Positions 1 through 64,000 of a DNA stretch of 64,000 bases are shown piece by piece; the first letter of the stretch is position 1, and each line of letters opens with the position of its first letter. The stretch lies in IMG/VR virus record IMGVR_UViG_3300028840_000472; one strand, 5' to 3'. This stretch comes from a virus. Its lineage: Duplodnaviria > Heunggongvirae > Uroviricota > Caudoviricetes. The notes beneath the pieces were generated by a model. That model was not told the DNA's origin, ran no database searches, and was given only the letters and a program-made list of their open reading frames with translations. The position numbers and the translations under genes are program-made.

Positions 1-1365
1 CACTTCAATGCGCGGATGTACTACTGTCTTTTGCCCAGCGTCGCCAGACGTATCAAGTTCCATTTTGTAATACTTCGGCGCAGTCAGCCCGCCCGTCCCG
101 GTCCATGCCGTACCGTCAAGCGTTGACGATGCCAGCGTCGAACCCGTTGCATACGGATCAATCCCGGAGAAGATCGTGCTGAAGCGTGCGACATTAGTGA
201 CCCAGTTGCGCTGTATCGCCGTCGTTCCATCCGGGTAATCAAGAAACACGGCGATGTCCGCATCGGTCAATGTCTGATTGTCTGCAATCAGGTTGAACGT
301 CAGCTTGTCCGTTGTCGTAGATGCAAGGTCAACGTATTGCGCTGGCAGCTTGAATGCAAAAGGCCGCGCAGAATTTGTGTCTGCATCCGTGCTGATCTGA
401 ATCGAAAACTTGTCGCTCCCGCCGAACATGGCCGGTGAGTCTGTAACGTAAACAGAATCATTGTTGATTGCGACACCCATGCCATTGCGGTATTCAAAGC
501 GGTGTAACTTTCCGCTGGTAGTGTCATCACAGTTGTATATGGCAACCTGATGCTGTTCTGCATCCATCGCCTCGAATGGTGTAAAGTCTGGATGCCACCG
601 GCACCCCTTGAAGTTCACATTCACGGTATCTTCGCCGCCAGCCGTAGTGGCGACAAGCCCTGTACCCGTGCAGCTTGCCATTGATATTCCATCAAGAATC
701 ACAGTTCCACCGCCAGCACCAAAAGATGTGTTGGTGATGATATTAGATGGATTACCGACAACCTCCCCGCCAAGCCACTCCACAGTCCCACCATTGGCAA
801 CCTGAATCAGATTGTTATTGTTTATGCTGCTCGCGGCTGCAAGGTTCACGTTAACCATTCGCACTTTACTGCCGTCACCACTCTGTGTGATACAGACATC
901 GGCATTAGTTGTACCCGTTACAACGGAGCAATCCTGCAAATAGACAATCGTTGCCTGACCAACAGTATCAACGGTCGAGTCATCACCGACAAGCTGCATA
1001 CCACGGACATCGACATTATTCTGAAACTCAAAGTCAAAGATTGTCGTGGTTATATCCTCACGCGCACCCGGCTTGTATTGATCTGCCGCATTATCGTCAA
1101 CGCTATACAATCCGACGAAAGCACCTGTCTGAACCCCGCCAGATACGGTGATATTCCCGGCTGGTGTATAAGTATTGTTGTGTAAGTGACTAAAGCAAAA
1201 ATCATCGCCGGGAACGTAGCCTGTCGTCGGCACCGATACAGCCGCTTCCAATGAACTGTAATAGCCAGCCGTGCCCAATGCGCCGAACGATACCGTCTGC
1301 TGCGTTGCATACCTGCCACCGTCGCCCGTGGCTGTGCCGTCATGCTTGATGTAAAAGAAAGCCAT
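1..1365 (-). CDS. Tailspike / tail-fibre-like protein with right-handed beta-helix-like repeats (partial; 3' end lies before window start)
   Basis: Uninterrupted minus-strand frame from the ATG at 1363-1365 (TAATG overlap with the stop of the upstream gene) to position 1. It is absent from the ORF track only because it is open-ended. Translation MAFFYIKHDGTATGDGG... contains Asn/Gly/Thr-rich beta-helix-type repeats (NVNLAASSINNNNLIQVANGGTVEWLGGEVVGN). Confidence 0.4.
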   Translation of the reverse strand, partial: MAFFYIKHDGTATGDGGRYATQQTVSFGALGTAGYYSSLEAAVSVPTTGYVPGDDFCFSHLHNNTYTPAGNITVSGGVQTGAFVGLYSVDDNAADQYKPGAREDITTTIFDFEFQNNVDVRGMQLVGDDSTVDTVGQATIVYLQDCSVVTGTTNADVCITQSGDGSKVRMVNVNLAAASSINNNNLIQVANGGTVEWLGGEVVGNPSNIITNTSFGAGGGTVILDGISMASCTGTGLVATTAGGEDTVNVNFKGCRWHPDFTPFEAMDAEQHQVAIYNCDDTTSGKLHRFEYRNGMGVAINNDSVYVTDSPAMFGGSDKFSIQISTDADTNSARPFAFKLPAQYVDLASTTTDKLTFNLIADNQTLTDADIAVFLDYPDGTTAIQRNWVTNVARFSTIFSGIDPYATGSTLASSTLDGTAWTGTGGLTAPKYYKMELDTSGDAGQKTVVHPRIEV

Positions 1366-1877
1366 TACAGATATTCTCCCGGCAGCTTATCCCACGTCTG
1401 TTCCTTTTCATCGGTCAGGAACCACGACACGCCGTTGACGTTGTTGAAGCGTGTCGCAATCGCCTGCCATTCACTTGTCGGCACGCCAAGGTAAGCGGCT
1501 CGCGCTGCATCGTTTGCGCCGCCGCGCAATTCGACGGCTTGAAAGAACGGGTAAGCAGCGAAGAACTGCGACGCATCGTCCAGCGTCATGCAGCGTCCAA
1601 GCACGCGCCGGTCGTAGTCAGCCTGCGGTTGAAACTCCGCCGTGTCCGTCGGCGGCTGTTCGTTGCGTACAAGTGCCATCGATTGCGACACTTCCCTGCG
1701 GGCAAGCGTGTCATCGATCGCCGTGTATATCGACACCGCATAGGCATCCAGATCCGTACCCTGCAACACGCGCCTGTCCATAACGTAATCGGATCCGCCG
1801 TCGTCGATGAAGCGATAGCGCACTTCGATCCGCGTGCCGTTCGGAACTGCGTAGACGATTTCGTGCGACGTAATCAT
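1365..1877 (-). CDS. Hypothetical virion-associated protein (170 aa)
   Basis: ORF track; 4-nt overlap with the upstream 660-aa gene; sits in the structural gene string. Confidence 0.35.
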   Translation of the reverse strand: MITSHEIVYAVPNGTRIEVRYRFIDDGGSDYVMDRRVLQGTDLDAYAVSIYTAIDDTLARREVSQSMALVRNEQPPTDTAEFQPQADYDRRVLGRCMTLDDASQFFAAYPFFQAVELRGGANDAARAAYLGVPTSEWQAIATRFNNVNGVSWFLTDEKEQTWDKLPGEYL

Positions 1878-3856
1878 ATCGACACCCAGCTGCCAGCGTT
1901 ATCGAAGCCGCTGTCTGCGACATACGTCGCTTCGTACACGTTTTCGTTTCCTGAAAGTTCGGCCAGTGTGCTGGCATCGTACAGCCGCACTTCCGTGCCG
2001 GGTTGCAAGCCGGTTAGCGTGAACGTGTACTGCGCCGGCGGCGTGAACGTGAAACCGTCGTCGAACGTCATATAGTCGACCGTGCCCGTGCCCCTGTTCG
2101 TGATGAAACAGCCCGTCGAGAAGTACGCTTCCGTCGTGTAGGCGTCGCCGGTCTTGTCGACCAGTCGGGTACTGCGCAGTCGCGCTGTCGACACCCACGC
2201 TTCCGTCGTGCTGGTATCGGCGAACTTCGCCTGCTGCTTGTCGTATGCCTGTGTTAGCGCGTTGTTCTTTGCGTCGATGTGGTACGTCGCCTTGTGCCCG
2301 CTGTTCAGCACCTGACGACCGCGCGCCGTGCCGGCTTCGAACCAGTTGTTCGCAACCTGCGGCGGTTCGCCGGATGCCGATGATGTGTTGACCAGAATCC
2401 ATTCCTGCGTCAGCCCGTCGCCGGCCTGATACAGTTCGCGGATTGTGCCCTTACTGCCGCCGCCGGTGCTTACGACAGCGCTGACCGTGACCGTCGCCGT
2501 GACGCTGACCTGCACGTACCAGATGCCGCTGTTCAGGACGGATTCGTCAATGAACGACGCCGTATGCAGCAGGGCGCTTGCTGCCGTTGATGTCGTAACC
2601 TCGCTGTCCGTGCCCATGGCGATCGTGAATATTGTTTCGCCGGTGAACGTCTGCGCGCCTTCGAACGGTTCGAATGCGTATTTCCAAGCACGCGCGACAA
2701 ACGGTCCGTAGGTTGTCGACGCTGTTGACGATGCCCAGTACGTTGTCAGCACGTCTTCGCTGACAAGGCCGCTTGCTGTCGCAACGCCCTGCACGTGGTT
2801 CGTGCGCGCCGTTGCACTGCCCTGCGTTAACACGAACAGGGCCGAAGGGATCACTGTGCCGTCCGTCTGTGCATGTGTGGCGTCGACCGTGAAGATCTCG
2901 CTGACGGTTGACTGCCCGCCGGTTTGCGTCCACAGGATGTCCGGGTTCGTCCATGTCGGATTAACGAATTCCCACGTCGTGCTGTTGTTCGCCGTGACGT
3001 CGCGCGTGTTATTGACCGACACGTACTTGTTGACGCGGATCGTTTCGTTCGCCGCGCTTGACTGGAAGCCGTAGCTGTCCGACAGGATGATCGGCCCGTC
3101 GAATGTGGCGAATGTACTGGCGACGACGACGTAGTCGTTTGCGACACCAGCCCCTTGAAACTTCAGGTTATTGCCGTACGTGTTCCCCTTCAGGCGCGCA
3201 CCGTCGTACATCAGGTTCGTGAAGGAAACGTCGTACGCGTACAGGAAGCTGCCAGTCTGGAACAGCGTGCTGTGTGCGTACACCGTGCCGCAGTTGACGT
3301 TATGCAGCATAACCGTCGCGCTTGTGTTCGCCTGTATGTAAGCGAAGCCTAGCGTCGTGATGGCGTTATTGCTATTCCAGTACCAGCCGCCCAGCGATTC
3401 GCCTTCGAACAATGCACCGACCGCGAAGTACGACCCGTTCTGGACGATAATCTCTTCGTCCTGCGAGATCGCCTGATTATACAAACCACCGACCATGTGA
3501 TTTGTACCGTTGCCGATGGTGTGCGGGGATGCGCCCACGTCCCATTCCGACGTCGCTTTCAGTACCAGCTTCCAGTCGTTGCCGTAATCGGCGTCGTAGT
3601 TGATCTGGTTCTTTGCGACGGACAGGTCGTCGTTAACCGACGGGACGGTTTCAAACGGCGGCGTCACGCGCAGCACGTCGGTGCGTCCTGCGCTGGCGTA
3701 GGCGTAGCGCATCTGCCCTGTCGCGCCGCCGGTGCTGGATACGATCGCCAGATGGTAGCCGACATAGGCACCCAGACCGGTAGCCTGAATAGTCGAAGCG
3801 GTCGCTGATACGACCGCTGCATCTAGGTTGTTACTTGTCTGTGTTCTTGCGGCCAT
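1874..3856 (-). CDS. Large beta-rich structural protein (660 aa), putative tail fibre / virion protein
   Basis: ORF track; Thr/Ser/Gly/Asn-rich composition typical of fibre or spike proteins; downstream of the portal in the same operon. Confidence 0.35.
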   Translation of the reverse strand: MAARTQTSNNLDAAVVSATASTIQATGLGAYVGYHLAIVSSTGGATGQMRYAYASAGRTDVLRVTPPFETVPSVNDDLSVAKNQINYDADYGNDWKLVLKATSEWDVGASPHTIGNGTNHMVGGLYNQAISQDEEIIVQNGSYFAVGALFEGESLGGWYWNSNNAITTLGFAYIQANTSATVMLHNVNCGTVYAHSTLFQTGSFLYAYDVSFTNLMYDGARLKGNTYGNNLKFQGAGVANDYVVVASTFATFDGPIILSDSYGFQSSAANETIRVNKYVSVNNTRDVTANNSTTWEFVNPTWTNPDILWTQTGGQSTVSEIFTVDATHAQTDGTVIPSALFVLTQGSATARTNHVQGVATASGLVSEDVLTTYWASSTASTTYGPFVARAWKYAFEPFEGAQTFTGETIFTIAMGTDSEVTTSTAASALLHTASFIDESVLNSGIWYVQVSVTATVTVSAVVSTGGGSKGTIRELYQAGDGLTQEWILVNTSSASGEPPQVANNWFEAGTARGRQVLNSGHKATYHIDAKNNALTQAYDKQQAKFADTSTTEAWVSTARLRSTRLVDKTGDAYTTEAYFSTGCFITNRGTGTVDYMTFDDGFTFTPPAQYTFTLTGLQPGTEVRLYDASTLAELSGNENVYEATYVADSGFDNAGSWVSI

Positions 3857-4039
3857 GGATTCGCTTACTCGAAGCCAGTGGCGGACAGAAAAGCAGACAA
3901 CATATCGCGGATAGCAGCGACCGTTTCCGGTTCCTGCGGATGCGTTGCCGGCGCTGCGTCGACTTCAAGTCCCCATCGCCCGGACGGGCAGATGGCTGCA
4001 CGTACTTGGATGTCGTCGCCTTCGAAGAGAATTTGCTGA

Positions 4040-4423
4040 TCACTGAACGACATTATCTTCAGGCGCTTGCGACATGAACAGATTCAGACGAAGCCCGACA
4101 AGGATGCGATCACCCTGCCGGCCAATCACGAAGCCCGCTTCGCTGTCGTCGTTGTCATCGGAAGGCCCGAAGTTCTCGCTGTAGACGACGCGCCCCTGAT
4201 CATCGGCGACGTAGTAGCCCATGACCCGTTCCTTTTCCCCCTTTTCCAGTTCGAACAGAATGTCGGGGTAGACGCCGCCTTCCCACAGTTCCGGCTGCAG
4301 CTTGACCGGTGCGTAGCCGTAGCCGGACAGTTCGCCGTTGTCGACGAACAGATGCACGCTGTCCAGATGCACGACCAGCGCGCCCATAAAGAGATCATGC
4401 CCGTATGGTGTGACCTGAATCAT
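4040..4423 (-). CDS. Hypothetical acidic protein directly downstream of the portal gene (127 aa)
   Basis: ORF track; stop-start adjacency with the portal gene. Confidence 0.35.
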   Translation of the reverse strand: MIQVTPYGHDLFMGALVVHLDSVHLFVDNGELSGYGYAPVKLQPELWEGGVYPDILFELEKGEKERVMGYYVADDQGRVVYSENFGPSDDNDDSEAGFVIGRQGDRILVGLRLNLFMSQAPEDNVVQ

Positions 4424-5920
4424 TTAGCCCTGTTCCTTGATGCCTGCAGCCTTGCCGTCCGCATCGCGTACGATCTCGAAGCTGCGTTGCAGTGGAGTGA
4501 CGCCGGCGCTTTGCATAAGCCCGTCGCCGCTGGTGTCGCTGTCGTTCTTGATCTTCAGCTTTTCGTCGTCGACGCTGGTGCCGTCCGGGATAATCTCGCC
4601 TTCCTTCAGGTTGTGCAGGAACGTGTCTTGCGAGATCTCGCCGGCCTGCTTCGCCTTCATTAGCGCGATCAGTTTGTCCGCTGCCATTTGCGACCCGACG
4701 AAGTCCTTGTTCAGTGTTAACTTGATCTTCTTGATTTCGCCTTCGCTGACGTTCAACCATTCCGCGTACCACTTCAGAATCTGCGTTACGGCTTCATCTG
4801 CGACACCAGCCAGTGCGGCAAGGATCGACCCTTCGCCGCTTTGTCGCATTCGGTGCGTGTCCGCTGCTTCGACGCCCTTCTTCTGCTCTTCGAGCATCCG
4901 CGCGCCCAGCACAGCCATCGCGTTTTCCTTGTCCTTCTTCAGATCCCGGAGCGCGCCCAGCCCCTGTCCAGAGTATTCGAGATACTTAGCGTCGGCTTGC
5001 GGGTTGTCTGTGACCCACGCGACGCCGCTGCCGATCGTGTACGTGTTCTTCGCATTGAATCCCATAAGGACCGGAGTCGGAAGCGCTGTAAAGTGTGCGC
5101 CGTGTTCAAGGTCGGCGCTTGTGCGGTAGTGCGAAAGATTGACGTCTGCAAGGTCAAGTAGTGGCGGCTTCTTCGGTGCGGGTTCGTCGTCGGTCGCGTT
5201 GATGAACTTGAAGGGAATGTAGTCAAGCTGCTTGCCGTTGATTTCCGGGACAATGGCTTCGCCGTGTCGCACCCACTGATCCTTGTCGTTTTTGCGATAG
5301 ACAAGATGCTGATAGACGAAACGCTTTTCGTCTGCTGGCGAATCGCCGTCAGCTTTCGCAAGCCGAAGCAGCCGGATCTGTGTTTTTGTTTCAGGTTCAA
5401 AAGCGTCTTTGCCATAGTCGTTGTACTCTTCTGCGAGTGTGACCATCACCAGCTGCATGACGCCCTTCACGCGTTCAGTGCGCCAGTTCAGGATGTTCTC
5501 TGCCTTGTACTGCGATATGTAGGGACGGTTGTCTTCGCCTTCTTCCGTTGCTGCGTCGACCAGTAAACCGAAGCGACCGACTTCGACCTGCTCGCGTATT
5601 ACGCGTCGAAGCAACACGTCGACGTTGCTGCCTTCTTCGGTGACGTCGTTCAGGTCTTCTTTTTTCGACTTCGGGAAGTCAAGGATGTATTCCTTGCGGA
5701 AGATCGCGCCGGACAGCGCGTCGACAGTGCGCCCGGTAGCGCCGAAGTACAATGCACGCATCTTGTACGCGCTGTACTTGCCGCCGGTTTGGCCTGTCAG
5801 TTGTGGTAGGTATTTCGTGCCGCGCGCCTTGACGGCATCTGAACCTGCGGCGGTGTCGCGGCAGCGTTCCCAGAATGGCGCATACTTGTCATGCTGCGGA
5901 TGTTTACTATCGATCGGCAT
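4424..5920 (-). CDS. Portal protein (498 aa)
   Basis: Size and position immediately downstream of the terminase large subunit; general portal-like character. Call is by synteny. Confidence 0.55.
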   Translation of the reverse strand: MPIDSKHPQHDKYAPFWERCRDTAAGSDAVKARGTKYLPQLTGQTGGKYSAYKMRALYFGATGRTVDALSGAIFRKEYILDFPKSKKEDLNDVTEEGSNVDVLLRRVIREQVEVGRFGLLVDAATEEGEDNRPYISQYKAENILNWRTERVKGVMQLVMVTLAEEYNDYGKDAFEPETKTQIRLLRLAKADGDSPADEKRFVYQHLVYRKNDKDQWVRHGEAIVPEINGKQLDYIPFKFINATDDEPAPKKPPLLDLADVNLSHYRTSADLEHGAHFTALPTPVLMGFNAKNTYTIGSGVAWVTDNPQADAKYLEYSGQGLGALRDLKKDKENAMAVLGARMLEEQKKGVEAADTHRMRQSGEGSILAALAGVADEAVTQILKWYAEWLNVSEGEIKKIKLTLNKDFVGSQMAADKLIALMKAKQAGEISQDTFLHNLKEGEIIPDGTSVDDEKLKIKNDSDTSGDGLMQSAGVTPLQRSFEIVRDADGKAAGIKEQG

Positions 5921-5959
5921 TCCGTTTCCCTCAAAGGATTATCGGGACGCCGCCCCTGC

Positions 5960-7402
5960 TTACAGTCCGACGATGTTGACCACCGCTTCTTCGTGTTTGG
6001 CCTGCAGAAGTCGATAGCGGCATTCGTCCGCGATATGATCTTCTGCATCCGTGTCTATGTCGTCCGTGTCACGTTCCAGCCGGCTTAACGTGGGCACGGT
6101 TCGGACGAACTGTACACAATTCTGAAAAATAAGCAAGCCCGGTTCCTCGAAAGTGGGAGCGATTACCGCTTTCAGGCGGTTGCGAATGATCTCCCAGCCT
6201 GCCTTCCGACTGCCCGGTGCTTTATTCGCCGGTTTCCATGTAACGCCCTTGGCTTCCATTTCTTTAGCGATGCAGTGCCCGTCTTCCGTGGTGTAGATCG
6301 CAGAATCAGCCGGCCCCGGTTCCACGCGCCCCTGCAGCCCCATGGCGGATTCCCGTTCGAGGATCCCTGTCGCAACGTCCTTCGCGAGCATCTTCGACCC
6401 GACGTTCGGTTCCTGCCTTTCGGGATCCCAGCCGTACCATTCGGCGATTCGGAACACGGTCCCGCGCGGGAAGTGTCGCACTGTGCCGTCCGTCATGGTT
6501 GCCGGCGTGCCGTCCGATTCCGCCCACCATGCGACAGAAAACGGCTTCGAGGATCCCCAGTCGAACGACCGGTCGATGTGCCACGATGTCGGCACGGCGA
6601 ATGGCCGGATCACGTGGCGGCTTCGATCCCAGACGTCGTCGAACATGCCGCCGGCGACGATGTCCCAGTCGCCTTCGCGCATCGCCCGCACAAGTTCCTT
6701 GTTGCCCAGTCCTTCCAGCCGCTGTTCGTATTCGGGATCCGATTCCATTAGCGCCTGATTGTCTTCCAGCTTCGCCGGGATGTACTGGCGCTTCAGACCG
6801 CCTTCGCCGCGCGGCATCGTCATGATCTCGAAGGCCGGCTGCAGGTCGATGAATGTCTTCTTCACCCAGTTGTGCCCGACGCCGCCGGGGTTCGCGCCGT
6901 TGATGATACGCGGGAAAAAGCCCTGCCACAGCGGATCCAGATCCAGACCCGCCAGTCGCACACGACCGCGCAGGTAGCGGTAAATGCTGTCCGTGAAGTG
7001 CGTTAATTCGTCGACCGCCAGCACGTGTATTTCCGCGCCCTGATAGTCGAACTTGTTCTTCTCATGCTGGCAATGGCACAGATGAATCTTCGCCTTGTTC
7101 CAGAACTGGATGTAGTTCTTCTGCGTGTTGATCGACACGTACTTCTTCGCGACCCATGGTGCGAGCATGGCCGGGAAGGATGTCGGACCTTCCATGTGAT
7201 TCTTCCACAGGTCGGGGTAGGTACGGCGGAACAGGTAGAACTGCAGGAAGGGAACCTTCGAACACCAGTAGATCGCCGCGCAGCGCATTAGGTGCGACTT
7301 GCCGCCGCCGGCTGCGCCCCCGTACAGCAGTTCTGTCGCATTGGTCGTCAGCGCCCGCGTCTGCTTCGGTTGCAGATCGATGTCGACGTCGGCGGCTGGC
7401 AT
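5960..7402 (-). CDS. terL: Terminase large subunit
   Basis: Walker A motif LLYGGAAGGGKSH at the N-terminus, 480 aa, with a nuclease-type C-terminal half. Confidence 0.85.
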   Translation of the reverse strand: MPAADVDIDLQPKQTRALTTNATELLYGGAAGGGKSHLMRCAAIYWCSKVPFLQFYLFRRTYPDLWKNHMEGPTSFPAMLAPWVAKKYVSINTQKNYIQFWNKAKIHLCHCQHEKNKFDYQGAEIHVLAVDELTHFTDSIYRYLRGRVRLAGLDLDPLWQGFFPRIINGANPGGVGHNWVKKTFIDLQPAFEIMTMPRGEGGLKRQYIPAKLEDNQALMESDPEYEQRLEGLGNKELVRAMREGDWDIVAGGMFDDVWDRSRHVIRPFAVPTSWHIDRSFDWGSSKPFSVAWWAESDGTPATMTDGTVRHFPRGTVFRIAEWYGWDPERQEPNVGSKMLAKDVATGILERESAMGLQGRVEPGPADSAIYTTEDGHCIAKEMEAKGVTWKPANKAPGSRKAGWEIIRNRLKAVIAPTFEEPGLLIFQNCVQFVRTVPTLSRLERDTDDIDTDAEDHIADECRYRLLQAKHEEAVVNIVGL

Positions 7403-7741
7403 CTATTCCGTGCGCAAGCGCAGGTTCAGTGTCGGCCCCGTATCGTCGTCGTCGTTCGTCGGCGGATCTTCGGCGCGCAGCTTCGGTGTCGTGTACTGCG
7501 CGATCTCGCTGTGTGCCTTCATGCGCAGGTTCAGGGGAATGTTCTGTGTGTTCGCCAGCTTCGCCAGCTCGACCAGCGGATGATAGTCATCCGGGACGCC
7601 GTCGTCGGCCCGCATCAGTTCCAGCAGGTCCGCCCGTTCCCGGTCCATTTGCCGGCGTTGCGTGCCCGGACGCGGCGTCTTGATCGGTTCACCGACCCGC
7701 AGCGCCGGTGCTTTCGAGGATGTCAGCGGTCCGTCGTCCAT
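7403..7741 (-). CDS. terS: Putative terminase small subunit (112 aa)
   Basis: Stop abuts the terL start; basic N-terminal half and acidic C-terminus; preceded by a sigma70-like TTGCCG-17-TATATT promoter. Confidence 0.4.
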   Translation of the reverse strand: MDDGPLTSSKAPALRVGEPIKTPRPGTQRRQMDRERADLLELMRADDGVPDDYHPLVELAKLANTQNIPLNLRMKAHSEIAQYTTPKLRAEDPPTNDDDDTGPTLNLRLRTE

Positions 7742-7869
7742 GTGCGGGCAATATAGCGGGGTGTCGCAGTGTCGGCAAGTACCGGGATCACAGTGCGGGA
7801 ATTTCTGACGGCGGCACGCGGCCAGCGGGGATGCGGACGCGAATCGTTCGTATTTACATCATCATCCAG

Positions 7870-8210
7870 AAGTGTCGTCGCGCGTACGCGCGCGCGCATA
7901 TATGGGCAAAGTTTTTTTTCGACCCTTCAAAAAAATAGGCGCACCACCCCCTTTTATATACGAATCAATAACCTGCAGCAAAGGTAGCAGTGAGGTAGCA
8001 CCTGTGCAGCGCTGTAAGTCCCTGTTTTACAACGGAAGGTAGCACGGAATCACAGGTAGCACAGAAAAAACGTGATTTTCGAAATTAAAAAATTTTCCCC
8101 ATATAGCAAGTGATTCACACAAAAAAATAAAGGTTAACTTGTTGAATTTTAAGCAAAAAAAAGGTAGCGACCATGGTGCTACCACGGTGCTACCTTTGCT
8201 ACCTTGTGAG
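7870..8210. repeat. Iteron-like GGTAGCA(C) array with AT-rich spacer and an alternating (CG)n(TA)n tract; copy A of a roughly 200-bp duplicated non-coding element
   Basis: GGTAGCA copies at about 7983, 7994, 8038, 8055 and 8163, with inverted GTGCTACC copies at about 8176, 8187 and 8197. A roughly 100-bp AT-rich tract lies between the two repeat sets. The 26-nt alternating Pu/Py stretch cgcgcgtacgcgcgcgcgcatatat is at about 7876-7901. The segment is homologous to 45345..45545. Confidence 0.6.
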
Positions 8211-8367
8211 GGAAATCAATAACTTGCGACTGTGCGTCGTGTTACCCGATTGAATTACTTCATCTTTTTCCCTTGTAGCCAGTTTACGGAGATAAGAACC
8301 AATGAAAACAGCGCAACGGAAACCTGTCGAGGGGAATCCCCACAGCGCTGCACAGCAGCCTATACGA

Positions 8368-8628
8368 TCACCGACCCGATGGCAAGCCCTTGTCGTGATC
8401 GTGGCTACAGCCGCACCACAGGCCGCTGTACGTGCCGTCCGCCTTGATGCTGTAGCACTTCATGTCGCCGACCCGGAATTCAACCACGGTCGCCTTCCCT
8501 GCAGACCGCACCAGCGCCCCTGTACCGCGTTCCGCTGTCGCATAGATGTCAGCGGTCCCCATAGTCAGGAAAATGGCTGTTAGCGCCCCACAGACGCCCG
8601 TACGGTCAAGAATGTGTCTCTTCTTCAC
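8368..8628 (-). CDS. Small secreted protein (GTG start, 86 aa) with N-terminal signal peptide
   Basis: ORF track; GAGAGGA RBS 8 nt upstream of the GTG; hydrophobic N-terminal segment ILDRTGVCGALTAIFLTMGTA; four Cys. Confidence 0.4.
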   Translation of the reverse strand: MKKRHILDRTGVCGALTAIFLTMGTADIYATAERGTGALVRSAGKATVVEFRVGDMKCYSIKADGTYSGLWCGCSHDHDKGLPSGR

Positions 8629-8648
8629 TGTCTAATCCTCTCGCTAGG

Positions 8649-9023
8649 CTAGAACTGATCCAGCATCCCCCAGTCGATCGGGGTGCCTGCCGGCTTCTTG
8701 CTGTCGTAGTCGATGTGCCATTCGGCGACCAGTTCGTCTTCGTCGCCCCAGACCGGGATCACCAGCTTCGCACTGATCGTCTTGTTTACGCGGTTCTCCA
8801 CGTACCCTTCCGCGCCGTAGCTGCTGCTGCCCTGACCGACCCAGCCGCCCCGGACGCATTTCTTCCAGTCCAGCCGGCCTTTGATCTTGCCCTTGTTCTT
8901 GCCCTTCACGAAGCGGGGAAGCGCGTCGACGATGTCGTCGCCGAACAGCCGGCGGGCGTACTTCTCGCCGAAGTCCCCGGAAAGATAAGCGGTGTTTTCT
9001 TTGAAAGCGGCGTATGTGGTCAT
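8649..9023 (-). CDS. Hypothetical protein (124 aa; start moved to the internal ATG with the conserved leader)
   Basis: The ATG at 9021-9023 is preceded by GAGGACACGACA and the conserved promoter at 9065-9077. Confidence 0.5.
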   Translation of the reverse strand: MTTYAAFKENTAYLSGDFGEKYARRLFGDDIVDALPRFVKGKNKGKIKGRLDWKKCVRGGWVGQGSSSYGAEGYVENRVNKTISAKLVIPVWGDEDELVAEWHIDYDSKKPAGTPIDWGMLDQF

Positions 9024-9064
9024 TGTCGTGTCCTCAGTGTGTAAGTACAGACTACCCACTGACC

Positions 9065-9077
9065 GCATAAATGTCAA
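9065..9077 (-). promoter_or_regulatory. Conserved early promoter -35 block TTGACATTTATGC (copy 1), spacer 17, -10 TAGTCT
   Basis: Exact 13-mer shared by at least 13 loci; 54-nt leader ends in GAGGACACGACAATG. Confidence 0.6.
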
Positions 9078-9109
9078 CACCTTTTTCGACCTTTTTTCGA
9101 GAATGGTTC

Positions 9110-9415
9110 TCATTTACACCACAGCCCCGCGCGTGTCGCGACGCACGTGATGTTCGGGAATTCGGTATGCTTGATGATCCAGATCGGCCCGTCTTCGGTG
9201 TCGTAGCGGTGCACGTCGCCGGGGAATGGCTGTCCCTGTACCACGGGATCCGGCCCCGGTCGTGCCTTCTCGCTGTACTCGCGTTCTGCCGGCCTGTCGT
9301 CGCCTATCAGGCGTTTTTCCACGACAGTGCACGACTTGCCCACGACCGCCGCCAGAATGCCCAGAATGGACACCACGATGACCAGTTCGATGATCGTGAA
9401 GCCCTTCACTTGCAT
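9110..9415 (-). CDS. Type IV prepilin-like / pseudopilin-like protein (101 aa)
   Basis: N-terminus MQVK-G-FTIIELVIVVSILGILAAVV matches the class III (prepilin peptidase) signal: short basic leader, Gly at -1, Phe at +1, Glu at +5 and a hydrophobic helix. C-terminal CVATRAGLWCK gives a disulfide-loop-like pair. Confidence 0.6.
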   Translation of the reverse strand: MQVKGFTIIELVIVVSILGILAAVVGKSCTVVEKRLIGDDRPAEREYSEKARPGPDPVVQGQPFPGDVHRYDTEDGPIWIIKHTEFPNITCVATRAGLWCK

Positions 9416-9720
9416 TTCTTCAAATCCCCTTTCTTGTGTTCATCCCACCATTGCGACAACGCCGGGTTTTCATCGAAATCGTAGTTCATGCGTGCCAGCG
9501 CCCGACACGCGCTGCACAGCAGCTGCTTCATCGTGACGCGCCCGGTTTCAGCGGCTTCTGCGATCGCGATCCCGCGCGCATGGTCTGCCCCGTACTGCGG
9601 TTCCCACGAATGCGGCCCCGGATGCCCTGCATCCAGATAACACGCTGCCGGTTCAGTGCTGTAGTCAGTGAAGCGCTGCCCACCGTCACGCGTACGCCCG
9701 CACGGTCCGCGACACGGCAT
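9406..9720 (-). CDS. Hypothetical Cys-rich protein (104 aa)
   Basis: TAATG overlap with the MazG stop and ATGA-type overlap with the pilin start. Only the C-terminal part of track ORF 9406..10143 is used, because the N-terminal part overlaps MazG out of frame. Confidence 0.35.
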   Translation of the reverse strand: MPCRGPCGRTRDGGQRFTDYSTEPAACYLDAGHPGPHSWEPQYGADHARGIAIAEAAETGRVTMKQLLCSACRALARMNYDFDENPALSQWWDEHKKGDLKKCK

Positions 9721-10241
9721 TACCGGTTGTCCCCGTCGCCATGGATCAGCCCCCGGTCTTCCCGGTCGCCCAGTTTTGACAGGTTGTCGTTTGCGACACT
9801 TTCCATCGTGCCGGCCATGGTGTCGATGATATACAGCAGCGCGCCCAGCAGAAGCCCCAGATGGTGAAGGATCTTGTCGCGCCGGCCTTCGAGCGCTTCC
9901 CCGCCCCGGATGACCTTCTTCCCCTGTTCGGCGATCGCGCCGGCATGAACGAACATCCAGCCGGCGGCATCCAGTGCCGACCCGTAGTGTCCGCCGACAA
10001 TTTGTATCGCGCCCAGTGTGCGCCCGCACGTGATCGCGACGGCGTTGCAGTACCACAGCACGTCGCCGCATTCCTTCAGGATGTCGTCGGTCATGACCGA
10101 CTTCGACGCCAGCTTCATGTACGTTTCGGATGTCTCGCCGCACAGCCCCAGCGCTGGATACGCAATGTCGCTGCCGGCCTTCGGGTAGATGGCGAACTTG
10201 AATGCCCGCCCGCTATAGTCGTCAAGTTGTTCTGGTGTCAT
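9720..10241 (-). CDS. mazG: MazG-like nucleoside triphosphate pyrophosphohydrolase
   Basis: EExxE...ExGDxLW-type motif: LCGETSETYMKLASKSVMTDDILKECGDVLWYCNAV. Confidence 0.6.
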   Translation of the reverse strand: MTPEQLDDYSGRAFKFAIYPKAGSDIAYPALGLCGETSETYMKLASKSVMTDDILKECGDVLWYCNAVAITCGRTLGAIQIVGGHYGSALDAAGWMFVHAGAIAEQGKKVIRGGEALEGRRDKILHHLGLLLGALLYIIDTMAGTMESVANDNLSKLGDREDRGLIHGDGDNR

Positions 10242-10503
10242 CGTATTCGGTCCTTTCGTTTTCGTCGAGTATTTTCTTCAGTGCCGCGCGCAGTCCGGCT
10301 TCGTATTGCTTGTATTCTTTCGATTCGGATCGACCAAAACCATCGCGTGAACAGCTGCCCCAGTAGTGCAGCAGGTCAACGCCTTCGCCGCAGCATAGAT
10401 GCAGATTCGCCGTGACAATAACTTCTTGCAAGACGGCGATTTCGTCTTTCAGATCTTCGACCTGCTTGCGCAGCCGGTCTTCTTCGCTGTTAAGTATCCC
10501 CAT
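10222..10503 (-). CDS. Hypothetical protein (start uncertain)
   Basis: ORF track 10222..10566, trimmed to an internal Met to limit overlap with the upstream gene. Confidence 0.3.
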   Translation of the reverse strand: MGILNSEEDRLRKQVEDLKDEIAVLQEVIVTANLHLCCGEGVDLLHYWGSCSRDGFGRSESKEYKQYEAGLRAALKKILDENERTEYDDTRTT

Positions 10504-10675
10504 CGTCTTCGTCCCGCCAGCTAACATCCAGCGCGTAGCTTTTGCCGTTGACAACAATGCGGACAAAACTGCCCGCGACTTCTTCCACGAATGCGACCTG
10601 TTGTTCCATCGCTTCTTCCGCCTGCGTGTGCGTCAGTCGATCTTCGTAGGCTAAAAAACCGTAGTTCTGCGACAT
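10490..10675 (-). CDS. Hypothetical acidic protein (61 aa)
   Basis: TAATG overlap with the upstream gene; AGGAACG RBS. Confidence 0.4.
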   Translation of the reverse strand: MSQNYGFLAYEDRLTHTQAEEAMEQQVAFVEEVAGSFVRIVVNGKSYALDVSWRDEDDGDT

Positions 10676-10953
10676 TATACGTTCCTGTACATTTCCTTGA
10701 ATTTTGCAACGTTGAAACCGTTGCACGCCTTGCACCGTTCTGCGTCGTCGATGTAACCCAGCCCGCCGCACTTCTTGCACGGGTAGATAATTTTCTTCAG
10801 GTTCTGGATCGTGCTGTACAGCTGCGAATTCGCGCGCTGCACGGCTTGATGTTTTTGCTTCATGTCATCGTAGCGGTTGTTCGCGATGCGTACGCGTTGC
10901 GACATGGCGAACAAATCATTCCCCAGCTTTTTTATTTTTTCGTCAGGCGTCAT
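10675..10953 (-). CDS. Zinc-ribbon protein (CKKCGG...CKAC)
   Basis: ORF track; CxxC...CxxC pair. Confidence 0.45.
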   Translation of the reverse strand: MTPDEKIKKLGNDLFAMSQRVRIANNRYDDMKQKHQAVQRANSQLYSTIQNLKKIIYPCKKCGGLGYIDDAERCKACNGFNVAKFKEMYRNV

Positions 10954-11141
10954 TCCAGCATCCCACGCACAAGCTTTTCGCAGTAGGTTTCTTGCCGGTT
11001 GTTCAGCATGTCAGCGACTTCCCTGATTGTGTCGCGTCGGCACCGCTTCAGTTCTTCTTCGTGCCGGCAGTATACGCACGACGGCGGTTCACCGGACCAC
11101 ATGACTTCGTTCGGGTAAGGTGTTCCATGCTTACACGGCAT
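10950..11141 (-). CDS. Small Cys-rich protein (63 aa)
   Basis: ORF track; 4-nt overlap coupling. Confidence 0.35.
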   Translation of the reverse strand: MPCKHGTPYPNEVMWSGEPPSCVYCRHEEELKRCRRDTIREVADMLNNRQETYCEKLVRGMLE

Positions 11142-11397
11142 TTTTTCTGTCCCTTAGCCACAGCGTGCACATCGTGAAGGCGATGCCGTGTGTTGTGTAA
11201 TGTTCTGTCGCGTGCGAACTGGTGTACACGATTAACGGATGCAAATGATTGTCGTGTCGCATACGTAGCACTTCCCAGTCGCCGTTCGTCTTGACTTCAC
11301 GCCAGCCGTGTTCGATCAGCCATGCCTTGAAGTCGGCCAGCTTGTCGATGTGCAGCATGTTACGCGATGTCGTCACGCATCCGTCCTGCGTGTGCAC
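11131..11397 (-). CDS. Hypothetical protein (88 aa)
   Basis: ORF track. Confidence 0.4.
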   Translation of the reverse strand: MHTQDGCVTTSRNMLHIDKLADFKAWLIEHGWREVKTNGDWEVLRMRHDNHLHPLIVYTSSHATEHYTTHGIAFTMCTLWLRDRKNAV

Positions 11398-11666
11398 TTG
11401 ATGCGCAGTTCGCGCTGCTCGCGCTCACACCACGCGACAACATTCTTCGCTTTCTCGAAGCTTTCGTAGCGCCTGTCGCTGAAGCTGCCGCGAAATATCG
11501 GGCACGTAATCGTCTTGATCTTGAAGAAGCGATTCCCGTCGTCGTCAAGGCATTCGTATATGTGCCATTGCTTGTGCTTCTCGTAGTATTCCATCACCTT
11601 GAAAAAGCCCTTGATCGCAGCCGCAAGTAACAGCAGGATCGGTAGCAGGTAGATTTCGTCGCCCAT
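11373..11666 (-). CDS. Small membrane protein with N-terminal transmembrane segment
   Basis: ORF track; LLPILLLLAAAIKGFF hydrophobic segment. Confidence 0.4.
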   Translation of the reverse strand: MGDEIYLLPILLLLAAAIKGFFKVMEYYEKHKQWHIYECLDDDGNRFFKIKTITCPIFRGSFSDRRYESFEKAKNVVAWCEREQRELRIKCTRRTDA

Positions 11667-11989
11667 TATTGTTGCTGCTCCTTCGGCGGTGCTTCTTCGT
11701 AGTGGTACATGTACATCTTCTTTTCCTCGATGCGTTGCGACACGCCTTCCAGTACGCGCGGGTAGCTGATAACGCGCGACGTTGCGATCATTGCCAGCAC
11801 GGCATACAGGTCCGTCAGTTCGTCTTCGAGTGCTTCAGCATTCGTCGGCGATGGTTCACGCGACGGAAAACGTTCATCCGGTCCGTGTCGCAACAGCTTC
11901 GATATTGCCTGCTGCACTTCGGCGCACTCTTCCGCCAGCACGATCAGCAGTTCAACCTGTCGCGCGCTAAGTTCGACTATTCCTTGCAT
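11666..11989 (-). CDS. Hypothetical all-alpha protein, possibly MazG/NTP-PPase-like
   Basis: ORF track; EECAEVQQAISKLLRHG resembles a MazG-family metal-binding helix. Weak. Confidence 0.3.
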   Translation of the reverse strand: MQGIVELSARQVELLIVLAEECAEVQQAISKLLRHGPDERFPSREPSPTNAEALEDELTDLYAVLAMIATSRVISYPRVLEGVSQRIEEKKMYMYHYEEAPPKEQQQ

Positions 11990-12575
11990 TCATGTGCACC
12001 TTTAACGCGTCGACAATATCGATCGCGTCCTTTATCCCTTCCAGCTTCAGGACACGCCGCAGCGGGCGTTCGGTTTCGTTGACGTCGTTCCACTTGCCAT
12101 GCAGTTGCGACAAAACATCGCGCAGCGCGGACATGTAACCGATCGGGATCGGACCCGGATCCCCCGGCAGCTGCGATTCCAGTTGCGCGGCATACTCCTG
12201 CGCCTTGTGCAGTTCTTCCTTGAACTTCGCCAGCTGTTCGCGATGCTGGTCGCGTTCCTTCGCCGTTTGCATGGCGAGCCGGTCGTAAGCGTCATTCTGC
12301 GCTTTCAGCGAATCGTTAACCGCTTTGAACTTGTCCTTCAGTTCGCGAAGTTCCTTTTCCAGCTGGCAGCGCGCGTCCAGCAGCCCGCCTTCCACGACAC
12401 ACTGCCCGGCAGACAGCATAAAGTTGTCCGCTTCCAGTCGTTCGATGTCGCGCTGAATGTTACGCGTCAGATGTCGCGCCATGCGCCCCGCTGCATTGCG
12501 TTGTATCCCGCTGTCCTGCAGGTACTGGTAGATCGTCACTTCCAGCGACGGCTTATCCTGTCTTTCTTCGGTCAT
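11967..12575 (-). CDS. Coiled-coil protein (about 202 aa)
   Basis: ATGA overlap with the upstream stop at 12572-12575; long heptad-like region. Confidence 0.45.
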   Translation of the reverse strand: MTEERQDKPSLEVTIYQYLQDSGIQRNAAGRMARHLTRNIQRDIERLEADNFMLSAGQCVVEGGLLDARCQLEKELRELKDKFKAVNDSLKAQNDAYDRLAMQTAKERDQHREQLAKFKEELHKAQEYAAQLESQLPGDPGPIPIGYMSALRDVLSQLHGKWNDVNETERPLRRVLKLEGIKDAIDIVDALKVHMNARNSRT

Positions 12576-12859
12576 GTGTTCCACCTGAATGCGATATAAC
12601 TGCACGCCTTATTCGGCAAGTTCTCCGCCGGCGTGCCCTTCGGCACCAGCAGAATAATGTCGTCCCCGTTGCGGCTGGTATGGTACACATCCGCGTCGGG
12701 GAATTGATTGCGACAAAACGCGACGCTTTTATCGACCGATAGCGAATAGAATGCGACGCCGTGTCCGTTCTTGAATGCTGCGCGAACGTTCACGTCGTCG
12801 ACCGGGTACTGGTGCGCTTCCAGTCGATCCGGGTTATCCGCTTTCCAATCAAACGTCAT
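12572..12859 (-). CDS. Hypothetical protein (95 aa)
   Basis: ORF track. Confidence 0.4.
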   Translation of the reverse strand: MTFDWKADNPDRLEAHQYPVDDVNVRAAFKNGHGVAFYSLSVDKSVAFCRNQFPDADVYHTSRNGDDIILLVPKGTPAENLPNKACSYIAFRWNT

Positions 12860-12880
12860 CGACCTTCGGGAATTTGTATT

Positions 12881-13063
12881 TCATGGCTTCCCCCTTCTGA
12901 ACTTGTCGCGTACGCTGGCGTCGTCTTTTGCGACACCGGCATCCGCTTCCGCTTCGGCTTCCTTGAACCAGCCGAACAAGTGACGCCCCGCGATCTTGAT
13001 CAACGGGAATAGCATGATCACTGCCAGAACAATGATCACTGCTGCACCGACGTATCGCATCAT
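12881..13063 (-). CDS. Small membrane protein (60 aa) immediately downstream of the SPFH gene
   Basis: AGGGGA RBS before the ATG at 13063; transmembrane segment AAVIIVLAVIMLFPLIKIA followed by a charged tail. Confidence 0.4.
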   Translation of the reverse strand: MMRYVGAAVIIVLAVIMLFPLIKIAGRHLFGWFKEAEAEADAGVAKDDASVRDKFRRGKP

Positions 13064-13074
13064 GACGGCATCCC

Positions 13075-14046
13075 CTAGCGCGAGATCTTGAACGCGTTTT
13101 CGAGTACGCCGTTCAGATCCATAAGTGAATTCGTTCCCGGTGCACCTGTCGGCACGCCGTAGACCTTGACGTTCGGTCCAAGGTTCTGCGCCCATTCGAT
13201 CGCGGCGACGTACTGCGCGCCCGGTCCTGTGTACGCGTTCGTCAACAGACGCGCGCCTTCGGCTTCTGCAGACTTCACCGCCAGAATGCCCTTCGCGATT
13301 TCTTCCTGCTTCAGTCGTTCGCCTTCACCTTCCAGCCGGCGTTTCTCGCGTTCTGCTTCGGCTTCCTTGATGCGCTTCTGTTTCTCGCCTTCGGCGATGT
13401 TCGCGATCTTGACGGCGGTATTCTCCGCCGCTTCCGCCTTGCGTTCTTCGATGATCACCTTCTGCGCGGCCATGGCTTTTTCTTCCAGTGTCGCAACGAA
13501 CTGCGCATTCGTGAAATCGATGTCGCGCAGGTTGACGGTAATCAGGAAGCCGCGTTCCTTCAGCTTGTTGTCGAGTATGGTTTGAATCGCCTGCTGTACG
13601 CCTTCACGCCCTTCGCTGGTGTAGATTTCATCCGACAGCTTCGACGGCACCTTGTCGCGTATCGCGCTGCGCAGTGCAGGGAACACGACTTCTTCCCAGT
13701 AGTCCGGCCCGATGTTTTCGTGGATCCACGGCACGCGATCAGGCTGCAGTCCCATTTCCAGCGACACGTCGATCAGTACCGGCTGACCGTCTTTCGTTTG
13801 TGTCTCGACGTCTTTCAGCACGTACTGGCGAAAGCGTACATCGTAGATCGGCACATCGTACGTGACCGGATTGATCCAGTGCAGACCGGTGTCCAGTGTG
13901 TCGTCCTGCATTCCCTGCCCGATGCCGATCTTCTTCACTTTCAAACCGGTTTCACCCGGATCGATGTCGGTCAGTCCGAACACAAAGAACAACGCCAGTA
14001 TTGAAACAAGACCGACGCCAGCGCTTAAAGATATTATGTTCCGCAT
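13075..14046 (-). CDS. SPFH / band-7 (stomatin/prohibitin/HflC-like) membrane protein
   Basis: N-terminal transmembrane segment, then an SPFH core (DVPIYDVRFRQYVL...TKDGQPVLIDVSLE...LSDEIYTSEGREGVQQAIQTILDNKLKERGFLITVNLRDIDF) and a C-terminal EA-rich coiled coil. Start set at the internal ATG (TAATG overlap). Confidence 0.75.
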   Translation of the reverse strand: MRNIISLSAGVGLVSILALFFVFGLTDIDPGETGLKVKKIGIGQGMQDDTLDTGLHWINPVTYDVPIYDVRFRQYVLKDVETQTKDGQPVLIDVSLEMGLQPDRVPWIHENIGPDYWEEVVFPALRSAIRDKVPSKLSDEIYTSEGREGVQQAIQTILDNKLKERGFLITVNLRDIDFTNAQFVATLEEKAMAAQKVIIEERKAEAAENTAVKIANIAEGEKQKRIKEAEAEREKRRLEGEGERLKQEEIAKGILAVKSAEAEGARLLTNAYTGPGAQYVAAIEWAQNLGPNVKVYGVPTGAPGTNSLMDLNGVLENAFKISR

Positions 14047-14276
14047 TAGTTGTTCCCCTGCATCTGGTTTGTTTTCGCGACTTGTGAGTACAACCAGTAC
14101 ACGCCGCATTGTGTACAGTACAAACGCTTCCCGTCGCTGACGATGCCGTGATCAGCGTCGATCGGACATTCATACATTTCTTCGTACCACAAAGATTCCT
14201 GCATACTCTGCGGATGAAGATCTTCTGTTTCGCCCTGCGATTCTGGCGGTAACATTATCGTCGACTTATTTGTCAT
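14046..14276 (-). CDS. Small zinc-ribbon-like protein (CPID...CTQC)
   Basis: ORF track. Confidence 0.4.
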   Translation of the reverse strand: MTNKSTIMLPPESQGETEDLHPQSMQESLWYEEMYECPIDADHGIVSDGKRLYCTQCGVYWLYSQVAKTNQMQGNN

Positions 14277-14619
14277 ATTCGTGTAACTCCGTTCTCATAT
14301 CACGTAGTGCAGATTCAAACTTGTCGCGGTTGCGTTCCGCGTACGCCATTTCCAGACGCCGAAGGATCAGCTGTGCATCGGAATAGACGGCATGATTCAG
14401 ATCCCGGTATACGTCGCGCATGGCAAGATCCAGATCGCCTTCCGCGCATGTGAATGTACGCTTCCATCTGACGCTTACTTCGTAGTCGCGCGTGACCTTG
14501 TACGGTGTAGACGGTTCCGTTATGTCTTCGACCTTGTACGTCGGCAGCGTCCACCATTCTTCGGCTGGTCGATAGTTCCCGGTATACTCCGGTCGCAGTA
14601 TGCGCAATAACCTAGACAC
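14266..14619 (-). CDS. Hypothetical protein (117 aa)
   Basis: ORF track. Confidence 0.4.
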   Translation of the reverse strand: MSRLLRILRPEYTGNYRPAEEWWTLPTYKVEDITEPSTPYKVTRDYEVSVRWKRTFTCAEGDLDLAMRDVYRDLNHAVYSDAQLILRRLEMAYAERNRDKFESALRDMRTELHEYDK

Positions 14620-14863
14620 GACAATTCCATCGCGTAGCGATCACAGTGAGCACACGCGCTTCTTCGATCGTGCCGTAGCGGAACGTATCAGGGTTCCACG
14701 TTTCGCGACCGGTCAGTGTCAGTTCGTCAGACTTCTGCATGGACATGCCAGCGCCGCACCCGTCGCAATCGATGTCGATCATGCTACCCTTCACGTGCAC
14801 GCGCGGATCCGTGCCGCAGAATGGACACGGCAAAAATTCTATGTTCTCGACCGTAGTGCCCAT
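14612..14863 (-). CDS. Lar-like (restriction alleviation family) zinc-ribbon protein
   Basis: LPCPFCG...CDGCG zinc ribbon near the N-terminus, as in Lar-family proteins. Confidence 0.4.
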   Translation of the reverse strand: MGTTVENIEFLPCPFCGTDPRVHVKGSMIDIDCDGCGAGMSMQKSDELTLTGRETWNPDTFRYGTIEEARVLTVIATRWNCRV

Positions 14864-15111
14864 ACTTCGTTCCTTGTGTGAGGACAGATCTTTTTGTGGT
14901 CTTCGATGATCATGTTCGCTTTTACCAGTTCATTGACACGACCGCAGACCGCGTTGATCGGCATTGCCAGCAAGTGCGACAATTCCTGTCGCGTGTAGTC
15001 GTACTGCCGGCCCGACACGATCAGCTTCAGCACTTCCGCGCGCTGCGTGCTGCCCTTGCCTGACTCAACAAGGTCGTTGTATGCCTGAATGCTTGTATCA
15101 CGTACCGCCAT
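14839..15111 (-). CDS. Winged-helix DNA-binding protein, putative transcriptional regulator
   Basis: TRQELSHLLAMPINAVCGRVNELVKANMI HTH-like stretch. Confidence 0.4.
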   Translation of the reverse strand: MAVRDTSIQAYNDLVESGKGSTQRAEVLKLIVSGRQYDYTRQELSHLLAMPINAVCGRVNELVKANMIIEDHKKICPHTRNEVWALRSRT

Positions 15112-15192
15112 AATTCACCCGTTATAGATGCGCCGGCGGGTCGGGCAATTCGAACGCAGATACGTTAACGAATTCCCGCCGACGCGATGACT

Positions 15193-15651
15193 TTACGCCG
15201 CGCAGGATACGCTGGACGTCGTTATCTGCAGCCGGCCCAGCCCGACAAGCACGCCGATGTATTCCAGTGGCAGATCGACTTCGACACGCGCTTCGACCTT
15301 CACCCTGATCTGCGCGACATGACTTTCATAGCGGACAACACTGACGATCGTCTGTCCGTTGTAGCCCATTTCAGCGTCCTTGTGATCGATCGCCCATTCC
15401 GCCAGCTGCCTGACGTGCTCGACGTTGTTCGGGTCGTAGTAGCCGCCCCACTTGCCGATCGACAGCTGCGACAGGATACCGACGTCGCGCTGTATCATTG
15501 TGGTGAACTTGTCTTCAAGTGTGGCGTCTTCCAGATCGAACGAAAGTCCGACGCTTAACAGTTCCCCTATGATGCTGCGCTGGTACTCTTCGACCGTATG
15601 CAGCGCATCGTATTCGTCGATCTGTTGCAGTGTTTCTCGCAGTGTCATCAT
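15193..15651 (-). CDS. Hypothetical protein (152 aa)
   Basis: ORF track. Confidence 0.45.
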   Translation of the reverse strand: MMTLRETLQQIDEYDALHTVEEYQRSIIGELLSVGLSFDLEDATLEDKFTTMIQRDVGILSQLSIGKWGGYYDPNNVEHVRQLAEWAIDHKDAEMGYNGQTIVSVVRYESHVAQIRVKVEARVEVDLPLEYIGVLVGLGRLQITTSSVSCAA

Positions 15652-16034
15652 GTTCGTGTCCTCAGTTTGTGCTGTATCTGCTGCAGCGTGTGCTTCGCTT
15701 CGTTGCGTTGTTTGCGACAGATTTCCAGACCCTGTCGCTGTTTCCTGATCAAATGTTCGCAGTCGCTGCGCTGGCGTTCCAGCTGTTCCAGCAGGTACGC
15801 GCTGCGTGTTGCGATGCTCAGGATCCTGTGATTCGTTTCCCCTGTCTCGTTGTAGTTGATTGCCATGATCGAAACCCGATCATGATAGTCGATCAGCTGC
15901 TGCACGGTTTGCGGATACGCATCCGCCAGCCGGCGCAAGTCCTTGCGCATTAGCCAGACAACAAACCGCGACAGCAGCCGGCTGATCATCGACGGCGCTT
16001 CAGTCTTCAGCTGCAGCTTCGGTTCGTGCTGCAC
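15648..16034 (-). CDS. Hypothetical protein (128 aa)
   Basis: ORF track; 4-nt overlap coupling. Confidence 0.4.
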   Translation of the reverse strand: MQHEPKLQLKTEAPSMISRLLSRFVVWLMRKDLRRLADAYPQTVQQLIDYHDRVSIMAINYNETGETNHRILSIATRSAYLLEQLERQRSDCEHLIRKQRQGLEICRKQRNEAKHTLQQIQHKLRTRT

Positions 16035-16248
16035 GGTTTTCGGCCTTGAACACTTCCCAGCGATTGATCAGGTTCGTGACGCTGGTAATCTGGCGATCCT
16101 TCGCGTTCGCGTAGTTCGCAGACAGGAACACGTCGAGTTCCTTTTTCACGTCAAGCTTCGCCTGATGTGCCATCGCTTCAGCCTGCTTCGTAAACTCTTC
16201 GCCGTCGTCCGTAACGTACATCGGTTTGTTCACTCGCCTGATTGACAT
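16000..16248 (-). CDS. Hypothetical protein (82 aa)
   Basis: ORF track. Confidence 0.4.
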   Translation of the reverse strand: MSIRRVNKPMYVTDDGEEFTKQAEAMAHQAKLDVKKELDVFLSANYANAKDRQITSVTNLINRWEVFKAENRAARTEAAAED

Positions 16249-16249
16249 G

Positions 16250-16516
16250 CTAGTCCCCTTTCAGTTGTGCCCGTTCATAGTCGGGCCATGGTAAGTGCGC
16301 CCACGCGTCAAGCCGTGCAATGTCGCCGACGCGCTTCGCGCTGATTCCGTAGCGTTTGCCGATTGCCGGGTACGTGTACTGCGCGATCAATTCCCGCAGT
16401 CGTGCGTACTCGACAAGATCTTCACGAATCGCTTCGACGGTTTCGTTGTCCAGTATAGCGTTCGGATGATCTTCCCCACGTCGCAATCGCGCGTCGCCCT
16501 TGCTTGCTTTTCGCAT
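16250..16516 (-). CDS. Small HTH-containing protein (88 aa)
   Basis: ORF track; IGKRYGISAKRVGDIARL HTH-like. Overlaps the next ORF out of frame by about 95 nt, so one of the two starts is probably wrong. Confidence 0.35.
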   Translation of the reverse strand: MRKASKGDARLRRGEDHPNAILDNETVEAIREDLVEYARLRELIAQYTYPAIGKRYGISAKRVGDIARLDAWAHLPWPDYERAQLKGD

Positions 16517-16646
16517 CGATGTGTCCGTTCTGTATGTTCTGTTCCAGTTGTTCTTCCGGCGGCATCTTCAGCCACAGGTTCGGATACCAGTGCCCGGATA
16601 AATCCCACGCGCCCCACGGCACGCTAACCTTGATGTCGTCAGACAT
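16422..16646 (-). CDS. Hypothetical Trp-rich protein (74 aa); its C-terminus overlaps 16250..16516
   Basis: ORF track; the N-terminal two thirds look protein-like. Confidence 0.25.
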   Translation of the reverse strand: MSDDIKVSVPWGAWDLSGHWYPNLWLKMPPEEQLEQNIQNGHIDAKSKQGRRAIATWGRSSERYTGQRNRRSDS

Positions 16647-16921
16647 TAGTGCAGATCCCCCGGTGCCGCGCCATGCGGTGCGGGTTCTGCTGCGCTTGTA
16701 CTGGTCAGTGCGCTGCGTGCCTTGTCCATGCGACTGTGTAGTCGTTCCAGTTCGTCGGCGTTCTTATTCAGCTGCCTGCACGCCGCCTTGATTTCGTCTT
16801 CACTGCGCGCGATGCTTTGTCGCAGCTGCTTCTCTTTCTTCCCGGCCATGACGAACGCGATAGACGCGCCGATGATCACGCCGAAGGTTCCGCCAACAAA
16901 AAAAGCTGACCCGCATTCCAT
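16646..16921 (-). CDS. Small membrane protein (91 aa)
   Basis: GGGGA RBS before the internal ATG; transmembrane segment FFVGGTFGVIIGASIAFVMAG. Served by a TTGACG-17-ATAATT promoter at about 17060-17095. Confidence 0.4.
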   Translation of the reverse strand: MECGSAFFVGGTFGVIIGASIAFVMAGKKEKQLRQSIARSEDEIKAACRQLNKNADELERLHSRMDKARSALTSTSAAEPAPHGAAPGDLH

Positions 16922-17242
16922 TACGTAATCCCCGCATGTTTGAGTAAACGCAACACCATCGCAGCGGCCAGCATAAATGCAGCGACGGCTATCAACGCAG
17001 CGCGCAAACAGCGCCACACGAATTCCTTTGCGTTCATCCCCTGATTTCTAAATTTCTAACACGTGACAATTATGCCACGTCAAAAAACTGCGTCAAGAAA
17101 AAAGTTCAATAATTTGTGTCGCCATGCAGCCGGCCATAAAGCCGTAATAGAACGCCAGTAGACAGGCGATCCATGCAACGATGCGGCGGCACTGTGCGTC
17201 ACAGTCTCCCATGATCACATAGCGCCGCCGCGACGATTTCCT

Positions 17243-17680
17243 TTAACGCTTCTTTAGTGCGCGCGGTGTCACGTTACCCGGTGCACAGAAGTCCAGTCCG
17301 TAGTCCCGTGCCGTCCTGACAAGTGCCGCATCTTCCGCGACTTTGGCCCAGTGCAGCAGGTCAATGTAGACCCGGACAAACTCCCGGCCATGTCCTGCGC
17401 TGCCCTTGAAGTAGACACCGTTCACGATAGCGTGTGCCATTTCGTGACAGACTACAGGGACCGACCGCGCCCATCTTGGAAAGACGACCTTGTGGCTATG
17501 GTCATAGAACGCGCGTCGCGCTCCCTGTCCGTGACCGACGTCCGGTGTAATGATTCCGTAACGTTTCGAAATCTTTTTCACCAGCGTCTTGACAGATCGC
17601 ATTTCGATGGTCGGGTAGTCGTAAATGCACAGCGTGTGGTTTTCCCATGTGTACACTTTCTTGCGTTGCGTGTCTCGCAT
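17243..17680 (-). CDS. SprT-like zinc metallopeptidase (HExxH)
   Basis: HEMAHAIVNGVYFKGSAGHGREF = HExxH followed by a GHG..F spacing typical of the SprT/Wss1-like fold; 145 aa. Confidence 0.5.
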   Translation of the reverse strand: MRDTQRKKVYTWENHTLCIYDYPTIEMRSVKTLVKKISKRYGIITPDVGHGQGARRAFYDHSHKVVFPRWARSVPVVCHEMAHAIVNGVYFKGSAGHGREFVRVYIDLLHWAKVAEDAALVRTARDYGLDFCAPGNVTPRALKKR

Positions 17681-17943
17681 CTTCGTGTCCTCTAGCTGTT
17701 AATGAACTGCAGCGTCATTGATACGCTACAATTACATTATAACAAACGCACTTTTGCGAAATCGCACGAAACCCCTATTTTTATAGCATTTCGTGATCTA
17801 AGCCGTTGACTTATAAGACGCGAAAAAACACTTGACACCTATTTTTATAGGACGAAATGCACGTCTACGCCGTCAATTTGATCATAGCGTAAACAGAAAT
17901 TGCATATAAAACAACGACCAAAAAAATTAAAAAAATTATTTTT
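17681..17943. promoter_or_regulatory. AT-rich intergenic control region with two CCTATTTTTATAG palindromic boxes and an extended -10 promoter
   Basis: Two CCTATTTTTATAG copies about 50 bp apart. Each is adjacent to GCATTTCGTG or its complement, so the pair forms a dyad (cacgaaa...tttcgtg). The minus strand carries TGTTATAAT, a TGnTATAAT extended -10. This is the longest AT-rich gap in the early operon. Confidence 0.45.
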
Positions 17944-18267
17944 CTACTCTTCATGATGTTCCTTCACGAAGTCCTTTACCAGCCACTTCGCGAACGCTTC
18001 GGCGAGTACGTCACTGCTTATCGTGCCGACCTTCATGTTCGCGTCGCCCGTCGCGTTAACGTTAATTACAAGCACCGACAGGTCGCGCATAACGACGACA
18101 ACGTTCGCGCCCCACTCGCCGACTTCCTGCGACTTGATCAACGCGTTTTCGTCGTCGTGTATCTGGTGCATGATTTCGCCCATTGCATGTTCGATCGGAT
18201 GTTCGTCATTGTCATCCGGTAGCACGGCGATCATGTTTCGATATTTATTCGCTAGTTCCAGTGTCAT
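17944..18267 (-). CDS. Hypothetical acidic protein (107 aa)
   Basis: ORF track. Confidence 0.45.
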   Translation of the reverse strand: MTLELANKYRNMIAVLPDDNDEHPIEHAMGEIMHQIHDDENALIKSQEVGEWGANVVVVMRDLSVLVINVNATGDANMKVGTISSDVLAEAFAKWLVKDFVKEHHEE

Positions 18268-18304
18268 GTTTGCATCCCCTGTTCAGTTGTAACGCGACAA
18301 GTTT

Positions 18305-18826
18305 TTACGCGTTAGCTTTTTCATCGCGCATCCCCTGCATGTACTCTCCGCCCTTTGCGTCGATGATACGCGACACAACCGCGTGTGACACTTGGCAATT
18401 GCGCGAGATCTGACCGATCGACATATCTGTGCGGTAGTAGTAGAACAGCACGCGGTCTTCGAGTTCTGGCCGCGTCTGGAAGCGCCCTGTCGTTTGTCGC
18501 CTGCCGGCAGTGCGTCGGGATCCGGTTCCGTAAAACGGCACCCTGCGGACCTGACAGACGAACACAGCGACGTCGTCCGGGTCGGTGATACATGTCGTAG
18601 ATTGCGACACGCGATAATAGTTTTCACCGGGTCGCCGGATGCCGTCCTTCACCGGATCGTGAATTTTGTCGCGCATGGAATTTAACGTCGCCGCCTTTGC
18701 GTTCAGCAGCAGTTCGCGCGCGGCAGTCGCCGCGCCCATGGTCGGATAGCATTCGTGCGGGTAGTGTTCTTCACCGACGTCGTCTGTCGCATCCTTCGAC
18801 ACGTACAGCATGAAAACTTCCTTCAT
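18305..18826 (-). CDS. DNA-binding protein with C-terminal HTH (about 173 aa)
   Basis: ATGA overlap with the upstream stop; GGTGGA RBS; C-terminal RTDMSIGQISRNCQVSHAVVSRII HTH. Confidence 0.4.
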   Translation of the reverse strand: MKEVFMLYVSKDATDDVGEEHYPHECYPTMGAATAARELLLNAKAATLNSMRDKIHDPVKDGIRRPGENYYRVSQSTTCITDPDDVAVFVCQVRRVPFYGTGSRRTAGRRQTTGRFQTRPELEDRVLFYYYRTDMSIGQISRNCQVSHAVVSRIIDAKGGEYMQGMRDEKANA

Positions 18827-19740
18827 TCGTCCACCTTGTAGTCTGATTTGATAATCCCGTTTTCCCGCGCACCGACGATACACGGATGCACGTACACGTC
18901 GCGCTGCTTGTCCGTGCCGCGATGCAGCCGGCGGTAGTGCCCGCGCCGCACGTGCATCGCCGGCGATGCGTGTGTCCCTATGTGTTCGATGTAGCGCTTG
19001 TCGTTATGCTGTGGCAGCTTGATCGTATGGTACTGTTCCAGCGCGATGCCTTTCTTCTTCGCGCGCATCTGCTTCAGTCGCGACGGCGTCACCAGTTCAA
19101 TGTCGACGTTTATCGCGTTAATCAGCGTCAGTATGTCCATTAATATTGTCGCGCCGCTATCGCACATGTTTAATGCTTCGTCTTTGAAGTCCGGCTTGAT
19201 GTCAAAACCGCCGGCAAACGAAATCAAGCGACGTTCTTCAAGGCCGCTGTCATCGACAATTGTATCGATTCCCCATTTCAATATCCCCGCAGTCATGAAC
19301 GGCACGAACAGCGGCTGATCATTCCAGCGCAGGTACGGGATCATCATCGTATATTCGTTGTCTTCGTCTTCGATGCAATGCAGCGCGCAGGTTGCGACCT
19401 GTGCGTGCACAGTATCCCCGTCGCTTATGTCAATATCGTAGAAGAACACACAATCTGGAAACGGCAAACGCTGCAGCGGAAGATTTTTCTGCGGGTCATA
19501 GCCGTGACTGTCCGGCACGTTATACAGATCGACGATAAACATCTTCGCCCGCAGTGATCGTTCGCCCATGGTTTGCGCCCAGTGATGCGCCACAGGTTCG
19601 TCTGTAATTTCGAAATAGTCGCCGACTTCATTTGTCGACTGCCGCGTCGCGTGCAATAGGTTCATGTACTCCCCCGGCATTTCACGGAATGCCGTCATCG
19701 TACGACGGAACATGTCGATCTCTTTCGCGGTTGTGTGCAC
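18823..19740 (-). CDS. Hypothetical protein (305 aa)
   Basis: ORF track. Confidence 0.5.
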   Translation of the reverse strand: MHTTAKEIDMFRRTMTAFREMPGEYMNLLHATRQSTNEVGDYFEITDEPVAHHWAQTMGERSLRAKMFIVDLYNVPDSHGYDPQKNLPLQRLPFPDCVFFYDIDISDGDTVHAQVATCALHCIEDEDNEYTMMIPYLRWNDQPLFVPFMTAGILKWGIDTIVDDSGLEERRLISFAGGFDIKPDFKDEALNMCDSGATILMDILTLINAINVDIELVTPSRLKQMRAKKKGIALEQYHTIKLPQHNDKRYIEHIGTHASPAMHVRRGHYRRLHRGTDKQRDVYVHPCIVGARENGIIKSDYKVDE

Positions 19741-19743
19741 GTA

Positions 19744-20169
19744 CTATCCCCCGTAGATTGTCTGCTTTTTGTCCAGCTTGCGCAGTGCCTGCGCGACGCG
19801 TTCCAGTTCGACAGATGTCTGCCCCTTGTACACGCGCAGCTTGTCGATGAACGTCTGCGCCAGCACTTCGCGCGCTGTCGCGTTAAACTTGGCGCGTTCC
19901 AGCCACGCGTCGAAATCTTCCCCGGCTTCCGGCACCGCCGCGCGCAGCGCTTCGGCCTGCTCCACGGTCGCGCCGTTGTCGATCATGTCCTGCAGGGTCA
20001 GATCCCCATCGCGCACCGCATAGCGTAGCAATGCCACTATACACGCCCTGTCGTCGTCCCTGAAGGCGTCAGCGACGCGCATGACGTGGAACATATAGGG
20101 AAGCCCGTCCGCAGTCGTCTGCGTCGCATAGACCCTGTGAGCGATCCCCAGTGCGGTTTCAATGTTCAT
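19744..20169 (-). CDS. Hypothetical protein (141 aa)
   Basis: ORF track. Confidence 0.45.
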   Translation of the reverse strand: MNIETALGIAHRVYATQTTADGLPYMFHVMRVADAFRDDDRACIVALLRYAVRDGDLTLQDMIDNGATVEQAEALRAAVPEAGEDFDAWLERAKFNATAREVLAQTFIDKLRVYKGQTSVELERVAQALRKLDKKQTIYGG

Positions 20170-20381
20170 ACGATCCCCCTAGACATTGCGACGGCGTTCG
20201 GGTAGCCGTACTGGTTGAAGCTGAACGTGTGCCGCTTCGGCAGCAGCGTCTGCAGATCGCGCACGCAGCGCGCCCTGTAGCGCGTGTTGTCGTCCACGTG
20301 CACGCCCTTCGCGATGCACCTGTCGCAGAAGCGGATGTCGGCGATCAGATCGCGGATAAAGTCGTTCCGTTGTCTGTTCAT
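20166..20381 (-). CDS. Small hypothetical protein (71 aa, FCDRC motif)
   Basis: C-terminal portion of track ORF 20166..20600, starting at the internal ATG 5 nt after the upstream stop. Confidence 0.3.
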   Translation of the reverse strand: MNRQRNDFIRDLIADIRFCDRCIAKGVHVDDNTRYRARCVRDLQTLLPKRHTFSFNQYGYPNAVAMSRGIV

Positions 20382-20386
20382 GATTG

Positions 20387-20653
20387 TTATGCCCCTTGAA
20401 GAATTTCTTCGGCCCATTGCTTCGCCTGCTTGCAGGATCCTGCGCCTTCCAGAACGCGGTAGCGACCGTTCTGGTCCTTGGTCGACCGATCGATCAGCAC
20501 CCAGTGGAAGCCGGCCCTGTCGTAGCCATTGCCGCGCTCGTAGCGCTTTGTGATGTAGAAGCGCTTGTCGGCGCTTTCGTAGTTGCGATGCCGGTAGCAC
20601 TTCTTCCAGCTAGGACCGCAGCTGTCGTGGCTTTCAATGTGCCATTTGATCAT
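20387..20653 (-). CDS. Hypothetical protein (88 aa)
   Basis: The ATG at 20651-20653 is preceded by GAGGACACGACA and promoter copy 2. Confidence 0.5.
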   Translation of the reverse strand: MIKWHIESHDSCGPSWKKCYRHRNYESADKRFYITKRYERGNGYDRAGFHWVLIDRSTKDQNGRYRVLEGAGSCKQAKQWAEEILQGA

Positions 20654-20705
20654 TGTCGTGTCCTCGGTGTGTTCGTTCAGTGTGGTTACAGTATGCAGGG
20701 GGCTG

Positions 20706-20718
20706 GCATAAATGTCAA
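20706..20718 (-). promoter_or_regulatory. Conserved early promoter TTGACATTTATGC (copy 2), -10 CATACT
   Basis: 13-mer plus 65-nt conserved leader. Confidence 0.6.
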
Positions 20719-20735
20719 CCCCCTGCGACACATTT

Positions 20736-21062
20736 TTACCGCATGTAGGCGATGGTGTAGACGCCAGCGCAGGAAAGTCCGTGATCCGCTGCGAAGACGT
20801 TGCCGCGTGCGTGCTTCGCCGGTGCCTTCCAGCTGGCCGGCTTGTAGATGTCGCCGGTCACTTTGTCGATGAAGGCGTAGACGTAGCAGCTGCCCGGTCC
20901 CTTCTTGATGACTTTCATGTACTTGCGACCGATTTCGGCGTCGATTTCCTCGCGAAGCTCGACGGGGAAGTTGTTCTTCTCATAGTCGGCTTCGATCATT
21001 TCCTTGACGCCAGCGATGAAGGCGTTGTAAGCGATGACGAATTCGTAGTTCATTGGTTTCAT
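20736..21062 (-). CDS. Hypothetical protein (108 aa)
   Basis: ORF track; conserved leader directly upstream. Confidence 0.5.
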   Translation of the reverse strand: MKPMNYEFVIAYNAFIAGVKEMIEADYEKNNFPVELREEIDAEIGRKYMKVIKKGPGSCYVYAFIDKVTGDIYKPASWKAPAKHARGNVFAADHGLSCAGVYTIAYMR

Positions 21063-21117
21063 TGTCGTGTCCTCAGTGGTGTGTTCGTTCAGTGTGATTA
21101 CAGATTAACCCCGCCCC

Positions 21118-21130
21118 GCATAAATGTCAA
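21118..21130 (-). promoter_or_regulatory. Conserved early promoter TTGACATTTATGC (copy 3), -10 TAATCT
   Basis: 13-mer plus 68-nt conserved leader. Confidence 0.6.
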
Positions 21131-21306
21131 CCCCTTTAGAAAATTTTTTTCGCGATGGTGAAGCTGTGACCGTAGGCATGGCAGCTGTAGACTTCCTTGC
21201 CGTCGGCCTCGACGATGACGAGCGCGTCGCGGGTAAGTTCCGTGCGGACCACAAAAGTGATGATAAGCGGAAGGCAGCTGGCGATTGCGATTATGGCGTT
21301 GATCAT
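21126..21306 (-). CDS. Small membrane protein (about 60 aa)
   Basis: ATG preceded by the GAGGACACGACC leader; hydrophobic N-terminus MINAIIAIASCLPLIITFVV. Coordinates approximate. Confidence 0.3.
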
Positions 21307-21360
21307 GGTCGTGTCCTCTATGTCGTGGTGTCTTGCTTAATTTCTATAATACGCTTATCG

Positions 21361-21373
21361 GCATAAATGTCAA
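21361..21373 (-). promoter_or_regulatory. Conserved early promoter TTGACATTTATGC (copy 4), -10 ATTATA
   Basis: 13-mer plus 67-nt leader. Confidence 0.55.
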
Positions 21374-21380
21374 CACCTTT

Positions 21381-21412
21381 AGAAAAAAATTTACCGGTGT
21401 TTTTTGCACCGG
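21381..21412 (-). terminator. Rho-independent terminator (hairpin CCGGTG-caaaaaa-CACCGG plus U-run)
   Basis: Perfect 6-bp stem followed on the minus strand by TAAATTTTTTTCT, directly after the stop at 21391. Confidence 0.5.
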
Positions 21413-21507
21413 TGCAGGTAGCCGAAGACCGTCTTCACGCACCCGCACCAGTACAGGTTCCCATAGCCGAACGGATCCCCGCAGAAGACCACCCGGCGAA
21501 CCTTCAT
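21391..21507 (-). CDS. Micro-ORF (38 aa, Cys-rich), translationally coupled
   Basis: ATGA overlap with the upstream stop; terminator directly downstream. Confidence 0.25.
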   Translation of the reverse strand: MKVRRVVFCGDPFGYGNLYWCGCVKTVFGYLHRCKKHR

Positions 21508-21788
21508 AGCTCGAAGCTGCCGTCGTAGCACTCGACCTTCCCTGCGGCGTTCTCCCGCAGTTTCCGCACCAGTTCGACGTCTATGTCGGACTGATCCTGT
21601 ATCGCCTTCACAAGCTCCCCCAGACGCCCCAGCGCCAGATCTGCGTCCCTTGCTTTCGTCTGGTACGACACCGACGCCGTAACGCCCGCCATGAACGACC
21701 CGCGTTCCGCTTCCATCAGGTCGTCCGCCGGCACATCCGGGAACGCCTTCGCGCGGAAGTCCTGCCACATCTGTTCGAGTATCGTCAT
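21504..21788 (-). CDS. Hypothetical protein (94 aa)
   Basis: ORF track. Confidence 0.45.
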   Translation of the reverse strand: MTILEQMWQDFRAKAFPDVPADDLMEAERGSFMAGVTASVSYQTKARDADLALGRLGELVKAIQDQSDIDVELVRKLRENAAGKVECYDGSFEL

Positions 21789-22171
21789 TTCTTCACCCTG
21801 TGGTTATACGGTAGATATTCCTCGACGTAGACCGCGTGCGCGTCTTTTATGAAGCCGTTGTCGGCTGTCAGGCAAAAACCCAGCGCGATTAGAGAATCAT
21901 ACAACCCGCTGCAGGTTTCGCAAAGTCTTTCGCAGCCGTCGATCACTTCGACTTCTTCTTCGTCCGTGTACCAGTCGTCCGGGTCGTCGCCATCCTTGAC
22001 CAGTTCTTCTTCCGTTTCCATGTGGTACTTCCACAGCCGCCGCACGCGTTCGCCTGCCGGCTTGTGCTCGCTGCAGCCGTAGCACCGAAAGTCGGTCATT
22101 GCGACACGTTCCGGTTCTTCGACCTGAAAAAACCAGTCATAGTCGTCGTCGCAGTAGCATGAAATCCCCAT
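21785..22171 (-). CDS. Cys-rich acidic protein (about 128 aa)
   Basis: TGATG overlap with the upstream stop; AAGGGG RBS; several CxxC pairs. Confidence 0.4.
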   Translation of the reverse strand: MGISCYCDDDYDWFFQVEEPERVAMTDFRCYGCSEHKPAGERVRRLWKYHMETEEELVKDGDDPDDWYTDEEEVEVIDGCERLCETCSGLYDSLIALGFCLTADNGFIKDAHAVYVEEYLPYNHRVKK

Positions 22172-22509
22172 CACTCGCCCCTTATTCGCGGCACGCACTT
22201 ATCGCGACGAATTCGCGTCAGTCGCACACGCGCGCATAGATTGTTCTGCGTATCCGAACTGCGGATCATCACAGCCTTCGCGCTGTTGTACGCGATAGAA
22301 TATTCACGGTACGGCAACATGCACGCCGCCCCGGTTGCAGCCGATACAAAATCCATCGCGTAGTGAATCGCATCGACGCGATAACGAAACAGCTGCACAT
22401 CGTCGAACGCGTTTGTCGTAACTGCGTGCACGTAATGCAGGACGCGTTCTTCTTCCAGATCTTCTTCGTCGTCGATCGTGGATACGAATTCGAACTGTGT
22501 CCCTGTCAT
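22171..22509 (-). CDS. Hypothetical protein (about 112 aa)
   Basis: ATGA overlap coupling. Confidence 0.4.
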   Translation of the reverse strand: MTGTQFEFVSTIDDEEDLEEERVLHYVHAVTTNAFDDVQLFRYRVDAIHYAMDFVSAATGAACMLPYREYSIAYNSAKAVMIRSSDTQNNLCARVRLTRIRRDKCVPRIRGE

Positions 22510-22994
22510 GCCCCTGCCCCCGGAAACAGCGGATCGTGATCGACCCTGCGCCCCAGCTGGTTGTCGCGTTTCAGTCGCCACGCGTCCGGCCCGACCTTGA
22601 CGTAGATGCCCAGCTTGACGCCGACGTCCATCGCGCGACGGATCGCGTCCCCTGTAACGTATGACGTTACAGCTTCGCGCAGCTGTTCGTACTTCACGCG
22701 TTCATAACCCAGACGCGCGGCACGTTGCAGAACATAGACGCCCACGGCAGAAAGCATCGCGCGGTCCTGCATGTCGCAATCGGCGGACATTTCAAGCGCC
22801 ATCGCGTCGGTGTCAGGCAGCGCCCCGGTAAAGATCACAGCGCCATGATCGAAGATCCATTCGCATACGTCGCGAAACGTTGACGACCGCCGGCTGAACT
22901 TGTGTTCGAACGCTAACTTCCCGGAGTACACGCGGACGATCCAGTAGCGCCTGTTCGACGTGATGATTTCATAGCCGTGTTCTTTACTCTTCAT
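22506..22994 (-). CDS. Hypothetical protein (about 162 aa)
   Basis: Internal ATG chosen to limit overlap with the upstream gene. Confidence 0.4.
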   Translation of the reverse strand: MKSKEHGYEIITSNRRYWIVRVYSGKLAFEHKFSRRSSTFRDVCEWIFDHGAVIFTGALPDTDAMALEMSADCDMQDRAMLSAVGVYVLQRAARLGYERVKYEQLREAVTSYVTGDAIRRAMDVGVKLGIYVKVGPDAWRLKRDNQLGRRVDHDPLFPGAGA

Positions 22995-23265
22995 CGTTGC
23001 CGAATAGTTCGTAGTGCGACGGCACAAGCCCCCAGTGTGAGTAGTCGCCGATGTACATCATGCAGCGCCTGCCGGCCAGCGTCAGCCCGTCTTCGTCCGT
23101 GATGTACTGCAGCTGCGTTGTTAGCCATGGCGTCGAAACGTCTGCCAGATGATTGTAGAAGCGCGCCTGCTCGCTCGAATCATACGCGGCGAAGATCTCC
23201 GCTAACTGTTCCGGCGTTATTGACGCGATAGTTTTCTTCAGCTGTTCCAGTAGTTCGTCACTCAT
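22984..23265 (-). CDS. Hypothetical protein (93 aa)
   Basis: ORF track. Confidence 0.4.
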   Translation of the reverse strand: MSDELLEQLKKTIASITPEQLAEIFAAYDSSEQARFYNHLADVSTPWLTTQLQYITDEDGLTLAGRRCMMYIGDYSHWGLVPSHYELFGNDEE

Positions 23266-23603
23266 GTCGCGAAGTCCTCACGCGGACAAAACCAGTCATC
23301 CTTGATGATGTGCCCGATCGCTTCGATGTGCCCGTGCCCGCCGGTAACGCGTACCGTCTTGCCGGGTAAGTCGTCCCATCTTTCGACGCCTGCGATCTCT
23401 AACACGCGCCAGATAAAGTGCCCGCAGTACGCGCCGCCGCGCGCCAGTTCTTCCGGCGTTCGCTTCGGGTTGTACAGGTTATGCCCGCCGAAACCCTGAC
23501 CGCTGCCGCCGTAGTCAAGATCCAGCCACACAGTAAGGCACCCGTGATCTTCTTTCGTCAGGCGCGCTGATTTTATTATCGCGTTGCGTGTTTCTATTGT
23601 CAT
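23262..23603 (-). CDS. Hypothetical protein (113 aa)
   Basis: ORF track. Confidence 0.4.
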   Translation of the reverse strand: MTIETRNAIIKSARLTKEDHGCLTVWLDLDYGGSGQGFGGHNLYNPKRTPEELARGGAYCGHFIWRVLEIAGVERWDDLPGKTVRVTGGHGHIEAIGHIIKDDWFCPREDFAT

Positions 23604-23902
23604 ATTAAATTCACACTCCCTTCTTCCGGGTACTCTTCCAGCCAGCAGTACACGGTGCCGTCTTCCCTGCGTTCGATTGCCACGTCGGTGTCGCGTTCCT
23701 GCTGCGGTTCGTCTTCGTTTGCGACATAGTCCAGCGCCTGTCGCAGCTGTGCCGCTGTCAGGTACATGCGCAGGTTGCCTTCTTCACGATGGCGCTGTGC
23801 TTCAAGATGCGCCTGCAGGTTTTTCATATCCGTCTGTAGTCGCTTGATGCACTCAATCATAGCGATGCGGTTGCGCTCGTCTTTTTGATCTTCGATACTC
23901 AT
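23600..23902 (-). CDS. Hypothetical coiled-coil protein (100 aa)
   Basis: ORF track. Confidence 0.4.
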   Translation of the reverse strand: MSIEDQKDERNRIAMIECIKRLQTDMKNLQAHLEAQRHREEGNLRMYLTAAQLRQALDYVANEDEPQQERDTDVAIERREDGTVYCWLEEYPEEGSVNLI

Positions 23903-24249
23903 TGGCCTCGGTCCTTTTCAAGTTGTTCGTTGCGCGCGTAGCACGGGTTGCCGTTTTCCAGTCGCAGGAAATACACCGGTCCCTTGCCGTCGTCTTCGTC
24001 CGGTCCGCTAATGTCGCAAATAACGCCACGCACTACGCCGTTGTAAATAACGCGCGACATGACAGGGAACAGCGCGATCGCGTCCCAGTATTTATCGCGT
24101 CCGTATGCGATCGCGGTTAACGCGTCGTGCATACACGTGTACCCCGGCATCCGGTTCCACAGCATTTGCACGAAGCCCCGTTCGGCGTCCGTTAGTTCGC
24201 CGGCCCAGTTCGGCATCTTCAACAGTTCGCGCGCGCGTTCAGTGTTCAT
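23899..24249 (-). CDS. Hypothetical protein (116 aa)
   Basis: ORF track. Confidence 0.4.
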   Translation of the reverse strand: MNTERARELLKMPNWAGELTDAERGFVQMLWNRMPGYTCMHDALTAIAYGRDKYWDAIALFPVMSRVIYNGVVRGVICDISGPDEDDGKGPVYFLRLENGNPCYARNEQLEKDRGQ

Positions 24250-24487
24250 CGTATTCGCTTTCCTTCTGCTGCATGATCAAGTCTTCGATCTTCTCGACGT
24301 CGTCTTCGATCAACGTCCACACGTCGACGTCTGCGACGCGTACGTCGCTGATCTCTATCGTTGCCGGTTCATCCGGTTCAAGCGGTACGCCGAATCTGTC
24401 GCGTGCGCCATGCGTCCCCGGATGGTACGTGTATTCGACAGTCATCGGCACGCCCTGAAATTCCAGTTCTGTTATTTCTGTTTGCAT
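24239..24487 (-). CDS. Hypothetical acidic protein (about 82 aa)
   Basis: Internal ATG of track ORF 24239..24667. Confidence 0.35.
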   Translation of the reverse strand: MQTEITELEFQGVPMTVEYTYHPGTHGARDRFGVPLEPDEPATIEISDVRVADVDVWTLIEDDVEKIEDLIMQQKESEYDEH

Positions 24488-24753
24488 TTCGATGTCTCGC
24501 TGTTGAGCATCGCGCGCCAGTCGCCGCACGCGATAGATTTTTCGTCCAGTGTGAACAGGTCGATGTGTTCCATCACGATCGTGCGCGGTTCCGTTCGCAT
24601 TCCATGTCGCAACGCATGGGACAACGCTTCGTCGTTCTTCAGCAGGTAGGCGGCAAGAACCGCCCACGCTGCCGAATCAATGCCGGTCGCCAGATGCACT
24701 TCGTCGAAGTGTATGCGTTCGCCGGTCGCCAGATTTTCCGCGCGTATGGTCAC
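24472..24753 (-). CDS. Hypothetical protein (GTG start, about 93 aa)
   Basis: GTGA overlap with the stop of 24750..24959. Confidence 0.3.
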   Translation of the reverse strand: MTIRAENLATGERIHFDEVHLATGIDSAAWAVLAAYLLKNDEALSHALRHGMRTEPRTIVMEHIDLFTLDEKSIACGDWRAMLNSETSKCKQK

Positions 24754-24959
24754 GGCTTTTTCCCCATGAATGACAGCGCTTCGTAGAAGTCGCAGACGGC
24801 GACCCTGAATTCCATCGTCCGCACGTATTGCGTCGACGAGTATGCCCAGCGGATCGCCTTCGCTGCGCACAGGCTGACGCGGTCACGTCCCATGTACGGG
24901 TCGGCTTCGAACAATGCCTGCGCGACAAGCCTGACGTATGTCTTATTGACGCGCGCCAT
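24750..24959 (-). CDS. Hypothetical basic protein (69 aa)
   Basis: TAATG overlap coupling with the upstream gene. Confidence 0.35.
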   Translation of the reverse strand: MARVNKTYVRLVAQALFEADPYMGRDRVSLCAAKAIRWAYSSTQYVRTMEFRVAVCDFYEALSFMGKKP

Positions 24960-25192
24960 TATATGTTCCCGATTAAATCACGCGCGTCTGAATACGTGCG
25001 GAAGTCGACGCGGTGAACGATAACCCTGTCGCCGCGCGTCGCTGCGCCGCGCCACAAGATGATGTAGTACGCGTCGGCATCTACGCCGCCTTCGTGCGCG
25101 CCACTTTGTACAGCATCCCAGCCGGTGACGTGGTCGCTATTGAAGCCAAGATCATCGATAAACTGCAGAATTTCGCCGTTTGTTTCGTGCAT
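24959..25192 (-). CDS. Hypothetical protein (77 aa)
   Basis: ORF track; preceded by a GAGGACACGAAC-type leader. Confidence 0.4.
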   Translation of the reverse strand: MHETNGEILQFIDDLGFNSDHVTGWDAVQSGAHEGGVDADAYYIILWRGAATRGDRVIVHRVDFRTYSDARDLIGNI

Positions 25193-25206
25193 GTTCGTGT
25201 CCTCTA

Positions 25207-25503
25207 TTAGTCAGTGTAGCGGATGCGCTGCACGCGTACCGTGCGGCGGCTGCTTGTGTAATTGCCGAAAACGATCACGACGCTGTCGCTGACTTCTTCG
25301 GTGTTTTCCAGCGTGACCCCGTACTTCGTGGAAGTCTTGCCGTCGGACCGGCGGGCGTCGGCTTCCTTCAGAAGCTTGCGCAGATCGGCAGCATGGCGCG
25401 GCGTGATGTTGCCCTTGAAAGACCAGATCGTTTCGCCCTTGCGTTCTTCGACCTTCGCCCTGTCAAGGATCCATGCCAGCGCTTTGTTTTCCAGTACGTT
25501 CAT
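25207..25503 (-). CDS. Hypothetical protein (98 aa)
   Basis: ORF track; conserved leader upstream. Confidence 0.45.
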   Translation of the reverse strand: MNVLENKALAWILDRAKVEERKGETIWSFKGNITPRHAADLRKLLKEADARRSDGKTSTKYGVTLENTEEVSDSVVIVFGNYTSSRRTVRVQRIRYTD

Positions 25504-25522
25504 TGTCGTGTCCTCTATCCTT

Positions 25523-25540
25523 GCCGGCCCGAAGGCCGGC
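25523..25540 (-). other. Stable UUCG-tetraloop hairpin GCCGGCC-UUCG-GGCCGGC, 12 nt after a stop codon (copy 1 of 2)
   Basis: Perfect 7-bp GC stem with a C(UUCG)G loop on the minus-strand transcript; identical to 30329..30346. No U-tract follows. Confidence 0.5.
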
Positions 25541-25551
25541 GCTGTGGCTGC

Positions 25552-25794
25552 TTACTTGGCGATCGCCTTGGCAAGATGGTTGAAGAAGTGCATCACGTTG
25601 CCGTTCATGAAATCGATTTTGACGATCATGGTCTTGATCTGTGCCTGTTCGTGCTTCGGCGCGATCTTCATGTGCTCGACGACGACTTCGAGGGGGATCC
25701 AGTTCGTGCCGCTTGTGCCTTCGACCTCGAAGGTATAGTCGCGGTTCAAGCCTTTTTCGTCGATGAAGGTGTCGATGTAGGTGTTGAAGTTCAT
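25552..25794 (-). CDS. Hypothetical protein (80 aa)
   Basis: ORF track; promoter copy 5 and conserved leader. Confidence 0.5.
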   Translation of the reverse strand: MNFNTYIDTFIDEKGLNRDYTFEVEGTSGTNWIPLEVVVEHMKIAPKHEQAQIKTMIVKIDFMNGNVMHFFNHLAKAIAK

Positions 25795-25853
25795 TGTCGT
25801 GTCCTTTTGTCGTGGTGTTTGCTGCTTCAGTAACTACAGATTACGACTTGCCC

Positions 25854-25866
25854 GCATAAATGTCAA
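25854..25866 (-). promoter_or_regulatory. Conserved early promoter TTGACATTTATGC (copy 5), -10 TAATCT; a second TTGACTTTTATGC variant lies at about 25903-25915
   Basis: 13-mer plus 72-nt leader; the tandem variant is 49 nt upstream. Confidence 0.6.
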
Positions 25867-25915
25867 CCACTTTTTGCAGATTTTTTTATTATTTTTATTT
25901 CTGCATAAAAGTCAA

Positions 25916-26170
25916 TCAGTTAGCGATGCCGACACCCTTGCCTTCGGCGTGATTCCGGGCGTCCATTTCGCTGTCGAAGGTCGGAAACTTCATCGTGTAG
26001 GCGTTGCCCTGCGCATCGTGCCAGACGCGCCCGCCCATGATGTCGGAAGTCGTCGGCTGTGCCGGGTATCCCAGCGCTGCCGGCAGCGTGCCCACGAAGC
26101 CCCAGCGGCCTGACGGATGGCGGATAACGTGTACGCCCAGATCCCGTGATATAACGTCGTATGCGTTCAT
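25916..26170 (-). CDS. Hypothetical protein (84 aa)
   Basis: ORF track. Confidence 0.45.
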   Translation of the reverse strand: MNAYDVISRDLGVHVIRHPSGRWGFVGTLPAALGYPAQPTTSDIMGGRVWHDAQGNAYTMKFPTFDSEMDARNHAEGKGVGIAN

Positions 26171-26182
26171 AGTCGTGTCCCC

Positions 26183-26407
26183 TTAGATGCGGTCCAGTGA
26201 TTCGGCGAAGCCGTCGATGTCGGCCAGCGCTTCAGCGGCCAGCGCTTCTTTGCTGGCGATCCATGCGCGGGTAGCGGATGCGACGACGACTTCAGGATGC
26301 TGCGCGATGGTGTCGGCGTCTACGCGGCTGGTGATGAAGTCAACCAGATCGGCGACGGCGTCGGCGTCAAGGTTGTGGTCAGCTGCGAATTTGTTGATCA
26401 GGTCCAT
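26183..26407 (-). CDS. Hypothetical acidic protein (74 aa)
   Basis: ATG preceded by a GAGGACACGAAC leader and promoter copy 6. Confidence 0.45.
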   Translation of the reverse strand: MDLINKFAADHNLDADAVADLVDFITSRVDADTIAQHPEVVVASATRAWIASKEALAAEALADIDGFAESLDRI

Positions 26408-26465
26408 GTTCGTGTCCTCAGTTCTGTAGTTTTGCTTCAGTGTGTCTTCACTATATGGGGTATCG

Positions 26466-26478
26466 GCATAAATGTCAA
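26466..26478 (-). promoter_or_regulatory. Conserved early promoter TTGACATTTATGC (copy 6), -10 TATAGT
   Basis: 13-mer plus 71-nt leader. Confidence 0.6.
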
Positions 26479-26564
26479 CCCCTTTAGCGAAAAAAATCCG
26501 GCGACTGGCAGAAGGCGAGGACACGACTCCGAAACCTTCCGGGGATCCAGCTGCCGGATAGTGT

Positions 26565-27260
26565 CTACAGTATAACATCGACCAGTGAGGACGCGCCAGA
26601 CTCCGCTACAGCGTTCAGCAGGGCAGACAGGTATTCGGCGTCCGGGTGCGCGTCGCGCGGCGGATACAGCGCTTTAGCGGGCGTCAGAAGCCAGCGAATG
26701 AAGTGCAGCTTCAGCAGGTCCGGTACGTCGTGCATTCCAATCATGTCCAGCTGCAGCGCTGACAGGATCGCGTGTTCCAGCCCGAAGAACATGATTTCCT
26801 TGATCGTGTTTTCGCTGGTGTAAACCTCGATGTCATGTATCAGCCGATCATTCAGCAACAAGCCGTCGTTTGCGACATACATCAGATCGCAGAACGCGCC
26901 CCGGATTGTGTCGCGCGGCTGTTCCTCGAAGATCTGCACCTTGCCGAATCCGTCGAACTTGGAATACGTGGTATTGAACGCGTCTATTTTTGCGCGATCC
27001 TTTTCGACCACGTTCACCGACTTGACGTCCGGCTTCTCCGCGATCGACGCCGTCAGGTAGCCGTTACCGATGCCAGCGATCACGACGTGCCCCGTTGCAA
27101 GATACACAGGCAGCGCCGCCGCCTGTACTGTCTCCGGTGCCAGCGTAAGATCGCCGAAGTGCACTTCGCGCCCGATCCAGTATGTCGCCCCGTACGCGTT
27201 AGGAAAACCGCTGTATCGTTCTTCCAGCTGCGCCAGCGCGCGTTCTTCAGCCGGCTGCAC
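26565..27260 (-). CDS. Putative class I SAM-dependent methyltransferase-like protein (231 aa)
   Basis: Rossmann-type motif VVIAGIGNGYL followed by an acidic residue after the next strand (VNVVEKD). No DPPY/NPPY motif, so probably not a DNA amino-methyltransferase. Confidence 0.35.
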   Translation of the reverse strand: MQPAEERALAQLEERYSGFPNAYGATYWIGREVHFGDLTLAPETVQAAALPVYLATGHVVIAGIGNGYLTASIAEKPDVKSVNVVEKDRAKIDAFNTTYSKFDGFGKVQIFEEQPRDTIRGAFCDLMYVANDGLLLNDRLIHDIEVYTSENTIKEIMFFGLEHAILSALQLDMIGMHDVPDLLKLHFIRWLLTPAKALYPPRDAHPDAEYLSALLNAVAESGASSLVDVIL

Positions 27261-27603
27261 GTTGTGCAGCCTTGGCTTCGATAAACTTCAGGTAGTCGTC
27301 AGCGTTTGCGCGCCCGTGTTCCATCTTGATGACGTGGTAGCGTGAACAGCGAAACTCTTTCGCCGCCTTTTCCATAGACAGGTTGATGCGTCGGCGAAGA
27401 ATCGTCGCGCGCTCGCCGGCTTTCAGGTTGCGCACGTAGCGAAACTGTCGCGCTACTTGTTTCGGCGGTTCGATCACGTCACTTTCCCAGCGCGACACAA
27501 GTGTCTGTGTCACGTTGTGCGACTTGGCGAAGTCGTCCTGCGTCATGTCTTCACGACGCCGCCCGATCATGATCTTCTCGCCTGTTGTTAGCTTGATCTG
27601 CAT
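27247..27603 (-). CDS. XRE-family (Cro/CI-type) transcriptional regulator with two HTH units
   Basis: MIGRRREDMTQDDFAKSHNVTQTLVSRWES and LSMEKAAKEFRCSRYHVIKMEHGR are both HTH_XRE-like. Confidence 0.55.
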   Translation of the reverse strand: MQIKLTTGEKIMIGRRREDMTQDDFAKSHNVTQTLVSRWESDVIEPPKQVARQFRYVRNLKAGERATILRRRINLSMEKAAKEFRCSRYHVIKMEHGRANADDYLKFIEAKAAQRAAG

Positions 27604-28007
27604 AAAGCACCCCTAAAGTGTTGCCAGTCTATGCGCGTTTTATAATGCGCCCTGCTTACATCATACCAGTGCTGTCGCGTAAGTGTATCGACCTTTAGTG
27701 CTACTGGTGCACTGAACAAAAAGTATTCACGCGCGACACGAACAAACAGCCACGCATTACCGCCAGACAGCCAGCGGTTAACTAACCACTGACGCTGGCA
27801 GTCCTTGAAGTGATTTAACCGCACAGGCGTAGACGCGCGCTTCGGCCATTCATGCAGCGCCTTTAGTTCGATCCACACTTCGTTCGAATCGAAACAGCCG
27901 TTCACGTCGGGCGTGCCTTCGTCTACGGCGTTTTCTAACCGTATCCAGTGTTCGCCCTTACGCGACAGGTTGTCGCGCATGTACGCCCACAGCGACGATT
28001 CAGCCAC
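27588..28007 (-). CDS. VRR-NUC domain (PD-(D/E)xK) nuclease
   Basis: PDVNGCFDSNEVWIELK gives a D...E-x-K arrangement; 139 aa. Confidence 0.45.
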   Translation of the reverse strand: MAESSLWAYMRDNLSRKGEHWIRLENAVDEGTPDVNGCFDSNEVWIELKALHEWPKRASTPVRLNHFKDCQRQWLVNRWLSGGNAWLFVRVAREYFLFSAPVALKVDTLTRQHWYDVSRAHYKTRIDWQHFRGALCRSS

Positions 28008-28177
28008 GGTTCACGTGATCGACGAACGTCGTCTGCAGATTGTTTATCCACTCGAAAACAGACGCCCCGATAAAAATCAGGACTGCCATTAAGAGAAGAA
28101 ATTTCAATATGCGTTTTGTATCCATTCCCGTCCACCTTATCCTTGTCACTTTGTTCCCCTGCTTTCTCTCTCCGACG

Positions 28178-28564
28178 CTAACGCGTCAAAAACAGGCGTA
28201 TCTCTGTACCGAATGTCGCATACGTGAACCTGTTAATGTATTTCATGTCGCGTTCGAAGTCTTCGACAATCAATACGACTGCAGGTTTTCTCTTTGTCAT
28301 GCGTGCATAGTACAACGCCTGACCTATCGCTTCCGCCCACTTGTCGGCGAAGTCGAATTCTATCGCGTAGAACACGCCGTCGATCTGTGCCATGCAATCA
28401 ACGCGTGTCGCATCGCGTAACCTGTATTCCGTCACGCTGTCCGTGCCGTGTCCTGCGCACCAGTTCGTCTGATAATACCGTTCACTGTTAAGTCGTGCCG
28501 CTTCAGTGTCGCACCAGCCTGCAAACAATAAACACGCGATAAAAATATTACTAAGCGCCTTCAT
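28178..28564 (-). CDS. Secreted protein with signal peptide (about 128 aa)
   Basis: MKALSNIFIACLLFAGWCDTEAA signal-like N-terminus; internal ATG with GGTG RBS. Confidence 0.4.
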   Translation of the reverse strand: MKALSNIFIACLLFAGWCDTEAARLNSERYYQTNWCAGHGTDSVTEYRLRDATRVDCMAQIDGVFYAIEFDFADKWAEAIGQALYYARMTKRKPAVVLIVEDFERDMKYINRFTYATFGTEIRLFLTR

Positions 28565-28808
28565 GATGCACCACTTCGTTTTTATCGTTGCCGATCTCTT
28601 CAAGATAACTTTCGAACCCGTCCTGATAGTGTTCCTTGACAGGACTGTTACCGAATCCGACTAATACCTGCGCCTTGCACTTTGGGCAGATGAACTTGTC
28701 GCACCTGTAAATCTGGTACGGTTCGTCGCGCTTCGAGTACGTTACCCAGTGCGCGCCCGTTTTCTCGCACTGCATTTCGACATTGCATATTCCGCATACT
28801 GGCCGCAT
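28551..28808 (-). CDS. Zinc-ribbon protein (CGIC...C...CPKC)
   Basis: ORF track. Confidence 0.4.
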   Translation of the reverse strand: MRPVCGICNVEMQCEKTGAHWVTYSKRDEPYQIYRCDKFICPKCKAQVLVGFGNSPVKEHYQDGFESYLEEIGNDKNEVVHHEGA

Positions 28809-28812
28809 GTTA

Positions 28813-29034
28813 TCACCCTTCTATCTTTTTCATCTGTGCAATCAGAAACGCGGTACACTCTGCATTCCCGAAGCACGCTTCAACGCGTATCGCACCGCGC
28901 AAGTATGACTTCTTATCTTCATTCGTCGGCAGTTCTGTTAGACGCTGCAGTACCTTCTTTTTGTACTCCTGCGTAGTTCTGTTGTTCACGTTTCGTTCTC
29001 CCCCGCTTCTTTCGCGTGTAGTCGCTCCTTCCAA
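28813..29034 (-). CDS. Hypothetical protein (73 aa)
   Basis: ORF track. Confidence 0.3.
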   Translation of the reverse strand: MEGATTRERSGGERNVNNRTTQEYKKKVLQRLTELPTNEDKKSYLRGAIRVEACFGNAECTAFLIAQMKKIEG

Positions 29035-29168
29035 TCACTCCCCGGTTCATATTCAAACACCGCGCACCGGTTCGGAAACCCGGTGCGCCCGTCCGCGCAA
29101 AAGTATTCGCCGTCTTCGTATCGAAACGCGACACACGACCAGCAGTTACTGCTCCGCGATACGTTCAC
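28986..29168 (-). CDS. Small Cys-rich protein (60 aa)
   Basis: ORF track. Confidence 0.3.
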   Translation of the reverse strand: MNVSRSSNCWSCVAFRYEDGEYFCADGRTGFPNRCAVFEYEPGSDWKERLHAKEAGENET

Positions 29169-29421
29169 TTAGATGCACGATCCCTTTAGCAAGCACGTCG
29201 GTCCGCGCGTACAGTATCGAAAGCCGTTTTCGAATCCAGCGCACTTGTGTCGCGTACGCCGGACTGTCGCGGTAGACTTCGTGCTTGCGCAATTTCTGCA
29301 GCCGCACTTCCAGCGCGGCAATTTCCTTGAAGTCCTTTTCGATCAGTTCACATCGACGCCGGCGTTCGATGATGAAGAACGGAACGTCGGCGGCGTAGCT
29401 GTTTTCCTGTAACATTGTCAC
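29146..29421 (-). CDS. Hypothetical protein (91 aa)
   Basis: ORF track. Confidence 0.4.
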   Translation of the reverse strand: MTMLQENSYAADVPFFIIERRRRCELIEKDFKEIAALEVRLQKLRKHEVYRDSPAYATQVRWIRKRLSILYARTDVLAKGIVHLSERIAEQ

Positions 29422-29657
29422 ACCATCTTCGATTCGATGCGCGCGATACTTCTGCGCATACGCTTGACGAAGTCCATTAGCAGCACGATGCGTTCGAGAT
29501 AATACACCGCTTCGGGACTGCCGGCATCCAGTGCGCGACGCTTTTCGTGGTACGCACTGATCGTCCGCAGCGCCTGCTTCCGTATCTTCCGCCGTCGTTC
29601 CAGTTCTTCTTCAAAGAACGACGGCGGCACATTATACACTAAGCGTTCTTTTCCCAT
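29418..29657 (-). CDS. Hypothetical basic protein (about 79 aa)
   Basis: Internal ATG 1 nt after the upstream stop. Confidence 0.35.
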   Translation of the reverse strand: MGKERLVYNVPPSFFEEELERRRKIRKQALRTISAYHEKRRALDAGSPEAVYYLERIVLLMDFVKRMRRSIARIESKMV

Positions 29658-29658
29658 G

Positions 29659-29985
29659 TCAGCACCAGTAGGTCCGTTTCCAGTGTTTACGCGGCATCGA
29701 CGAAAGCTTACCAGCAACGCCGCCGTTGTTTGCGACAAAACCATTCCAGTGCGCTTGTACCCGTTTGCGGCTGGAACTGCCGTCAAGTTCGTGCGTACCG
29801 GTCGGCCCGGTCATGCGGAACTTCACGCGCGTGAATTCCTTTTCGTTGTAGACCTGTCGATCGCTGTCGCGTCCGTAATCCGTATGGAAGTAATGGTTCA
29901 CGTCATACACGACTTCGATCTTGCAGCCCGTGTCCGGCGTCAATGGTTCGTCCCAGTATTCGACCTTGTCGTATCCTACGTTCAT
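29659..29985 (-). CDS. Hypothetical protein (108 aa)
   Basis: ORF track; GAGGACACGATAATG leader. Confidence 0.4.
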   Translation of the reverse strand: MNVGYDKVEYWDEPLTPDTGCKIEVVYDVNHYFHTDYGRDSDRQVYNEKEFTRVKFRMTGPTGTHELDGSSSRKRVQAHWNGFVANNGGVAGKLSSMPRKHWKRTYWC

Positions 29986-29999
29986 TATCGTGTCCTCTA

Positions 30000-30206
30000 T
30001 TAGTCGTTCCAGCAGTCGTTCAGTACAGTGATCAGGCGCGTCCCCGGCATCGTGGTCAGCTTGCCGCCGGCGTAGGTTCCGATCTTCTTATTGCTACCGG
30101 TGCCCCACTCGACGATGTATCCACCCAGTGCGCGTTCCTTGCGGATGCGGACGACCTTCGTGATGTCTTGGCTACCGCGTGTTCCGTGTATGGTAAGTTC
30201 TTTCAT
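30000..30206 (-). CDS. Hypothetical protein (68 aa)
   Basis: ORF track; promoter copy 7 and leader. Confidence 0.45.
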   Translation of the reverse strand: MKELTIHGTRGSQDITKVVRIRKERALGGYIVEWGTGSNKKIGTYAGGKLTTMPGTRLITVLNDCWND

Positions 30207-30258
30207 CGTCGTGTCCTCAGTGCGTTCGTTCAGTGTAGGTATAGATTATCGAACGTCT

Positions 30259-30271
30259 GCATAAATGTCAA
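30259..30271 (-). promoter_or_regulatory. Conserved early promoter TTGACATTTATGC (copy 7), -10 TAATCT
   Basis: 13-mer plus 65-nt leader; a TTGACTTTCG variant lies at about 30307-30319. Confidence 0.6.
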
Positions 30272-30328
30272 CACCTTGCAACAAAAAAATTCAATTATTT
30301 TTTAATCTTCACGAAAGTCAACGGGTTA

Positions 30329-30346
30329 GCCGGCCCGAAGGCCGGC
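30329..30346 (-). other. Stable UUCG-tetraloop hairpin GCCGGCC-UUCG-GGCCGGC, 11 nt after a stop codon (copy 2 of 2)
   Basis: Identical 18-mer to 25523..25540, in the same position relative to a gene end. Confidence 0.5.
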
Positions 30347-30356
30347 TTTCTGTGGG

Positions 30357-30725
30357 TTAGTAGGTGATGTTCGCGACCATTTCGTGCCAGCCTTCGACGG
30401 TCGCCGGGTAGCCAGCGTCGCGGCACTGCTTGCGCATGTGGGGTTCAAGATAGCCCTTCCCCATCATGATGTTAAGCGGGGATTCATCCCGTTCGAGCGC
30501 GCCCAGATACTCTTCGACGGTGAAGTTCTTCACCATGAAATTGACCCATGACTTCCACGCCCTGTTGTACTTGAAGCGTGCGATGAATGCAGCCTTCGGA
30601 AGACCGAAGCGGGTCGGATGGCAGCGCTCGCCGTTCTCGCCGTAGTAGGTCGTATACACGCCCTGCTCGCCTTCGTAGGTCAGATACATGCCGTCCCAGT
30701 TGAATTTGTCTTTGTCGAAGTTCAT
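30357..30725 (-). CDS. Hypothetical protein (122 aa)
   Basis: ORF track; promoter copy 8 and leader. Confidence 0.5.
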   Translation of the reverse strand: MNFDKDKFNWDGMYLTYEGEQGVYTTYYGENGERCHPTRFGLPKAAFIARFKYNRAWKSWVNFMVKNFTVEEYLGALERDESPLNIMMGKGYLEPHMRKQCRDAGYPATVEGWHEMVANITY

Positions 30726-30780
30726 TGTCGTGTCCTCAGTGGTGTGTTGTGCTTCAGTGACTACAGTATCCAGTTTGTCG

Positions 30781-30793
30781 GCATAAATGTCAA
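30781..30793 (-). promoter_or_regulatory. Conserved early promoter TTGACATTTATGC (copy 8), -10 GATACT
   Basis: 13-mer plus 68-nt leader. Confidence 0.6.
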
Positions 30794-30812
30794 CCCCTTT
30801 AGAAAAAAAATT

Positions 30813-32792
30813 TTAGAGATCTTCCATCGTCCCCCAGTTCGGCCCGCGCTCGCCGTCCACGACGACCGGGATCTTCAGCTGTATGCAGTTTTCCATGATG
30901 TCGACCAGTTCCCGAAAACCTTCTGCAGCTTCCTGTGTGCCGCTGTCGCTGAAGTTCAGTTCGTCGTGGACCGTGATCAGGGGGATCCCTGTCGCGTCGA
31001 ATACGCCGGCCCTGTGCGCGTCACGCATGGCTTTCTTCATCATGTCAGCGGACGATCCCTGCAGGACCGCGTTCAGTGCCGCGTGTGTGCCGGCGCGCTG
31101 GATGTTCGACCCGTATTCCCTGATCGCGTCTTCCTTCGGCAGCGGTTTCATTTTGTCGCGTTCGGCCTTGTCCATGAAGTTCGCCGATTCGAACAGATCG
31201 AAACGCCGACGCCGACCGAGTACCGTCTTCACGTACCCGCGATTCTTTGCCGTGCTGATTGCAAGGTCGTACGTCTTCTTCACGAACGGGACGCCTTCGT
31301 GGTACGCCTCGAACAGCGGCGTCGCTTCCTTCACGGTCATGCCAAGATTTGCAGCCAGTGCTGGCACGCCCATCCCGTAGCACAGCCCGAAGTTAATGTT
31401 CTTCGTCGGCTTGCGGTCCAGCATGATCGCAGTTATCACGTGGATAAGTTCGCGCGTCATCTGGTGATAATCTGTCTTCGGATCCTTGCGATAACGTTCG
31501 CGCGCTTCGTCTGCACCGGGACCGACAGCGAAGTGTGAAAGCAAGCGATATTCGATCTGCGAGTAGTCATAGCGACGCCAGTACGGATCGCCGGGATCTG
31601 GAATAAACAGCGAACGGATAAGCGGCCCGATAATCTTGTCGCGTGATGGTATGTTCTGCAGGTTCGGGTTCGATGAACTGAAGCGCCCGGACACTGTGCC
31701 GTTTTCGTCACCGCGTAACGGATGGAACTGCGCGTGTATGCGGCCATTGATCACGCTGCCCAGTATGTGCCCGTCGATGAACGTGCCGATCGTCTTGTCC
31801 AGACTGCGGACCTGTACGATCATCTGCGCAAGTTCGCTTTCGTGATTTTCCAGCCACGCCTTCGTGAACGACGGCTTCTTCGTTTTCGCTGTGTGCGGGT
31901 AGTGTATGCCTTCGGCATCGAATGCACGCGCGATAGTTTCTGCTGCCCATACGTCGACCGGCGCGCCCGCCATCTTGTTCAGCTTCTTCTGCAGTTCCGC
32001 CTGTTGCCCGCGCATCGTTGCGCGTACTTCATCCGCGCGATCGACGTCGACTGCGACACCGTGCCAGCGCATTTCCAGCAGCAACGGCAGCAGATCCGTT
32101 TCCAGCTGAAACAGTTCCAGCAGTTCCTGCTTTTCAAGTTCGCGTCGCTGCAGATGCCAGATGCGCAGCGGAAGATCGACGTCGCCTTCAGCGTACGGAC
32201 CGACCAGCTGCACCGGTGCGCGATAAATATTCCCGGCCTGATCTTTACGCGTGAACTTTCCGCCGTACGTATCCGCCAGCCAGTGATACAGATCGTTGTC
32301 TTTCTTTCCTTCGTTCAGCCACTGACGCGCCAGCTTTTCCAGCGCGTAGGAAAACGCGTTTTCGTCTAGCAATGCCTGCGCGCTTTGCACGTCGATCAGA
32401 TCGCCGGCAACGTTCACGCCGTCAGCGCGCAGCATCGATACGTCGTACATCAGGTTCGCGCCGATCTTCGGTTGATGCGGACGCGACAGTTCTTCGCGCG
32501 CCCAGCGAAGCACCATTTCCGGGTCCATGTTTTGATGCCCGAATTCGTGCCGCATGGGGAAGTACCAGCGCCCGCCGTCGTCGGTGCCGACCGCGATGCC
32601 GACGATCTTGCCGTCGCCGCGTATGTCGCCGGGTCCGTCCTGCTTCAGTCGCTTGTCCTTGGTTTCGACGTCGATCGCGATTTCCTTCGCGGCATCCAGC
32701 CGGGGAAATTGTTGCGGCGGCGTCCAGCCTGTGTCGGGAACCTTCGCTGCCAGATCTTCACGCGACAGCAGCATACCCTGTTCGCCCTTCAT
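30813..32792 (-). CDS. polA: Family A DNA polymerase (Pol I-like) with N-terminal 3'-5' exonuclease domain
   Basis: Exo motif IAIDVETKD. Polymerase motif B KNINFGLCYGMGVPALAANL and motif C LITVHDELNF. 659 aa. Confidence 0.85.
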   Translation of the reverse strand: MKGEQGMLLSREDLAAKVPDTGWTPPQQFPRLDAAKEIAIDVETKDKRLKQDGPGDIRGDGKIVGIAVGTDDGGRWYFPMRHEFGHQNMDPEMVLRWAREELSRPHQPKIGANLMYDVSMLRADGVNVAGDLIDVQSAQALLDENAFSYALEKLARQWLNEGKKDNDLYHWLADTYGGKFTRKDQAGNIYRAPVQLVGPYAEGDVDLPLRIWHLQRRELEKQELLELFQLETDLLPLLLEMRWHGVAVDVDRADEVRATMRGQQAELQKKLNKMAGAPVDVWAAETIARAFDAEGIHYPHTAKTKKPSFTKAWLENHESELAQMIVQVRSLDKTIGTFIDGHILGSVINGRIHAQFHPLRGDENGTVSGRFSSSNPNLQNIPSRDKIIGPLIRSLFIPDPGDPYWRRYDYSQIEYRLLSHFAVGPGADEARERYRKDPKTDYHQMTRELIHVITAIMLDRKPTKNINFGLCYGMGVPALAANLGMTVKEATPLFEAYHEGVPFVKKTYDLAISTAKNRGYVKTVLGRRRRFDLFESANFMDKAERDKMKPLPKEDAIREYGSNIQRAGTHAALNAVLQGSSADMMKKAMRDAHRAGVFDATGIPLITVHDELNFSDSGTQEAAEGFRELVDIMENCIQLKIPVVVDGERGPNWGTMEDL

Positions 32793-33784
32793 TGATCGCG
32801 TACGCCCATGATCGCCCCGTCGATGTTCGACTTGTTCGTGAAACCCGACGCCGACGGATACGCCTTCACGTCAAGATGTGTCGCAACGCGCAACACGCGC
32901 GCCAGTAGATCCGCGCGCCATCGGCTATCTTCTTCCGGCAAGCCGTTGACCTGAACGAACGCGTCAGCGTCCCCGCTTTCGTTGTGGTACGCGCTGACGA
33001 CACCGCCGCCGATTTCGATACACGGGAACGACTTCTCACAGAACGGCGTCAGATCTTCCAGTGCCTTCAGAAGCCCGTCAGGGACCGCTGCAGCGTCCCT
33101 GCAGTCAGGGACAACCCTGTCAAGGTCAGGCACGTCGCCGGCGTTATACAGCGCCGTGCGCAGCCATACGTCGCCTATTTTGAACGTCGCCGAACTGTCC
33201 GACGCCCGGATCGCTTCGATCGGCTTATTGATTCGCAGCAGTTCATGAACGGCGGCATCGGGCAGCGCCAGCGCCAGCCCCGGATCCAGATCATCTTCGA
33301 AGATCCGCACCATCGTCATGCCGTCGGTGCCGTAGATGTAGCCCTTGCGTATGACGACGCCGCGCATCCAGATCCGCCCGCTTTTCTTGTCGGCAGAAAA
33401 CGCGCTGGCGATCTTCAGCGAATCGATCAACCCGTGTTCGAGTGTGTACTTCTCGCCTTCAGGAAACTGTCGCGGGAAGTTAATCGACGGGACCAGCGGG
33501 ATCGATGCCTTGAAGCCCTTAGACGTCACCTGAAGCCGTTTCGCCGTAGCCTTGACCTGTGCGTCGTCCCGCTTGTTAAGCGCCGCCAGCAGCTTGTCAG
33601 CCGGGACACAGATGCCCTGCAAATCGAACGGCGATGGCATGTCGACAGCGACGGCGTTATTGACGACCTGCATCCGCGACGGACCGTCGTCTGCGACGCG
33701 ATAAAACAGGACGCAACGCAACGCGTCATGTTCTGCTTTGTTGTTCACGACAGCCTTGATTATTTTCTTATGTAGCGCTTCCAT
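32789..33784 (-). CDS. DNA polymerase sliding-clamp-like protein (DnaN/beta-clamp fold, 331 aa)
   Basis: Segment ...SINFPRQFPEGE...RIWMRGVVIRKGYIYGTDGMTMVRI matches the beta-clamp ...FP.lp...R..L.GV.l....l..vATDG.RLa pattern. 4-nt overlap coupling with polA. Confidence 0.5.
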   Translation of the reverse strand: MEALHKKIIKAVVNNKAEHDALRCVLFYRVADDGPSRMQVVNNAVAVDMPSPFDLQGICVPADKLLAALNKRDDAQVKATAKRLQVTSKGFKASIPLVPSINFPRQFPEGEKYTLEHGLIDSLKIASAFSADKKSGRIWMRGVVIRKGYIYGTDGMTMVRIFEDDLDPGLALALPDAAVHELLRINKPIEAIRASDSSATFKIGDVWLRTALYNAGDVPDLDRVVPDCRDAAAVPDGLLKALEDLTPFCEKSFPCIEIGGGVVSAYHNESGDADAFVQVNGLPEEDSRWRADLLARVLRVATHLDVKAYPSASGFTNKSNIDGAIMGVRDQ

Positions 33785-33787
33785 GTG

Positions 33788-34411
33788 TCAGTCCTCGAAC
33801 TTGTCCAGCGTGCAGTTGAATATACCCGGACCGTCGTCCACGGTAGACGCCGCGACACAGATGTGATCGAAGTCCAGCTTGTCATCGTCGACCAGTCCGA
33901 ACGGCATCCCGGTTTCTGTCGCGATCGCCATGCGGAATTCGTTTATCGTGAAATCCTCCGACGCTGCAGTAGCTGCTTCGTATGCGTACTGTACATTGTC
34001 ACCGTACAAGTAGACACCAGTATCTTCTTCGACCCACAGCTGCTTCGCGTGCACGATGTTATCGTCTTCGACGTCGTACGGAAACGCCGCGACGTCTGTT
34101 ATTGTTCGCTTGTTATTCTTTCTCCCCCAGCTTACCCGACCGGCGACGATGTACGGATCATCGCCGAAGAAGTATGGAAACACCACCCACGACCCGACGT
34201 GTACAGCTGACAGCTGCCAGTGCCCGCCATTATCGCTGCCTGTCAGTTCGTTAAGGTTCAGCAAGCAACGCCTGTGCATTGCTTCGTATAGCGCACTGCC
34301 CACAGTCGGAAGGTTAGCCACGATGTTGTCCCCTGTAATAGATCGGGCGGATAGGGTTATAGCGCTACACGTCTGTAGCTGCGTGCAGGGATCAGACTTA
34401 ACTGATCCCAC
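33788..34411 (-). CDS. Hypothetical protein (up to 207 aa; start uncertain)
   Basis: ORF track. Confidence 0.35.
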   Translation of the reverse strand: MGSVKSDPCTQLQTCSAITLSARSITGDNIVANLPTVGSALYEAMHRRCLLNLNELTGSDNGGHWQLSAVHVGSWVVFPYFFGDDPYIVAGRVSWGRKNNKRTITDVAAFPYDVEDDNIVHAKQLWVEEDTGVYLYGDNVQYAYEAATAASEDFTINEFRMAIATETGMPFGLVDDDKLDFDHICVAASTVDDGPGIFNCTLDKFED

Positions 34412-34444
34412 CCCTAACTAGCACGCGTTCATCGCCCGAATTCG

Positions 34445-34996
34445 TTAGTCCCTGAATATCGGCGCGTCCATTCCTGCCGGCAGTACAAGGTAGTATTTGC
34501 CTGCGCGGAACTGACGCCCGTACCCCTTGCGAACCAGATTGTGATCACGCCAGAAACGCTTCGGATCAGGGTAGTCAGCGACTTTGCAAAGTTCTTCTAT
34601 TGTAGCACCGTTAGCCAGCGCCGCGACGACTTTGCCGATCCGGCTATTGCGACGCAGCGGCTTGACTTCGGCAACCTTTTCCAATGCGCCGACGTCCTTC
34701 GTTGCCTTCATCGAAATCGTACGATCGACGAACTGTGTGCGCGTCATCTTGTCGGCCAGCATAGCGATCGCCTGCACCTTGTTTGTGTCGACGCTGATAT
34801 GGCTTTCGTCAGATTCGCACAGGTTGTTATACAGTGCGACAATCTGTCCGATGGTCAGCGGGTTCAGGTCGTCGCGGTTAGCGTCTGCGATGTACCAGTT
34901 GAACTTCATGCGCCGCGCCATGTTGCCGGCGGCTGCACGTGTCGCAAAACGCGCCTTGACCTGCAGGGTGTCCAAGTTAATTAAATATGTCGGCAT
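34445..34996 (-). CDS. Hypothetical protein (183 aa)
   Basis: ORF track; GAGGACACGAACATG leader. Confidence 0.45.
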   Translation of the reverse strand: MPTYLINLDTLQVKARFATRAAAGNMARRMKFNWYIADANRDDLNPLTIGQIVALYNNLCESDESHISVDTNKVQAIAMLADKMTRTQFVDRTISMKATKDVGALEKVAEVKPLRRNSRIGKVVAALANGATIEELCKVADYPDPKRFWRDHNLVRKGYGRQFRAGKYYLVLPAGMDAPIFRD

Positions 34997-35050
34997 GTTC
35001 GTGTCCTCTAAGGTTGTGGGGCGTCCCTGCCCCGTTGTAGTCCGTTGTGA

Positions 35051-36031
35051 TTAGGCGACCAGCTTCAGTGCCATGTTATGCGCTTTCTGCTTCATGCGAT
35101 TGCCATCGCCGAACCAAGCACTGTTCATGCGGTTGTCGATCGTGCGTGTCTTGCGTTCGTGATCCGTGAACCGGGACACTGCATTGACCAGACCCCATGC
35201 TGTACCGCGTGCGCTGACCGTATCCTGACCGACACCATTGTGGAAGATGTCAACCATCGTAGCGATGCGACGCTGCACCTTGTTGTCCTCGACGTTGAAG
35301 CCTTCGTCTTCGGTGTCGTAGAACAGATCGACAAAGAATTCGACGATTTCCTTCTTGCCGACCTTGCGATCAGACAGCGCTTCGCTTTCTTCGATGTAGC
35401 GGGTCCACTCTTCGCTACCGATGTTCAGCTGCTTCTTCACAGTTTCAGCATCGAACACAGTGTGGTGCGGAATGCGGATGTCCGCCTTCTCGCCGTTCTC
35501 GCCGACTGCGAAGCGGAACGTGTTCATGCAAACAACACGAACAGAAGTTTCCGTCGCGATCGTCGACATGCGACCATCGTATGAAGTCGCCAGCATGATG
35601 TAGCGCAGCAGCTGGTCTTGACCCTTCAGACGGAATTCGTCGCCGGTCTTGGCAAGCGCCCAGATCCGCTGACCGCCGCGAAGACTGCCGGCTGTTTCCA
35701 TGTTGAAGCCGTGCGCTTCGATCAGTGACTTGTAGAAGTCGATCACGTCACGCGGCTGCACAATGTTGTAGCCTTCGTCGACTACGGACAGCACCGCCTT
35801 CGTATCGTCGCGAACCAGAACCTGCCGGCTGGGAACTTCCAGCGCGTCGCCGGTATCGGGATCCAGATACATCGCCGGCGCGCCGATAACGTTGTGATCC
35901 AGACCGGCAGCGATGCGCCACTTGTCAAGATCCGCGTCGGCATCCATGGGAACGCCTAGCCCGTGCCACGGGGTGTCGCCGAAGTATGCGATGTTCGCCC
36001 TGCCGTTACTCATATCGATTTCTGCTGACAT
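35051..36031 (-). CDS. DUF932-like phage/plasmid-associated protein (326 aa)
   Basis: Size and overall sequence pattern recalled for the DUF932 / TIGR03299 family. Promoter variant TTGACATCTATTC at 36099..36111 with an AAGGAG RBS. Confidence 0.4.
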   Translation of the reverse strand: MSAEIDMSNGRANIAYFGDTPWHGLGVPMDADADLDKWRIAAGLDHNVIGAPAMYLDPDTGDALEVPSRQVLVRDDTKAVLSVVDEGYNIVQPRDVIDFYKSLIEAHGFNMETAGSLRGGQRIWALAKTGDEFRLKGQDQLLRYIMLATSYDGRMSTIATETSVRVVCMNTFRFAVGENGEKADIRIPHHTVFDAETVKKQLNIGSEEWTRYIEESEALSDRKVGKKEIVEFFVDLFYDTEDEGFNVEDNKVQRRIATMVDIFHNGVGQDTVSARGTAWGLVNAVSRFTDHERKTRTIDNRMNSAWFGDGNRMKQKAHNMALKLVA

Positions 36032-36098
36032 TGGTCTTACTCCTTGTGTTAGTTCTGTAGTTTGTCGTGTACTGCAGGGACTACATTACGACACGAAG

Positions 36099-36111
36099 GA
36101 ATAGATGTCAA
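36099..36111 (-). promoter_or_regulatory. Early promoter variant TTGACATCTATTC (copy 9)
   Basis: -35 TTGACA with 17-nt spacer to TAATGT; 80-nt leader with AAGGAG RBS. Confidence 0.5.
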
Positions 36112-36203
36112 CACTTTTATGAAATTTTTTTCACGGCGTTTGCGACATATAAAGAAAATGGGACGACGGCGCGGGCATCGAAAATGCACCGCCGCCCCCG
36201 TAA

Positions 36204-36431
36204 CTAGGCGCGACGCCTGCGACGTGTCTTTGTAATACGCGAAACAGGTTTCGGAAGGATCGCGTCCATCCGGCCTTCCCAAAAGCGCAGCGTTTCGGTG
36301 CGGTCAAGAATGTCCGCCGCGCTTCGCCCCTGCCAGTAACGCGTAAAATCATAACAACGTCGACACAACCCGCGCGCGATAACGTCTTCGCTATAACATC
36401 CGGGCATCCTGCACGATTGCTTGTCACTCAT
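36204..36431 (-). CDS. Small zinc-finger protein (CRMPGC...CRRC)
   Basis: ORF track; GAGGACAGAACTATG leader. Confidence 0.4.
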   Translation of the reverse strand: MSDKQSCRMPGCYSEDVIARGLCRRCYDFTRYWQGRSAADILDRTETLRFWEGRMDAILPKPVSRITKTRRRRRA

Positions 36432-36496
36432 AGTTCTGTCCTCTATCTAGTTCTGTGGTTCTGAATTTGCGACTGTATCGTCGCCCTGCTTAAAAG

Positions 36497-37963
36497 TCAA
36501 ATGTCGTAGTATTCATTCCCGATCGGATCCAGCACGAACAGGTTGTGACGTGCGCGCGTCAGCCCCGTGTAGAAGACGCGATGCTCGTCGTCCGGTGACA
36601 GGTCATAACTTTGACGCGTTCGATATGTGATGTCAGTACACAGTACGACGTTGTCTGCTTCGCCGCCCTTCACGCTGTGAATCGTCCCGGTGTAGATGCG
36701 CGGTTCGTCCGTTAGCTTTTCACCGTTGCGCAGTATCGACTGGTAATACTGTCGCGTCGCGTCGCCGATCGTCAGCAGCTGGTCGTACCACGGCAGTTCG
36801 AAGTTCACACCGAAGCGCTTCACGTCGTCGCGTGTAACGTGTTCGTCGTCTTCCACATGCAGGTCGATGCGGTTGTGTCCAAGGTAGCCGTTAACGTGTT
36901 CCAGTGCGTGCCCTGTGATGCCTTCGCCCTTGCGCAGTGCTTCGTATAAAATTATCGCGCGCACTTCGTCTTCGTCGACCGACGACTTTCGCGTCGTCTT
37001 GTACGCGTAGCCAAGCAGTTCGATCTGGTGCCTGAAGTCCTGCAGGAAGTGATGCGAGCGCGCGAGAAACATCCACGTCCCGTTCGCAAGATCGAACTCT
37101 TCGTCGACCGTCGCGCGTATCACGTTGCCTTCGTGCCCTGCCGACTGCCAGTTCTTCGCGTAGCGACGTCCAATGCGTTGCGACACTTCGTTCGCCATGT
37201 CGAAGATCGGACCGGGCAAGCGGTAACTGACCGGCAACACTTCCGGCGCGTCGCTGATCTGCAGGAAGTGATTCACGTCAGCGCCTGACCAGCGGTAGAT
37301 CGCCTGATCGTCGTCGCCTGCGACATAGATTTCAGGGACGTTGCGGAACATGTGCTGCGCGACCTGCCACTGCTTCACCGACAGATCCTGCGCTTCGTCA
37401 ATGATCACGACGTCGAGATCAAGCGGTTCGCAGTTGTCGACGAAACGGTCCAGCATGTCGTCGAAGTCCAGCTTGAACATGTCGCGCTTGTAGTGCTTCA
37501 GGGAATCCGCGAAGTATTTCAGCGCGTGCCACTCCACGCCTTCCCCTGTCGCGTGCCACGCTTCTTCCAGCGACGTGCATGTCGCCCGTGCATAGCTGAC
37601 GATCTGCAGCATCTTGGACCCGTCAGCGCCTGCAGGGATCGGTCCTTCGGCATCCGTGAATGAATTGAACCCCATCCCGACAAGGTTGCCGAAGTCGCGG
37701 TAGTCGCGGTTCCCCATGACTTCGCTTTTCGTTACGTTCGCGTGCGCGTACGCGATAGAATGCAGCGTCCTGAAGTATGGCAGCTGGCTGCGGTCGAAAT
37801 CGAAACGCTTCGCCGCGCGTTCCGCTGCTTCGTTTGCAGCCTTGCGTGTGAATGACACGAACGCGATACGCGACGGATCGATACCGCTGGCGATCTCTTC
37901 TTCAACGATCGACAGCAGCCGCGTCGTCTTGCCGGTCCCCGGTCCGCCCAGTATAAGCCGCAT
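36497..37963 (-). CDS. Superfamily 1 DNA helicase (UvrD/Rep-like)
   Basis: Walker A LILGGPGTGKTT, motif II VVIIDEAQDLS, C-terminal FYTGLTRARHNLFVLD (UvrD_C_2-like). Start overlaps the primase stop. Confidence 0.7.
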   Translation of the reverse strand: MRLILGGPGTGKTTRLLSIVEEEIASGIDPSRIAFVSFTRKAANEAAERAAKRFDFDRSQLPYFRTLHSIAYAHANVTKSEVMGNRDYRDFGNLVGMGFNSFTDAEGPIPAGADGSKMLQIVSYARATCTSLEEAWHATGEGVEWHALKYFADSLKHYKRDMFKLDFDDMLDRFVDNCEPLDLDVVIIDEAQDLSVKQWQVAQHMFRNVPEIYVAGDDDQAIYRWSGADVNHFLQISDAPEVLPVSYRLPGPIFDMANEVSQRIGRRYAKNWQSAGHEGNVIRATVDEEFDLANGTWMFLARSHHFLQDFRHQIELLGYAYKTTRKSSVDEDEVRAIILYEALRKGEGITGHALEHVNGYLGHNRIDLHVEDDEHVTRDDVKRFGVNFELPWYDQLLTIGDATRQYYQSILRNGEKLTDEPRIYTGTIHSVKGGEADNVVLCTDITYRTRQSYDLSPDDEHRVFYTGLTRARHNLFVLDPIGNEYYDI

Positions 37964-39492
37964 CAGAACGCGGTTTCCGGTAGCCTTGCAGGGTCGTGAT
38001 CGCCGTCCTGCGTTACGAATTCAGGTACGGACCAGCAGCGAACGTTCTTGCCCTTCGCCTTGAACTGTCTGTTCGTGATCGATGTCCGTTCCTGAAGTAC
38101 GCCGAAGATCTGGTTATCCTTCAACGTTCGGAACTGTTGCTGGTGCAGGTACTTCTTGAAGTCGACGCCACGGAACAGGGTGCGACCTTCTTCTGTCCAT
38201 GGCTTGCCCATCAGGATTTCTTCGCGAACGCGTGCCTGTGCGCGTGTCGTGCAAAACTGTTCGAGGTGGTACATTAACTGGCCGGCTGGACTGGCGTCGT
38301 CAGGCGCTTCGATTATGTTTACTTTTTTCAGAAGCCCCTGAATTAGATTTGTCCACGCCTTGTTCCCGATCTTGTGCGGCAATTCGTTCAGCTTTTCCAT
38401 GCAGCGCTTGCCTAGTAACGCTTGCGACATTAGTTCTTCGGTCTGTAGTTGAATGCGAACCCCGTTGATCGTCACGATCCACAACGGCGGGTCGGTGATA
38501 ATCTTGTCGAGTGCGTCGATCATGATACCGGGATCGGTAGGTTCGCCGCCGCCGATACCGAACTGTCGCTGTTTGCATATCGACTTGTTGCAGTAATTAC
38601 ATATAGGGGAAACTTCGCACCGGTAAAAATAGTCTTTCTTGCTTAGTGTTTTTTCGATCGTTGCGACTTCGTTATACGGCAACGGTTCGGACATGTACTT
38701 GTTGTTGTACTCGTTCAGCAGTTCCTGCCAGTCGCCATCCGGTCGAACCAGATGTGCATATACGCCCATGTTGAACAGCGTTTCATTGCGCCCGCCTTCC
38801 GGGACGCCTTTCTTTGCGAGTGCTTGAAGGCACGGCGGTCCGTCAGGGAATGGCGCGTCGGGATCCGCTTCGACTTTTATCGCGCTGATCGCGTCCGGTG
38901 TCAGCGCTTTCGCTTCGCAGTAGTCTAGGAATTCATTGACGTCGTAGATCGGTTTGCCGTTCTGCATACCGTAGCGCACGGTACGTTCCGCGTCGAAGTA
39001 CGGCATGTTCAACCAGTTCCCGACGTCGCCGTCGTCAATGGTTGATTGCTTCGGGAATATTTCCGATCCTTGGAAATCTAGGTTATCGCACAGGATACCC
39101 AGCGCGCGACGCATTTCGCTCGCCGGCACAGGTTCCGTCGTGAACAGGAAAAGGTGCGCGCCGCCTGACTTGCTGCGACATGCGACAAGCGGACTTTTTC
39201 GTTCGTGCAGTACACGGCTAATATGCGCAGGATCGAAGTCGCGGTATTCATCGATGTCGATGCTGCCCCACGTGCACATATCGTCGCCCATTATGGGAAC
39301 GATGCCGATGCCTGTTTCGCCCTTCAGGTGCGCGGTAACTTCCTTGACGCCCCAGCTATCCTGACGCGTCATCGCCTGCCCTTCGGCCTTCCCCTTCGAA
39401 CTTGTCTTGCCTGTTAGCTTGTATGTGCCATACGCACGATCCAGCCCCCTAAAAATACGAATAAATCTTTCCGCAGTTTGTTCGATGCCCAT
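37963..39492 (-). CDS. DNA primase-polymerase (AEP/PrimPol N-terminal domain plus PriCT-1-like C-terminal domain)
   Basis: GIGIVPIMGDDMCTWGSIDIDEY (DxD) and SKSGGAHLFLF (sGG.H.h) prim-pol motifs; GGRNETLFNMGVYAHL PriCT-1-like motif. Confidence 0.65.
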   Translation of the reverse strand: MGIEQTAERFIRIFRGLDRAYGTYKLTGKTSSKGKAEGQAMTRQDSWGVKEVTAHLKGETGIGIVPIMGDDMCTWGSIDIDEYRDFDPAHISRVLHERKSPLVACRSKSGGAHLFLFTTEPVPASEMRRALGILCDNLDFQGSEIFPKQSTIDDGDVGNWLNMPYFDAERTVRYGMQNGKPIYDVNEFLDYCEAKALTPDAISAIKVEADPDAPFPDGPPCLQALAKKGVPEGGRNETLFNMGVYAHLVRPDGDWQELLNEYNNKYMSEPLPYNEVATIEKTLSKKDYFYRCEVSPICNYCNKSICKQRQFGIGGGEPTDPGIMIDALDKIITDPPLWIVTINGVRIQLQTEELMSQALLGKRCMEKLNELPHKIGNKAWTNLIQGLLKKVNIIEAPDDASPAGQLMYHLEQFCTTRAQARVREEILMGKPWTEEGRTLFRGVDFKKYLHQQQFRTLKDNQIFGVLQERTSITNRQFKAKGKNVRCWSVPEFVTQDGDHDPARLPETAF

Positions 39493-39545
39493 AGTAAAAA
39501 ATGACGCGCCCGGAATCGGGCGCGCCCCTTCGCTGCTGTTGTTGT

Positions 39546-40394
39546 TTAGAAGCCGGGAACATCCCCTTCTTCGTCGTCGTAACTACCCGCGCCAGACACG
39601 GTGCCGCCCGAAGGTTCGTCCATGTCATGCTGCACGGTAGCAGCGCCAGACTTGACGGCGTCACGGAACGCGCGCGCTGTCTGGTAGATACGCTGGTCGT
39701 CAGCGCTTTCTTCGTCAAGGAAACGAAGGTGCGCGATCTTCCAGCCCGACCACGACCCCTGATCATTCGATTCAGGTACGGTCGTGCACTTGAACACACT
39801 GGCAAACATCGCCGGGTTGTACAGTTGTCCGTCCTTGCGCTTCTTCAACAAGTTCTGCATCTGTGTCATCCAGCGCTTCGACTTCTTCTGCTGCGTCGAA
39901 GACATTGTCACGACACACGGATGCGTCGCCATGTTTTCATCGACACGCAGAACGTAATGTATACGCGTGTCTACCAGCTGGTTTCCTGTCGTCTGAAGTA
40001 TGTCGCGATTTTTTTCATCGCGTTCGCACTTCTTCAACAGTTCCACGCCTTCTTCCGGTGGATACTCCGCAACGAATCCGCCGCCGTCTTCGCGCTTCTT
40101 CCATTCAACGAACACGCGCCGGTAATGACACGGGACAAGATTAACGCCTGTTTCCTTGCCTTCGAATGTCTCTTCCAGTACGTTGTCGAAGAACTCGCCA
40201 GCGCGTGCGTCTTCGATATACTCGCCTTTTGTTTCGTCAAGCTGCGGCGACATTTTTTGCAGGATACGAAGGAAAGGAATCGCAAACGAATCGCGATCCG
40301 CTTCTTCGAAGCCGGCACCGGCATCGTCTTCAAATGACACAGCGCCTTGTACCAGTGCTGTTTCCTTTGCTTCTGCTATTTCTGTTTCTGGCAT
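39546..40394 (-). CDS. ssDNA-binding-like protein (DUF2815-type) with acidic C-terminal tail ending in F
   Basis: C-terminus ...YDDEEGDVPGF mimics the SSB acidic tail (DDDIPF). Sits in the replication module. Confidence 0.45.
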   Translation of the reverse strand: MPETEIAEAKETALVQGAVSFEDDAGAGFEEADRDSFAIPFLRILQKMSPQLDETKGEYIEDARAGEFFDNVLEETFEGKETGVNLVPCHYRRVFVEWKKREDGGGFVAEYPPEEGVELLKKCERDEKNRDILQTTGNQLVDTRIHYVLRVDENMATHPCVVTMSSTQQKKSKRWMTQMQNLLKKRKDGQLYNPAMFASVFKCTTVPESNDQGSWSGWKIAHLRFLDEESADDQRIYQTARAFRDAVKSGAATVQHDMDEPSGGTVSGAGSYDDEEGDVPGF

Positions 40395-40451
40395 TTCAAT
40401 TACTCCTTGAAGGTGTCCGCATTTTTATCGCGCTGCGAACTTCGACGCGTG

Positions 40452-41006
40452 TTACTTGATTACAGACTGCGTGACAAAATGAACGCCGAACAATTCCAGC
40501 GGAACGTCAACACCGTTCGCGATCATTTCCTTGATAGCAGCCTTCACGGATCCAGTGTTCACTATTTCGGTTATGCTGTATTCACTATACCCGTTCGATT
40601 CTAAAAACTTTGCGAAGTTTTCCGCCGCGTTACGATCGCCGCGATCGAATACGTATTCGATGTCGGTCTTCACTAGCGACGCGTGTTCATTATCGATCAG
40701 CCACTGACATGCCGCCGCTTTGTTCTTATTCGCGATCGATGCGTACATGTCTTCGCGTATTTCAACGCGTGACCCATCCTGCAGAACGACCTGCGACAAA
40801 CCGATTTCCTTCATTAAGTCGGGCAGATCTTTTTCGCGTGTCGTACGCAGTTCATTCTTCGCTTTCTTTAATTCTTCTTCCAGCAGCGTGACGCGCTTTT
40901 CCTGTTGCTGCTGCATCTTGGCAAGGTTCGCGACGCGCTTCAGATCGTTGTCTGTATAGCTCGCGTTATCGCTGAACGAATCTTCTTCAAAGCTTACTGT
41001 GTCCAT
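40452..41006 (-). CDS. Hypothetical protein with N-terminal coiled coil (184 aa)
   Basis: ORF track. Confidence 0.45.
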   Translation of the reverse strand: MDTVSFEEDSFSDNASYTDNDLKRVANLAKMQQQQEKRVTLLEEELKKAKNELRTTREKDLPDLMKEIGLSQVVLQDGSRVEIREDMYASIANKNKAAACQWLIDNEHASLVKTDIEYVFDRGDRNAAENFAKFLESNGYSEYSITEIVNTGSVKAAIKEMIANGVDVPLELFGVHFVTQSVIK

Positions 41007-41010
41007 GGTC

Positions 41011-41361
41011 TTAGCTCCTGATGTTTATTTGCGTCGCTATGTAACGGCGCTGCCTGCCGTCCCATATCAGCGTCTTATAGCGGCCCCTGTTGTTATCATG
41101 TGCAACGCATGTCGCTGCGCTGAACGCGTTAGGATCGCCGCACGAAACGATGTAGTCGTCGTCGCTGAAGTCTTTCATTTTCTGCTTCAATTTCTGGACC
41201 CACGGTGCCGGCGATAACATTACCTTCCCCGGCGGCAGCAGAACTACTATTTCGCCGTAAGCGCTCGCTGGTGTCAAGTCTATTGTGGCTTCGAATTCCC
41301 CTGTCTGTTTGTTGCGACGTGTTGGTATTTGCGGTACGTAAACAATCGGCCTTTTATCCAT
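41011..41361 (-). CDS. Hypothetical protein (116 aa)
   Basis: ORF track. Confidence 0.45.
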   Translation of the reverse strand: MDKRPIVYVPQIPTRRNKQTGEFEATIDLTPASAYGEIVVLLPPGKVMLSPAPWVQKLKQKMKDFSDDDYIVSCGDPNAFSAATCVAHDNNRGRYKTLIWDGRQRRYIATQINIRS

Positions 41362-41363
41362 GG

Positions 41364-42944
41364 TTACAATGCGTCCAGTACGGTATCAGAAAGTCTCTGT
41401 TTGTCTAGTAAAATCGATGTAATTCTATCGTCAATTGTGCCCGCTGCTTGCAGGTCGACGTAAGTGACGTTCTTCTTTTGTCCTATGCGGTGCGCGCGGT
41501 CCTCACTCTGTAGTCGGGTTTCCAGACTAAAGTCGTTACTGAAGTACGCGACGTATTCCGCCGCTGTAAGTGTAATTCCGATTCCCCCGGACCGTGGCTG
41601 ACCAACAAAGAACCGGGCCTGATCAGAAAGATCGACGGGTTCGATCCTGTGTTCCCCGGTCTTTGCATTGACGTGGTGACGTTCACCCTGAAACCGTGCC
41701 ACTGCTTCAGTTCTATCATCGTCTTCTACTCCCCCGTGGTATTCGACAACGGATCCGCGCCCGTACTTCTCGCGAAGTGCTTCAGCGATTGCGGCTATTT
41801 CAGGACGGAAGCGCGCCCAGATAATCCACTTCGCCTGCGTTTCATCGATGACGTTCATTAACGCGTCGACACGCGCGTTCTTTTCATCGATGGCGTGTAC
41901 CTTGCCTTCTTCGTCAGTGAAGAAACCGCCGACGATCTGCTGCAGTCGTAGCAGTCGCGTCAGCGCATTCTTGATCTGTGTTTTCGTGCCGTCGCTTTGC
42001 AGATACTTCAGGATTTCATCTTCGAAGTTTTCCGCGTCGAAAAGTGTCGCGTCGTCGGACATGCCTTCGCTGCGACGTAATTCCACGACCGTCTTTTTCA
42101 ACGCGTCGTCGTAGATGCGCCGCTGTTCCTTGGAAAGTTCGACCGGGTAAACTTCGTAGATCTTCTGCGGAAGATCCAGACAGTCCTTTTTCAGTTTGCG
42201 GTATGTCACCGGACGGATCAGGTCCGTCAGTTCCGACAGGTTCCTGTAGCTGACCAGTGCGTCGTAGAACCCGCGCTTGTTGTTTACCTTGCGCCGTTCG
42301 TACAGCGCGAAGTGTGACTTGAAACTTGTGAATGTACTATGCCCGATGATATGCCTGTTCAGGAACGCGTACTGCGCGTACAGATCAAGCGGTCCCTGTG
42401 TTATTGACGTCCCTGTCAGGATCCTACGGTACGAAGCAAACTTGCCAAGGTTCACCAGATTGCGCGTGCGCGCAACGCCCGGTGTCTTGATGCGTGACGA
42501 TTCGTCGACCGTCAGCAGTGTTCGGAATGTGTTCAGCAGCCGGCGCAGAAACGCGGTGCCCTTCTTCGTCGACAACGCTTCGATGTTCATCGCGACAACA
42601 CGCAGCGGACCGGATTCCTGCTTGAACAGGTTTTCGAGTGCGGCGCGTTCGTGCTTGCGCGGACTGGCGACCCAGTAACCCGACACGACCGGGATGTGGT
42701 CGGGCATGTGTACCGGGACTTCTTTCAGCGTCCAGTTCGTGTGCACGCCGTTCGGCGCGACGACAACCAGCGCGTCGATATTTCCGCAGCCATACAGCCA
42801 CGCGGACGTGTCGACAATTACCTTCGACTTGCCCGTGCCCATTTCCATTAGAAGCGCGAATGCTTCTTCGTCACGGGACAGCAGGAACGCTTCGTGCTGG
42901 TGTGCGTACGGCTCGGTCTTGTACTGATAATCTGACTGTGTCAA
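41364..42944 (-). CDS. SNF2-family (DEAD/DEAH-like) helicase; first gene of the leftward early operon
   Basis: Motif I LLMEMGTGKSKV, motif II DESSRIK, motif VI QSEDRAHRIGQKKNV. Confidence 0.8.
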   Translation of the reverse strand: MTQSDYQYKTEPYAHQHEAFLLSRDEEAFALLMEMGTGKSKVIVDTSAWLYGCGNIDALVVVAPNGVHTNWTLKEVPVHMPDHIPVVSGYWVASPRKHERAALENLFKQESGPLRVVAMNIEALSTKKGTAFLRRLLNTFRTLLTVDESSRIKTPGVARTRNLVNLGKFASYRRILTGTSITQGPLDLYAQYAFLNRHIIGHSTFTSFKSHFALYERRKVNNKRGFYDALVSYRNLSELTDLIRPVTYRKLKKDCLDLPQKIYEVYPVELSKEQRRIYDDALKKTVVELRRSEGMSDDATLFDAENFEDEILKYLQSDGTKTQIKNALTRLLRLQQIVGGFFTDEEGKVHAIDEKNARVDALMNVIDETQAKWIIWARFRPEIAAIAEALREKYGRGSVVEYHGGVEDDDRTEAVARFQGERHHVNAKTGEHRIEPVDLSDQARFFVGQPRSGGIGITLTAAEYVAYFSNDFSLETRLQSEDRAHRIGQKKNVTYVDLQAAGTIDDRITSILLDKQRLSDTVLDAL

Positions 42945-43062
42945 TTCTGAACATCCTTGTTTCTGTCAGTTCTATGACGGGGCATTATACACCACACGAA
43001 CGAAAAGGGAACCGCGCTAAATACTTGATTGCAAAGGTCGGAAATTTTATTTGCTAAAGGTG

Positions 43063-43075
43063 TTGACTTTTATGC
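43063..43075 (+). promoter_or_regulatory. Conserved early promoter, plus strand (TTGACTTTTATGC, copy 10), -10 ATTATA
   Basis: Preceded by AAAGGTG as in other copies; 78-nt leader ends in GAGGACACGACAATG. Confidence 0.6.
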
Positions 43076-43140
43076 CGTAACCCGTATTATAGAAACCGTA
43101 GGACGTTACGACAAAACTTTAGAACTTAGAGGACACGACA

Positions 43141-43434
43141 ATGACCGACACAATCAAGACAGGCGACAAGGTTCGCAGCTTCGACTTCGCAGACGGTGAT
43201 TGGGGTCGCTGGTTGATCGGCGAACACGAACGCGCCGCCTACGTCGAAGGCGAAGTCGTCGAGATCTTCGAACACATACACGGCTATCAGTCGTACCGTA
43301 TCAAGGTCACGAAGGACGTCTTCGGCAACGTAGACCAGACCGACAAAGGCTACAGGACTGAAGTCGTCGTACCGGTCAACGGAACACCGAAGGGTTTCGG
43401 CGACGAAGTCTGCGACGGCGTTGAAAAGATTTAA
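43141..43434 (+). CDS. Hypothetical early protein (97 aa)
   Basis: ORF track; conserved leader. Confidence 0.5.
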   Translation: MTDTIKTGDKVRSFDFADGDWGRWLIGEHERAAYVEGEVVEIFEHIHGYQSYRIKVTKDVFGNVDQTDKGYRTEVVVPVNGTPKGFGDEVCDGVEKI

Positions 43435-43455
43435 TCAACCATAGAGGACACGACC

Positions 43456-43767
43456 ATGAACTACTTAAACGACAAAATTGAACTGACAATCGACAGCGTT
43501 GAATACCATCGTAACGGCATCGGCGGCGAAGGTTTCTACGCGATGCGTCTGGAACTTCTCGACAAGTATGAACCCGGCACAACGAAGACGTTGATCGTCA
43601 CCATCGAAGCCGACGAAGATGACCCGGACAACAAGCTGAACTACAGAAGCTGCCGCGTGATCAATCCGTTCGACGTGACTGACAAGTATCGCGGCGACAT
43701 AATCGGCGACCTGCTTGCCGCTAACGCGAAGGATATATTCAACGCGTACAGCGACGGGGGTGCGTAA
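43456..43767 (+). CDS. Hypothetical early protein (103 aa)
   Basis: ORF track; GAGGACACGACCATG leader. Confidence 0.5.
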   Translation: MNYLNDKIELTIDSVEYHRNGIGGEGFYAMRLELLDKYEPGTTKTLIVTIEADEDDPDNKLNYRSCRVINPFDVTDKYRGDIIGDLLAANAKDIFNAYSDGGA

Positions 43768-43979
43768 TGTTCAAGGTAGTGACAACCTATCGCGACGGAT
43801 TCATCGAAGACGCCGCCTACGCGTCCGCGATGAAATCATTCACGACACTGAACGCGGCGATCCGTTTTGCGGACGACGAAGCCGGCTGGGAATCCTGCGC
43901 GACAGTTAACGTCTACGACGGCGACCGCTGCGTGTACTCCCTGAACGGGACGTTCGCATGGCTGGATAAATCCGACTAA
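43767..43979 (+). CDS. Hypothetical early protein (70 aa)
   Basis: ORF track; TAATG coupling. Confidence 0.45.
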   Translation: MFKVVTTYRDGFIEDAAYASAMKSFTTLNAAIRFADDEAGWESCATVNVYDGDRCVYSLNGTFAWLDKSD

Positions 43980-43998
43980 AATTTTTTTGCTAAAGGTG

Positions 43999-44011
43999 TT
44001 GACATATATGC
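43999..44011 (+). promoter_or_regulatory. Conserved early promoter TTGACATATATGC (copy 11), -10 TATAGT
   Basis: 13-mer plus 65-nt leader. Confidence 0.6.
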
Positions 44012-44063
44012 CGATAGCCCTTATAGTGAACACACACTGCAACGAAATTTAGAGGACACGACA

Positions 44064-44237
44064 ATGACGAACACCCAGATCGCAGAGCAGATCGAAGCCG
44101 CCAAGTACCGCCAGCTTGTACTTAACTGCCACAAGCGCGGCATGTCGATCGCTGAATCCGTCCGCATCCGCATCGCGATTTCGCTTGATTTCTGCCGGGA
44201 TTCCGCTGAAGATCCGCGCGCCGGGGAGATCTACTAA
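44064..44237 (+). CDS. Hypothetical early protein (57 aa; below the ORF-track length cut-off)
   Basis: ATG after GAGGACACGACA; translation MTNTQIAEQIEAAKYRQLVLNCHKRGMSIAESVRIRIAISLDFCRDSAEDPRAGEIY. Confidence 0.45.
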   Translation: MTNTQIAEQIEAAKYRQLVLNCHKRGMSIAESVRIRIAISLDFCRDSAEDPRAGEIY

Positions 44238-44255
44238 ATTTTTTACCGCAGGGGG

Positions 44256-44268
44256 TTGACATTTATGC
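44256..44268 (+). promoter_or_regulatory. Conserved early promoter TTGACATTTATGC (copy 12), -10 CATAAT (spacer 18)
   Basis: 13-mer plus 66-nt leader ending in GGGACACGACAATG. Confidence 0.6.
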
Positions 44269-44321
44269 CCGACCCCCTGCATAATGAACCTACACTGAAC
44301 GAACACACAAGGGACACGACA

Positions 44322-44483
44322 ATGACGAACAAAGAGATCAACGCCAAGATTCAGGAAGGCAACGCCCACAAGGCAGCAGGTCGTTACGAAGAAGCTGCCA
44401 TGGCATACGAAGAAGTCTACGCGATCACCCGCGACAACATCTTCCGCCGTTGGGGTGCCGAAATGTGGCACAAGGTTCAGTAA
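44322..44483 (+). CDS. Hypothetical early protein (53 aa)
   Basis: Internal ATG of track ORF 44256..44483, positioned by the conserved leader. Confidence 0.45.
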   Translation: MTNKEINAKIQEGNAHKAAGRYEEAAMAYEEVYAITRDNIFRRWGAEMWHKVQ

Positions 44484-44510
44484 TCCACCGCAACCATAGA
44501 GGACACGACA

Positions 44511-44840
44511 ATGGCACGAAACGAATTCAAACAGGACAAGTTCAGGGTCGAAAATCCCTTCGGCAACCCGAAGGACTACAATCAGCACCTGCTGAACAAG
44601 CTGACCCACGCGCACGGCTTCGTTATGGAACACGTGCTGGACGATGACCGGGAAGAACAGAACAGCCGCTACGCCGGCGCTGCACTCGCCCGCGAAGTGA
44701 TCGGTCGGGAAGTGGTACAGGCTGCGGTCGACTTCAACAAGTGGGAAGCTGCGCAGCATACCTGCGGCCCCGCTGCCGGTGATCAGAAAGGCCGGCTTGA
44801 ACTCTTCCGCAACCGCCGCGCGGCAAGGAACGCGGCCTGA
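44511..44840 (+). CDS. Hypothetical early protein (109 aa)
   Basis: ORF track; GAGGACACGACAATG leader. Confidence 0.45.
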   Translation: MARNEFKQDKFRVENPFGNPKDYNQHLLNKLTHAHGFVMEHVLDDDREEQNSRYAGAALAREVIGREVVQAAVDFNKWEAAQHTCGPAAGDQKGRLELFRNRRAARNAA

Positions 44841-44874
44841 TCTTCGGATCAGGTCGCCCATAGATGACACGACA

Positions 44875-45252
44875 ATGAAAGAATTAAAACTAGGGGATGT
44901 CGTCGTAGTGTTCCGCCGAATCGGCGGTAACTACCTGACAGAGATCACCGGCGAAACGAAGACACTGTGGAAAACGGACGACGGTTCGCGCTGGGTCAAG
45001 CGAACAGGGTATGAGTACGGCACGTCGTCAAGCTGGTCGGGACGCACGATCGACAAGGCATCGCAGGAAGACGTCGAACGCCTGCTGCGCAAAAAGTATC
45101 GCGACGATCTGGTGCACAAGCTGCGGACCCTGAAGTGGGACGTGTTCAACCGACAGGAACTGGACGTGATATACGCCGCGCTGCAGAAGGCACTGGACAT
45201 GCGCGCAGCGCGCAAGGAACAGGAAATTAAACGCGGGACGAAAGGCCCGTAA
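44875..45252 (+). CDS. Hypothetical early protein (125 aa)
   Basis: Internal ATG of track ORF 44779..45252 with an AGATGACACGACAATG leader. Confidence 0.5.
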   Translation: MKELKLGDVVVVFRRIGGNYLTEITGETKTLWKTDDGSRWVKRTGYEYGTSSSWSGRTIDKASQEDVERLLRKKYRDDLVHKLRTLKWDVFNRQELDVIYAALQKALDMRAARKEQEIKRGTKGP

Positions 45253-45299
45253 ACAGCACAGGAGTCGTGTCCTGTCGCGGGGGTGGTGCCCCGCACCCG

Positions 45300-45332
45300 G
45301 AAGGCCGGCAGCGATGTCGGCCTTTCTTTTTG
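45300..45332 (+). terminator. Rho-independent terminator closing the rightward early operon
   Basis: GC-rich hairpin GGCCGGCAGCGATGTCGGCC followed by TTTCTTTTT. Confidence 0.5.
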
Positions 45333-45344
45333 TCGCAATTCGCG

Positions 45345-45545
45345 CCCGCGCACGCGCGCGCATATATAGGGGAAATTTTTTTCAAGGTCAAGAAAAAACT
45401 TTGGCCCGACCCCCATTTATATACCAGACCCCAAAAGGTAGCAGCGGGTAGCAGCAAACTGCCAAAAGGTAGCACCTGCGATCGCTTGTAAGTATCTTGA
45501 TTCGTAACGAAAGGTAGCACGGAATCACAGGTAGCACCGAAAAAA
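45345..45545. repeat. Copy B of the duplicated GGTAGCA(C) iteron-like element
   Basis: GGTAGCA at about 45437, 45447, 45468, 45513 and 45530. The block aaggtagcacggaatcacaggtagcac is identical to copy A. An alternating cgcgcacgcgcgcgcatatata tract and a TTTATATAC box are shared with 7870..8210. Confidence 0.6.
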
Positions 45546-45607
45546 TTTTCGGCCTTTGACATTTAGGAAAAATTTTCTCCATGGGACGCGGGACGCGCGG
45601 GACGCCC

Positions 45608-45620
45608 GCATGAATGTCAA
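45608..45620 (-). promoter_or_regulatory. Orphan promoter-like TTGACATTCATGC (minus strand) pointing into repeat copy B
   Basis: One mismatch to the conserved early -35 block. No conserved leader or ORF follows. GGGACGCG x3 lies directly upstream. Confidence 0.3.
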
Positions 45621-45767
45621 ACCTGCGCAGGGTCGTGCGCGTATATGGTTCCACTCTCGCGCCCTGTGGCGGACGCTACCGATCAAAACCCCGTCAGGGC
45701 ACGCAACCATACCAGCCAGCACCCGATCGCCGCCCGTAGCCCCTCACAGGCGGCGACAGGCACCTGT

Positions 45768-46391
45768 TCAGACGTGTGAAATGATGAAATCCCACCATGC
45801 GGCATTTTTCTTGTGCGCCCATGCACTGTGCCCGCTGACTTTGGGTAGCTCCCCTGCTGCTACCTTGATGCTGTCGACGTCGGTCGCATACTGCACGACC
45901 CGGTCGTCTGTCCCGGCGAATCCGGTGTTCCCCATTTCGCCCCAGTGGTGCTTCTGCTGCCAGCGCCACGGCAAGACACCCGTGACCCGCCGCCAGTGCT
46001 TGCCGGCAACCGTCGCCAGATCCCCGGCGTTATGGAACACCGCCCAGCGTTCGACACTGGCCGGCGGCTTCCACTTCTTCGCCAGCGCCGGCTGTATCAG
46101 GACAATGCGCCGCACCGGCGCGCCCAGCCGGCACAGATGCGCGATCAACGCCGCGCCGTTCGAGAAGCCGACCAGCGTGTCGCCCATGCCGACCGACGGA
46201 AGGATCAGCCGCGCAAGGTTTGAATTGTTGCGCGTTGCGACAAGATCCCAGTGACCGTAGTCATGCACGCGACAGATGTGCCCCGCCTTTTCTATCGCGT
46301 CGCGAAGGACAGCGATCTTCGGTTCGCCGACCTTGTGCCGTTCGTTGAAGCCGTGAATAAGATGTACCGTCTTCATGTCGTTATGCCTCAT
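45768..46391 (-). CDS. Alpha/beta-hydrolase-fold serine hydrolase (esterase/lipase-like)
   Basis: HGFN oxyanion-hole-like motif near the N-terminus and GFSNGA (GxSxG nucleophile elbow); 207 aa. Last gene of the late operon, next to the lysis genes. Confidence 0.55.
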   Translation of the reverse strand: MRHNDMKTVHLIHGFNERHKVGEPKIAVLRDAIEKAGHICRVHDYGHWDLVATRNNSNLARLILPSVGMGDTLVGFSNGAALIAHLCRLGAPVRRIVLIQPALAKKWKPPASVERWAVFHNAGDLATVAGKHWRRVTGVLPWRWQQKHHWGEMGNTGFAGTDDRVVQYATDVDSIKVAAGELPKVSGHSAWAHKKNAAWWDFIISHV

Positions 46392-46959
46392 ATCGTCGTC
46401 GTATGGTTTCCAGCACTTCCAGCTTGATCTGACAGATCCGGCCTTCCGACTTGCCGCAGAAGTTCCCGATCTCTTTCAGCGTGTACCCCTCGAAGAACAA
46501 CAGGCGCAACAGCGCGCGCTGCCATTCGGGTAGTTCCCTTGTTATATTCTCGAAGTCAATCCGCAAGTCTTCCGTCTTGGTAAAGTCCGGCGTCGGCGGA
46601 ACCATTTCGTCGCTTGTGAATAATATGTCGCGTTCGGATCTTTCCCGAACAAAGTCGATCGCTGCACCGCGCACGCGCGCGTAACTGAAGCAGCGAATGT
46701 CGACGTCGTCAGCATCCAGATTTCGCTGCAGATACTTCCTGTAGCATTTCAGAAATGCCATCCGCGATTCCTGTATCGCGTCGTCTTTCTTTGCGTCGAT
46801 TACGTTTGCCGGGAAGATTTTTATCGCGCGCATGGCGACTGCCTGAATCCAGCTGTCGAACTCGCGCAGCATTTCGCATTCGCTCTTCCTGTGTGATGTA
46901 TCGTTCGTCGGGCCAGTTGAGAAGCCGTCGCCCACAGCACGGACACTTGTCGTCGTCAT
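46381..46959 (-). CDS. Phage-encoded ECF-type sigma-70 family factor
   Basis: Region 2-like AIQESRMAFLKCYRKY...FSYARVRGAAIDFVRE. Region 4 HTH LPEWQRALLRLLFFEGYTLKEIGNFCGKSEGRICQIKLEVLETIRRRY. Confidence 0.75.
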   Translation of the reverse strand: MTTTSVRAVGDGFSTGPTNDTSHRKSECEMLREFDSWIQAVAMRAIKIFPANVIDAKKDDAIQESRMAFLKCYRKYLQRNLDADDVDIRCFSYARVRGAAIDFVRERSERDILFTSDEMVPPTPDFTKTEDLRIDFENITRELPEWQRALLRLLFFEGYTLKEIGNFCGKSEGRICQIKLEVLETIRRRYEA

Positions 46960-46962
46960 CGT

Positions 46963-47157
46963 TCATAACCGTGCTTCGCGATACTTGTCCAGATCATCGC
47001 GATGATCCGGGACGAACATTTGCGGAAGTGCCGGCGGCGGCACGTCCATAAATATCGGCGGCACATTCATCGGACTGCGATCAATGTACACGTCGACAAT
47101 GTCGTGTGTTTCAAGCGATAAGCTGCAACCCGCTACGCAACATGCTGCGCATACCAT
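46963..47157 (-). CDS. o-spanin-like outer-membrane lipoprotein (start overlaps the 3' end of the amidase gene)
   Basis: MVCAACCVAGC lipobox (VAGC) followed by a short Pro-rich mature region. The longer track ORF 46963..47199 is in the same frame. Confidence 0.45.
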   Translation of the reverse strand: MVCAACCVAGCSLSLETHDIVDVYIDRSPMNVPPIFMDVPPPALPQMFVPDHRDDLDKYREARL

Positions 47158-47594
47158 TGCCGTGCATCGAAGCACGGGCATTCTTTCGTCCATTCCCATT
47201 TTTCAATCACCCCGTCGCCGTCTATGTCGGGGGATAGATCGCGGTGCCCCAAAACCTCCGCATCTGGAACGCGCACTTTTAACGCGTCGACGATCAATCC
47301 CAGAGATAAATACTGCGCGGAAGTGAAGTTGTCTTCCGCTTTTCCATCTGCGTCGACGCCGCCGATCAAACAAATGCCCCAGCTTACGCGGTTATACCCG
47401 TAAGCATGTGCGCCGGTCTTGTCCATCGGACGACCGAACTCTATTGTCCCGTCCCTACGTATGACGATGTGATAACCCACACCGGACCAGCCGCGATCCC
47501 TGTGCCACTGGTTAATAGTTTTCACGCCGATGTTCATGCGCGGCGGTGTCGCACTGCAGTGCACGACGATGTATTTTATGTCGCTATCCCGCAT
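47133..47594 (-). CDS. N-acetylmuramoyl-L-alanine amidase endolysin (T7 lysozyme / PGRP, Amidase_2 type)
   Basis: IVVHCSATP...GYHIVIRRDGTIEFGRP...DALKVRVPDAEVLGHRDL...C signature of zinc amidases; no signal peptide. Confidence 0.8.
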   Translation of the reverse strand: MRDSDIKYIVVHCSATPPRMNIGVKTINQWHRDRGWSGVGYHIVIRRDGTIEFGRPMDKTGAHAYGYNRVSWGICLIGGVDADGKAEDNFTSAQYLSLGLIVDALKVRVPDAEVLGHRDLSPDIDGDGVIEKWEWTKECPCFDARQWYAQHVA

Positions 47595-47988
47595 CGCATG
47601 TGTACCCCTTCAGTTCGTTGAGCTGCTTTTGTAAATAGTGCAAGTGCGTATTGAACACGTCGATGTTGTGTTCTGGATGACCGTCAGCGATGTGATCATA
47701 AATCAGGTTGTCGCGTTTGTTGCCGTAATACTGCACGCGGTCCAGATCCTGAATGTAACGCTGTGCACCCAGTGCGACGATCGTCACAACCAGCGCGCCG
47801 GCTGCAATCAGGTTCGCCCATGGTGTGCGCTGTGAATTGTTTATCGCGTCGCGCAGTCCATCCAGATGTGTGTACATCGACGAATGCTGCTCGTTCATGT
47901 GTTCAAACTGCTTCGATACCGCGTCAACAAAACTTTCGACTGTCGCTTCCAGTCTGGACAGCCGGTGCTCTAAATTCGAATCTGTCAT
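47584..47988 (-). CDS. Lysis-cassette membrane protein (holin or i-spanin-like; one transmembrane segment, 134 aa)
   Basis: Central transmembrane segment WANLIAAGALVVTIVALGA between an N-terminal coiled-coil-like region and a C-terminal domain; directly upstream of the endolysin. Confidence 0.4.
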   Translation of the reverse strand: MTDSNLEHRLSRLEATVESFVDAVSKQFEHMNEQHSSMYTHLDGLRDAINNSQRTPWANLIAAGALVVTIVALGAQRYIQDLDRVQYYGNKRDNLIYDHIADGHPEHNIDVFNTHLHYLQKQLNELKGYTCDAG

Positions 47989-48099
47989 ATTGTTATCCCT
48001 GTCGTAATGCGTAGACCGCAGTGCCGTAGGTTACATTCGCACTGGCTGTCGCCGCTGTCGACCCGTTCACAAAAACCTGAAAAGTATCGTTTGCTTCCA

Positions 48100-49668
48100 T
48101 CAAGATTTACCTGCGTGCTTACTTATGCGCGCCTCTGTTAGCGTGGTGGCATATATGGCAACCTCGTCAATTGTTCCATTGAGATACCATGACGCGGCAG
48201 CATCACTCCCTATATGCACATCGTAGGTTGTGCCGGTATTTAGTGTTCCGCTTGTGCCATTGGTAGATACTGTTGCAGATACGCCATCGATGAATAGACG
48301 CGCTGTGCTTATGTTTGCGCCTGAACTAACTTGGCAGACAATGTGATACTTGCCGCCATCATTCACAACGCCCGCCCATCTTTTGAAATATCCACTGCCA
48401 ATATCAAATTGTATTTTCCCGTTTGACCGGACATAAAGAAGATTCCGCGCTCGCGCTGCGGCTGTTCCCCACATCATTAACGGGCCATCGCTCGCTGTGC
48501 TTGTGGTGCAGCTAAAGATGCACTCCATAGCACGGGCATTGCTGCCAAGTATCCCGGAAGCAGTTGTTGATACATAAGTCGAACTTGCATTGCTGAATCT
48601 GTATGCAGCATCGCCAACAATCCTGAATGGTGCGCTAACAAGCGCAGACACCTTAGTGGGGGTGTTTATGTATTGGCCATCAGCCTTGCCGGTATAGTCG
48701 GCTGCGGCACTTGCCGGACTTCCTTCATCAAGCCGCCAATACCATTCAGGCGAGTCAGCGATCACTGCGCTTGTGTAGGCATAATGGAATCCGTCAACCC
48801 CGTAGTAATACAAGTTCCTGACTTCCGTGCTTGTCAATGCGCGAGTAAATAGCGCCACATGACCAGCGCGGCCATTCATCCAGCGCGACGAGTTAGGCTG
48901 TGCGCCGATATAGTCATCAGTAACAAGACCGGCTGAAGCGTATGAATACACGGAGCTTCCGAACGTCACAGCAGTTGAAGCAACAACCTTTTCAGCGTTG
49001 AAAAACATCGCCATTCTATCTGTTGCATAGTTGGCAATGCCCACAACCATAAGCGGCGCATTGCGCTCGCCGGTCGATGTTGTGTGCTGAATTGTTTGCA
49101 GGCCGTCAGCAGTTCTACTACGCGCACCAAAGCGGAGAACGTTTGTTGATTGACAGTCGAACGACAACCCAAAACGACTTACTGAGTCATGTCCAATATA
49201 AGTCACAAAGGGCGAATCATTTGTATTGAGTAAGTCAAGCTCAAGCCACATGAGCAGCGTGACTGCATCAGCGCCGTTCAAATTTCTTCCAATCCTGCCC
49301 TCTTCAATTTTCAAGGCATCATTTATACCATCAAAGTTCCAGCTTGTGTCGCCTGTTGTTGATACCAATACAGAATAACCAGCCGACGCCTGCGCTAAAA
49401 CTGAGGCGTTATATCCAAGCACTACCTCAACCGCTGATGTTGCCGCTGACGGTTCATTCATCGGCCAATAAAGTGCTGGCTCTAAAAACAGGACATAGCT
49501 TGCGTAACTACTGACGGGAGAAGATGCGCCAGCACTTCCGGGGGAGCCGTGGAAGTACGCCGCGCCCATGCCGCCGCCCGTGCCGATAAAACTGAACACG
49601 TGCGACTGAAAAAAACTATTAAGCTGTCTTTTCATCGGAATTGTAACCCGCCAGCCATGCCGTACCAT
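48100..49668 (-). CDS. Tail fibre / receptor-binding protein with two LamG (concanavalin A-like lectin) domains
   Basis: Two copies of the Laminin_G_3-type C-terminal motif: GHVALFTRALTSTEVRNLY and GTIDEVAIYATTLTEARI. Confidence 0.5.
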   Translation of the reverse strand: MVRHGWRVTIPMKRQLNSFFQSHVFSFIGTGGGMGAAYFHGSPGSAGASSPVSSYASYVLFLEPALYWPMNEPSAATSAVEVVLGYNASVLAQASAGYSVLVSTTGDTSWNFDGINDALKIEEGRIGRNLNGADAVTLLMWLELDLLNTNDSPFVTYIGHDSVSRFGLSFDCQSTNVLRFGARSRTADGLQTIQHTTSTGERNAPLMVVGIANYATDRMAMFFNAEKVVASTAVTFGSSVYSYASAGLVTDDYIGAQPNSSRWMNGRAGHVALFTRALTSTEVRNLYYYGVDGFHYAYTSAVIADSPEWYWRLDEGSPASAAADYTGKADGQYINTPTKVSALVSAPFRIVGDAAYRFSNASSTYVSTTASGILGSNARAMECIFSCTTSTASDGPLMMWGTAAARARNLLYVRSNGKIQFDIGSGYFKRWAGVVNDGGKYHIVCQVSSGANISTARLFIDGVSATVSTNGTSGTLNTGTTYDVHIGSDAAASWYLNGTIDEVAIYATTLTEARISKHAGKS

Positions 49669-50393
49669 GTACTGCCGCCGTCTTTTGTCGCAAAGATCCA
49701 GATGTCGCGATCGCCGCCGGCCTGTGATGTCGTACTTGCTTCACCGCTGGCGTAGATCACGCTAGTCGGTGCAGATACCGCGAAGCTGTTCGCGCCGCCG
49801 CCGTCCTGCGTGACAAAAATTGTCGCGGTGAACATCGTGCCGGATGTCGACGGGACGTCCGTGAACGACAGCGTTGTGTTACCGACCAGCGTCAGGTCGA
49901 ATACGTTCGCGCTTGCACACGACAAACTGACAGCGCCGGTAGTCGAAGCCTGTACGACTGTTTCCGTGTAGCCCCGGAACTCGCTGCCGGCGTGCAGGTA
50001 GCTTTCGTCGCTCACCACGTCGGTGCCGTCACATCGCAGTCGAACCGTTCGCCCCGGTTCAACGATGACACCGTTGCCGGCGGATGTCTCGAACAGCAGT
50101 GGCTGTGCCGCGTTGTTCTGCGCGACGTAGTGCTTTTCGTTAGTCGGGACGAAGATGCTGCGCTGCGTTGTCAGATGCGCAGCCGAATCCGTGATGCGGA
50201 TCTTGTCGTACATCCATTCCTGCGGCTTGTCCCCTGTGATGATCAGCGAGTAGTTCGCATCGGACGACATATTGTGCGTCAATGTCCCGGTGATGGCAGC
50301 GTCGAATACGTCGAACGTTTCGTTCACCGTGACTTCCGGCTGCGACTGGTTCGCTGTCCACTTTTCCGCTTCGAGGTTTGTCGTAGTTGCCAT
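49632..50393 (-). CDS. Tail fibre-associated protein (253 aa)
   Basis: ORF track; between the J-like gene and the LamG fibre; beta-rich. Confidence 0.4.
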   Translation of the reverse strand: MATTTNLEAEKWTANQSQPEVTVNETFDVFDAAITGTLTHNMSSDANYSLIITGDKPQEWMYDKIRITDSAAHLTTQRSIFVPTNEKHYVAQNNAAQPLLFETSAGNGVIVEPGRTVRLRCDGTDVVSDESYLHAGSEFRGYTETVVQASTTGAVSLSCASANVFDLTLVGNTTLSFTDVPSTSGTMFTATIFVTQDGGGANSFAVSAPTSVIYASGEASTTSQAGGDRDIWIFATKDGGSTWYGMAGGLQFR

Positions 50394-50396
50394 GAT

Positions 50397-53300
50397 TTAC
50401 ACCTGTCCGATGCCGGGGAAACCGCGCCCGACTGTGTCTGAAATCTGGAAAATGTTGCAGGTTATAAGTTCGTTCGCGCTCGCACCGTCTGCGACACGAT
50501 CTGCAGAAGCATACGCGACGCTTGCTTCTGTTGCACTCGCCGTTCGCAACAGGGTACTGGCGCTGTCGTAGAAATCAATTTCGTAGTTGTCCGGGTCGGA
50601 CGACACGTACACATACGTCGGCGTGTTTTCATTTCGCGACACCGGCACCCATGTGAAGTTCACTTGGTTATTACTGTCGCGTGTTCCGCGAATAACAACG
50701 GGAGCGCGCGGCATCATGTTTCGACCTGTGTTCGTAAACACAAGCGGGTTCGCGTTCTGGATGTAGTTGCCGACTGTTACGCCCTTGTAGAAAATCTGCG
50801 TATCCAGATGTTCAATGTCGTCTTGAATAAACTTCACCGTCCCCTGATCATCGATCGGGATGAAGTACGGGAAGTCGCTATGCTGGTTCATCGCGTATTC
50901 AGTGCCGCGACGACCGCGTAGTAGTTTCGTCAGCGAGTATTCACCGTCCCCGACAGCGCTTGCATTAACCCACTGGATGACTTCCCAGACGCCGTTCAGT
51001 GTTCCGACAAGTGCGGCATTAGCACCTTCCAGTACATTCGCTTCTGTGTCGCTGTTGAGAACGATTGTGCTCGACGGCATACGCACGCGAAGTTCTAGCG
51101 ACGAATCCCACGTGCCGTTGAATGTCGTCGTCGTGACCTGCGAAGATACGTAGCCGAAGTCCGATTCGATCGTGAACGTGTCGACTTCGGAATACGTGGT
51201 ATTGTCGTTCGAGTGATACAGGTTCGCGCCGTTCCATGAATCGAACACACCGTAGGCGCAGACATAGTATCCGAACACGTCGTCGACAGAACGCAGCATA
51301 GGTACGTCGACAAGTGCGAAGATTGTCGGACCACGGAACGTTGTCACCTCGCTAGTCGTGCTGACGTATGCGGTATCCCTGACCGTGCTGTATACGGCGG
51401 CAATCGATTCGACAATGCCAGTGACTTTGATCGGGCCGACAAGGTTGTTCGTCACGTCGCTGACGCGTATGCGATAGCCGTCATCTCCGACAATGACGAT
51501 GTCGTTCGGTGCGATGTCGATATGCTTCGTGCCGACGCTGAATTCGGCGTTCTCGCGTTCGGAGTAAAACGAATACAGCATCGCGTCTGCGATGTTCATG
51601 CCGATGTCGTCGTCCATAACGACGGGCATTTGCGCATGTGAAGCGCCGACACCCTGCACGGTTAGTCGTTCAGCTTTTTGCGTGTTCTGTTCGTACAAGT
51701 CATTCTTGTTGTAGTACGTCACCGATACTTCACGCGGAAGTTCCAGTTCACCCGTGCGCGTGATCACTAGGTCGTCGCGTTCTTCCTTGTTCACGCCGGC
51801 AGCTAGATCATCCTGCGGTATTGTCTTCGATGCTGCGCCGCCGCGTTCCGTGCAGATCAGCTGCCCGCCGACTTCGGCAACATCGAAGAAGCCGACCGGC
51901 GTTATGGTTTCGATCGCCGTGCGCGCTGTTATCGCTTGATTGATCAAGTAGCCTTCGACGTTTTTTGACAGATCAGTAGTGTCGACTTGCGCGCTTGCCA
52001 GTCCAGCACGCACGCACTGGTCGGTAACAATGTCTGCAACAGTCGCGTAACTGGTGGACGTTATTGCTTCGATAGTTACAAGTTCCTGCCGCGTCATCAC
52101 CCACCTGTTGCTTATAGGCAATATGCTTGGATAGCTAAGATCATTATTTACGGTAACGGTTCCGGCTAATGCCCATTGACTACCGCTTGTCCACGGGTCA
52201 AATTCAACAAGAGTAATTAGCCCGCTTGTTGATTGGTTCTTGTAAAGGAACTTCCCCTCAGTGGAAAGCAATACGGCACCTGATTCCATGTGACCATTGC
52301 GGCTCCCTGTATCAGCATTGCTCCATGACGATATGACGTTCAAGTCTTTATCCATCAAGACAACCGAACGGTCATGGTCTGACGGCTTATCAAAGCGAAC
52401 AACGACAAAGAAATACTCGTCAGGATTATCCTGATCCGGGAAGATTTCAGCATCGCATAAAATTGCCGAAGCAGTTACGTTCCACTCTGCATTCTCAAGA
52501 AAATCTATGCCACCATCAAAGACTAGAGTCGGGCTGTCATAGTACGGATTCGTTTTATACGCAATCATCACATCCTTCCCGGATGACTTTTCAGTCATAG
52601 TGATGTAATGATTGCCGCACTTGATCGTCTTGTATCTATTCGCGTTGTTACCATACAAGTCATGGTCGTCAACGCCGAAGGGGCCGTTACCTTGATCGAT
52701 AGGGTAATCAGCATAGTCAACCCGATAACTGCCAAGCGCATTTAAGCCGGTGCCAGTTCCGGGATAACGGAACCAATACAGGTATCCGTCCGTACCGCCA
52801 CCGCCTTCCTGATTGCGCCCACAGAAAAAGAAGTATGGATCGTTCTGGCAAATACCAAACACAACACCAGATGTTTTATTCGCCATTCGTACTGGATACT
52901 TTCTGCTTTCAAGCAAATTCCATTGCAAGTCACAACGGACAATAGTTACGTCTATGTCGTCATCGTTTGCAGCGACATCTATATCGGCCATTGAGATAAT
53001 GCTGCCTTCCTCCATAACCATGCCGCCAAGCCCGCCGACAGAAGTCAGGATTTTCCCGGACCAATTGGATTCGGTCGTGTGCAGTATGTTCGGCGGCGAA
53101 TCACTTGCACCGGCGCGCGTGACTTCGACTTCGACATTCACAAGACCATTGCCGAACTGTTCCAGCTGTAGATCTTCGAATTCGATATACGCCAGTCCAC
53201 GATATGCAGGGACGTTGCCGGTTCCCTTGTAGCTTTCCTGCAGCGACGACGGTTCCTGCGTTTCGGATCCTGTATAAATGTTTACAGCGTCGGCCAGCTT

Positions 53301-53738
53301 ATTACTGCCGTTAATGTTCAGACTGTTTTCTGCGCTTTGGCTGTCGTACATCAGGCGACTGTTTATCCAGATACGACGGACGCCGGTGATCTCGCCCTCG
53401 CAGATAGCAAAAGCACCATCTAGTGAATAGGTGTAATACGTAGTTGATTGTGACGGACCGCCCTTACCGCCGGATTCTTCCTTGTGCTTCGTTGTCTTGC
53501 GACCACTCCACCACATCAGCGTCGTCGATGTGCGCACCGTGCCGTAGACGATCGGGATCGGGTTGCCGTAACTGGCATTCGGCGCGTTCAGCGGCGACAG
53601 CTTCTGCTGCTTGATGTCCGGCAGCTGCGGCGGGAACAACGCACCGCCAAGTGTCGCACCGAGTGCGAAGCCCGCCGGACCGAGGAACATAGCCCCGACG
53701 ACACCGAACCCCAGCGACGCGGCTGTATTAGCACTCAT
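50397..53738 (-). CDS. Central tail fibre / host specificity protein (lambda J-like) with an N-terminal gpI-like segment (1113 aa)
   Basis: The N-terminal Gly-rich hydrophobic stretch plus ...NASYGNPIPIVYGTVRTST resembles the lambda gpI C-terminal region. GGKGG...LDGAFAICEGEITGVRRIWINSRLMYD resembles the lambda J N-terminus (GKGSSKG...AISEGPIEG...LLN). Position after the NlpC/P60 gene matches K-I-J order. Confidence 0.6.
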   Translation of the reverse strand: MSANTAASLGFGVVGAMFLGPAGFALGATLGGALFPPQLPDIKQQKLSPLNAPNASYGNPIPIVYGTVRTSTTLMWWSGRKTTKHKEESGGKGGPSQSTTYYTYSLDGAFAICEGEITGVRRIWINSRLMYDSQSAENSLNINGSNKLADAVNIYTGSETQEPSSLQESYKGTGNVPAYRGLAYIEFEDLQLEQFGNGLVNVEVEVTRAGASDSPPNILHTTESNWSGKILTSVGGLGGMVMEEGSIISMADIDVAANDDDIDVTIVRCDLQWNLLESRKYPVRMANKTSGVVFGICQNDPYFFFCGRNQEGGGGTDGYLYWFRYPGTGTGLNALGSYRVDYADYPIDQGNGPFGVDDHDLYGNNANRYKTIKCGNHYITMTEKSSGKDVMIAYKTNPYYDSPTLVFDGGIDFLENAEWNVTASAILCDAEIFPDQDNPDEYFFVVVRFDKPSDHDRSVVLMDKDLNVISSWSNADTGSRNGHMESGAVLLSTEGKFLYKNQSTSGLITLVEFDPWTSGSQWALAGTVTVNNDLSYPSILPISNRWVMTRQELVTIEAITSTSYATVADIVTDQCVRAGLASAQVDTTDLSKNVEGYLINQAITARTAIETITPVGFFDVAEVGGQLICTERGGAASKTIPQDDLAAGVNKEERDDLVITRTGELELPREVSVTYYNKNDLYEQNTQKAERLTVQGVGASHAQMPVVMDDDIGMNIADAMLYSFYSERENAEFSVGTKHIDIAPNDIVIVGDDGYRIRVSDVTNNLVGPIKVTGIVESIAAVYSTVRDTAYVSTTSEVTTFRGPTIFALVDVPMLRSVDDVFGYYVCAYGVFDSWNGANLYHSNDNTTYSEVDTFTIESDFGYVSSQVTTTTFNGTWDSSLELRVRMPSSTIVLNSDTEANVLEGANAALVGTLNGVWEVIQWVNASAVGDGEYSLTKLLRGRRGTEYAMNQHSDFPYFIPIDDQGTVKFIQDDIEHLDTQIFYKGVTVGNYIQNANPLVFTNTGRNMMPRAPVVIRGTRDSNNQVNFTWVPVSRNENTPTYVYVSSDPDNYEIDFYDSASTLLRTASATEASVAYASADRVADGASANELITCNIFQISDTVGRGFPGIGQV

Positions 53739-54151
53739 TCGACGAACTCCCTGAAGCGGAACACGGCGACCAGACGCTTGCGCCAGCGGTTATCCAGAAT
53801 ATGTTCGACACACTTGTCCATCTTCGAATACGCGTGAATTATGTTTCGCCCCGTGTACACACCGACGTGCTGCGGATGTTTTACAAAACGGAACAGTAGC
53901 ACGTCGCCCGGTTTCATTTGCTTGTTGTATATCGGGACCATGTACTTCTTCAGTGCCGCCATAAGTGCGACGCCGTCAGGGTCGCGGCTGTAGTCCGCCG
54001 GCATGATGTTATCCGGCGCAAGGCCGACAGACTTCGCGGCTTCGTAGCACATGTTGATACAGTCAACACCCGCGCCCATTGTGTGACCCTTATGCACAAA
54101 CGGCGTGCCGACCCACTTGCGCGCAGCCTCTATGTAGTCTTCCGGCTTCAT
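53735..54151 (-). CDS. NlpC/P60-family tail-associated peptidase (lambda K-like)
   Basis: 138 aa with Cys (DCINMCYEA) and a downstream His (HPQHVGVYTG) in NlpC/P60 arrangement. Confidence 0.65.
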   Translation of the reverse strand: MKPEDYIEAARKWVGTPFVHKGHTMGAGVDCINMCYEAAKSVGLAPDNIMPADYSRDPDGVALMAALKKYMVPIYNKQMKPGDVLLFRFVKHPQHVGVYTGRNIIHAYSKMDKCVEHILDNRWRKRLVAVFRFREFVE

Positions 54152-55209
54152 CGTTTCTTCTCGCCGCCGACCAGTGCATCGCGACCCGGAATATACGGTT
54201 CGCCCCTGAAGTTCCAGATGTTATTAAAACGCTGCTGACAGTCTTCGATAAGCCGGTTCGCACAGCCCGCAGTGATCACAGCCACATCGCCGGCGCTTAT
54301 GATCGCAGCCATCGGCAGATATAGCTCGATGCGTCCTGCGCTGACGTTCGCCTTTACTTCCATACTGCGCCCGACGTTGTCGCCAGTCTTCCATTCGACG
54401 ATACCGAGTTTCCAGTGCTCGTTCGGTTCGTCACAGTCGGACAACGTAAACACCTGCCGATTTGTAACACTGGACACTACCGCACTGCGCTTCCACGCGT
54501 AGATCGTTTCCCACGTCACGCTTCCGTCTGCAGTCGTACCGCCGATCGTTGACGTGAATGCAGGTTCGCTTGTTCCTGTCGCGCCGCTGGTCGTTGCCTT
54601 GAAGAAGCGCGACTGCAATGTCGGCGAACGGATGTACGCGTTCGTGCCGCCGCCGGTATCGCCTGACACGTACGCGCTAACTGTCAGCGCTGACGTCCAG
54701 AATGGCGCGCTGACGGGAACCTTGCACTGATCATCACCCAGCGCTGCGCGACAGGCCGGCGTGTAAACCTGCACGGTTATCTGTTGCAGTGACTGCAGCA
54801 GTCCGCGAAGTTCAGCCGTGAAATCGTTATCGCGTCGCGTTATGTTTCCGATGGTGCCGGTCCGCATGATGATCTGCCCATCGTCCGGCGCGCGATAATC
54901 ACACTGGAACATTGTCACAGCAGCGCCGTCGAAGTTGCCGGCCTGAATGTCCGCGACGTTGATGCCTGTCCCGGTGACAACGCCTTCGACTTCGAGGTTG
55001 TCCACGTTCCAGCGGTTACTACTGTCGACGCTTGACGGCGTATAGCCTGACTTGGCTTCGTATACAACCGAAGACACCGTGACAGTCGCGACGTGCGACG
55101 TGAAGCCATACGTCGTGCCGTTCGTCAGTTCGACCTTCCAGCATGTCGCAAGATATGTCGCGTCCTGCTGTACTGCTGCGGACGTGGCGGCTGTTAACGT
55201 GCGCGGCAT
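54148..55209 (-). CDS. Minor tail protein, DUF2163 / phage BR0599-like (lambda L position)
   Basis: N-terminal LATCWKVELTNGTTYGFTSH pattern as in the GTA-type tail gene family; 353 aa. Synteny TMP-M-L-K-J. Confidence 0.5.
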   Translation of the reverse strand: MPRTLTAATSAAVQQDATYLATCWKVELTNGTTYGFTSHVATVTVSSVVYEAKSGYTPSSVDSSNRWNVDNLEVEGVVTGTGINVADIQAGNFDGAAVTMFQCDYRAPDDGQIIMRTGTIGNITRRDNDFTAELRGLLQSLQQITVQVYTPACRAALGDDQCKVPVSAPFWTSALTVSAYVSGDTGGGTNAYIRSPTLQSRFFKATTSGATGTSEPAFTSTIGGTTADGSVTWETIYAWKRSAVVSSVTNRQVFTLSDCDEPNEHWKLGIVEWKTGDNVGRSMEVKANVSAGRIELYLPMAAIISAGDVAVITAGCANRLIEDCQQRFNNIWNFRGEPYIPGRDALVGGEKKR

Positions 55210-56108
55210 TAGCTGCGTACCTCTACGACCTGCAGCTGTATGTCGGTGATGTTGTAGTCGGTGTGCACAGGATCAAATACATCGCTGTCAAAACGACACT
55301 TGACGTCGAACTGACAGCCGACGGTTACACTTGCTGCAGTCGATGCGTACTCTGCAGATGTAATGTGCGACCGCCCTGTTCCATCTGCGACGTATGGCGT
55401 GAACAGGGTACTGTCAAGCACCAGCGCCAGACGCCCGCCTGTGACGGATGCTATTTCATAGCGCGCGCCGTTTATCTCTGTCATGCCGGACACGTTCGTG
55501 ATGTACACCGATCGACCGCCGCCGGCAAACAGCGCGGACGCTGCGCCGGTGACGGTTACACCGGTATGCGGTGTGCCGGTCGATATATTCGTGATTGTCA
55601 GGGTCGATTCAGATGCTAACGTGATAACGCCTGTCGCGGTATTAGCAGAAATTGAACTGCCCCGAACTTCGTAGCCGTTGATCGCTGCGCTGACTGTCGC
55701 AGACACCGGCAGCGTGATCGGACGACTGAACACGGTCGACGACAGCGTGTAGTCTTTTTCGAACACCCAGTTCGACGTCGTACTGATCGTCGTGCTGACT
55801 AGCAAGCTTGCCTCGCAGTCGGTAGGCGATTGCGACACACCGTCCGATCCTGTCGCGTAGTCGTGCCAGTCCTTGAAGCGGAACGTGTGCGCCTGCCCCA
55901 GCATGGCAAGGAAGAACGTCCGTACCGATGCCATCTGCGCCTGTGTCTTGACGCCGTAGCTTATGTCGTAACGATGCAGCGGGTATGCCCAGTTAACATT
56001 CCGCTGTTCGTGGCCGGACCGCAGACGAATGATCGTCGTATTGAACTCCGGTCCGCCCTTGGACCCGTAGCTTATATCGTCGGGAAAGTTCGTATTGTAG
56101 AACGTCAT
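55209..56108 (-). CDS. Distal tail protein, DUF2460-like (lambda M position)
   Basis: N-terminus MTFYNTNFPDDISYGSKGGPEFNTTIIRLRSGHEQRN matches the conserved family found after the TMP in GTA-like tail clusters; 299 aa. Confidence 0.5.
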   Translation of the reverse strand: MTFYNTNFPDDISYGSKGGPEFNTTIIRLRSGHEQRNVNWAYPLHRYDISYGVKTQAQMASVRTFFLAMLGQAHTFRFKDWHDYATGSDGVSQSPTDCEASLLVSTTISTTSNWVFEKDYTLSSTVFSRPITLPVSATVSAAINGYEVRGSSISANTATGVITLASESTLTITNISTGTPHTGVTVTGAASALFAGGGRSVYITNVSGMTEINGARYEIASVTGGRLALVLDSTLFTPYVADGTGRSHITSAEYASTAASVTVGCQFDVKCRFDSDVFDPVHTDYNITDIQLQVVEVRS

Positions 56109-59100
56109 TTACTGAAGTCTCCGCTGCGCGACAGAAATTGACGCCGCCACACGCGACGCGGCCTGCTGCTGCGATCGTTCGGACACGTTCCCGTCTGGCG
56201 CTTGAATGACGAAGGTATTATTCACCTGCATCGGCCTGTTCTTCATTTCCTGATCTGGCTTCGTGACCGTGACCTTTTCGTTCGGCGATGCCTTGAACGC
56301 GACGATCTGCGAATCGATGCCGCCGGATCCGCCGACCCGCATCGCGCCACCATTCGCGAAGGCCGGCAGCTGCAGACCCCCGGACGGACCGTCGGCGACC
56401 GTGAAGGATCCACCGTTCGCCGCCCCGGCGAACATGCCGGCGATCGATGCAAACATTTCCCCAAACCCGCCGCCACCGCCGGCAGCGCCGGATGCCGCAC
56501 TGGATGCCGTCAAGCTGGCGATCATTCCACTGAAGGCCGACCCGATCGAACCGATCATCGACATGAATCCACTGCTCGCGCTGTCCCACAGCCCCATAGC
56601 GCCGTTTTTGAGATCGGCGAACACATCCGTGAACCCCGTGCTGATCTGTTCCTGTGTCGCCTGTGAGGACGCCTGCTGCGCCTGTGCGATCTGATCGACC
56701 GCCGTCTGCGCGGTATTGTCCTGCGTGACCGCCCCCAGCACCCCGCCGATCGGCGATGCCATGCCTTCAGCTTCGCCCTTCAGCAGCCCCAGCGGGTCGT
56801 CTACGATAGAAACAGCCATGGGGTTAGCCCTTGTCCCCTTGTCCATCATCGCGCCCCCTAGCGCCCCAGATTCGCTGATAGTGCCGCCTGTCTCGCGACC
56901 CAGCAGCTTGTCGAGCAGGTTCGTCCCCGCCATGCCCGGACCTTCGTCGATCATGCCGCCCGTAGTATCCGCCGCCGCTGTGCCCTTCGTGCCGCCCGTG
57001 AACATGTCCAGAATGCCCGTCGTGCCTTCCTGCGCGGCACCCGGATCGAAGATCGACGCGAACAGCTGTTCGCCCAGCCGTTCCGCCGCCAGATCGTTCA
57101 GCTGCGTCAGGATGTTCTGCGCCATGTTCTTGAACGCGTCGGTCACAGATTCGGTGCCGTTGATCACGCCCTTGAAGACGTTCTTGAACTCGCCTTCGAT
57201 GATCTGCGCGGCTTCGTTGTACTGCATGTTCGTATTGCGCATCGCTTCGCTGAACTCTTCCTGCGACAGCTTGCCGGCGCGATACAGACGCGTAAGGTTT
57301 TCCACTTCCTTGTTGTGCTTGCGCAGCGGATCCAGCGTGTCTTTGATCGCTTCAGCTTCGGCAGTCAGCTGGATGTCGTCAGCGATCGCCGCCTGTCGCA
57401 ACAGGTTCGCGCGCAGCTGTTCGTCGTTCAGATCCTTCAGGGATCCTTCTGTCAGTTCGTACTGCAGCTTCTGTGCCTGCGTTATGGCGTACCCTTGCTG
57501 CTGCGCGAGTGCTGCCATCTTGTTCGCCGCTTCGAACTGCTGCAGCTGCTGCGTCGCACTATTGATCGCCAGCGCTTGATCTAACGCGGCGGCTTTTGCG
57601 ACAAGTGCCTGTGCCTGCTGCGTGCCGGCCAGCTTCTTCAGGGATCCTTCTGTGGTTTCGTAAGCAGCGCGCGCTTCGTTCGTTGCCTTGCCGTTGTTCG
57701 CTGTCGCGGCAGTTGTCAGCGCCAGCTGTTGATCCAGTGCAGACAGCTGCTGTGTGTATGCCTTCTGTGTCTCGTTGCTTTTCTTGATCCGGTCGTCGGC
57801 CTTCTCGCCCTGCGCGACAATCTGCCGACCCAGTTCGTTATACGCACGCGACAGGGATTCGACTGTGATGCCTTCGTCTTCCAGTGACTGACGCACACGC
57901 GGATCCGCACCTTCCAGTGCCGCCTTCGTTGCGGCGATTTCCTTGCGTGCTTTCTGTAGTCTGGCGATCTCTTCTTCTTCCGGGAAAACACCGGAGATTG
58001 CGGCACGACCGCGCTGCAGCAGTGCGTCGGCTTCCTTGCCCAGTTCCCGCAGTGCGTCGACTTCCTTGTTCGCCGGCAGTTCAGAAGGATCGACTGCATT
58101 CAGTCGACGTTCCTGCAATTCCGCGATCAGCAGTTCGCCGTCCTGAATCGCGTCTTGCAGTTCCTGTTCCTTAGCACGTAACCGTGTGATCTTGTCCAGC
58201 GAAGCCTGTCGACGTTCTTCGAAAATGTTGTTCTCTGCGCCGCCCTGACGCTGCAAGTTTTCAGACTGTCGCGTATTGATCTCGACGCCGACTTCAGCGT
58301 TTCGAACGTCGTCCTGCAGGTCCGCAAGTTCCTGACGGAAATTCTTTATCGCGTCTTCCTGATCCAGAATCGTCGCGTCGATTTTCTCTGCGGTGAAGTT
58401 TGCCATCGCGCCGCGTAAACCTTCGACGCTGTTCTTGTATTCGTCCGCGCTTTGCTTCGCGTCACCTGTCGCAGTGATCCACGCGTACACCGCACCGACG
58501 GCGAACAGGATCGCACCAGCAGGACCGCCCAGTGCCATGAATGCAGCGCGCAGCGCGCCCAGTGTTCCGATTGTTGCAGCCATGCCAGCCTGTGCCGCGA
58601 TCATCGACGTATTGATTGCGCCCAGTGAACGCACCAGCATGACAGCCGCTGTCGCAGTCGCCTGAAAGATCGGACCCAGTATGCGCGCGCCGGCGAACGC
58701 CGCGATCAGTATCGTGACGCCCTTGCCGATCTTCAGCACCGTGTCGACGTTCGCGGACAACATGCGGAAGAACTCTGTCATCGATTGCGTAAGTTCACGC
58801 AGCCCTTCGTCGGCAGCAGCCTGCAGCCCGATCTTCAGATCAGACACAGCAGACCCCAGCTGTTTTATGTCGCCGTCAAGATTGTCGATACGCGCTGACT
58901 GCTGTTCCAGTGCGACGTTCGTATCCGTGACTTGCCCGACCAGCTGCTTCAGGGAATCGACGTTATTCAAAATTGCCTTCGCTGCGACAACAGAACGGAC
59001 GCTGAAGATCTCCGTCAGTTGTGTCGTAGACAGTTGCTTCTTGTTCAGGTTGTCCAGTGCCTGCGCCCAGCCTACGATCGCGGGATTCAGTTCCCGGTCG

Positions 59101-59846
59101 CCGGTCTTCTGTAGCGCCAGCAGAATATTACGGAATGCGGAACCCGCTTCGCCGCCTTTGATCGCAACCTTCGACAGCGTTTCGATCGTGCCCACGGTTT
59201 CTTCGAAAGACAAGCCGGCGTCAGCTGCGACAGTACCGGCAAACTTCAGGGATTCGGAAACTTCACCGACCGTTGCCGCGCCGAACTTTGAACCCGCTGC
59301 CAGTACGTTGATAAAGCGCGCCGCTTCGTTAGCCTCGACGCCGAACTGGTTCATCGCCGCGCCCAGTGATGCCGCAGCCGTCGGTAGATCCTGACCCGTT
59401 GCTTCGGCAAGGATCACCGCTTGTTCGGTAACAGCAGCAAGTGCCGCGCCGCTTTCCAGCAAGTCGGGTTTCGCGGACGCGATAAGTTTGAAAGCGCCGG
59501 CAGCTTCGACAGCGGTCAGCGTTGTCGTGCGACCAAGTTCGCGCGACTTCTCTGCAAGGAAATCAAGATCGGCACCTGTCGCGCCGGTAATTGCAGACAG
59601 GTCGCCAAGTGCGGCACCGAACGCGCGGCCTTCGCCGATAATCGATGCGAATGATAAACCAGCGAACGCGGTGACAACCGCGCCCTTGATGCTGAAGATT
59701 GAATTCTTTATCGCGTCGAACGACTTCTTTGTTTGAAGCTGTACATTCTGCGCGGCTTTTGGAAGCTTACCGAGATCGCGACGGATCTGATCGACGCCAG
59801 CTGTAACGCCGCGCCCGTCTACGCCGACATTTAATTTTGCGTCCAT
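56109..59846 (-). CDS. Tail tape measure protein (1245 aa)
   Basis: TP901-type TMP N-terminal region (LGDLSAITGATGADLDFLAEKSRELGRTTTLTAVEAAGAF...GGEAGSAFRNILLAL), long coiled coils and a Gly-rich C-terminus. Confidence 0.85.
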   Translation of the reverse strand: MDAKLNVGVDGRGVTAGVDQIRRDLGKLPKAAQNVQLQTKKSFDAIKNSIFSIKGAVVTAFAGLSFASIIGEGRAFGAALGDLSAITGATGADLDFLAEKSRELGRTTTLTAVEAAGAFKLIASAKPDLLESGAALAAVTEQAVILAEATGQDLPTAAASLGAAMNQFGVEANEAARFINVLAAGSKFGAATVGEVSESLKFAGTVAADAGLSFEETVGTIETLSKVAIKGGEAGSAFRNILLALQKTGDRELNPAIVGWAQALDNLNKKQLSTTQLTEIFSVRSVVAAKAILNNVDSLKQLVGQVTDTNVALEQQSARIDNLDGDIKQLGSAVSDLKIGLQAAADEGLRELTQSMTEFFRMLSANVDTVLKIGKGVTILIAAFAGARILGPIFQATATAAVMLVRSLGAINTSMIAAQAGMAATIGTLGALRAAFMALGGPAGAILFAVGAVYAWITATGDAKQSADEYKNSVEGLRGAMANFTAEKIDATILDQEDAIKNFRQELADLQDDVRNAEVGVEINTRQSENLQRQGGAENNIFEERRQASLDKITRLRAKEQELQDAIQDGELLIAELQERRLNAVDPSELPANKEVDALRELGKEADALLQRGRAAISGVFPEEEEIARLQKARKEIAATKAALEGADPRVRQSLEDEGITVESLSRAYNELGRQIVAQGEKADDRIKKSNETQKAYTQQLSALDQQLALTTAATANNGKATNEARAAYETTEGSLKKLAGTQQAQALVAKAAALDQALAINSATQQLQQFEAANKMAALAQQQGYAITQAQKLQYELTEGSLKDLNDEQLRANLLRQAAIADDIQLTAEAEAIKDTLDPLRKHNKEVENLTRLYRAGKLSQEEFSEAMRNTNMQYNEAAQIIEGEFKNVFKGVINGTESVTDAFKNMAQNILTQLNDLAAERLGEQLFASIFDPGAAQEGTTGILDMFTGGTKGTAAADTTGGMIDEGPGMAGTNLLDKLLGRETGGTISESGALGGAMMDKGTRANPMAVSIVDDPLGLLKGEAEGMASPIGGVLGAVTQDNTAQTAVDQIAQAQQASSQATQEQISTGFTDVFADLKNGAMGLWDSASSGFMSMIGSIGSAFSGMIASLTASSAASGAAGGGGGFGEMFASIAGMFAGAANGGSFTVADGPSGGLQLPAFANGGAMRVGGSGGIDSQIVAFKASPNEKVTVTKPDQEMKNRPMQVNNTFVIQAPDGNVSERSQQQAASRVAASISVAQRRLQ

Positions 59847-60568
59847 CTATTCCGCCTTTGAACCTTTCTTCGACATGACGTTGAGATACGCGACGTCCAT
59901 TGCAGTGATAAGCCGAACAAACATGTCGCGATCGTCTACCCCGTACAGTCGAATGTATGCTTCGATTTCAGTTAGCGGAATCGGGCATATTCCGAACCCT
60001 ACCTGACGGCTGCGCGTTAGTATGTAGAAAGCATTTACATATTCGCACAGTTCGTCAGGTAGTTCCGGCTTCGCAACAAGTGCTGGCGGTTCATGACCAA
60101 GGACAGGGATCAGATCTATCAGGAACTGTTCTCTGTCTCCCCAGTCTGCGAACCACTCGATCCAGCTTGCGACTTTCCCTCAGATTCCGCGACCTCTTCT
60201 TCCCTGAACAGTTCCATTTCCTGTGACAGTTCGACGACCAGTTGACGGAAGTCGCGCAGCTTCGGATTCATCAGGATTTCGACAGCAGCTTCGATCGAAT
60301 ACGGAAGATCTTCGCCGCCGTACTTCATCCCGCGCCAGTCAACAAGGATGCCTTCGGCAAGTGCCGTGCACATGATCTTGTCGGCGACGTCGTCCTTCAT
60401 TGCGCCCGTGTTAATGATCCGCTTATACGGTGCCATTTCACGCTGCAAAGACCGCTGGAAATTCTTGTTTCCGTACCGCGCGATCTTCACTTCCGTTTCG
60501 GTGTCCACCGGACACCAGACGCCGTCGTTCGACTTGTTGGCGTCAGTCTCGAATACGTTCAGGTCCAT
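59847..60568 (-). CDS. Tail assembly chaperone frameshift product (gpGT-like), made by a programmed -1 shift at GGGAAAG (about 60173..60179)
   Basis: The -1 frame is open from the slippery heptamer G-GGA-AAG, about 17 codons before the G stop, to a TAG that abuts the TMP ATG. This is the same heptamer as lambda G/GT. Confidence 0.55.
60119..60568 (-). CDS. Tail assembly chaperone (gpG-like, acidic, 149 aa)
   Basis: Acidic small protein between the major tail gene and the TMP; contains the slippery site near its 3' end. Confidence 0.6.
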   Translation of the reverse strand: MDLNVFETDANKSNDGVWCPVDTETEVKIARYGNKNFQRSLQREMAPYKRIINTGAMKDDVADKIMCTALAEGILVDWRGMKYGGEDLPYSIEAAVEILMNPKLRDFRQLVVELSQEMELFREEEVAESEGKSQAGSSGSQTGETENSS

Positions 60569-60596
60569 GGATGATTCCCCTGTTCAGTTGTTACGA

Positions 60597-61787
60597 TTAC
60601 GCGGGCAGTGCGTCGATCTGGATGGAGTACACGCCGCTGTTATCGATCGATGCGCCCCACGTGCCATCCTGCACGACGTCCTGATTTCCGCCACCGGCGG
60701 CGATCGTGAAGTCGGTATAGGTAACAAGCGGAACATCGACGACGTAGCTATTGCCGTCAAGGTCATCGATCTGGAAACGGAAGTTCGACTTCGTGCCAGC
60801 GGTGAACTTGTCGATCAAGCTATTGTTCTCGAAATACGCGGTCACGTTGCCGGTGATCTCGCAGCGTCCAGTACCCACGCCGGCCAGCGTGTCGGAACCG
60901 ACCTTCGCCTGCTCGCGCGGGTTGTTGTTGATGTCCAGCGAAATCGACTGGAACGCGATACCCGTGACAGCCTGCCCGCCTTCCCAGACGCGACCGACGT
61001 TGCCGGATGCGTTCATGACCTTGTTCGTCGAACCGGCAGTGGTAGCCGACGCGATGGTCGCAGATGCAGTCGCCTGCCCCAGACCCGTGAAGCCGATGCT
61101 GCCGGTCAGGATGTTCTGCGATTCAAAGTTCAGGGACATGGACGTGGCGCGCATTCCGGTGTACTGCGCGAACGAAGATACGTCAGCGAATTCCTTTTCG
61201 ATCGTGAAGGACTTCGGCGTGACGCCGTTGCGGATGTGACGACCGACGATGTCGGTAGCTGCGGCGAACGCTTCGGACGTGAACGTGGCAGCGGATCCGC
61301 TGGACGCGTCGGCCATGTAGATCTTGGCGCTGTCGCCAGTGGTCGACACGGCAGTGACGCGGTAGTCGCCATCGTTGGCCGTTGTCGTCGCGTTACGGAT
61401 GCGCAGGAACTGTCCGACTACGACATGATTCAGGGCAGAAGAATCCGCCTGTACGTGCGCGCTGGACACCCGTGCGGACGCGACAGCAGCCGACACGGCA
61501 GTCGTGACCCATGCCTGTTGCATGACGCCGGCGATCAGCGGTTCGATGTCGTTGTAGCGAAGTTCGAAACCGACGTCGCCACCGGCACCGCCACCGACCT
61601 GCGTGATGTCGGAAACGTTCCGGTCTGCGCGGATGGTTTCGGATGTAACGGTGTTGACGTTCGACTTCAGGGATTCCGACGTGATGTTGATTTCCTGCAT
61701 TGCAGGACCGGTCGGAGTCGTGCCGAATTCAGTTTCTTCGACGTAGCGTAGCGCTACGCGATTGCTATCAGCTAGTGCCATGGTCAC
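60597..61787 (-). CDS. Major tail (tube) protein, probably with a C-terminal Ig-like extension (396 aa)
   Basis: Position immediately upstream of the G/GT-TMP string (lambda V position); strong GGAGG RBS; Thr/Ala/Ser/Gly-rich beta composition. Confidence 0.5.
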   Translation of the reverse strand: MTMALADSNRVALRYVEETEFGTTPTGPAMQEINITSESLKSNVNTVTSETIRADRNVSDITQVGGGAGGDVGFELRYNDIEPLIAGVMQQAWVTTAVSAAVASARVSSAHVQADSSALNHVVVGQFLRIRNATTTANDGDYRVTAVSTTGDSAKIYMADASSGSAATFTSEAFAAATDIVGRHIRNGVTPKSFTIEKEFADVSSFAQYTGMRATSMSLNFESQNILTGSIGFTGLGQATASATIASATTAGSTNKVMNASGNVGRVWEGGQAVTGIAFQSISLDINNNPREQAKVGSDTLAGVGTGRCEITGNVTAYFENNSLIDKFTAGTKSNFRFQIDDLDGNSYVVDVPLVTYTDFTIAAGGGNQDVVQDGTWGASIDNSGVYSIQIDALPA

Positions 61788-61792
61788 AGCCT

Positions 61793-61832
61793 CCCGTATA
61801 GGTTGAAATCAATACGGGAAGGCTGCTGTCTG
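61793..61832 (-). other. 5'-UTR hairpin that pairs the GGGAGG Shine-Dalgarno of the major tail gene
   Basis: On the minus strand CAGCCTTCCCGTAT-tgatttcaacct-ATACGGGAGGCTG; the 3' arm ends 5 nt before the ATG at 61787. Confidence 0.45.
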
Positions 61833-62006
61833 GTGCGGCGTTTGAACGTTGCCAGACGCGAACCCGTTCAGCAGATACTAGCGTCTACCGCCTTCTTCTG
61901 CAACCGTCTTTTTCAGCCATTCTTCCCACGCCTTGATCATGCCCTTCGCCAGACGTATAAGCGTTTCATGAAGTAGAATTGTGGACTGGCGCACACTTTC
62001 ACCACG

Positions 62007-62834
62007 CTACACAGAGTAGGTGCCATCCCAGTAGAACGGAATGACTAGATTCGTCTGCCAGCGGCCTTCGAATTCGCCGATGTCCTCGACCAGTGCTTCG
62101 CGACATGTGATGCCGTTGAACTGCTGATCGCGGAACAGCGCGGCCAGCGTGTCGCCGTAGCCGATGCCCTTGCGTGTGCCTTCCGCCAGATTCGTGTAGA
62201 TCTGAATGATGATCGTGCCGTTCTGCCGGTGCACGCCTGTCGCGCCGATCGTCTTGCGGCTGGAACTTTCGTTATACACGCGCAGCTTCACGAACTCTTC
62301 GCCGTCGCTGGTCTTGAACGGCGCGTTCGGGTTGATGTCGATCCGGGTTGTCGCCCAGTTATCAACCAGCCGCTGTTCGATGTCGCGTACTACCGTTGAA
62401 TAGCTCATAAGTTCCGCCACCTTGAAACTGACTTTTGTCAAACTGTAAACAGTAAACGCGCCTGAAGCAGATATAACCAATTGCCTGTCAGCATCCCCGG
62501 CAAGTGCCGCGCCATCGAATAAGCCTGTGGCTGTCCCGGCTTGCCCGCAATTGGCAATCTCCGTGCCGCTGCCACTTTTCAAAACAATATCTGATGTGCC
62601 GCTTGTTAGGGAGTTTTCAGAAAAAGAAACCTCATACTCGTACAGCGTATCCTGTCTTAAATTAACCGATGGGATAGCATAAAGACTTGAACCGCTAAAG
62701 ATGACAAGCCGCAAAATATGCTCACCAGATACAAACAGAAAAGAAGGAACGCCGCCACCCCCAACGTTACGCCAATACTTTGTAGCATCAAGCGAACTGT
62801 CAGGTATTGGTCGCGGTATAAGTTCAGCGGTCAT
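62007..62834 (-). CDS. Tail terminator / neck protein-like (275 aa)
   Basis: Position (lambda U-like) and C-terminal half; an extra N-terminal domain of about 140 aa. Confidence 0.35.
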   Translation of the reverse strand: MTAELIPRPIPDSSLDATKYWRNVGGGGVPSFLFVSGEHILRLVIFSGSSLYAIPSVNLRQDTLYEYEVSFSENSLTSGTSDIVLKSGSGTEIANCGQAGTATGLFDGAALAGDADRQLVISASGAFTVYSLTKVSFKVAELMSYSTVVRDIEQRLVDNWATTRIDINPNAPFKTSDGEEFVKLRVYNESSSRKTIGATGVHRQNGTIIIQIYTNLAEGTRKGIGYGDTLAALFRDQQFNGITCREALVEDIGEFEGRWQTNLVIPFYWDGTYSV

Positions 62835-63301
62835 AGCTGCTTCAGCGTTGCCTTCAGTTCAGCGAATACTTCGAACACGGTGCGCGCAACCATGAAGCCC
62901 TTGCCACTTTGTTTGCTGTGCCCGTTTTCAAGCGGAACGATGTAGTCGAGATTGTTCGTTATCCAGACGATCGGGAAGTTCTTGAATGTCTCGTTATCAA
63001 GTTTATTAAACTGCTTCGCGTTTTGCTGTACCGCGCCTTCCGGTGATTCAGGTTTCGACGGCACAGACAGATCCTGCGTGCCAAAGGAAATGTTCCACGA
63101 CGCGCGCGCCCAGCCTGTGTCGACTGGTGTGCGCTGAACGACGCCTTTGAAAATATCAAACGCAACCTTTCGCACAACAGTGCCGACGTCGACTTCTATC
63201 GCGTCAGCGAATTCCTGCAGCGTCTTCGTGAACGGCTTCAGGTTCGTTATGCGTAATCCGGCGGTCGTTGCCATTATGGTTTCCGCAGTTGAAATTCCCA
63301 A
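62831..63301 (-). CDS. Tail completion protein, HK97 gp10 family
   Basis: Motif VPLENGHSKQSGKGF near the C-terminus; 156 aa. Confidence 0.5.
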   Translation of the reverse strand: MGISTAETIMATTAGLRITNLKPFTKTLQEFADAIEVDVGTVVRKVAFDIFKGVVQRTPVDTGWARASWNISFGTQDLSVPSKPESPEGAVQQNAKQFNKLDNETFKNFPIVWITNNLDYIVPLENGHSKQSGKGFMVARTVFEVFAELKATLKQL

Positions 63302-63657
63302 AGCGCGCCGGCGGGATCCTGCATAATATCCATGACGTCGTAACGCACGGACGCGCCGCTTTCTACGCGCATGATGTAGTCCTTCGGCGAAGGATCGATG
63401 CCGGATATGTACGCCTGCGGAACCATGCCCTTGACGTCTGTCGGTTCAATGCCTTCGTTGTACATTTCGTTCGTCTTGTAATTCTCGAAGATCATCGACG
63501 TCATTGTCGCCGGCTGGACCGTCGACGCTGTGCCCGACGACACATCATAGATCGACGTACCCTGTGCGAATGAGTAATACCAGACGGTTTCGGGCACGTC
63601 GCCCGCTGCAGTGAATGCAGTTTGTGCCGCCTTCGAAAATGTGTCGCGAAGTCCCAT
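63274..63657 (-). CDS. Head-tail joining protein candidate (127 aa)
   Basis: ORF track and position. Confidence 0.3.
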   Translation of the reverse strand: MGLRDTFSKAAQTAFTAAGDVPETVWYYSFAQGTSIYDVSSGTASTVQPATMTSMIFENYKTNEMYNEGIEPTDVKGMVPQAYISGIDPSPKDYIMRVESGASVRYDVMDIMQDPAGALWEFQLRKP

Positions 63658-63661
63658 GGCA

Positions 63662-64000
63662 TCATCCGCGTTCTAATTCGACGACAGGATTGCCACCGCG
63701 CGAACGCACGTTGCCGTATGGTTCGATGATAGACAGCACACTATCCGGCAGTACCGTGACGCTGTCGCGATCTTCCTTGTCGACAACCAGCTTCAGCGAC
63801 CCTACCTGAATTGTGCTAAAGCCTTTCGTGTCAGGTTCCGCCGTACGATCTTCAGCCATCAGGTAGATCGCAAGTTCCGGCGTTGCGTCTTTCAGAAACG
63901 GCGGAATGATGTCGCTGTCGAATACGTAACCGTCGCGATCAGCGGCATCGTAACGCGGCCAGCGCAGCGACTGTTCTTCCGTCGCCTTGTAGCCGATCCA
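63662..64000 (-). CDS. Structural protein (partial; 5' end beyond window end)
   Basis: Frame open from 64000 down to the TAG at about 63662. The listed 65-aa ORF is only its C-terminus. Confidence 0.3.
   Translation of the reverse strand, partial: WIGYKATEEQSLRWPRYDAADRDGYVFDSDIIPPFLKDATPELAIYLMAEDRTAEPDTKGFSTIQVGSLKLVVDKEDRDSVTVLPDSVLSIIEPYGNVRSRGGNPVVELERG

Follow-up and report, generated by a model that had tools for sequence, protein, structure and literature searches.

What is the function of a 625-bp stretch of non-coding DNA that separates the packaging genes of a phage from a long run of small genes? We address this question for positions 7742-8367 (hereafter R1) of a viral DNA stretch of 64,000 nt (hereafter the window), which is identical to part of the 88,079-bp metagenomic contig k141_2638583 (ENA ERZ27256798). 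An initial annotation had described the gap as an iteron-like GGTAGCA array with an AT-rich core, laid out like a phage origin or a pac region. Judged from sequence comparison, R1 is a real, conserved cis-regulatory element of unusual build in an uncharacterised lineage of large siphoviruses, and it forms a composite boundary where the early/middle genes meet the late genes for packaging and structure. What appears unusual is the combination of (CG)n tracts with a terminator made of putative binding sites and with a partner copy (hereafter R2) at the other early/late junction.

The phage is an uncultured 88-kb siphovirus of the lytic type. Its genome assembles as a circle, since a contig of the same size but with a different start point was present in a second sample. 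No close isolate phage was found; matches to isolates were restricted to TerL, at ~67% nucleotide and ~50% protein identity, and the sigma factor had no match in an isolate phage. Nearly all genes are carried on the - strand. In the direction of transcription the late genes follow the order R1, 112-aa gene, TerL, portal, head genes, tail genes, amidase, sigma factor, alpha/beta-hydrolase and R2, with the long run of head genes lying in part beyond the window. The genes that matter here are as follows.

4424-5920, - strand: portal
5960-7402, - strand: TerL
7403..7741, - strand: 112-aa gene that occupies the small-terminase position immediately before TerL
42944 down to 8368, - strand: early/middle region with SNF2 helicase, PrimPol, SF1 helicase, PolA and many small genes
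43141-45252, + strand: short early block heading toward R2
45768-46376, - strand: alpha/beta-hydrolase, identified from its HGF and GFSNGA motifs
46381-46872, - strand: sigma factor
47133-47594, - strand: amidase
56109-59846, - strand: tape measure, among the tail genes

R1 and R2 are the only two early/late junctions of the genome, dividing it into an early region of 37.5 kb and a late region of 50.6 kb. R1 had been placed between the replication and the packaging modules. It does adjoin the packaging genes, but its other neighbours are the final small genes of the early/middle region, with PrimPol and the helicases encoded 30 kb away. PrimPol, SF1 helicase, SNF2 helicase and PolA were identified by their catalytic domains only, and the PrimPol is without a demonstrated DNA-binding domain. 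No recognisable initiator family was found among the annotated proteins. An 11-kb block of unidentifiable genes adjoins the portal gene.

Within R1 and at its borders we distinguish the following features.

7750..7778, - strand: sigma-70-like promoter TTGCCG-17-TATATT, scored 9/12 in a promoter scan, with its end 8 nt ahead of the start codon of the 112-aa gene
7879..7907, - strand: motif F, CCCATATATGCGCGCGCGCG..., including a 26-nt alternating purine/pyrimidine tract
7946..7961, - strand: motif E, GTATATAAAAGGGGGT, a second TATA-plus-G/C-rich motif oriented as motif F
7963..7976, + strand: direct repeat AATCAATAACCTGC, copy one, repeated at 8214-8227
7983..8061, + strand: four reverse boxes GGTAGCA(C) at 7983, 7994, 8038 and 8055, which read GCTACC in the late-gene direction
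8062..8162: AT-rich centre with A/T tracts, 24-25% G+C compared with 56% for the window
8088-8106, - strand: motif CTATATGGGGAAAATTTTT in the centre
8155..8197, - strand: intrinsic terminator of the early/middle operon, a hairpin of a forward box and the GGTAGCG/CGCTACC arm followed by U8
8163, + strand: GGTAGCG
8177..8203, - strand: three GGTAGCA as forward boxes (late-gene direction), visible as TGCTACC at 8177, 8188 and 8197
8214..8227, + strand: direct repeat AATCAATAACTTGC, copy two, which fits the IHF consensus WATCAANNNNTTR

An independent gene caller also treated the 625-bp gap as non-coding, and all landmarks of the initial annotation were found where it had put them. The four direct copies of GGTAGCA lie exactly at the positions it had given, with + strand spacings of 11, 44 and 17 bp. 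The ~100 bp of AT-rich DNA reported behind them (8063-8162) are the AT-richest 100 bp of the window and tie for its least stable duplex. The alternating purine/pyrimidine tract is exact as well (7879-7904) and is the longest in the window; shuffled sequences reached 16 nt on average and 24 nt at most. In total, R1 contains eight boxes within 221 bp, and the distance from box to neighbouring box is 8-11 bp, close to one turn of the helix. On either side of the box core stands one member of a 14-bp AATCAATAAC(C/T)TGC pair; these two are the only matches in the window, and one of them fits the IHF consensus. Between them lies a 26-bp inverted repeat (7977-8002 versus 8175-8200). Read by sequence, R1 consists of two opposed clusters of boxes around a bent, easily melted centre, then two TATA-(CG)n motifs.

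The GGTAGCG and the three inverted copies that had been listed to the right of the AT-rich DNA are present (8163; 8177, 8188 and 8197), but they mainly build the stem of a terminator. The hairpin follows the last early/middle gene and folds with -28.1 kcal/mol (z = -6.3), a stability reached by none of 200 shuffled sequences. Equivalent hairpins with a run of T6-T9 are predicted in L001, L003, L282 and L283 (z from -4.4 to -5.3). In all five lineages, the window included, the stem sequence tracks the local variant of the box, and no shuffled sequence folds as well. These predictions identify the right-hand end of R1 as a rho-independent terminator at which the 35-kb early/middle operon ends. 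R2-type elements are without an R1-style terminator and have a shorter centre; the short early block that heads toward R2 is closed by an intrinsic terminator of its own. Because an intrinsic terminator is situated on the early side of each element, R1 and R2 are both shielded from early transcription. For the late operon, which ends at R2, no intrinsic terminator was found.

The second element had first been noticed as a duplication of about 200 bp at a distance of 37.5 kb. This duplication is real and slightly larger: positions 7879-8105 align with 45343-45590 over ~250 bp, interrupted by small indels; identity is 80% overall and reaches 95% in one 40-bp stretch. The R2 locus is taken here as 45253-45767 plus a box pair within the neighbouring gene, with these features:

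45299..45326, + strand: strong intrinsic terminator that closes the short early block immediately ahead of R2
45347-45368, - strand: motif F with a 22-nt alternating purine/pyrimidine tract
45409-45424, - strand: motif E
45437..45536, + strand: five GGTAGCA boxes at 45437, 45447, 45468, 45513 and 45530, with spacings of 10, 21, 45 and 17 bp
45537..45680: centre, an A/T-rich stretch (45537-45590) with a GGAGAAAATTTTT motif, then G+C-rich DNA, then an opposed box
45674-45680, - strand: the opposed box, GGTAGCG
45844..45864: inverted box pair GGTAGCT...GCTACC within the 3' end of the alpha/beta-hydrolase gene

R2 sits between convergent genes, with no packaging gene nearby. Its main array of five boxes is accompanied by three further opposed copies, and its centre is weakly AT-rich in this phage (41% G+C over 54 bp, followed by 67%). 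The module shared with R1 is flanked by the inverted repeat ATATGGG(G/C)AAA(A/G)TTTTT, and exact copies of motif E occur in the window only at 7946 and 45409.

The boxes are concentrated in these two loci. GGTAGCA occurs 19 times in the window versus 3.9 ± 1.8 expected instances, and none of 100 shuffled sequences reached this number. Seven instances fall in 7983-8203, five in 45437-45536 and one at 45858, while the remaining six are scattered at approximately the background rate. Together with the GGTAGCG at 8163, R1 and R2 hold 14 boxes, 13 of them GGTAGCA (including the one at 45858 in the hydrolase gene). There was no third cluster in the 82.3 kb of genome inspected, with record positions 87246-88079 and 1-4952 lying outside. 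Between R1 and R2 the boxes are identical at 33/35 positions (94%) and the remainder of the alignment at 126/209 (60%), a difference that indicates selection on the boxes.

The initial annotation had proposed to search for the array in related phages, and it was found there in a different spelling, with GGTATC instead of GGTAGCA. Metagenomic relatives with 63-72% identity in TerL possess the R1-type architecture (L001, L003/L002, L281, L282 and L283/L284), and in these five lineages the element sits upstream of a homologue of the 112-aa gene. A further relative, L004, starts exactly at the TATA-(CG)n motif and provides a partial R1. The relatives' GGTATC box is often extended to GGTATCAGC or followed by GTGATGC, with single GGTAGCA copies alongside. 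No GGTAGCA cluster was detected in 107 TerL-related loci, because the relatives carry GGTATC. An exact box-pair search of IMG/VR gave no match, and a 16-nt box pattern gave mostly chance matches in the same database, although it recovered L208. L265 matched a 19-nt TATA-(CG)n pattern; it is an unrelated phage with the motif in its head genes, and we treated this match as chance. Gene maps of the distant isolates DSL-LC04 and K21lambda1, which share PrimPol or TerL, showed no comparable layout; for these two phages the comparison was made by gene maps only.

R2-type elements exist in two relatives, L208 (a 50-kb IMG/VR contig) and L266 (a 41-kb Logan contig). In both, the element is located after the hydrolase gene and before a convergent block of small genes, and the gene order is the same as here (hydrolase, convergent block, SNF2, PrimPol, helicase) with proteins 45-65% identical. 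R2 elements have additional inverted box pairs farther upstream, in the hydrolase gene, and the L208 hydrolase homologue has its pair at the position equivalent to 45844..45864. The two-copy design is therefore old and maintained, and the copy at 37.5 kb is, from its conservation, a partner element and not an incidental duplication. All nine elements (five R1-type lineages, one partial R1 and R2 in three phages) have the same core order in the late-gene direction: forward boxes, A/T-rich centre, reverse boxes, TATA/TAAA-GGGG(CG)n and TATATA-(CG)n. Motif F recurs in R2, L001, L003, L004, L208, L266 and L281, and at the position of motif E the relatives have TATA/TAAA-GGGGCGCGCG.

In this phage, both R1 and R2 have the GCTACC variant, while all relatives have GATACC; therefore the two copies changed together. 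This shared variant suggests either a single trans-acting factor or homogenisation of the two copies. Two proteins encoded next to R2 were considered as readers of the element and rejected. The product of the hydrolase gene (p202) is an alpha/beta-hydrolase by its HGF/GFSNGA motifs and is also found in unrelated podophages without the element, and the phage sigma factor is absent from relatives that retain the element. The arrays of R1 and R2 folded no better than shuffled sequences on either strand (z from -0.6 to +0.7), no Rfam family was matched at gathering score and no tRNA was found, and because of this the boxes most likely act as DNA.

The reading that we tentatively prefer is an iteron-type origin with a partner site, comparable to SPP1 oriL/oriR. 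The boxes would be putative binding sites for one phage-encoded, sequence-specific DNA-binding protein, and R1 would be a replication origin of the iteron-plus-unwinding-element type, in which the opposed arrays place the initiator on either side of the AT-rich centre. R2, bound by the same protein, would be either another origin or a partner or barrier site acting in cis, as in SPP1 oriL/oriR or P4 ori/crr, and the early-side terminators would prevent early transcription from sweeping the complex off R1 and R2. We suggest this reading because the arrays oppose each other across the window's most easily melted DNA, because adjoining boxes are about one helical turn apart, because the box clusters are confined to two loci that are both shielded from early transcription, and because a conserved second copy has a precedent in SPP1 oriL/oriR (PMC6316719). 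Both elements have clustered short repeats in non-coding DNA and an adjacent AT-rich unwinding element, which is weak in R2.

Several observations count against an origin. There is no recognisable initiator, and 30 kb separate R1 from the genes for PrimPol and the helicases. The weak AT-richness of the R2 centre is a second point, and the TATA-(CG)n motifs, which to our knowledge have no role in iteron origins, are a third. The position of R1 upstream of the small gene next to TerL would suit a pac site or a late promoter equally, and the family of this small gene and the R1 architecture constantly co-occur. Skews at third codon positions (GC3, AT3) of co-oriented genes were noisy and without a step at R1 or R2. 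Of the origin or pac layout originally proposed, the opposed repeats, the AT-rich core and the position upstream of the gene next to TerL stand and are conserved, but the right-hand cluster is mainly the stem of a terminator and the distant copy is a conserved partner.

A second reading, possible but in our judgement doubtful, assigns R1 to an early-to-late transcription switch, with a terminator and a late promoter region controlling the single 50-kb late operon. The boxes would be operator or activator sites for a phage regulator, or an antiterminator loading site, and R2 would be a second regulated site or a roadblock that stops late antisense transcription into the early genes. The location of R1 and R2 exactly at the two early/late junctions, the terminator predicted in R1 and the missing intrinsic terminator of the late operon at R2 all agree with such a switch. 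Moreover, the early/middle genes are driven by strong sigma-70 promoters of one family, which have UP elements and share an identical leader; at least 12 of these serve early genes and none occurs in the late region, so that late transcription must start at or near R1. Candidates for this start exist. The sigma-70-like promoter at 7750-7778 is possibly the leaderless start of the late operon, and no Shine-Dalgarno sequence precedes the ATG of the 112-aa gene. By eye, a -10-like hexamer was recognised in L003, L149, L281 and L282, where the first late gene has it 6-10 nt ahead of its ATG. About 50 nt past the terminator, the R1 centre contains a promoter-like TATAAT-like hexamer followed by GGGGAAAATTTT in four of the R1 lineages for which this stretch is available; in the late-gene direction the motif reads (C)ACTATAxGGG(G)AAAxTTTT and is kept in L001, L003, L281 and L283. 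The hexamer is absent from L282 and from the R2 of this phage.

Other evidence disagrees with a switch. R2 lies between convergent genes, and a promoter there would yield only antisense RNA. Eight to nine sites over 220 bp, opposed around an AT-rich centre, would be unusual for operators. The promoter scan found no sigma-70 promoter at motif E or motif F, and inspection by eye showed that copies of the TATA-(CG)n motif mostly have no final T of a -10 element and no -35 element conserved across the lineages; on these grounds we rejected them as canonical sigma-70 promoters. The sigma factor adjoining R2, finally, is absent from element-bearing relatives.

According to a third reading, which we regard as unlikely, R1 serves as a pac site in which the small terminase binds the boxes on both sides of a bent, AT-rich region where cleavage occurs, and R2 is a secondary or decoy site. 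Immediately downstream of R1 come the gene that occupies the TerS position and then TerL. Homologues of the 112-aa protein with 32-53% identity occupy the same place in L001, L003/L002, L149, L281, L282 and L283. The family co-occurs with the R1 architecture in every lineage for which upstream DNA is available, and both are missing from TerL relatives at ≤62% identity. A circular assembly with differing start points fits a headful-packaged, circularly permuted genome, without proving it, and headful packaging was reported for the Tlacuache-like phages, which are distant TerL relatives (PMC9119093). The pac site of SPP1 overlaps promoters and the start of the TerS gene, and TerS sites lie on both sides of its cut (PMC6316719).

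Against this stands the conserved second copy at the far junction, which was kept over a long divergence and would have no role in known pac systems; it suggests that a two-site origin system fits better than a pac site. The 112-aa protein, moreover, resembles no TerS family or structure: there was no match in Pfam, PHROG, NCBIfam or PDB, including a PDB profile search, a word-based homologue search returned only the protein itself, and a single-sequence AlphaFold2 model gave three helices at low confidence (pLDDT 58). Related metagenomic contigs end near R1, but at differing positions, a scatter that assembly breaks at a repeat would produce and a defined cut would not.

An action of the repeats at the RNA level appears very improbable. 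GGUAGCA repeats could bind a TRAP- or HutP-like antiterminator protein or form a small-RNA protein sponge, and it is true that the 5' side of the terminator hairpin consists of three GGUAGCA repeats 9-11 nt apart and that the stem follows the box variant in 5/5 lineages. However, the array past the terminator reads GCUACC on the same transcript, and one RNA-binding specificity cannot serve both clusters; R2 is without a terminator to be regulated, and neither the folding analysis of R1 and R2 on both strands nor Rfam gave a signal.

A selfish or neutral, MITE-like repeat with terminal inverted repeats that copied itself to two places is hardly credible and was rejected: the flanking inverted repeat of the shared module and the 26-bp inverted repeat bracketed by a 14-bp direct repeat would fit, but both positions keep their synteny in relatives with proteins of only 50-70% identity, only two copies exist, the boxes are conserved far above the spacers, the limits of the R1/R2 homology (7879-8105) differ from those of the inverted and direct repeats, and no transposase was seen. 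We also rejected a protelomerase target of the N15 telRL type (TACGCGCGTA-like core), as TATATA stands on one side of (CG)n only and forms no palindrome; no protelomerase was found among the annotated proteins, several large ones of which gave no identification. An attP site was rejected as well, there being no palindrome and no recombinase gene.

A more comprehensive proposal combines some of these elements, and we consider it quite unlikely as a whole. R1 and R2 would be a conserved cis pair for one phage protein, bracketing the 37.5-kb early/replication domain; they would join an origin function to a barrier function against transcription and possibly against forks, and would in this way determine the early-to-late switch. 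A non-canonical initiation machinery, perhaps encoded in the 11-kb block adjoining the portal gene, would use the TATA-(CG)n motifs as signals for starting or unwinding, and the phages would represent a previously undescribed lineage of ~88-kb siphoviruses.

Should R1 and R2 prove to be origins or barriers bound by an initiator, they would provide a defined cis-element for an uncultured lineage whose replication module has no known initiator, and the box sequence would be a simple handle for finding the initiator protein. The binding-site terminator and the conserved partner copy, if true, would be a clear example of a large phage genome split into temporal domains. If R1 is a pac site or a late operator, it would be an ordinary phage regulatory region in a new lineage.

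Among the systems with which R1 and R2 can be compared, satellite phage P4 has octamer boxes in both orientations at two loci, ori and crr, which are 4.5 kb apart, are both needed in cis and are bound by one replication protein with a primase domain. The arrangement described here likewise has short boxes in both orientations at two separated loci; it differs in that the P4 binding protein is known and in the distance, which is 37.5 kb in this phage. In the SaPI origin, two iteron sets flank ~80 bp of AT-rich DNA that is melted by the initiator. R1 shares the iteron sets on either side of an AT-rich region, whereas the SaPI origin is a single copy directly after its own rep gene and its initiator is a self-loading helicase.

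The oriL/oriR pair of SPP1, which is bound by gp38, also consists of two distant and similar cis-elements with direct repeats as well as an AT-rich unwinding element (PMC6316719). One of its copies occupies a non-coding stretch between late-region genes, with transcription signals on either side, and the second site was proposed to be a bound-protein barrier that may block forks (PMC6316719). In contrast, oriL of SPP1 is located within the initiator gene, while R1 and R2 are not near replication genes, and this phage has no recognisable gp38-like initiator or DnaB-type helicase. The presence of two opposed clusters, of which the innermost pair doubles as a terminator, and of (CG)n tracts further distinguishes R1 from the SPP1 elements.

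The pac site of P1 and cosB of lambda consist of short, repeated terminase-binding motifs that flank a bent or cleaved centre in or immediately upstream of the small-terminase gene. Repeated terminase-binding motifs around a bent or cleaved centre in or immediately upstream of the small-terminase gene are also the plan of pacL, pacC and pacR in SPP1 (PMC6316719), to which R1 may be similar in this respect. Yet P1 pac, SPP1 pac and lambda cosB are single sites bound by a confirmed TerS, and none of them builds a terminator from its sites. The terminator of R1 in turn has the general form of rho-independent terminators, an operon-closing hairpin that contains G+C and leads into 6-9 consecutive U. 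It differs from these in that its predicted stem is made of a motif that is repeated separately on both sides and changes together with the box motif between phages.

Early genes in the window are served by at least 12 copies of a strong, near-identical sigma-70 promoter with an A/T UP element, followed by a leader and ribosome-binding site (GAGGACACGACAATG) almost identical among copies. Not one copy of this promoter family occurs in the late region, which holds the packaging and structural genes. The elements considered here are the following:

9062-36143 (- strand) and 43042-44287 (+ strand), strong sigma-70 promoter family, pattern AAAGGnGTTGACATTTATGC ... TAnnnT
17700-17960 (- strand), two copies of CTATAAAAATAGG(G/T)G
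17700-17960 (- strand), promoter-like site TTGTTATAAT, upstream of gene 17243-17680
8002-8015 and 8342-8355, perfect 14-bp inverted repeat, CTGTGCAGCGCTGT and ACAGCGCTGCACAG
46381-46872 (- strand), ECF/FliA-like sigma factor gene, at the extreme end of the late operon, beyond a 260-bp gap
45768-46376 (- strand), alpha/beta-hydrolase gene with HGF and GFSNGA motifs, last gene of the late region
1-4423, continuing into 7455-19001 of L290, a locus reaching outside the window, 11-kb block of 12 genes
1174-6998 of L190, a locus outside the window, sugar-modification genes: MptE-like, NAD-dependent epimerase and methyltransferase

In the window (7739-7778, - strand) and likewise in loci L003, L149, L281 and L282, the first late gene lacks a Shine-Dalgarno sequence and its ATG is preceded, at a distance of 6-10 nt, by TATAYT, a hexamer resembling a -10 element; together these features suggest a leaderless mRNA. 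The 14-bp inverted repeat extends across R1, with one arm in the box array and the other at the border of the upstream gene, a pairing that may be due to chance (E = 0.15). In more distant TerL relatives (L026, L085, L091, L092 and L098) the 500 bp preceding the terminase genes contain other short repeats in 6-8 copies, e.g. AGAAAAC (eight copies), CGGCAAA (seven) and AACCAGC (seven); arrays in this location may be common and lineage-specific.

The stretch at 17700-17960 ranks second in AT-richness within the window and, given its two repeat copies and promoter-like site, looks like a separate operator region.

The block of 12 genes, flanked by the portal gene on one side and the gene for MuF-like head morphogenesis on the other, is co-oriented and encodes products of 127, 660, 170, 472, 200, 162, 810, 127, 462, 72, 337 and 62 aa, none with a sequence match in PHROG, Pfam or PDB. 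Their large members are retained in relatives L281-L287 (660-814 aa and 810-811 aa). In the head-to-tail region of L190, the sugar-modification genes stand amid structural genes, perhaps an indication that virion proteins are glycosylated or that the DNA is modified.

The sigma factor gene is missing at the equivalent position in L208 and L266, two relatives with an R2-type element, and its product has no match among isolate phages. Homologues of the alpha/beta-hydrolase number only about 30 among 5.8 billion proteins; podophages with a P22-type portal (L269-L271, L273 and L275) carry the same gene, placed between TerL and portal.

Follow-up and report, generated by a model that had tools for sequence, protein, structure and literature searches.

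A phage gene whose product begins like a type IV prepilin raises the question as to what a virus would gain from a pilin-like protein when no pilus assembly genes accompany it. Such a gene is present in the 64,000-nucleotide stretch of tailed-phage DNA analysed here (Caudoviricetes; IMG/VR virus record IMGVR_UViG_3300028840_000472; hereafter the window). An earlier note, based on the sequence without database searches, proposed that the protein could be a decoy or minor pilin that interferes with host type IV pili (T4P) or the type II secretion system (T2SS), which would provide superinfection exclusion should the phage use pili as its receptor, or else that it could be a component of the virion. 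By analogy, the decoy and superinfection-exclusion idea appears reasonable. The idea has lost its novelty with the description of FimU mimics in prophages and of PilA-like and truncated PilA genes in lytic phages (PMC12952977). The FimU mimics (P-FimU) are built into the pili of Pseudomonas aeruginosa, and phages that use the pilus tip are blocked (Sztanko et al., Cell Rep 2026, PMC12952977). The same study reports PilA-like proteins (P-PilA) from prophages of Xylella and from non-temperate phages of four groups, and a truncated PilA of ~60 residues in six Pseudomonas phages that was proposed to incorporate into T4P or to inhibit them; both P-PilA and truncated PilA were proposed to block the adsorption of further phages (PMC12952977).

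The prepilin-like ORF is a real gene

The ORF singled out in the earlier note is confirmed on the minus strand (Table 1), and its translation yields the 101-residue product MQVKGFTIIELVIVVSILGILAAVVGKSCTVVEKRLIGDDRPAEREYSEKARPGPDPVVQGQPFPGDVHRYDTEDGPIWIIKHTEFPNITCVATRAGLWCK. When scored with a codon model trained on the long genes of the same phage, the prepilin frame reaches +27.5 bits and the five other frames range from -1 to -91. A Shine-Dalgarno-like sequence lies ahead of the ATG, and the gene shares its first 10 nt with the 3' end of the upstream ORF, stop codon included, which suggests co-transcription and translational coupling of the two. The identical 101-aa protein has been called on six contigs (50-200 kb size class). 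The sole positive frame, the ribosome-binding site, the upstream overlap and the identical calls on six contigs together establish that the ORF is a real gene. As for the upstream ORF, its C-terminal 35 residues resemble phrog_34941 (function not assigned; E 4.9e-10), and its N-terminal part has a weak coding score. A candidate promoter directly 3' of the prepilin-like gene (TTGACA-17 nt-TAGTCT, 9077-9049, minus strand) was rejected: it fails a consensus scan, and the number of matches in that scan equals the expectation from shuffled sequence.

Table 1. Positions, in the window, of the prepilin-like gene, its parts and other annotated phage genes.
Feature	Position	Strand	Remarks
Portal	4424-5920		
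Large terminase	5960-7402		
Small-terminase-like gene	7403-7741		
Prepilin-like gene	9110..9415	minus	101 aa; ATG 9415-9413, stop 9112-9110; from ORF list
C-terminal beta domain, residues 58-101	9113..9244	minus	ORFan; predicted strands 66-73, 76-83, 90-93, 98-100
Linker, residues 27-57	9245..9337	minus	charged, Pro/Gly-rich, includes Cys29; pLDDT <50 over most of 28-54
Mature N-terminus FTIIELVIVVSILGILAAVVG, residues 6-26	9338..9400	minus	Phe+1, Glu+5, Gly+14, hydrophobic alpha1-N
Leader MQVKG, residues 1-5	9401..9415	minus	predicted prepilin-peptidase cleavage after Gly5; from PF07963, TIGR02532 and sequence
Upstream ORF	9406..9720	minus	104 aa as called; TGA stop 9408-9406
Shine-Dalgarno-like AAAGGGGA	9425..9432	minus	9 nt 5' of the prepilin-like ATG, within the 3' end of the upstream ORF; read from sequence
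DNA polymerase A	30813-32792		
Processivity factor, primase, helicases	32789-42944		
Sigma-factor-like gene	46381-46959		
Amidase_2 endolysin (candidate)	47133-47594		
Fibre-like proteins	48100-50393		
GTA-type distal tail module	50397-56108		
Tape measure	56109-59846		

The N-terminus carries a genuine class III signal

The product starts with MQVKG/FTIIELVIVVSILGILAAVV, where the slash marks the predicted cleavage site, i.e. a basic leader of five residues ending in Gly-1, and the motif layout of the signal is MQVK-G/F-TII-E-LVIVVSILGILAAVVG. The hydrophobic segment that follows spans ~21 residues (Kyte-Doolittle 2.79 over residues 7-25). By curated thresholds the protein is a member of the N_methyl family, with 26.4 bits against a gathering cut-off of 21.2 for Pfam PF07963 (E 4.7e-6) and 26.9 bits against a cut-off of 16.3 for NCBIfam TIGR02532. 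Its best sequence matches in the PDB are the N-termini of geopilin and PilA, and the identity to the N-termini of solved pilins (e.g. geopilin 9egp_A) amounts to ~80% across residues 3-27. The likeness to bacterial PilA, GspG, GspH and the geopilin PilA-N extends to leader length and charge, Gly-1, Phe+1, Glu+5, Gly+14 and alpha1-N. A regular-expression search found the signal pattern a single time in the window, translated in all six frames, and a single time in 600 shuffled windows taken together. The class III signal of the 101-aa protein, with Glu+5 and a hydrophobic alpha1 as the earlier note had read it, is genuine, and chance does not explain it.

Since the consensus is kept at ~80% while the remainder is unlike any of 1.84 billion representative proteins, the signal and alpha1-N appear to be under purifying selection, with the remainder having diverged. 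Glu+5 and the methylated N-terminus have a specific role in subunit docking in type IV filaments, whereas a plain membrane anchor has no need of Gly-1, Phe+1 or Glu+5. The C-terminal cysteine pair that had been pointed out is present as Cys91 and Cys100; a third cysteine, Cys29 at the membrane boundary, had gone unmentioned. A lipoprotein reading of Cys29 was discarded, because in VGKS-C a lysine occupies position -2, where it is disallowed in a lipobox.

Pilin resemblance ends after alpha1-N

On sequence comparison, the resemblance to pilins is limited to the first ~27 residues. The profile matches (Pfam, NCBIfam, six PHROG families and PDB sequences) all end by residue 25-35, none of the sequence matches covers a pilin head domain, and the GspH, GspG and PilA models remain far below their cut-offs with N-terminal matches only. 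An exhaustive phmmer search of the 1.84 billion representative proteins returned the protein itself and four matches to the N-terminal motif, several of which are frameshifted pilin read-throughs; it gave no full-length homolog, no whole-protein similarity to FimU or PilA, and no homolog of the C-terminal ~75 residues. A word-indexed homolog search found the protein itself alone, and a scan of IMG/VR with the protein returned nothing.

Two AlphaFold (AF2) models were computed, one of the full-length protein and one of the soluble part alone; both are single-sequence models and carry limited weight for that reason. In the full-length model, residues 8-27 form a helix (block-mean pLDDT 84), which is followed by a linker with pLDDT <50 over most of residues 28-54 and over the matching residues of the soluble-part model. 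Both runs predict a four-stranded beta-meander at residues 66-100 (pLDDT 80-85 in the full-length and 77-82 in the soluble-part model). Cys91 and Cys100 are placed on its third and fourth strands, respectively, the last two predicted; the pair might form a disulfide-bonded loop like the D-region of T4a pilins. An alpha1-C helix is absent from both models, and the 'lollipop' fold of a long alpha1 (~50 residues) packed on a four- to five-stranded antiparallel sheet is not seen in these single-sequence predictions. Mature position 22 is a lysine and not the helix-breaking Pro+22, a residue that is typical of T4a major pilins and GspG but not universal in minor pilins. In mature numbering, Val27, Leu31, Ala38, Tyr41 and Ala45 make up a hydrophobic i/i+3-4 stripe. 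It is conceivable that a kinked amphipathic alpha1-C arises from this stripe; both computed models are without a helix there.

The predicted model has no fold match in the PDB or BFVD, and the comparison with pilin folds that the earlier note had proposed as a check brought up no pilin for the single-sequence models. BFVD neighbours are weak and non-significant, and include small phage 'lipoproteins' with an anchor and a small beta domain. The designation as a prepilin-like protein is therefore borne out for the signal; in the structural sense, with no similarity past residue ~27 and no alpha1-C, it is not shown rather than refuted, the models being single-sequence. Relative to bacterial pilins and pseudopilins, the protein lacks Pro+22, a predicted alpha1-C, a pilin head and accompanying assembly genes.

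These features bear directly on whether the protein could replace a host pilin in the manner of P-FimU, as a diverged but assembly-competent minor or major pilin that alters the phage-recognised surface of pili that still work. For such a role there is direct precedent (PMC12952977), and the beta meander with Cys91 and Cys100 loosely resembles a minimal pilin head with a D-region. However, no alpha1-C is predicted, Pro+22 is missing, the similarity to FimU, PilA, GspG and GspH is absent past residues 1-30, and the mature protein has just 96 residues. In addition, P-FimU acts from prophages, whereas no sign of lysogeny was seen among the genes examined here. We consider pilin replacement quite unlikely. 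The P-FimU of F10-like P. aeruginosa phages and the present protein are alike as phage-encoded members of the type IV pilin family that use, or would use, the host pilus machinery, which in the case of P-FimU serves phage-versus-phage competition. P-FimU is a minor pilin of full size that has the FimU fold and additional loops; its expression is from prophages, and the pili stay functional. By contrast, the present protein is smaller, lacks FimU/GspH similarity past residues 4-30, and comes from a phage that is probably virulent.

A protein with such an orphan C-terminal part could also be a decaying fragment, i.e. a captured piece of a host pilin that has been joined in the wrong frame to unrelated sequence and is under no selection. 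Its singleton status without homologs, the odd number of cysteines and the predicted disorder of the linker are what one would expect in that case. On the other hand, the frame is uninterrupted, its codon score is like that of other phage genes, and it is the only one to score positively; the ribosome-binding site and start/stop overlap are typical of expressed phage operons; the identical sequence is present on the six contigs mentioned above; and random sequence would not usually give, in two independent single-sequence runs, a beta domain with pLDDT ~80. Decay is highly unlikely on balance.

Other phages have short solitary prepilin-like ORFs

A tblastn search of 50,697 phage records with the prepilin-like protein found only the short ORF of ValKK3/XZ1. 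In Vibrio phage ValKK3, which is lytic and T4-like, this is ORF231 (AJT61072.1), located in the early region: a 67-aa protein annotated as 'PulG pseudopilin' that consists of MKSKG/FTLIELIVLIAILGILASVAAG plus a 40-residue tail, and that is 38% identical to the prepilin-like protein over residues 1-47 (E 8e-3). When the canonical PilA N-terminus was used as a tblastn query against phages, three bacterial-contig-like records were the only matches, and the low-complexity filter probably masks the hydrophobic segment in such a search. Six PHROG families share the N-terminus (13280, 10597, 11263, 27437, 11596 and 3433, the last named 'pilin'), with alignments that cover residues 1-26.

The protein has much in common with ORF231 and these families: a solitary, phage-encoded ORF with a class III signal and alpha1-N, an idiosyncratic tail without a pilin head, and an early or non-structural location. 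Described by length (~110 aa or less), signal plus alpha1-N, lack of a head and non-structural position, the present gene is one of the short solitary prepilin-like ORFs of phages. The differences are that similarity is confined to the first ~26-47 residues, with an unrelated C-terminal domain and no detectable homology to ORF231 or PHROG 13280, 10597 and 11263 beyond the signal and alpha1-N, and that the protein, at 101 aa, is longer than those short ORFs and is predicted to fold into a beta domain that contains a Cys pair. P-PilA and truncated PilA likewise provide examples of a pilin N-terminus in non-temperate phages. P-PilA was found through similarity to host PilA, whereas here the likeness to PilA ends at the signal and alpha1-N (P-PilA being compared by its description only). 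At the sequence level, the protein is not demonstrably in any pilin head family or in the P-FimU and P-PilA groups; by analogy, the gene may work like the ValKK3, PHROG and P-PilA examples. What is new here, as judged from sequence, is the ORFan C-terminal beta domain behind a known solitary phage prepilin-like front end.

The gene lies in a hypervariable region of a probably virulent phage

That the gene is encoded by a phage, as had been supposed, is clear from the terminase, portal, tape measure, GTA-type tail, DNA polymerase, primase and helicases in the window. The phage is uncultured, and the window belongs to a contig of 88,079 bp (ENA ERZ27256798 k141_2638583) that probably is a complete, circularly permuted phage genome, because its start point differs between samples. 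Almost all genes of the phage are on the minus strand. The prepilin-like gene closes a long, co-oriented run of small, mostly unannotatable genes behind the replication module. It is followed by two small genes, the first encoding a 124-aa protein and the second an 86-aa protein with a Sec-type signal (8368-8628), after which an AT-rich gap of 620 bp separates the 86-aa gene from the packaging genes.

The statement in the earlier note that no pilus assembly genes accompany the gene is correct for the window and, on the complete contig, for ~82 of 88 kb, over which no Pfam match to pilus or T2SS assembly components (ATPase, platform, peptidase, secretin) and no second class III signal or pilin was found. 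The solitary nature of the gene extends to related phages. Across 107 loci with related terminases (37-72% identity; 1.29 Mb in total, including the query phage's own loci), neither a class III signal nor a homolog of the C-terminal domain or of the small genes that flank the prepilin-like gene turned up, and the prepilin-like region is not kept even in phages with 60-72% identical terminases. The gene is a singleton within a hypervariable accessory region, and a variable region of small genes is typical of accessory host-interaction genes. PADLOC defence models gave no match for it. We also considered a conserved cassette with the flanking genes, which was rejected: homologs of the 124-aa protein belong to unrelated phages of low GC content, where their neighbours are head-morphogenesis genes and no prepilin gene is close by, and no relatives of the upstream ORF were found.

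The host is probably a Gram-negative proteobacterium, because for the terminase, polymerase and tail protein alike, the nearest relatives in culture are phages of Proteobacteria; the closest relative of the terminase in an isolate genome is in Methyloversatilis universalis (62% identity). Proteobacteria commonly carry T4P and T2SS. The phage is probably virulent, and in a non-exhaustive check no integrase was seen among the genes examined.

The location also argues against the second proposal of the earlier note, a virion component, and against a holin- or spanin-type role in lysis. A membrane protein of this small size, with its gene ~1.4 kb upstream of the packaging genes, might be suspected of such roles. 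Yet the gene, whose product has a transmembrane segment, is surrounded by small genes of a non-structural kind and is not part of the head and tail modules, with two genes and the 620-bp gap, which is regulatory in character, before the small terminase; there is no match to a structural or lysis family of PHROG; and no holin or spanin is known to carry a class III signal. Membership of a lysis cassette was rejected, because the endolysin candidate is ~38 kb away. A function in the particle or in lysis is barely credible.

Proposed function

Our tentative preference is that the protein is a small inner-membrane mimic of the front end of type IV pilins and pseudopilins that poisons, caps or decorates host filaments, a proposal in which we infer every step beyond the possession of a class III signal. 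From what is established for such signals, the hydrophobic alpha1-N would insert the protein with its N-terminus in and its C-terminus out. A solitary gene with neither assembly genes nor a second pilin must use host machinery, and a type IV filament system and PilD of the host are presumed to serve the protein. A prepilin peptidase of the PilD/GspO family would remove MQVKG and N-methylate Phe+1, and the mature protein would then enter the inner-membrane pilin pool; both steps are proposed because an anchor alone would not require the conserved cleavage-site and docking residues. There, alpha1-N with Glu+5 and Gly+14 would mediate docking to the assembly platform and to other pilins. Because a recognisable alpha1-C and globular pilin domain are absent, the flexible linker and the disulfide-capable beta domain would most likely make the protein a poisoning, capping or decorating subunit, and high expression could add competition as a PilD substrate. 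As a result, T4P would be stopped or altered, and possibly T2SS or competence pseudopili as well. The pay-off would be that the infected cell is no longer a target for pilus-dependent phages, i.e. superinfection exclusion; alternatively, progeny would not be wasted by adsorption to cells already infected, and surface functions of the host would be shut down.

Several observations are consistent with tampering with filaments, namely the genuine class III signal and its apparent conservation, the solitary prepilin-like gene, its non-structural location, the hypervariable region, a probable host group in which T4P and T2SS are common, and the phage precedents. Others speak against it: the predicted structure without pilin alpha1-C/beta-sheet packing, the missing Pro+22, a GTA-like distal tail and a 522-aa fibre-like protein without a phage match, with no sign that this phage or its competitors use pili, and the PADLOC null result together with the singleton status of the protein.

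The same mixture of evidence could be explained if the class III signal and alpha1-N served only to tether the beta domain at the periplasmic face of the inner membrane, for a role unrelated to filaments such as blocking the entry of superinfecting DNA (as in T4 Imm/Sp and lipoprotein-type exclusion), binding peptidoglycan or modulating an envelope enzyme. A C-terminal part without pilin features would fit this, as would the weak BFVD neighbours with an anchor and a small beta domain, non-significant as they are, and the presence of a second small exported protein two genes downstream. But a tether does not need the full Gly-1/Phe+1/Glu+5/Gly+14 signature, and yet this part is ~80% identical to pilins; moreover, the usual means by which phages tether proteins are Sec signals, lipoboxes or plain transmembrane segments. 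A pure anchoring role thus strikes us as somewhat unlikely.

The proposed mimic of the pilin front end would differ in mechanism from well-known phage proteins that act on T4P. Tip and Aqs1 act on PilB, and PfsE acts on PilC; none of the three is known to be processed by a prepilin peptidase or to mimic a pilin. The likeness lies in the effect, with a T4P receptor that is lost or altered and superinfection exclusion as the likely outcome. Phage inhibitors of T4P, among them some that inactivate the PilB ATPase, have been reviewed (PMC11436027; PMC13436744).

A more unusual variant is very unlikely: a chimeric, pilin-anchored cargo, in which the class III signal and alpha1-N would bring a beta domain of a novel, non-pilin type to the filament base or tip, either as a dedicated chain terminator or cap, or as a surface-displayed or exported effector. 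If true, a virus would here have commandeered the type IV filament machinery of its host to position an effector of its own, and the fold of that effector would be a new one.

The annotation that is supported is 'prepilin-type N-terminal cleavage/methylation domain protein, phage accessory gene', with function inferred and no new principle involved. Confirmation of the function of the pilin front-end mimic would add an environmental, probably virulent siphovirus of Proteobacteria to the phages with pilin mimics, and would support the suggestion of Sztanko et al. that the expression of receptor components, as a means of excluding competitors, is widespread among phages. The combination of a perfect pilin front end and a unique beta domain of ~45 residues could make the protein a compact probe of which subunits the assembly platform accepts, and it might also serve as a blocker tool for T4P and T2SS.

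Repeated GGTAGCA heptamers and a sigma-factor-like gene

The heptamer GGTAGCA occurs 19 times in the window against an expectation of 3.9, and its copies are often extended to AAAGGTAGCAC. Two tight clusters hold 12 of the 19 copies (see the table for all features). The first lies in a 620-bp AT-rich gap devoid of ORFs, directly upstream of the small-terminase-like gene, and the second is intergenic. The clusters resemble either repeated binding sites for a regulator of the phage or promoter elements; pac or terminase recognition sites are a further possibility. Since the gene for a sigma-factor-like protein is located ~850 bp from the second cluster, the repeats may be promoter elements of this protein. 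The end of a block of six unannotated plus-strand ORFs, set in an otherwise minus-strand genome, is also near the second cluster. Over this block the AT skew reverses locally, and the ORFs may form a divergent unit of early transcription.

Features of the phage contig (window coordinates, except for L111, a locus on the same contig past window position 64000, and L001, another locus)
Feature	Position	Strand	Details
Exported protein (predicted), 86 aa	8368-8628	-	predicted Sec-type signal peptide, MKKRHILDRTGVCGALTAIFLTMGTADIYA/TAERG
MazG-like pyrophosphatases, two separate genes	9720-10241, 11666-11989	both -	phrog_229, E 2.5e-14; PF03819, E 2.7e-5
Band_7/SPFH membrane protein	13075-14109	-	phrog_200 'lipoprotein'
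305-aa protein	18823-19740	-	weak AcrVA2-like match
83-aa product	L001 4553-4804		weak Lar restriction-alleviation match
GGTAGCA cluster 1	7983-8203	both orientations	7 copies
GGTAGCA cluster 2	45437-45536		5 copies, intergenic region ~45.45 kb
Six unannotated ORFs	43141-45252	+	70-157 aa each
Sigma-factor-like protein, 192 aa	46381-46959	-	Sigma70 region 4, PF04545, E 1.7e-10
Fibre-like protein, 522 aa	48100-49668	-	C-terminal Laminin_G_3/concanavalin-like lectin domain, E 2.9e-19
Distal tail module, gene-transfer-agent (GTA) type	50397-56108	-	DUF2460, Phage_BR0599, NlpC/P60, Rcc01698_C/'GTA host specificity protein'
Sugar-modification-like genes	L111 1174-6998		MptE-like/DUF115 (PF01973), NAD-dependent epimerase/dehydratase, SAM methyltransferase

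A mosaic genome

The best matches of the distal tail module, which includes a 1113-aa 'GTA host specificity protein', are to Caulobacter, Rhodobacter, Roseobacter and Microcystis phages at ~30%, whereas the replication and packaging genes are similar to their counterparts in gamma- and betaproteobacterial phages; the genome is therefore mosaic. The fibre-like protein, which has no match among 50,697 phage records, is a candidate receptor-binding protein. Lodged between head and tail genes are the sugar-modification-like genes, which may mean that the virion, or a surface structure of the host, is glycosylated.

Small genes around the prepilin-like gene

Three genes in the small-gene region of the prepilin-like gene, those for the 305-aa protein, the Band_7/SPFH protein and the 83-aa product, are possible host-interaction genes. 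Both MazG-like genes fall within 2.3 kb, directly upstream of the prepilin-like gene. Two genes downstream of it, the 86-aa ORF, for which family searches returned no match, is predicted to encode a second small exported protein; besides its signal peptide, it has three further cysteines.

Follow-up and report, generated by a model that had tools for sequence, protein, structure and literature searches.

Repeated putative early promoter–leader–ribosome-binding-site cassettes in the non-structural region of an uncultured siphovirus-like phage

Introduction

The closest described counterparts of the repeated cassettes analysed here are the promoter-early stem-loop cassettes (PeSLs) of the T4-like myoviruses RB49/phi1, PST and nt-1 (Arbiol et al. 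2010, PMC2839356; Comeau et al. 2014, PMC4122927). Our cassettes lie in a 64,000-nt stretch (hereafter the window) of an uncultured, siphovirus-like tailed phage of ~88 kb, IMGVR_UViG_3300028840_000472, and the PeSL description is a close match to them (PMC2988021, PMC2839356). In both systems the cassettes recur between genes, enclose the upstream stop codon in an AT-rich tract and carry sigma70-consensus -35 and -10 elements followed by a Shine–Dalgarno sequence (SD) and ATG at the 3' end; both bear GGGG...CCCC stems at varying positions, some overlapping the -35, cluster in the non-structural region among small ORFan genes, and coincide with gene-content differences between related genomes. 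The present phage is, however, unrelated to T4, which makes its cassettes analogues, not homologues. Moreover, they have stem-loops at only about half of the copies, they conserve a -35 extension, TTTA(TGC), and a fixed SD-spacer block, and for them recombination and mini-circles are hypothetical.

The T4 early ('über' UP/-35/TGn/-10), T7 A1, lambda PL and T5 promoters (PMC2988021) are likewise numerous near-consensus host-polymerase promoters with UP elements, conserve positions beyond the canonical elements and are presumed to out-compete host promoters right after infection. In contrast to T4 early promoters, the cassettes lack TGn; their -10 is only moderate (TAnnnT), so that they should depend strongly on -35 and UP contacts, and the promoter is physically joined to a conserved leader and translation-start (TIR) block.

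A 13-bp asymmetric repeat with a -35-like TTGACA, scattered in one orientation relative to transcription, also makes up the stoperators/operators of Cluster A mycobacteriophages (L5 gp71; mentioned in PMC3203893). Most stoperators are found at a distance from promoters and act by blocking elongation, whereas every convincing copy here is part of a full promoter. The SAS of Cluster K mycobacteriophages (Pope et al. 2011, PMC3203893) resemble the translation-start block: they are asymmetric, about 13 nt long with the SD core inside, stand a few nucleotides ahead of the ATG in a subset of genes, are limited to the non-structural half, are conserved across subclusters before unrelated gene families, sometimes include the upstream stop codon, and hold conserved positions unable to pair with 16S rRNA. 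Here the block reads AGAGGACACGAC rather than GGGATAGGAGCCC, the host phylum may differ, ESAS-type 17-bp inverted repeats are lacking and half of the copies are joined to a promoter.

Number and distribution of the cassettes

The 13-mer TTGACATTTATGC is present in 9 exact copies and 19 matches at ≤2 mismatches, against 1.41 ± 1.26 matches expected from dinucleotide shuffles, none of which (0/100) reached 19. An nhmmer profile spanning the UP tract to the -10, searched against 75.4 kb of the source contig, returned exactly 12 strong copies (E 1e-9 to 5e-15), with -35 starts at 9077, 20718, 21130, 21373, 25866, 26478, 30271, 30793 and 36111 on the minus strand and at 43063, 43999 and 44256 on the plus strand. 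Both counts confirm the repeated cassette proposed in a sequence-only reading of the interval 20640-30800, which contains seven full copies; the 'at least 13 copies' of that reading holds only when the 2-3 partial or weak copies are included, the full copies being 12. The cassettes and associated features are as follows.

9021..9102, minus strand: P9077; UP-like tract, TTGACATTTATGC, 17-nt spacer, TAGTCT, 19-nt leader, GAGGACACGACAATG; unit of 124-aa and 86-aa genes, then a 626-bp iteron region.
20651..20743, minus strand: P20718; exact 13-mer, 17-nt spacer, CATACT; hairpin GCAGGGGG..CCCCCTGC (20695-20726) straddling the -35; 88-aa gene, then a further 11.6 kb without another cassette.
21060..21155, minus strand: P21130; exact 13-mer, 17-nt spacer, TAATCT; single-gene unit (108 aa, DUF7717).
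21304..21398, minus strand: P21373; exact 13-mer, 16-nt spacer, TATTAT; preceded by a canonical terminator (21393-21413) whose T-run is the P21373 UP tract; single-gene unit (56 aa).
25792..25891, minus strand: P25866; exact 13-mer, 17-nt spacer, TAATCT; with 15 genes in its unit (25794 to 21391).
25888..25915, minus strand: partial tandem promoter 49 nt upstream of P25866; TTGACTTTTATGC (25903-25915), 16-nt spacer, AATAAT; no leader or SD of its own.
26405..26503, minus strand: P26478; exact 13-mer, 17-nt spacer, TATAGT; a long hairpin (26496-26559) and ATTTTTTT just ahead of it; two-gene unit (74 + 84 aa).
27247..27603, minus strand: HTH_3 (Cro/CI-type) protein inside the P30271 unit; candidate trans-acting regulator.
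30204..30296, minus strand: P30271; exact 13-mer, 17-nt spacer, TAATCT; heads an 11-gene unit including the HTH_3 protein; just before it, a GC hairpin (30329-30346) without T-run and a second promoter-like site, TTGACT-16-AATAAT (30294-30321).
30723..30818, minus strand: P30793; exact 13-mer, 17-nt spacer, GATACT; starting with the stop codon of the DNA polymerase gene; single-gene unit (122 aa).
36029..36136, minus strand: P36111, the most divergent copy; TTGACATCTATTC, 17-nt spacer, TAATGT, SD AAGGAG; a terminator-like hairpin (36160-36198) and ATTTTCTTT ahead of it; five-gene unit (DUF932, 183-, 177- and 331-aa genes, DNA polymerase).
36429..36500, minus strand: weak copy; TTGACTTTTAAGC (36488-36500), TTGACT-17-TACAGT, GAGGACAGAACTATG; within the 3' end of the UvrD-helicase gene, without UP tract, ahead of a 75-aa gene.
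43038..43143, plus strand: P43063; TTGACTTTTATGC, 16-nt spacer, TATTAT; first unit of the divergent plus-strand block (97, 103, 70 aa).
43086-43114, minus strand: promoter-like site TTGTCG-17-TATAAT, overlapped by the P43063 -10 and facing the SNF2-helicase operon.
43974..44066, plus strand: P43999; TTGACATATATGC, 17-nt spacer, TATAGT; single-gene unit (57 aa).
44231..44324, plus strand: P44256; exact 13-mer, 18-nt spacer, CATAAT; hairpin GCAGGGGG..CCCCCTGC (44248-44280) straddling the -35; unit (53, 109, 125 aa) ending at a terminator (45299-45326).
46381..46872, minus strand: small sigma factor encoded by the phage (163 aa; Sigma70_r4) and a candidate for driving the late genes, which have no cassettes.

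The cassettes are confined to the non-structural part of the genome, and a whole-cassette nhmmer profile found none among the structural modules (34 kb of structural genes examined). Twelve cassettes would cut the 37-kb non-structural half into at least 12 transcription units, the smallest being single ORFan genes and the range extending to the replication operon. The idea of self-contained single-ORF modules fits P30793, P21373, P21130 and P43999 but not the long operons behind P20718 and P36111. Copies 21373, 26478 and 36111 have a terminator-like hairpin with T-run directly upstream, and the hairpins or terminators ascribed to several units are present at only about half of them. The structural and lysis genes, free of cassettes, are probably read by the phage's own small sigma factor.

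Promoter anatomy

In each copy an A/T-rich UP-like tract, which often includes the stop codon of the upstream gene, is followed by AGGKG-TTGACA-TTTATGC. The column profile consists of this tract, an invariant -35, a -10 of the form TAnnnT and CA at -1/+1; the -10 elements are moderate, matching 3-5/6 consensus positions. Nine copies have a hexamer spacer of 17 nt, two of 16 nt and one of 18 nt. This spacer includes TTTATGC, so that the gap between the 13-mer and the -10 is only 10 nt, not the 17 nt first proposed. A generic sigma70 promoter scan, independent of the cassette profile, ranked the cassettes at the top with 10-11/12 hexamer matches, bearing out the claimed promoter–leader–RBS anatomy with strong sigma70-type sites. 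An inverted pair at 45556/45620, outside the promoters, is not kept in the paralogous element at 7.9-8.1 kb.

Leader and translation-start block

The predicted 5'UTR, counted from the predicted +1, measures 19-45 nt and is A-rich and U-poor (A 44-47 %, U 8 %), with the 3' end GAGGACACGAnnATG; the leader length of 55-80 nt given by the sequence-only reading is instead the span between the -35 and the ATG (54-80 nt). All 27 leaders are less stably folded than their shuffles (12/12 in the window; 15/15 in relatives, mean z +1.56). The CA richness, seen earlier as a possible translational enhancer, is specific to this genome: leaders of relatives are purine-rich (A 47, G 23, C 22, U 8 %), and the conserved property is to be A-rich, U-poor and unstructured. 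The leader end GAGGACACGACAATG before the ATG, in contrast, stands as described, with 24 matches at ≤3 mismatches versus 3.1 expected, and is also found ahead of about 9 promoter-less genes. The GGACACGA start block precedes 20/79 non-structural genes versus 0/22 late genes. Blocks lying apart from the cassettes are listed below; those marked alone have no promoter.

15649..15663, minus strand: GAGGACACGAACATG, alone, ahead of a 152-aa gene.
17678..17692, minus strand: GAGGACACGAAGATG, ahead of a 145-aa gene; upstream of the block is a complex regulatory gap of 263 nt, which is not a cassette.
25190..25204, minus strand: TAA-TAGAGGACACGAACATG junction, alone.
25501..25515, minus strand: TAG-AGGACACGACAATG junction, alone.
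26168..26182, minus strand: GGGGACACGACTATG, alone.
29983..29997, minus strand: GAGGACACGATAATG, alone.
34994..35008, minus strand: GAGGACACGAACATG, alone, ahead of a 183-aa gene.
43444..43458, plus strand: TAG-AGGACACGACCATG, alone.
44499..44513, plus strand: TAG-AGGACACGACAATG, alone.
44863..44877, plus strand: TAG-ATGACACGACAATG, alone.

Conservation and gene order in relatives

Relatives sampled without bias through their DNA polymerase (L070, 65 % identity; L073, 69 %; L169, 64 %; L168, 63 %; L170, 61 %) carry a cassette at the equivalent position directly after the polymerase gene, as P30793 does (L070, L168, L169, L170), except that a 127-aa gene intervenes in L073. The motif is thus found in relatives, ahead of non-structural genes; loci L074-L083, having been retrieved with the motif itself, are subject to ascertainment bias. 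Copies within a genome share diagnostic variants: the sixth -35 base is A in 11/13 window copies and T in 11/11 copies of L070, L073, L074 and L075, and the TIR spacer is CA, CC or C according to the genome. Furthermore, P20718 and P44256, on opposite strands ahead of unrelated ORFs, are 88 % identical in the otherwise variable part. These variants reflect concerted evolution of the copies.

Gene-order differences relative to L070, L073, L074, L083 and L077 coincide with cassettes. The 56-aa + DUF7717 pair, downstream of the 82...94-aa block in the window, is found upstream of that block in L070; the 56-aa and 122-aa homologs are joined in L083; the DUF7717 and w25916 homologs are on the other divergent arm in L074; the w21504 homolog is followed by a cassette in the window, L070 and L077, with a different gene next; and L070 has a 3-gene insertion directly behind the P36111 ortholog. 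All six contigs with the same proteins share one gene order. The suggested use of cassettes as shuffling homology gains indirect support from these breaks and from concerted evolution, in line with a PeSL-like role; the coincidence is nevertheless partly trivial, because breakpoints are expected in intergenic DNA and cassettes fill most of the larger gaps.

Discussion

The best reading, to which we assign a probability of roughly 0.72, is that each cassette is a compact expression module for the host housekeeping sigma70-type RNA polymerase, an "über" promoter joined to an optimised translation start, that also serves as recombination homology. From established sigma70 promoter rules we infer the following mechanism. 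The A/T-rich tract AAATTTTTTTCTAAAGG upstream of the -35 would be bound as an UP element by the C-terminal domains of the alpha subunit, doubling in some copies as the U-run of the preceding terminator, and the perfect -35 TTGACA would be touched by sigma region 4. Beyond the 17-bp spacer and the moderate -10, transcription would start, presumably early in infection, at the conserved CA, some 7 nt beyond the -10. As the A-rich, U-poor leader of 19-45 nt that opens the RNA is predicted to be unable to fold, the strong SD GAGGA, 7 nt ahead of the ATG, should be freely accessible. Finally, since the cassettes form long (about 90 nt), nearly identical patches on both strands ahead of unrelated genes, they may provide recombination homology, by which copies would be homogenised within the genome and gene modules exchanged, inserted and moved at cassette boundaries, as in the T4-like PeSLs.

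Conservation of TTTA(TGC) after the -35 exceeds what RNA polymerase contacts require, as does that of CACGAC between SD and ATG for 16S rRNA contacts, and a further factor may act at each. The extended -35 block AGGKG-TTGACW-TTTATGC could also be a regulator site switching the whole set, through the early HTH_3 protein, the phage sigma, an anti-sigma or a host factor, and the GAGGACACGAC block an RNA site for a translational repressor or endoribonuclease, as with T4 RegA/RegB. We consider this unlikely, despite several observations in its favour. TTTATGC is invariant in 9/12 window copies, whereas the -10 and remaining spacer vary, and the polymerase-sampled relatives keep TTTA in 9/10 copies and C13 in 9/10; yet positions 11-12 (TG) are relaxed there (TTTAGAA, TTTAATC), and concerted evolution accounts for the invariance within one genome. 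The HTH_3 repressor-like protein is kept in L070, but the 13-mer has no dyad symmetry and no convincing copy outside promoters, the inverted pair noted above being missing from its paralogous element. Also in its favour, the 80 loci sampled via the 122-aa protein have generic UP+TTGACA promoters, none with the TTTATGC extension or the TIR block. For the RNA site speak the restriction of the block to non-structural genes, the inability of CACGAC, on inspection, to lengthen anti-SD pairing, cleavage by RegB inside the SD of early T4 mRNAs (PMC2988021) and the same question raised by SAS (PMC3203893); against it, no RegA-like or RegB-like gene was identified.

It is highly improbable that the cassettes are promoters of a phage sigma with a sigma28/FliA-like region 4, read as cTAAAGGKG (-35 TAAA), 15 nt and GCCGATAA (-10), instead of host sigma70 promoters. 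The encoded sigma factor does have a region 4 closest to FliA and WhiG, and cassettes 21373, 26478, 30793 and 43999 are the only window matches to TAAA-N15-GCCGATAA at ≤1 mismatch. However, these four form one sequence subfamily, so that the match probably reflects shared ancestry; GCCGATAA is absent from 8/12 window cassettes and from all copies in relatives, whereas TTGACA-17-TAnnnT fits far better and is universal among copies. A TAAA-N15-GCCGATAA-type motif was not found ahead of the late operons, and the sigma gene, which lies among the late genes without a cassette, could not drive the first-expressed genes unless its product were injected with the DNA. Still less credible is the reading that one promoter-gene unit was recently duplicated, in tandem or to dispersed sites, and that the similarity left over is under no selection. 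Near-identical copies such as P20718/P44256, and first genes that begin alike (e.g. MTN... at 43999 and 44256), would fit such an origin, but the ORFs downstream of most copies are unrelated, and all 27 leaders avoid structure beyond composition. The blocks are kept across polymerases of 61-69 % identity and GC 48-58 % while the sequence between them is randomised, a pattern that already contradicts duplication residue.

The cassettes resemble the known regulatory cassettes of T4-like phages, and are well-built rather than fundamentally new.

Genomic setting and cassette inventory

The window belongs to a metagenome contig of 88,079 bp (ENA ERZ27256798, k141_2638583) from a phage of the siphovirus type, as judged from its tape measure, tail tube and Pam3-like proteins, with a DNA polymerase of family A. 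Megablast of 12-kb pieces against 50,697 deposited phages gave no match and no close relative, and the best match of the polymerase among cultured phages is 53% identical. The following regions could be annotated:

4.4-7.4 kb: portal and large terminase
30.8-43 kb: replication module with family A DNA polymerase, AEP primase, UvrD and SNF2 helicases and Pam3-like proteins
47-64 kb: tape measure, tail tube, distal tail proteins and amidase

The rest of the window holds about 80 small genes, mostly unannotatable; searches for tRNAs and Rfam families found none. Nearly all genes lie on the minus strand, the exception being a divergent plus-strand block at 43.1-45.3 kb that is supported by codon statistics; minus-strand ORFs in 44.0-45.4 kb were rejected because these statistics mark the plus-strand ORFs as coding.

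The existence of repeated cassettes in this genome is confirmed. The 13-mer TTGACATTTATGC, which contains the -35 element, occurs in nine exact copies and 19 matches at ≤2 mismatches, compared with 1.41 ± 1.26 in dinucleotide-preserving shuffles. Comparison of the copies together with their flanks identified the 13-mer as the core of a much longer conserved unit, running 5' to 3' from an A/T-rich tract through TTGACA-TTTATGC, 10 variable nucleotides, TAnnnT followed by GTA, and an A/C-rich stretch to GAGGACACGACAATG. The A/T tract is typically TAAAATTTTTTT(C)TAAAGGKG, with the stop codon of the upstream gene often inside it. An nhmmer profile made from 12 aligned copies and searched against the window and 11.4 kb of flanking contig sequence recovered just its 12 source copies (E 5e-15 to 1e-9) and no further match above noise; the sequence-only reading had counted at least 13, a number reached only if partial copies are included. 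All 12 copies are confined to the non-structural region, and the structural and lysis genes of the window and flanks carry no cassette. The genes downstream of the cassettes mostly have no family match or known function.

Cassettes found with the nhmmer profile, named P plus the -35 start position, with the predicted transcription unit behind each, and partial copies

P9077, minus: genes of 124 and 86 aa; 626 bp of non-coding DNA separate them from the terminase genes
P20718, minus: gene of 88 aa, then 11.6 kb free of further cassettes
P21130, minus: single 108-aa gene (DUF7717)
P21373, minus: single 56-aa gene
P25866, minus: 15 genes
P26478, minus: genes of 74 and 84 aa
P30271, minus: 11 genes, including one for an HTH_3 protein
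P30793, minus: single 122-aa gene
P36111, minus: DUF932 gene, three more genes and the DNA polymerase gene
P43063, plus: three genes
P43999, plus: single 57-aa gene
P44256, plus: three genes up to a strong terminator at 45299-45326
49 nt upstream of the 25866 copy, minus: partial tandem copy TTGACTTTTATGC
36488-36500, minus: weak copy TTGACTTTTAAGC-17-TACAGT

Four units (P21130, P21373, P30793 and P43999) are indeed self-contained promoter-leader-ORF modules, as had been proposed for the early region as a whole; the others head operons. The description of the driven genes as small early genes proved too narrow, because replication genes are among them. A hairpin or terminator, which had been attributed to several units, was found at six of the 12 cassettes and at none of the other six. 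Directly upstream of each of the copies at 21373, 26478 and 36111 is a terminator-like hairpin whose T-run merges with the UP tract; the GC hairpin that precedes 30271 lacks a T-run; and a GCAGGGGG...CCCCCTGC (GGGGG/CCCCC) stem of about -21 to -24 kcal/mol straddles the -35 element in 20718 and 44256.

The 11.6-kb stretch of the P20718 unit contains at least one sigma70-like promoter that is not a cassette (TTGACG-16-TGgCATAAT, 17069-17096). The same unit encodes a 305-aa protein (18823-19740, minus) with a weak Pfam AcrVA2-like match, a possible anti-CRISPR or anti-defence early gene. On the minus strand at 43086-43114, a promoter-like TTGTCG-17-TATAAT overlaps with its -10 the -10 of the plus-strand P43063, and could serve the SNF2-helicase/primase operon as a divergent promoter arranged back to back with the cassette.

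Predicted promoter elements and the phage sigma factor

The -35 element is TTGACA in 11 of the 12 copies and TTGACT in the remaining one, and is separated from the -10 by 17 nt in nine copies, 16 in two and 18 in one. This hexamer spacer includes TTTATGC; what separates the 13-mer itself from the -10 is 10 nt, not the 17 nt reported from the sequence-only reading. The -10 hexamers seen are TAATCT, TATAGT, CATACT, GATACT, TATTAT, TAGTCT, TAATGT and CATAAT. In their spacer (17±1 bp) and their -10 (T-12, A-11 and T-7 being expected) the cassettes agree with the sigma70 type, and in a generic sigma70 scan they were the top-ranking sites, with 10-11 of 12 hexamer matches.

Column-wise information content revealed conservation of AAA(A/T)TTTTTT(C)TAAAGG from -25 to about -4/-5 relative to the -35 start, of AGGKG directly 5' of the -35, of an invariant TTGAC and of TTTATGC, followed by a variable half-spacer; farther downstream, TAnnnT is moderately conserved, and an A at -4 and CA at the expected -1/+1 are conserved. 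The conserved A/T tract resembles a full UP element (about -40 to -60) of the published consensus. In the simplest mechanism, the host sigma70 polymerase would be strongly recruited through the UP tract and the perfect -35, and the resulting leader would be unable to occlude the strong Shine-Dalgarno (SD) sequence. Since the -10 elements match the consensus at merely 3-5 of 6 positions, the promoters should lean heavily on contacts with sigma region 4 and the alpha-CTD, a reliance that would make the cassettes easy to shut off as a class.

The phage encodes a sigma factor of its own (163 aa, 46381-46872, minus), which scores 41 bits against Pfam Sigma70_r4, matches PHROG 1740 'RNA polymerase sigma factor' over residues 3-162 (E 7e-14) and is nearest to FliA and WhiG in region 4. 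Its gene is located after the lysis genes; no recognisable promoter was seen for it, and no late-promoter motif was identified. Given that the late genes carry no cassette and that the phage supplies a sigma factor, a switch from host sigma70 to the phage sigma for the late genes is plausible.

At the early/late boundaries, two directly oriented copies of a ~240-bp non-coding element (7879-8103 and 45343-45582; 69% identity, E 1e-28) bracket the whole cassette-bearing non-structural region. Each contains a CGCGCGCGCATATAT tract, A/T palindromes (GAAATTTTTTTC) and four to five GGTAGCA iterons; 12 of the 19 GGTAGCA sites of the window fall within the two element regions, including three inverted copies at 8183-8203. 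They may function as origins or as boundary elements, or may bind a late activator or sigma.

Leader and start block

The leader of 55-80 nt described previously corresponds to the whole stretch between -35 and ATG (54-80 nt): with the A of the conserved CA taken as +1, the predicted 5'UTRs span 19-45 nt (A 44, C 28, G 20, U 8%). From +1 to codon 11, each of the 12 translation-initiation regions is less stably folded than composition-matched shuffles (z +0.6 to +2.1), and the SD GAGGA lies 7 nt from the ATG. Leaders of related phages are rich in purines instead of CA (A 47, G 23, C 22, U 8%), and all 15 are again less structured than their shuffles, so that the conserved property is the lack of structure and not a CA motif. 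Promoter and module function as initially read largely stand and shuffling is plausible, whereas the numbers and the emphasis on CA-richness had to be revised.

The SD-containing block just before the ATG is a repeat in its own right. Matches to GAGGACACGACAATG at ≤3 mismatches number 24, against 3.1 expected, and GGACACGA precedes 20 of 79 non-structural genes compared with none of the 22 structural or lysis genes. Nine of these 20 start-block genes have no promoter; there the block is typically overlapped by the stop codon of the gene before it, in a junction of the form TAG-AGGACACGAnn-ATG. By inspection, and assuming the universal 16S 3' end, the CACGAC part is unable to extend the anti-SD pairing.

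A 263-nt non-coding gap upstream of one start-block gene (17681-17943, minus) is a different, more complex control region: an A/T tract leads into a degenerate GTTGTTTTATATGC that may be a decayed cassette, and the gap also holds the palindrome CTATAAAAATAGG twice as well as a -10-like TTATAAT. In the related locus L070, polyC/polyG hairpins at 12454-12505 and 17340-17390 (GCAGCCCCCCGAAAGGGGGGC; GCGCCCTTCGGGGCGC) are followed directly by a GAGGACACGRC start block, forming hairpin-start block units without a promoter part.

Distribution of the cassette among relatives

Relatives sampled through the DNA polymerase form a set that is unbiased with respect to the motif. Five of these loci carry the cassette:

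L070, polymerase 65%: five copies (GC 48%), of which one comes right after the polymerase gene and one is orthologous to P36111 by position
L073, polymerase 69%: one copy
L169, polymerase 64%: exact TTGACTTTTATGC
L168, polymerase 63%: TTGACTTTTAGAA
L170, polymerase 61%: TTGACTTTTAATC, and TTGACTTCTAGTC before DUF932

The L170 copy TTGACTTCTAGTC before DUF932 mirrors the divergent window copy TTGACATCTATTC, and all five loci retain AGAGGACACGAC(n)ATG or a close variant. The robust core in this set is TTGACW-TTTA-nnC, with TG at positions 11-12 in 6 of 10 copies. The cassette is absent from L072 (59%) and L001 (56%), and the DNA fetched for L072, L001 and L002 holds no TTGACW-16/18-TAnnnT sites. 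The cassette is also missing from 80 loci reached through homologs of the 122-aa protein: generic A-tract+TTGACA-17-TATAAT promoters lie upstream of the gene there, but neither the TTTA(TGC) extension nor the start block was ever present.

The strict cassette pattern was absent from the viral and genome collections. With a relaxed DNA pattern, one IMG/VR contig of 50 kb (L074, four copies) and eight metagenome contigs, one a duplicate, were retrieved; this set is ascertainment-biased because the motif itself was the query. The motif strings were absent from the searchable literature, and blastn of the cassettes against deposited phages gave marginal matches only. The best of them, a match of P30793 to Pectobacterium phage My1 (JX195166.1, 65565-65594; 27/30, E 0.07) that includes the spacer (TTGACATTTACGCCGACACACTGTATACT), was set aside as probably a coincidence; the site in this T5-like phage is a lone promoter of the sigma70 type, located between the genes for the two subunits of DNA ligase.

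The accessory modules next to the polymerase differ among relatives. Amidoligase, GGACT and PALP genes lie directly behind a cassette in L070 (2663-4635), and L072 carries genes of the thymidine-hypermodification type (ADDT, 5-hmdU kinase-like, thymidylate synthase; 740-5704 and 6276-9176). The L072 polymerase contains an intein with an HNH domain, and the L168 polymerase also has an intein.

Possible module exchange and shared variants

Comparison of the window proteins with the relatives by tblastn showed that the same genes occur in different arrangements around cassettes. In the window, separate cassettes precede the 56-aa gene and the 108-aa gene (DUF7717), both of which lie downstream of the 82...94-aa gene block; in L070 their homologs are adjacent, share one cassette and lie upstream of that block. 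In the relative L083, a cassette is followed by homologs of the 56-aa and then the 122-aa gene, the latter being a separate unit 9 kb away in the window. L074 has homologs of DUF7717 and w25916 (a window gene), each preceded by a cassette, on the arm diverging from the replication genes, whereas those of the window lie on the other arm. The 94-aa gene (21504-21788) or its homolog is followed by a cassette in the window, L070 and L077, with a different next gene in each, and in L070 three extra genes (amidoligase, an 87-aa gene, GGACT) stand directly behind the P36111 ortholog. In these comparisons of diverged relatives, which do not reach nucleotide resolution, synteny breaks coincide with cassettes, and breakpoints must be intergenic anyway.

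The copies also vary in concert. The sixth base of the -35 is A in 11 of 13 window copies and T in all 11 copies of L070, L073, L074 and L075 (loci of relatives); the end of the SD-ATG spacer is CA in the window and L070, CC in L074 (6 of 7) and C in L073, L076 and L077. P20718 and P44256, on opposite strands and with unrelated downstream ORFs, are 88% identical in the otherwise variable part. This pattern of synteny and shared variants would be expected if cassettes recombine with each other, making shuffling plausible. A search for near-identical genomes with indels showed that all six contigs carrying the same proteins have identical context.

Possible meanings of the conserved blocks

Both the promoter block and the start block are conserved beyond known contacts of RNA polymerase and ribosome. 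Block-wise conservation across genomes in which the sequence between the blocks is randomised contradicts pure duplication without selection on the repeat. With a probability of roughly one in five, AGGKG-TTGACW-TTTA(TGC) in the DNA and AGAGGACACGAC in the RNA could be sites for phage trans-acting factors forming a two-level switch, one level transcriptional and the other translational or through mRNA decay, that turns a regulon of ~20 early genes off or keeps it on, the same blocks doubling as recombination patches for the exchange of gene modules. The DNA site might serve the HTH_3 protein, the sigma or an anti-sigma, and the RNA site a RegA/RegB-like factor. Such regulator sites would account for the over-conserved TTTA(TGC) and CACGAC, but the 13-mer shows no dyad symmetry and has no convincing copy outside promoters, and no effector was identified; we consider this assignment of factors doubtful.

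Far less probable is a sigma28 (FliA)-type reading of the cassette, TAAA-N15-GCCGATAA. A perfect or one-mismatch match to this consensus occurs in four cassettes and nowhere else in the window:

21355-21381, minus
26460-26486, minus
30775-30801, minus
43991-44017, plus

These matches are built from cTAAAGGKG, TTGACATTTAT and GCCGAYAN, but the reading fails for the other eight of 12 cassettes, for all relatives and for the late operons. The four sites probably reflect subfamily ancestry, curious as they are beside a FliA-like phage sigma.

An operator or stoperator repeat is also unsupported: the sole 13-mer-like sites outside promoters (45556, plus; 45620, minus) have no counterpart in the paralogous element at 7.9-8.1 kb. 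The inverted pair at 45556-45620 (TTGACATTTAGGA, TTGACATTCATGC) flanks three GGGACGC repeats and has no -10, leader or SD; it was dismissed as a sign of a DNA-binding protein because the paralogous 240-bp element lacks the pair. Antisense ORFs whose ATG lies in the reverse-complemented 13-mer, and resemblances to IHF or LexA half-sites, were judged by eye to be due to chance.

Relation to known phage repeats and significance

The promoter-early stem-loop cassettes (PeSLs) of T4-like phages combine an upstream stop in an AT-rich tract, a sigma70-consensus promoter and an SD and ATG at the 3' end (PMC2839356; PMC4122927). Their polyG/polyC stem-loops occupy variable positions, including over the -35, and they are sited among ORFans, with recombination between copies (PMC2839356; PMC4122927). 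In PeSLs the stable stem-loop serves as terminator or attenuator, the indels and replacements that separate related genomes break within the cassettes, and mini-circles arise. The window cassettes share this composite motif (AT tract with stop, sigma70 promoter, SD, ATG) and the location flanking ORFans; they differ in that stem-loops are present at just half of the copies, and PeSLs were defined in T4-like myoviruses, whereas the window phage belongs to an unrelated siphovirus-like lineage. T4 early promoters contain 'additional regions of consensus' beyond sigma70 and UP elements (PMC2988021), and the window cassettes are likewise conserved beyond these elements. The start block resembles the SAS of Cluster K mycobacteriophages (PMC3203893) in being conserved, asymmetric, inclusive of the SD core and restricted to non-structural genes; the Cluster K sequence GGGATAGGAGCCC is not that of the window block, and no ESAS-type 17-bp inverted repeats were seen upstream of the window start blocks. 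The cassettes therefore join two known kinds of phage repeat in a non-homologous variant, and are not a new category.

A map of predicted promoters and transcription units is now ready for an uncultured clade of ~88-kb phages. PeSL-like cassettes, described so far in T4-like myoviruses, have also evolved in an unrelated siphovirus lineage, where they are fused to a SAS-like block, which supports repeated regulatory cassettes as a general device to express and exchange small accessory genes. As compact, strong and insulated predicted expression parts (UP, -35, -10, unstructured leader, SD), they are candidate elements for synthetic biology, and a hunt for new phage regulators acting on early mRNAs or on host RNA polymerase has a defined target in their unexplained conserved positions.
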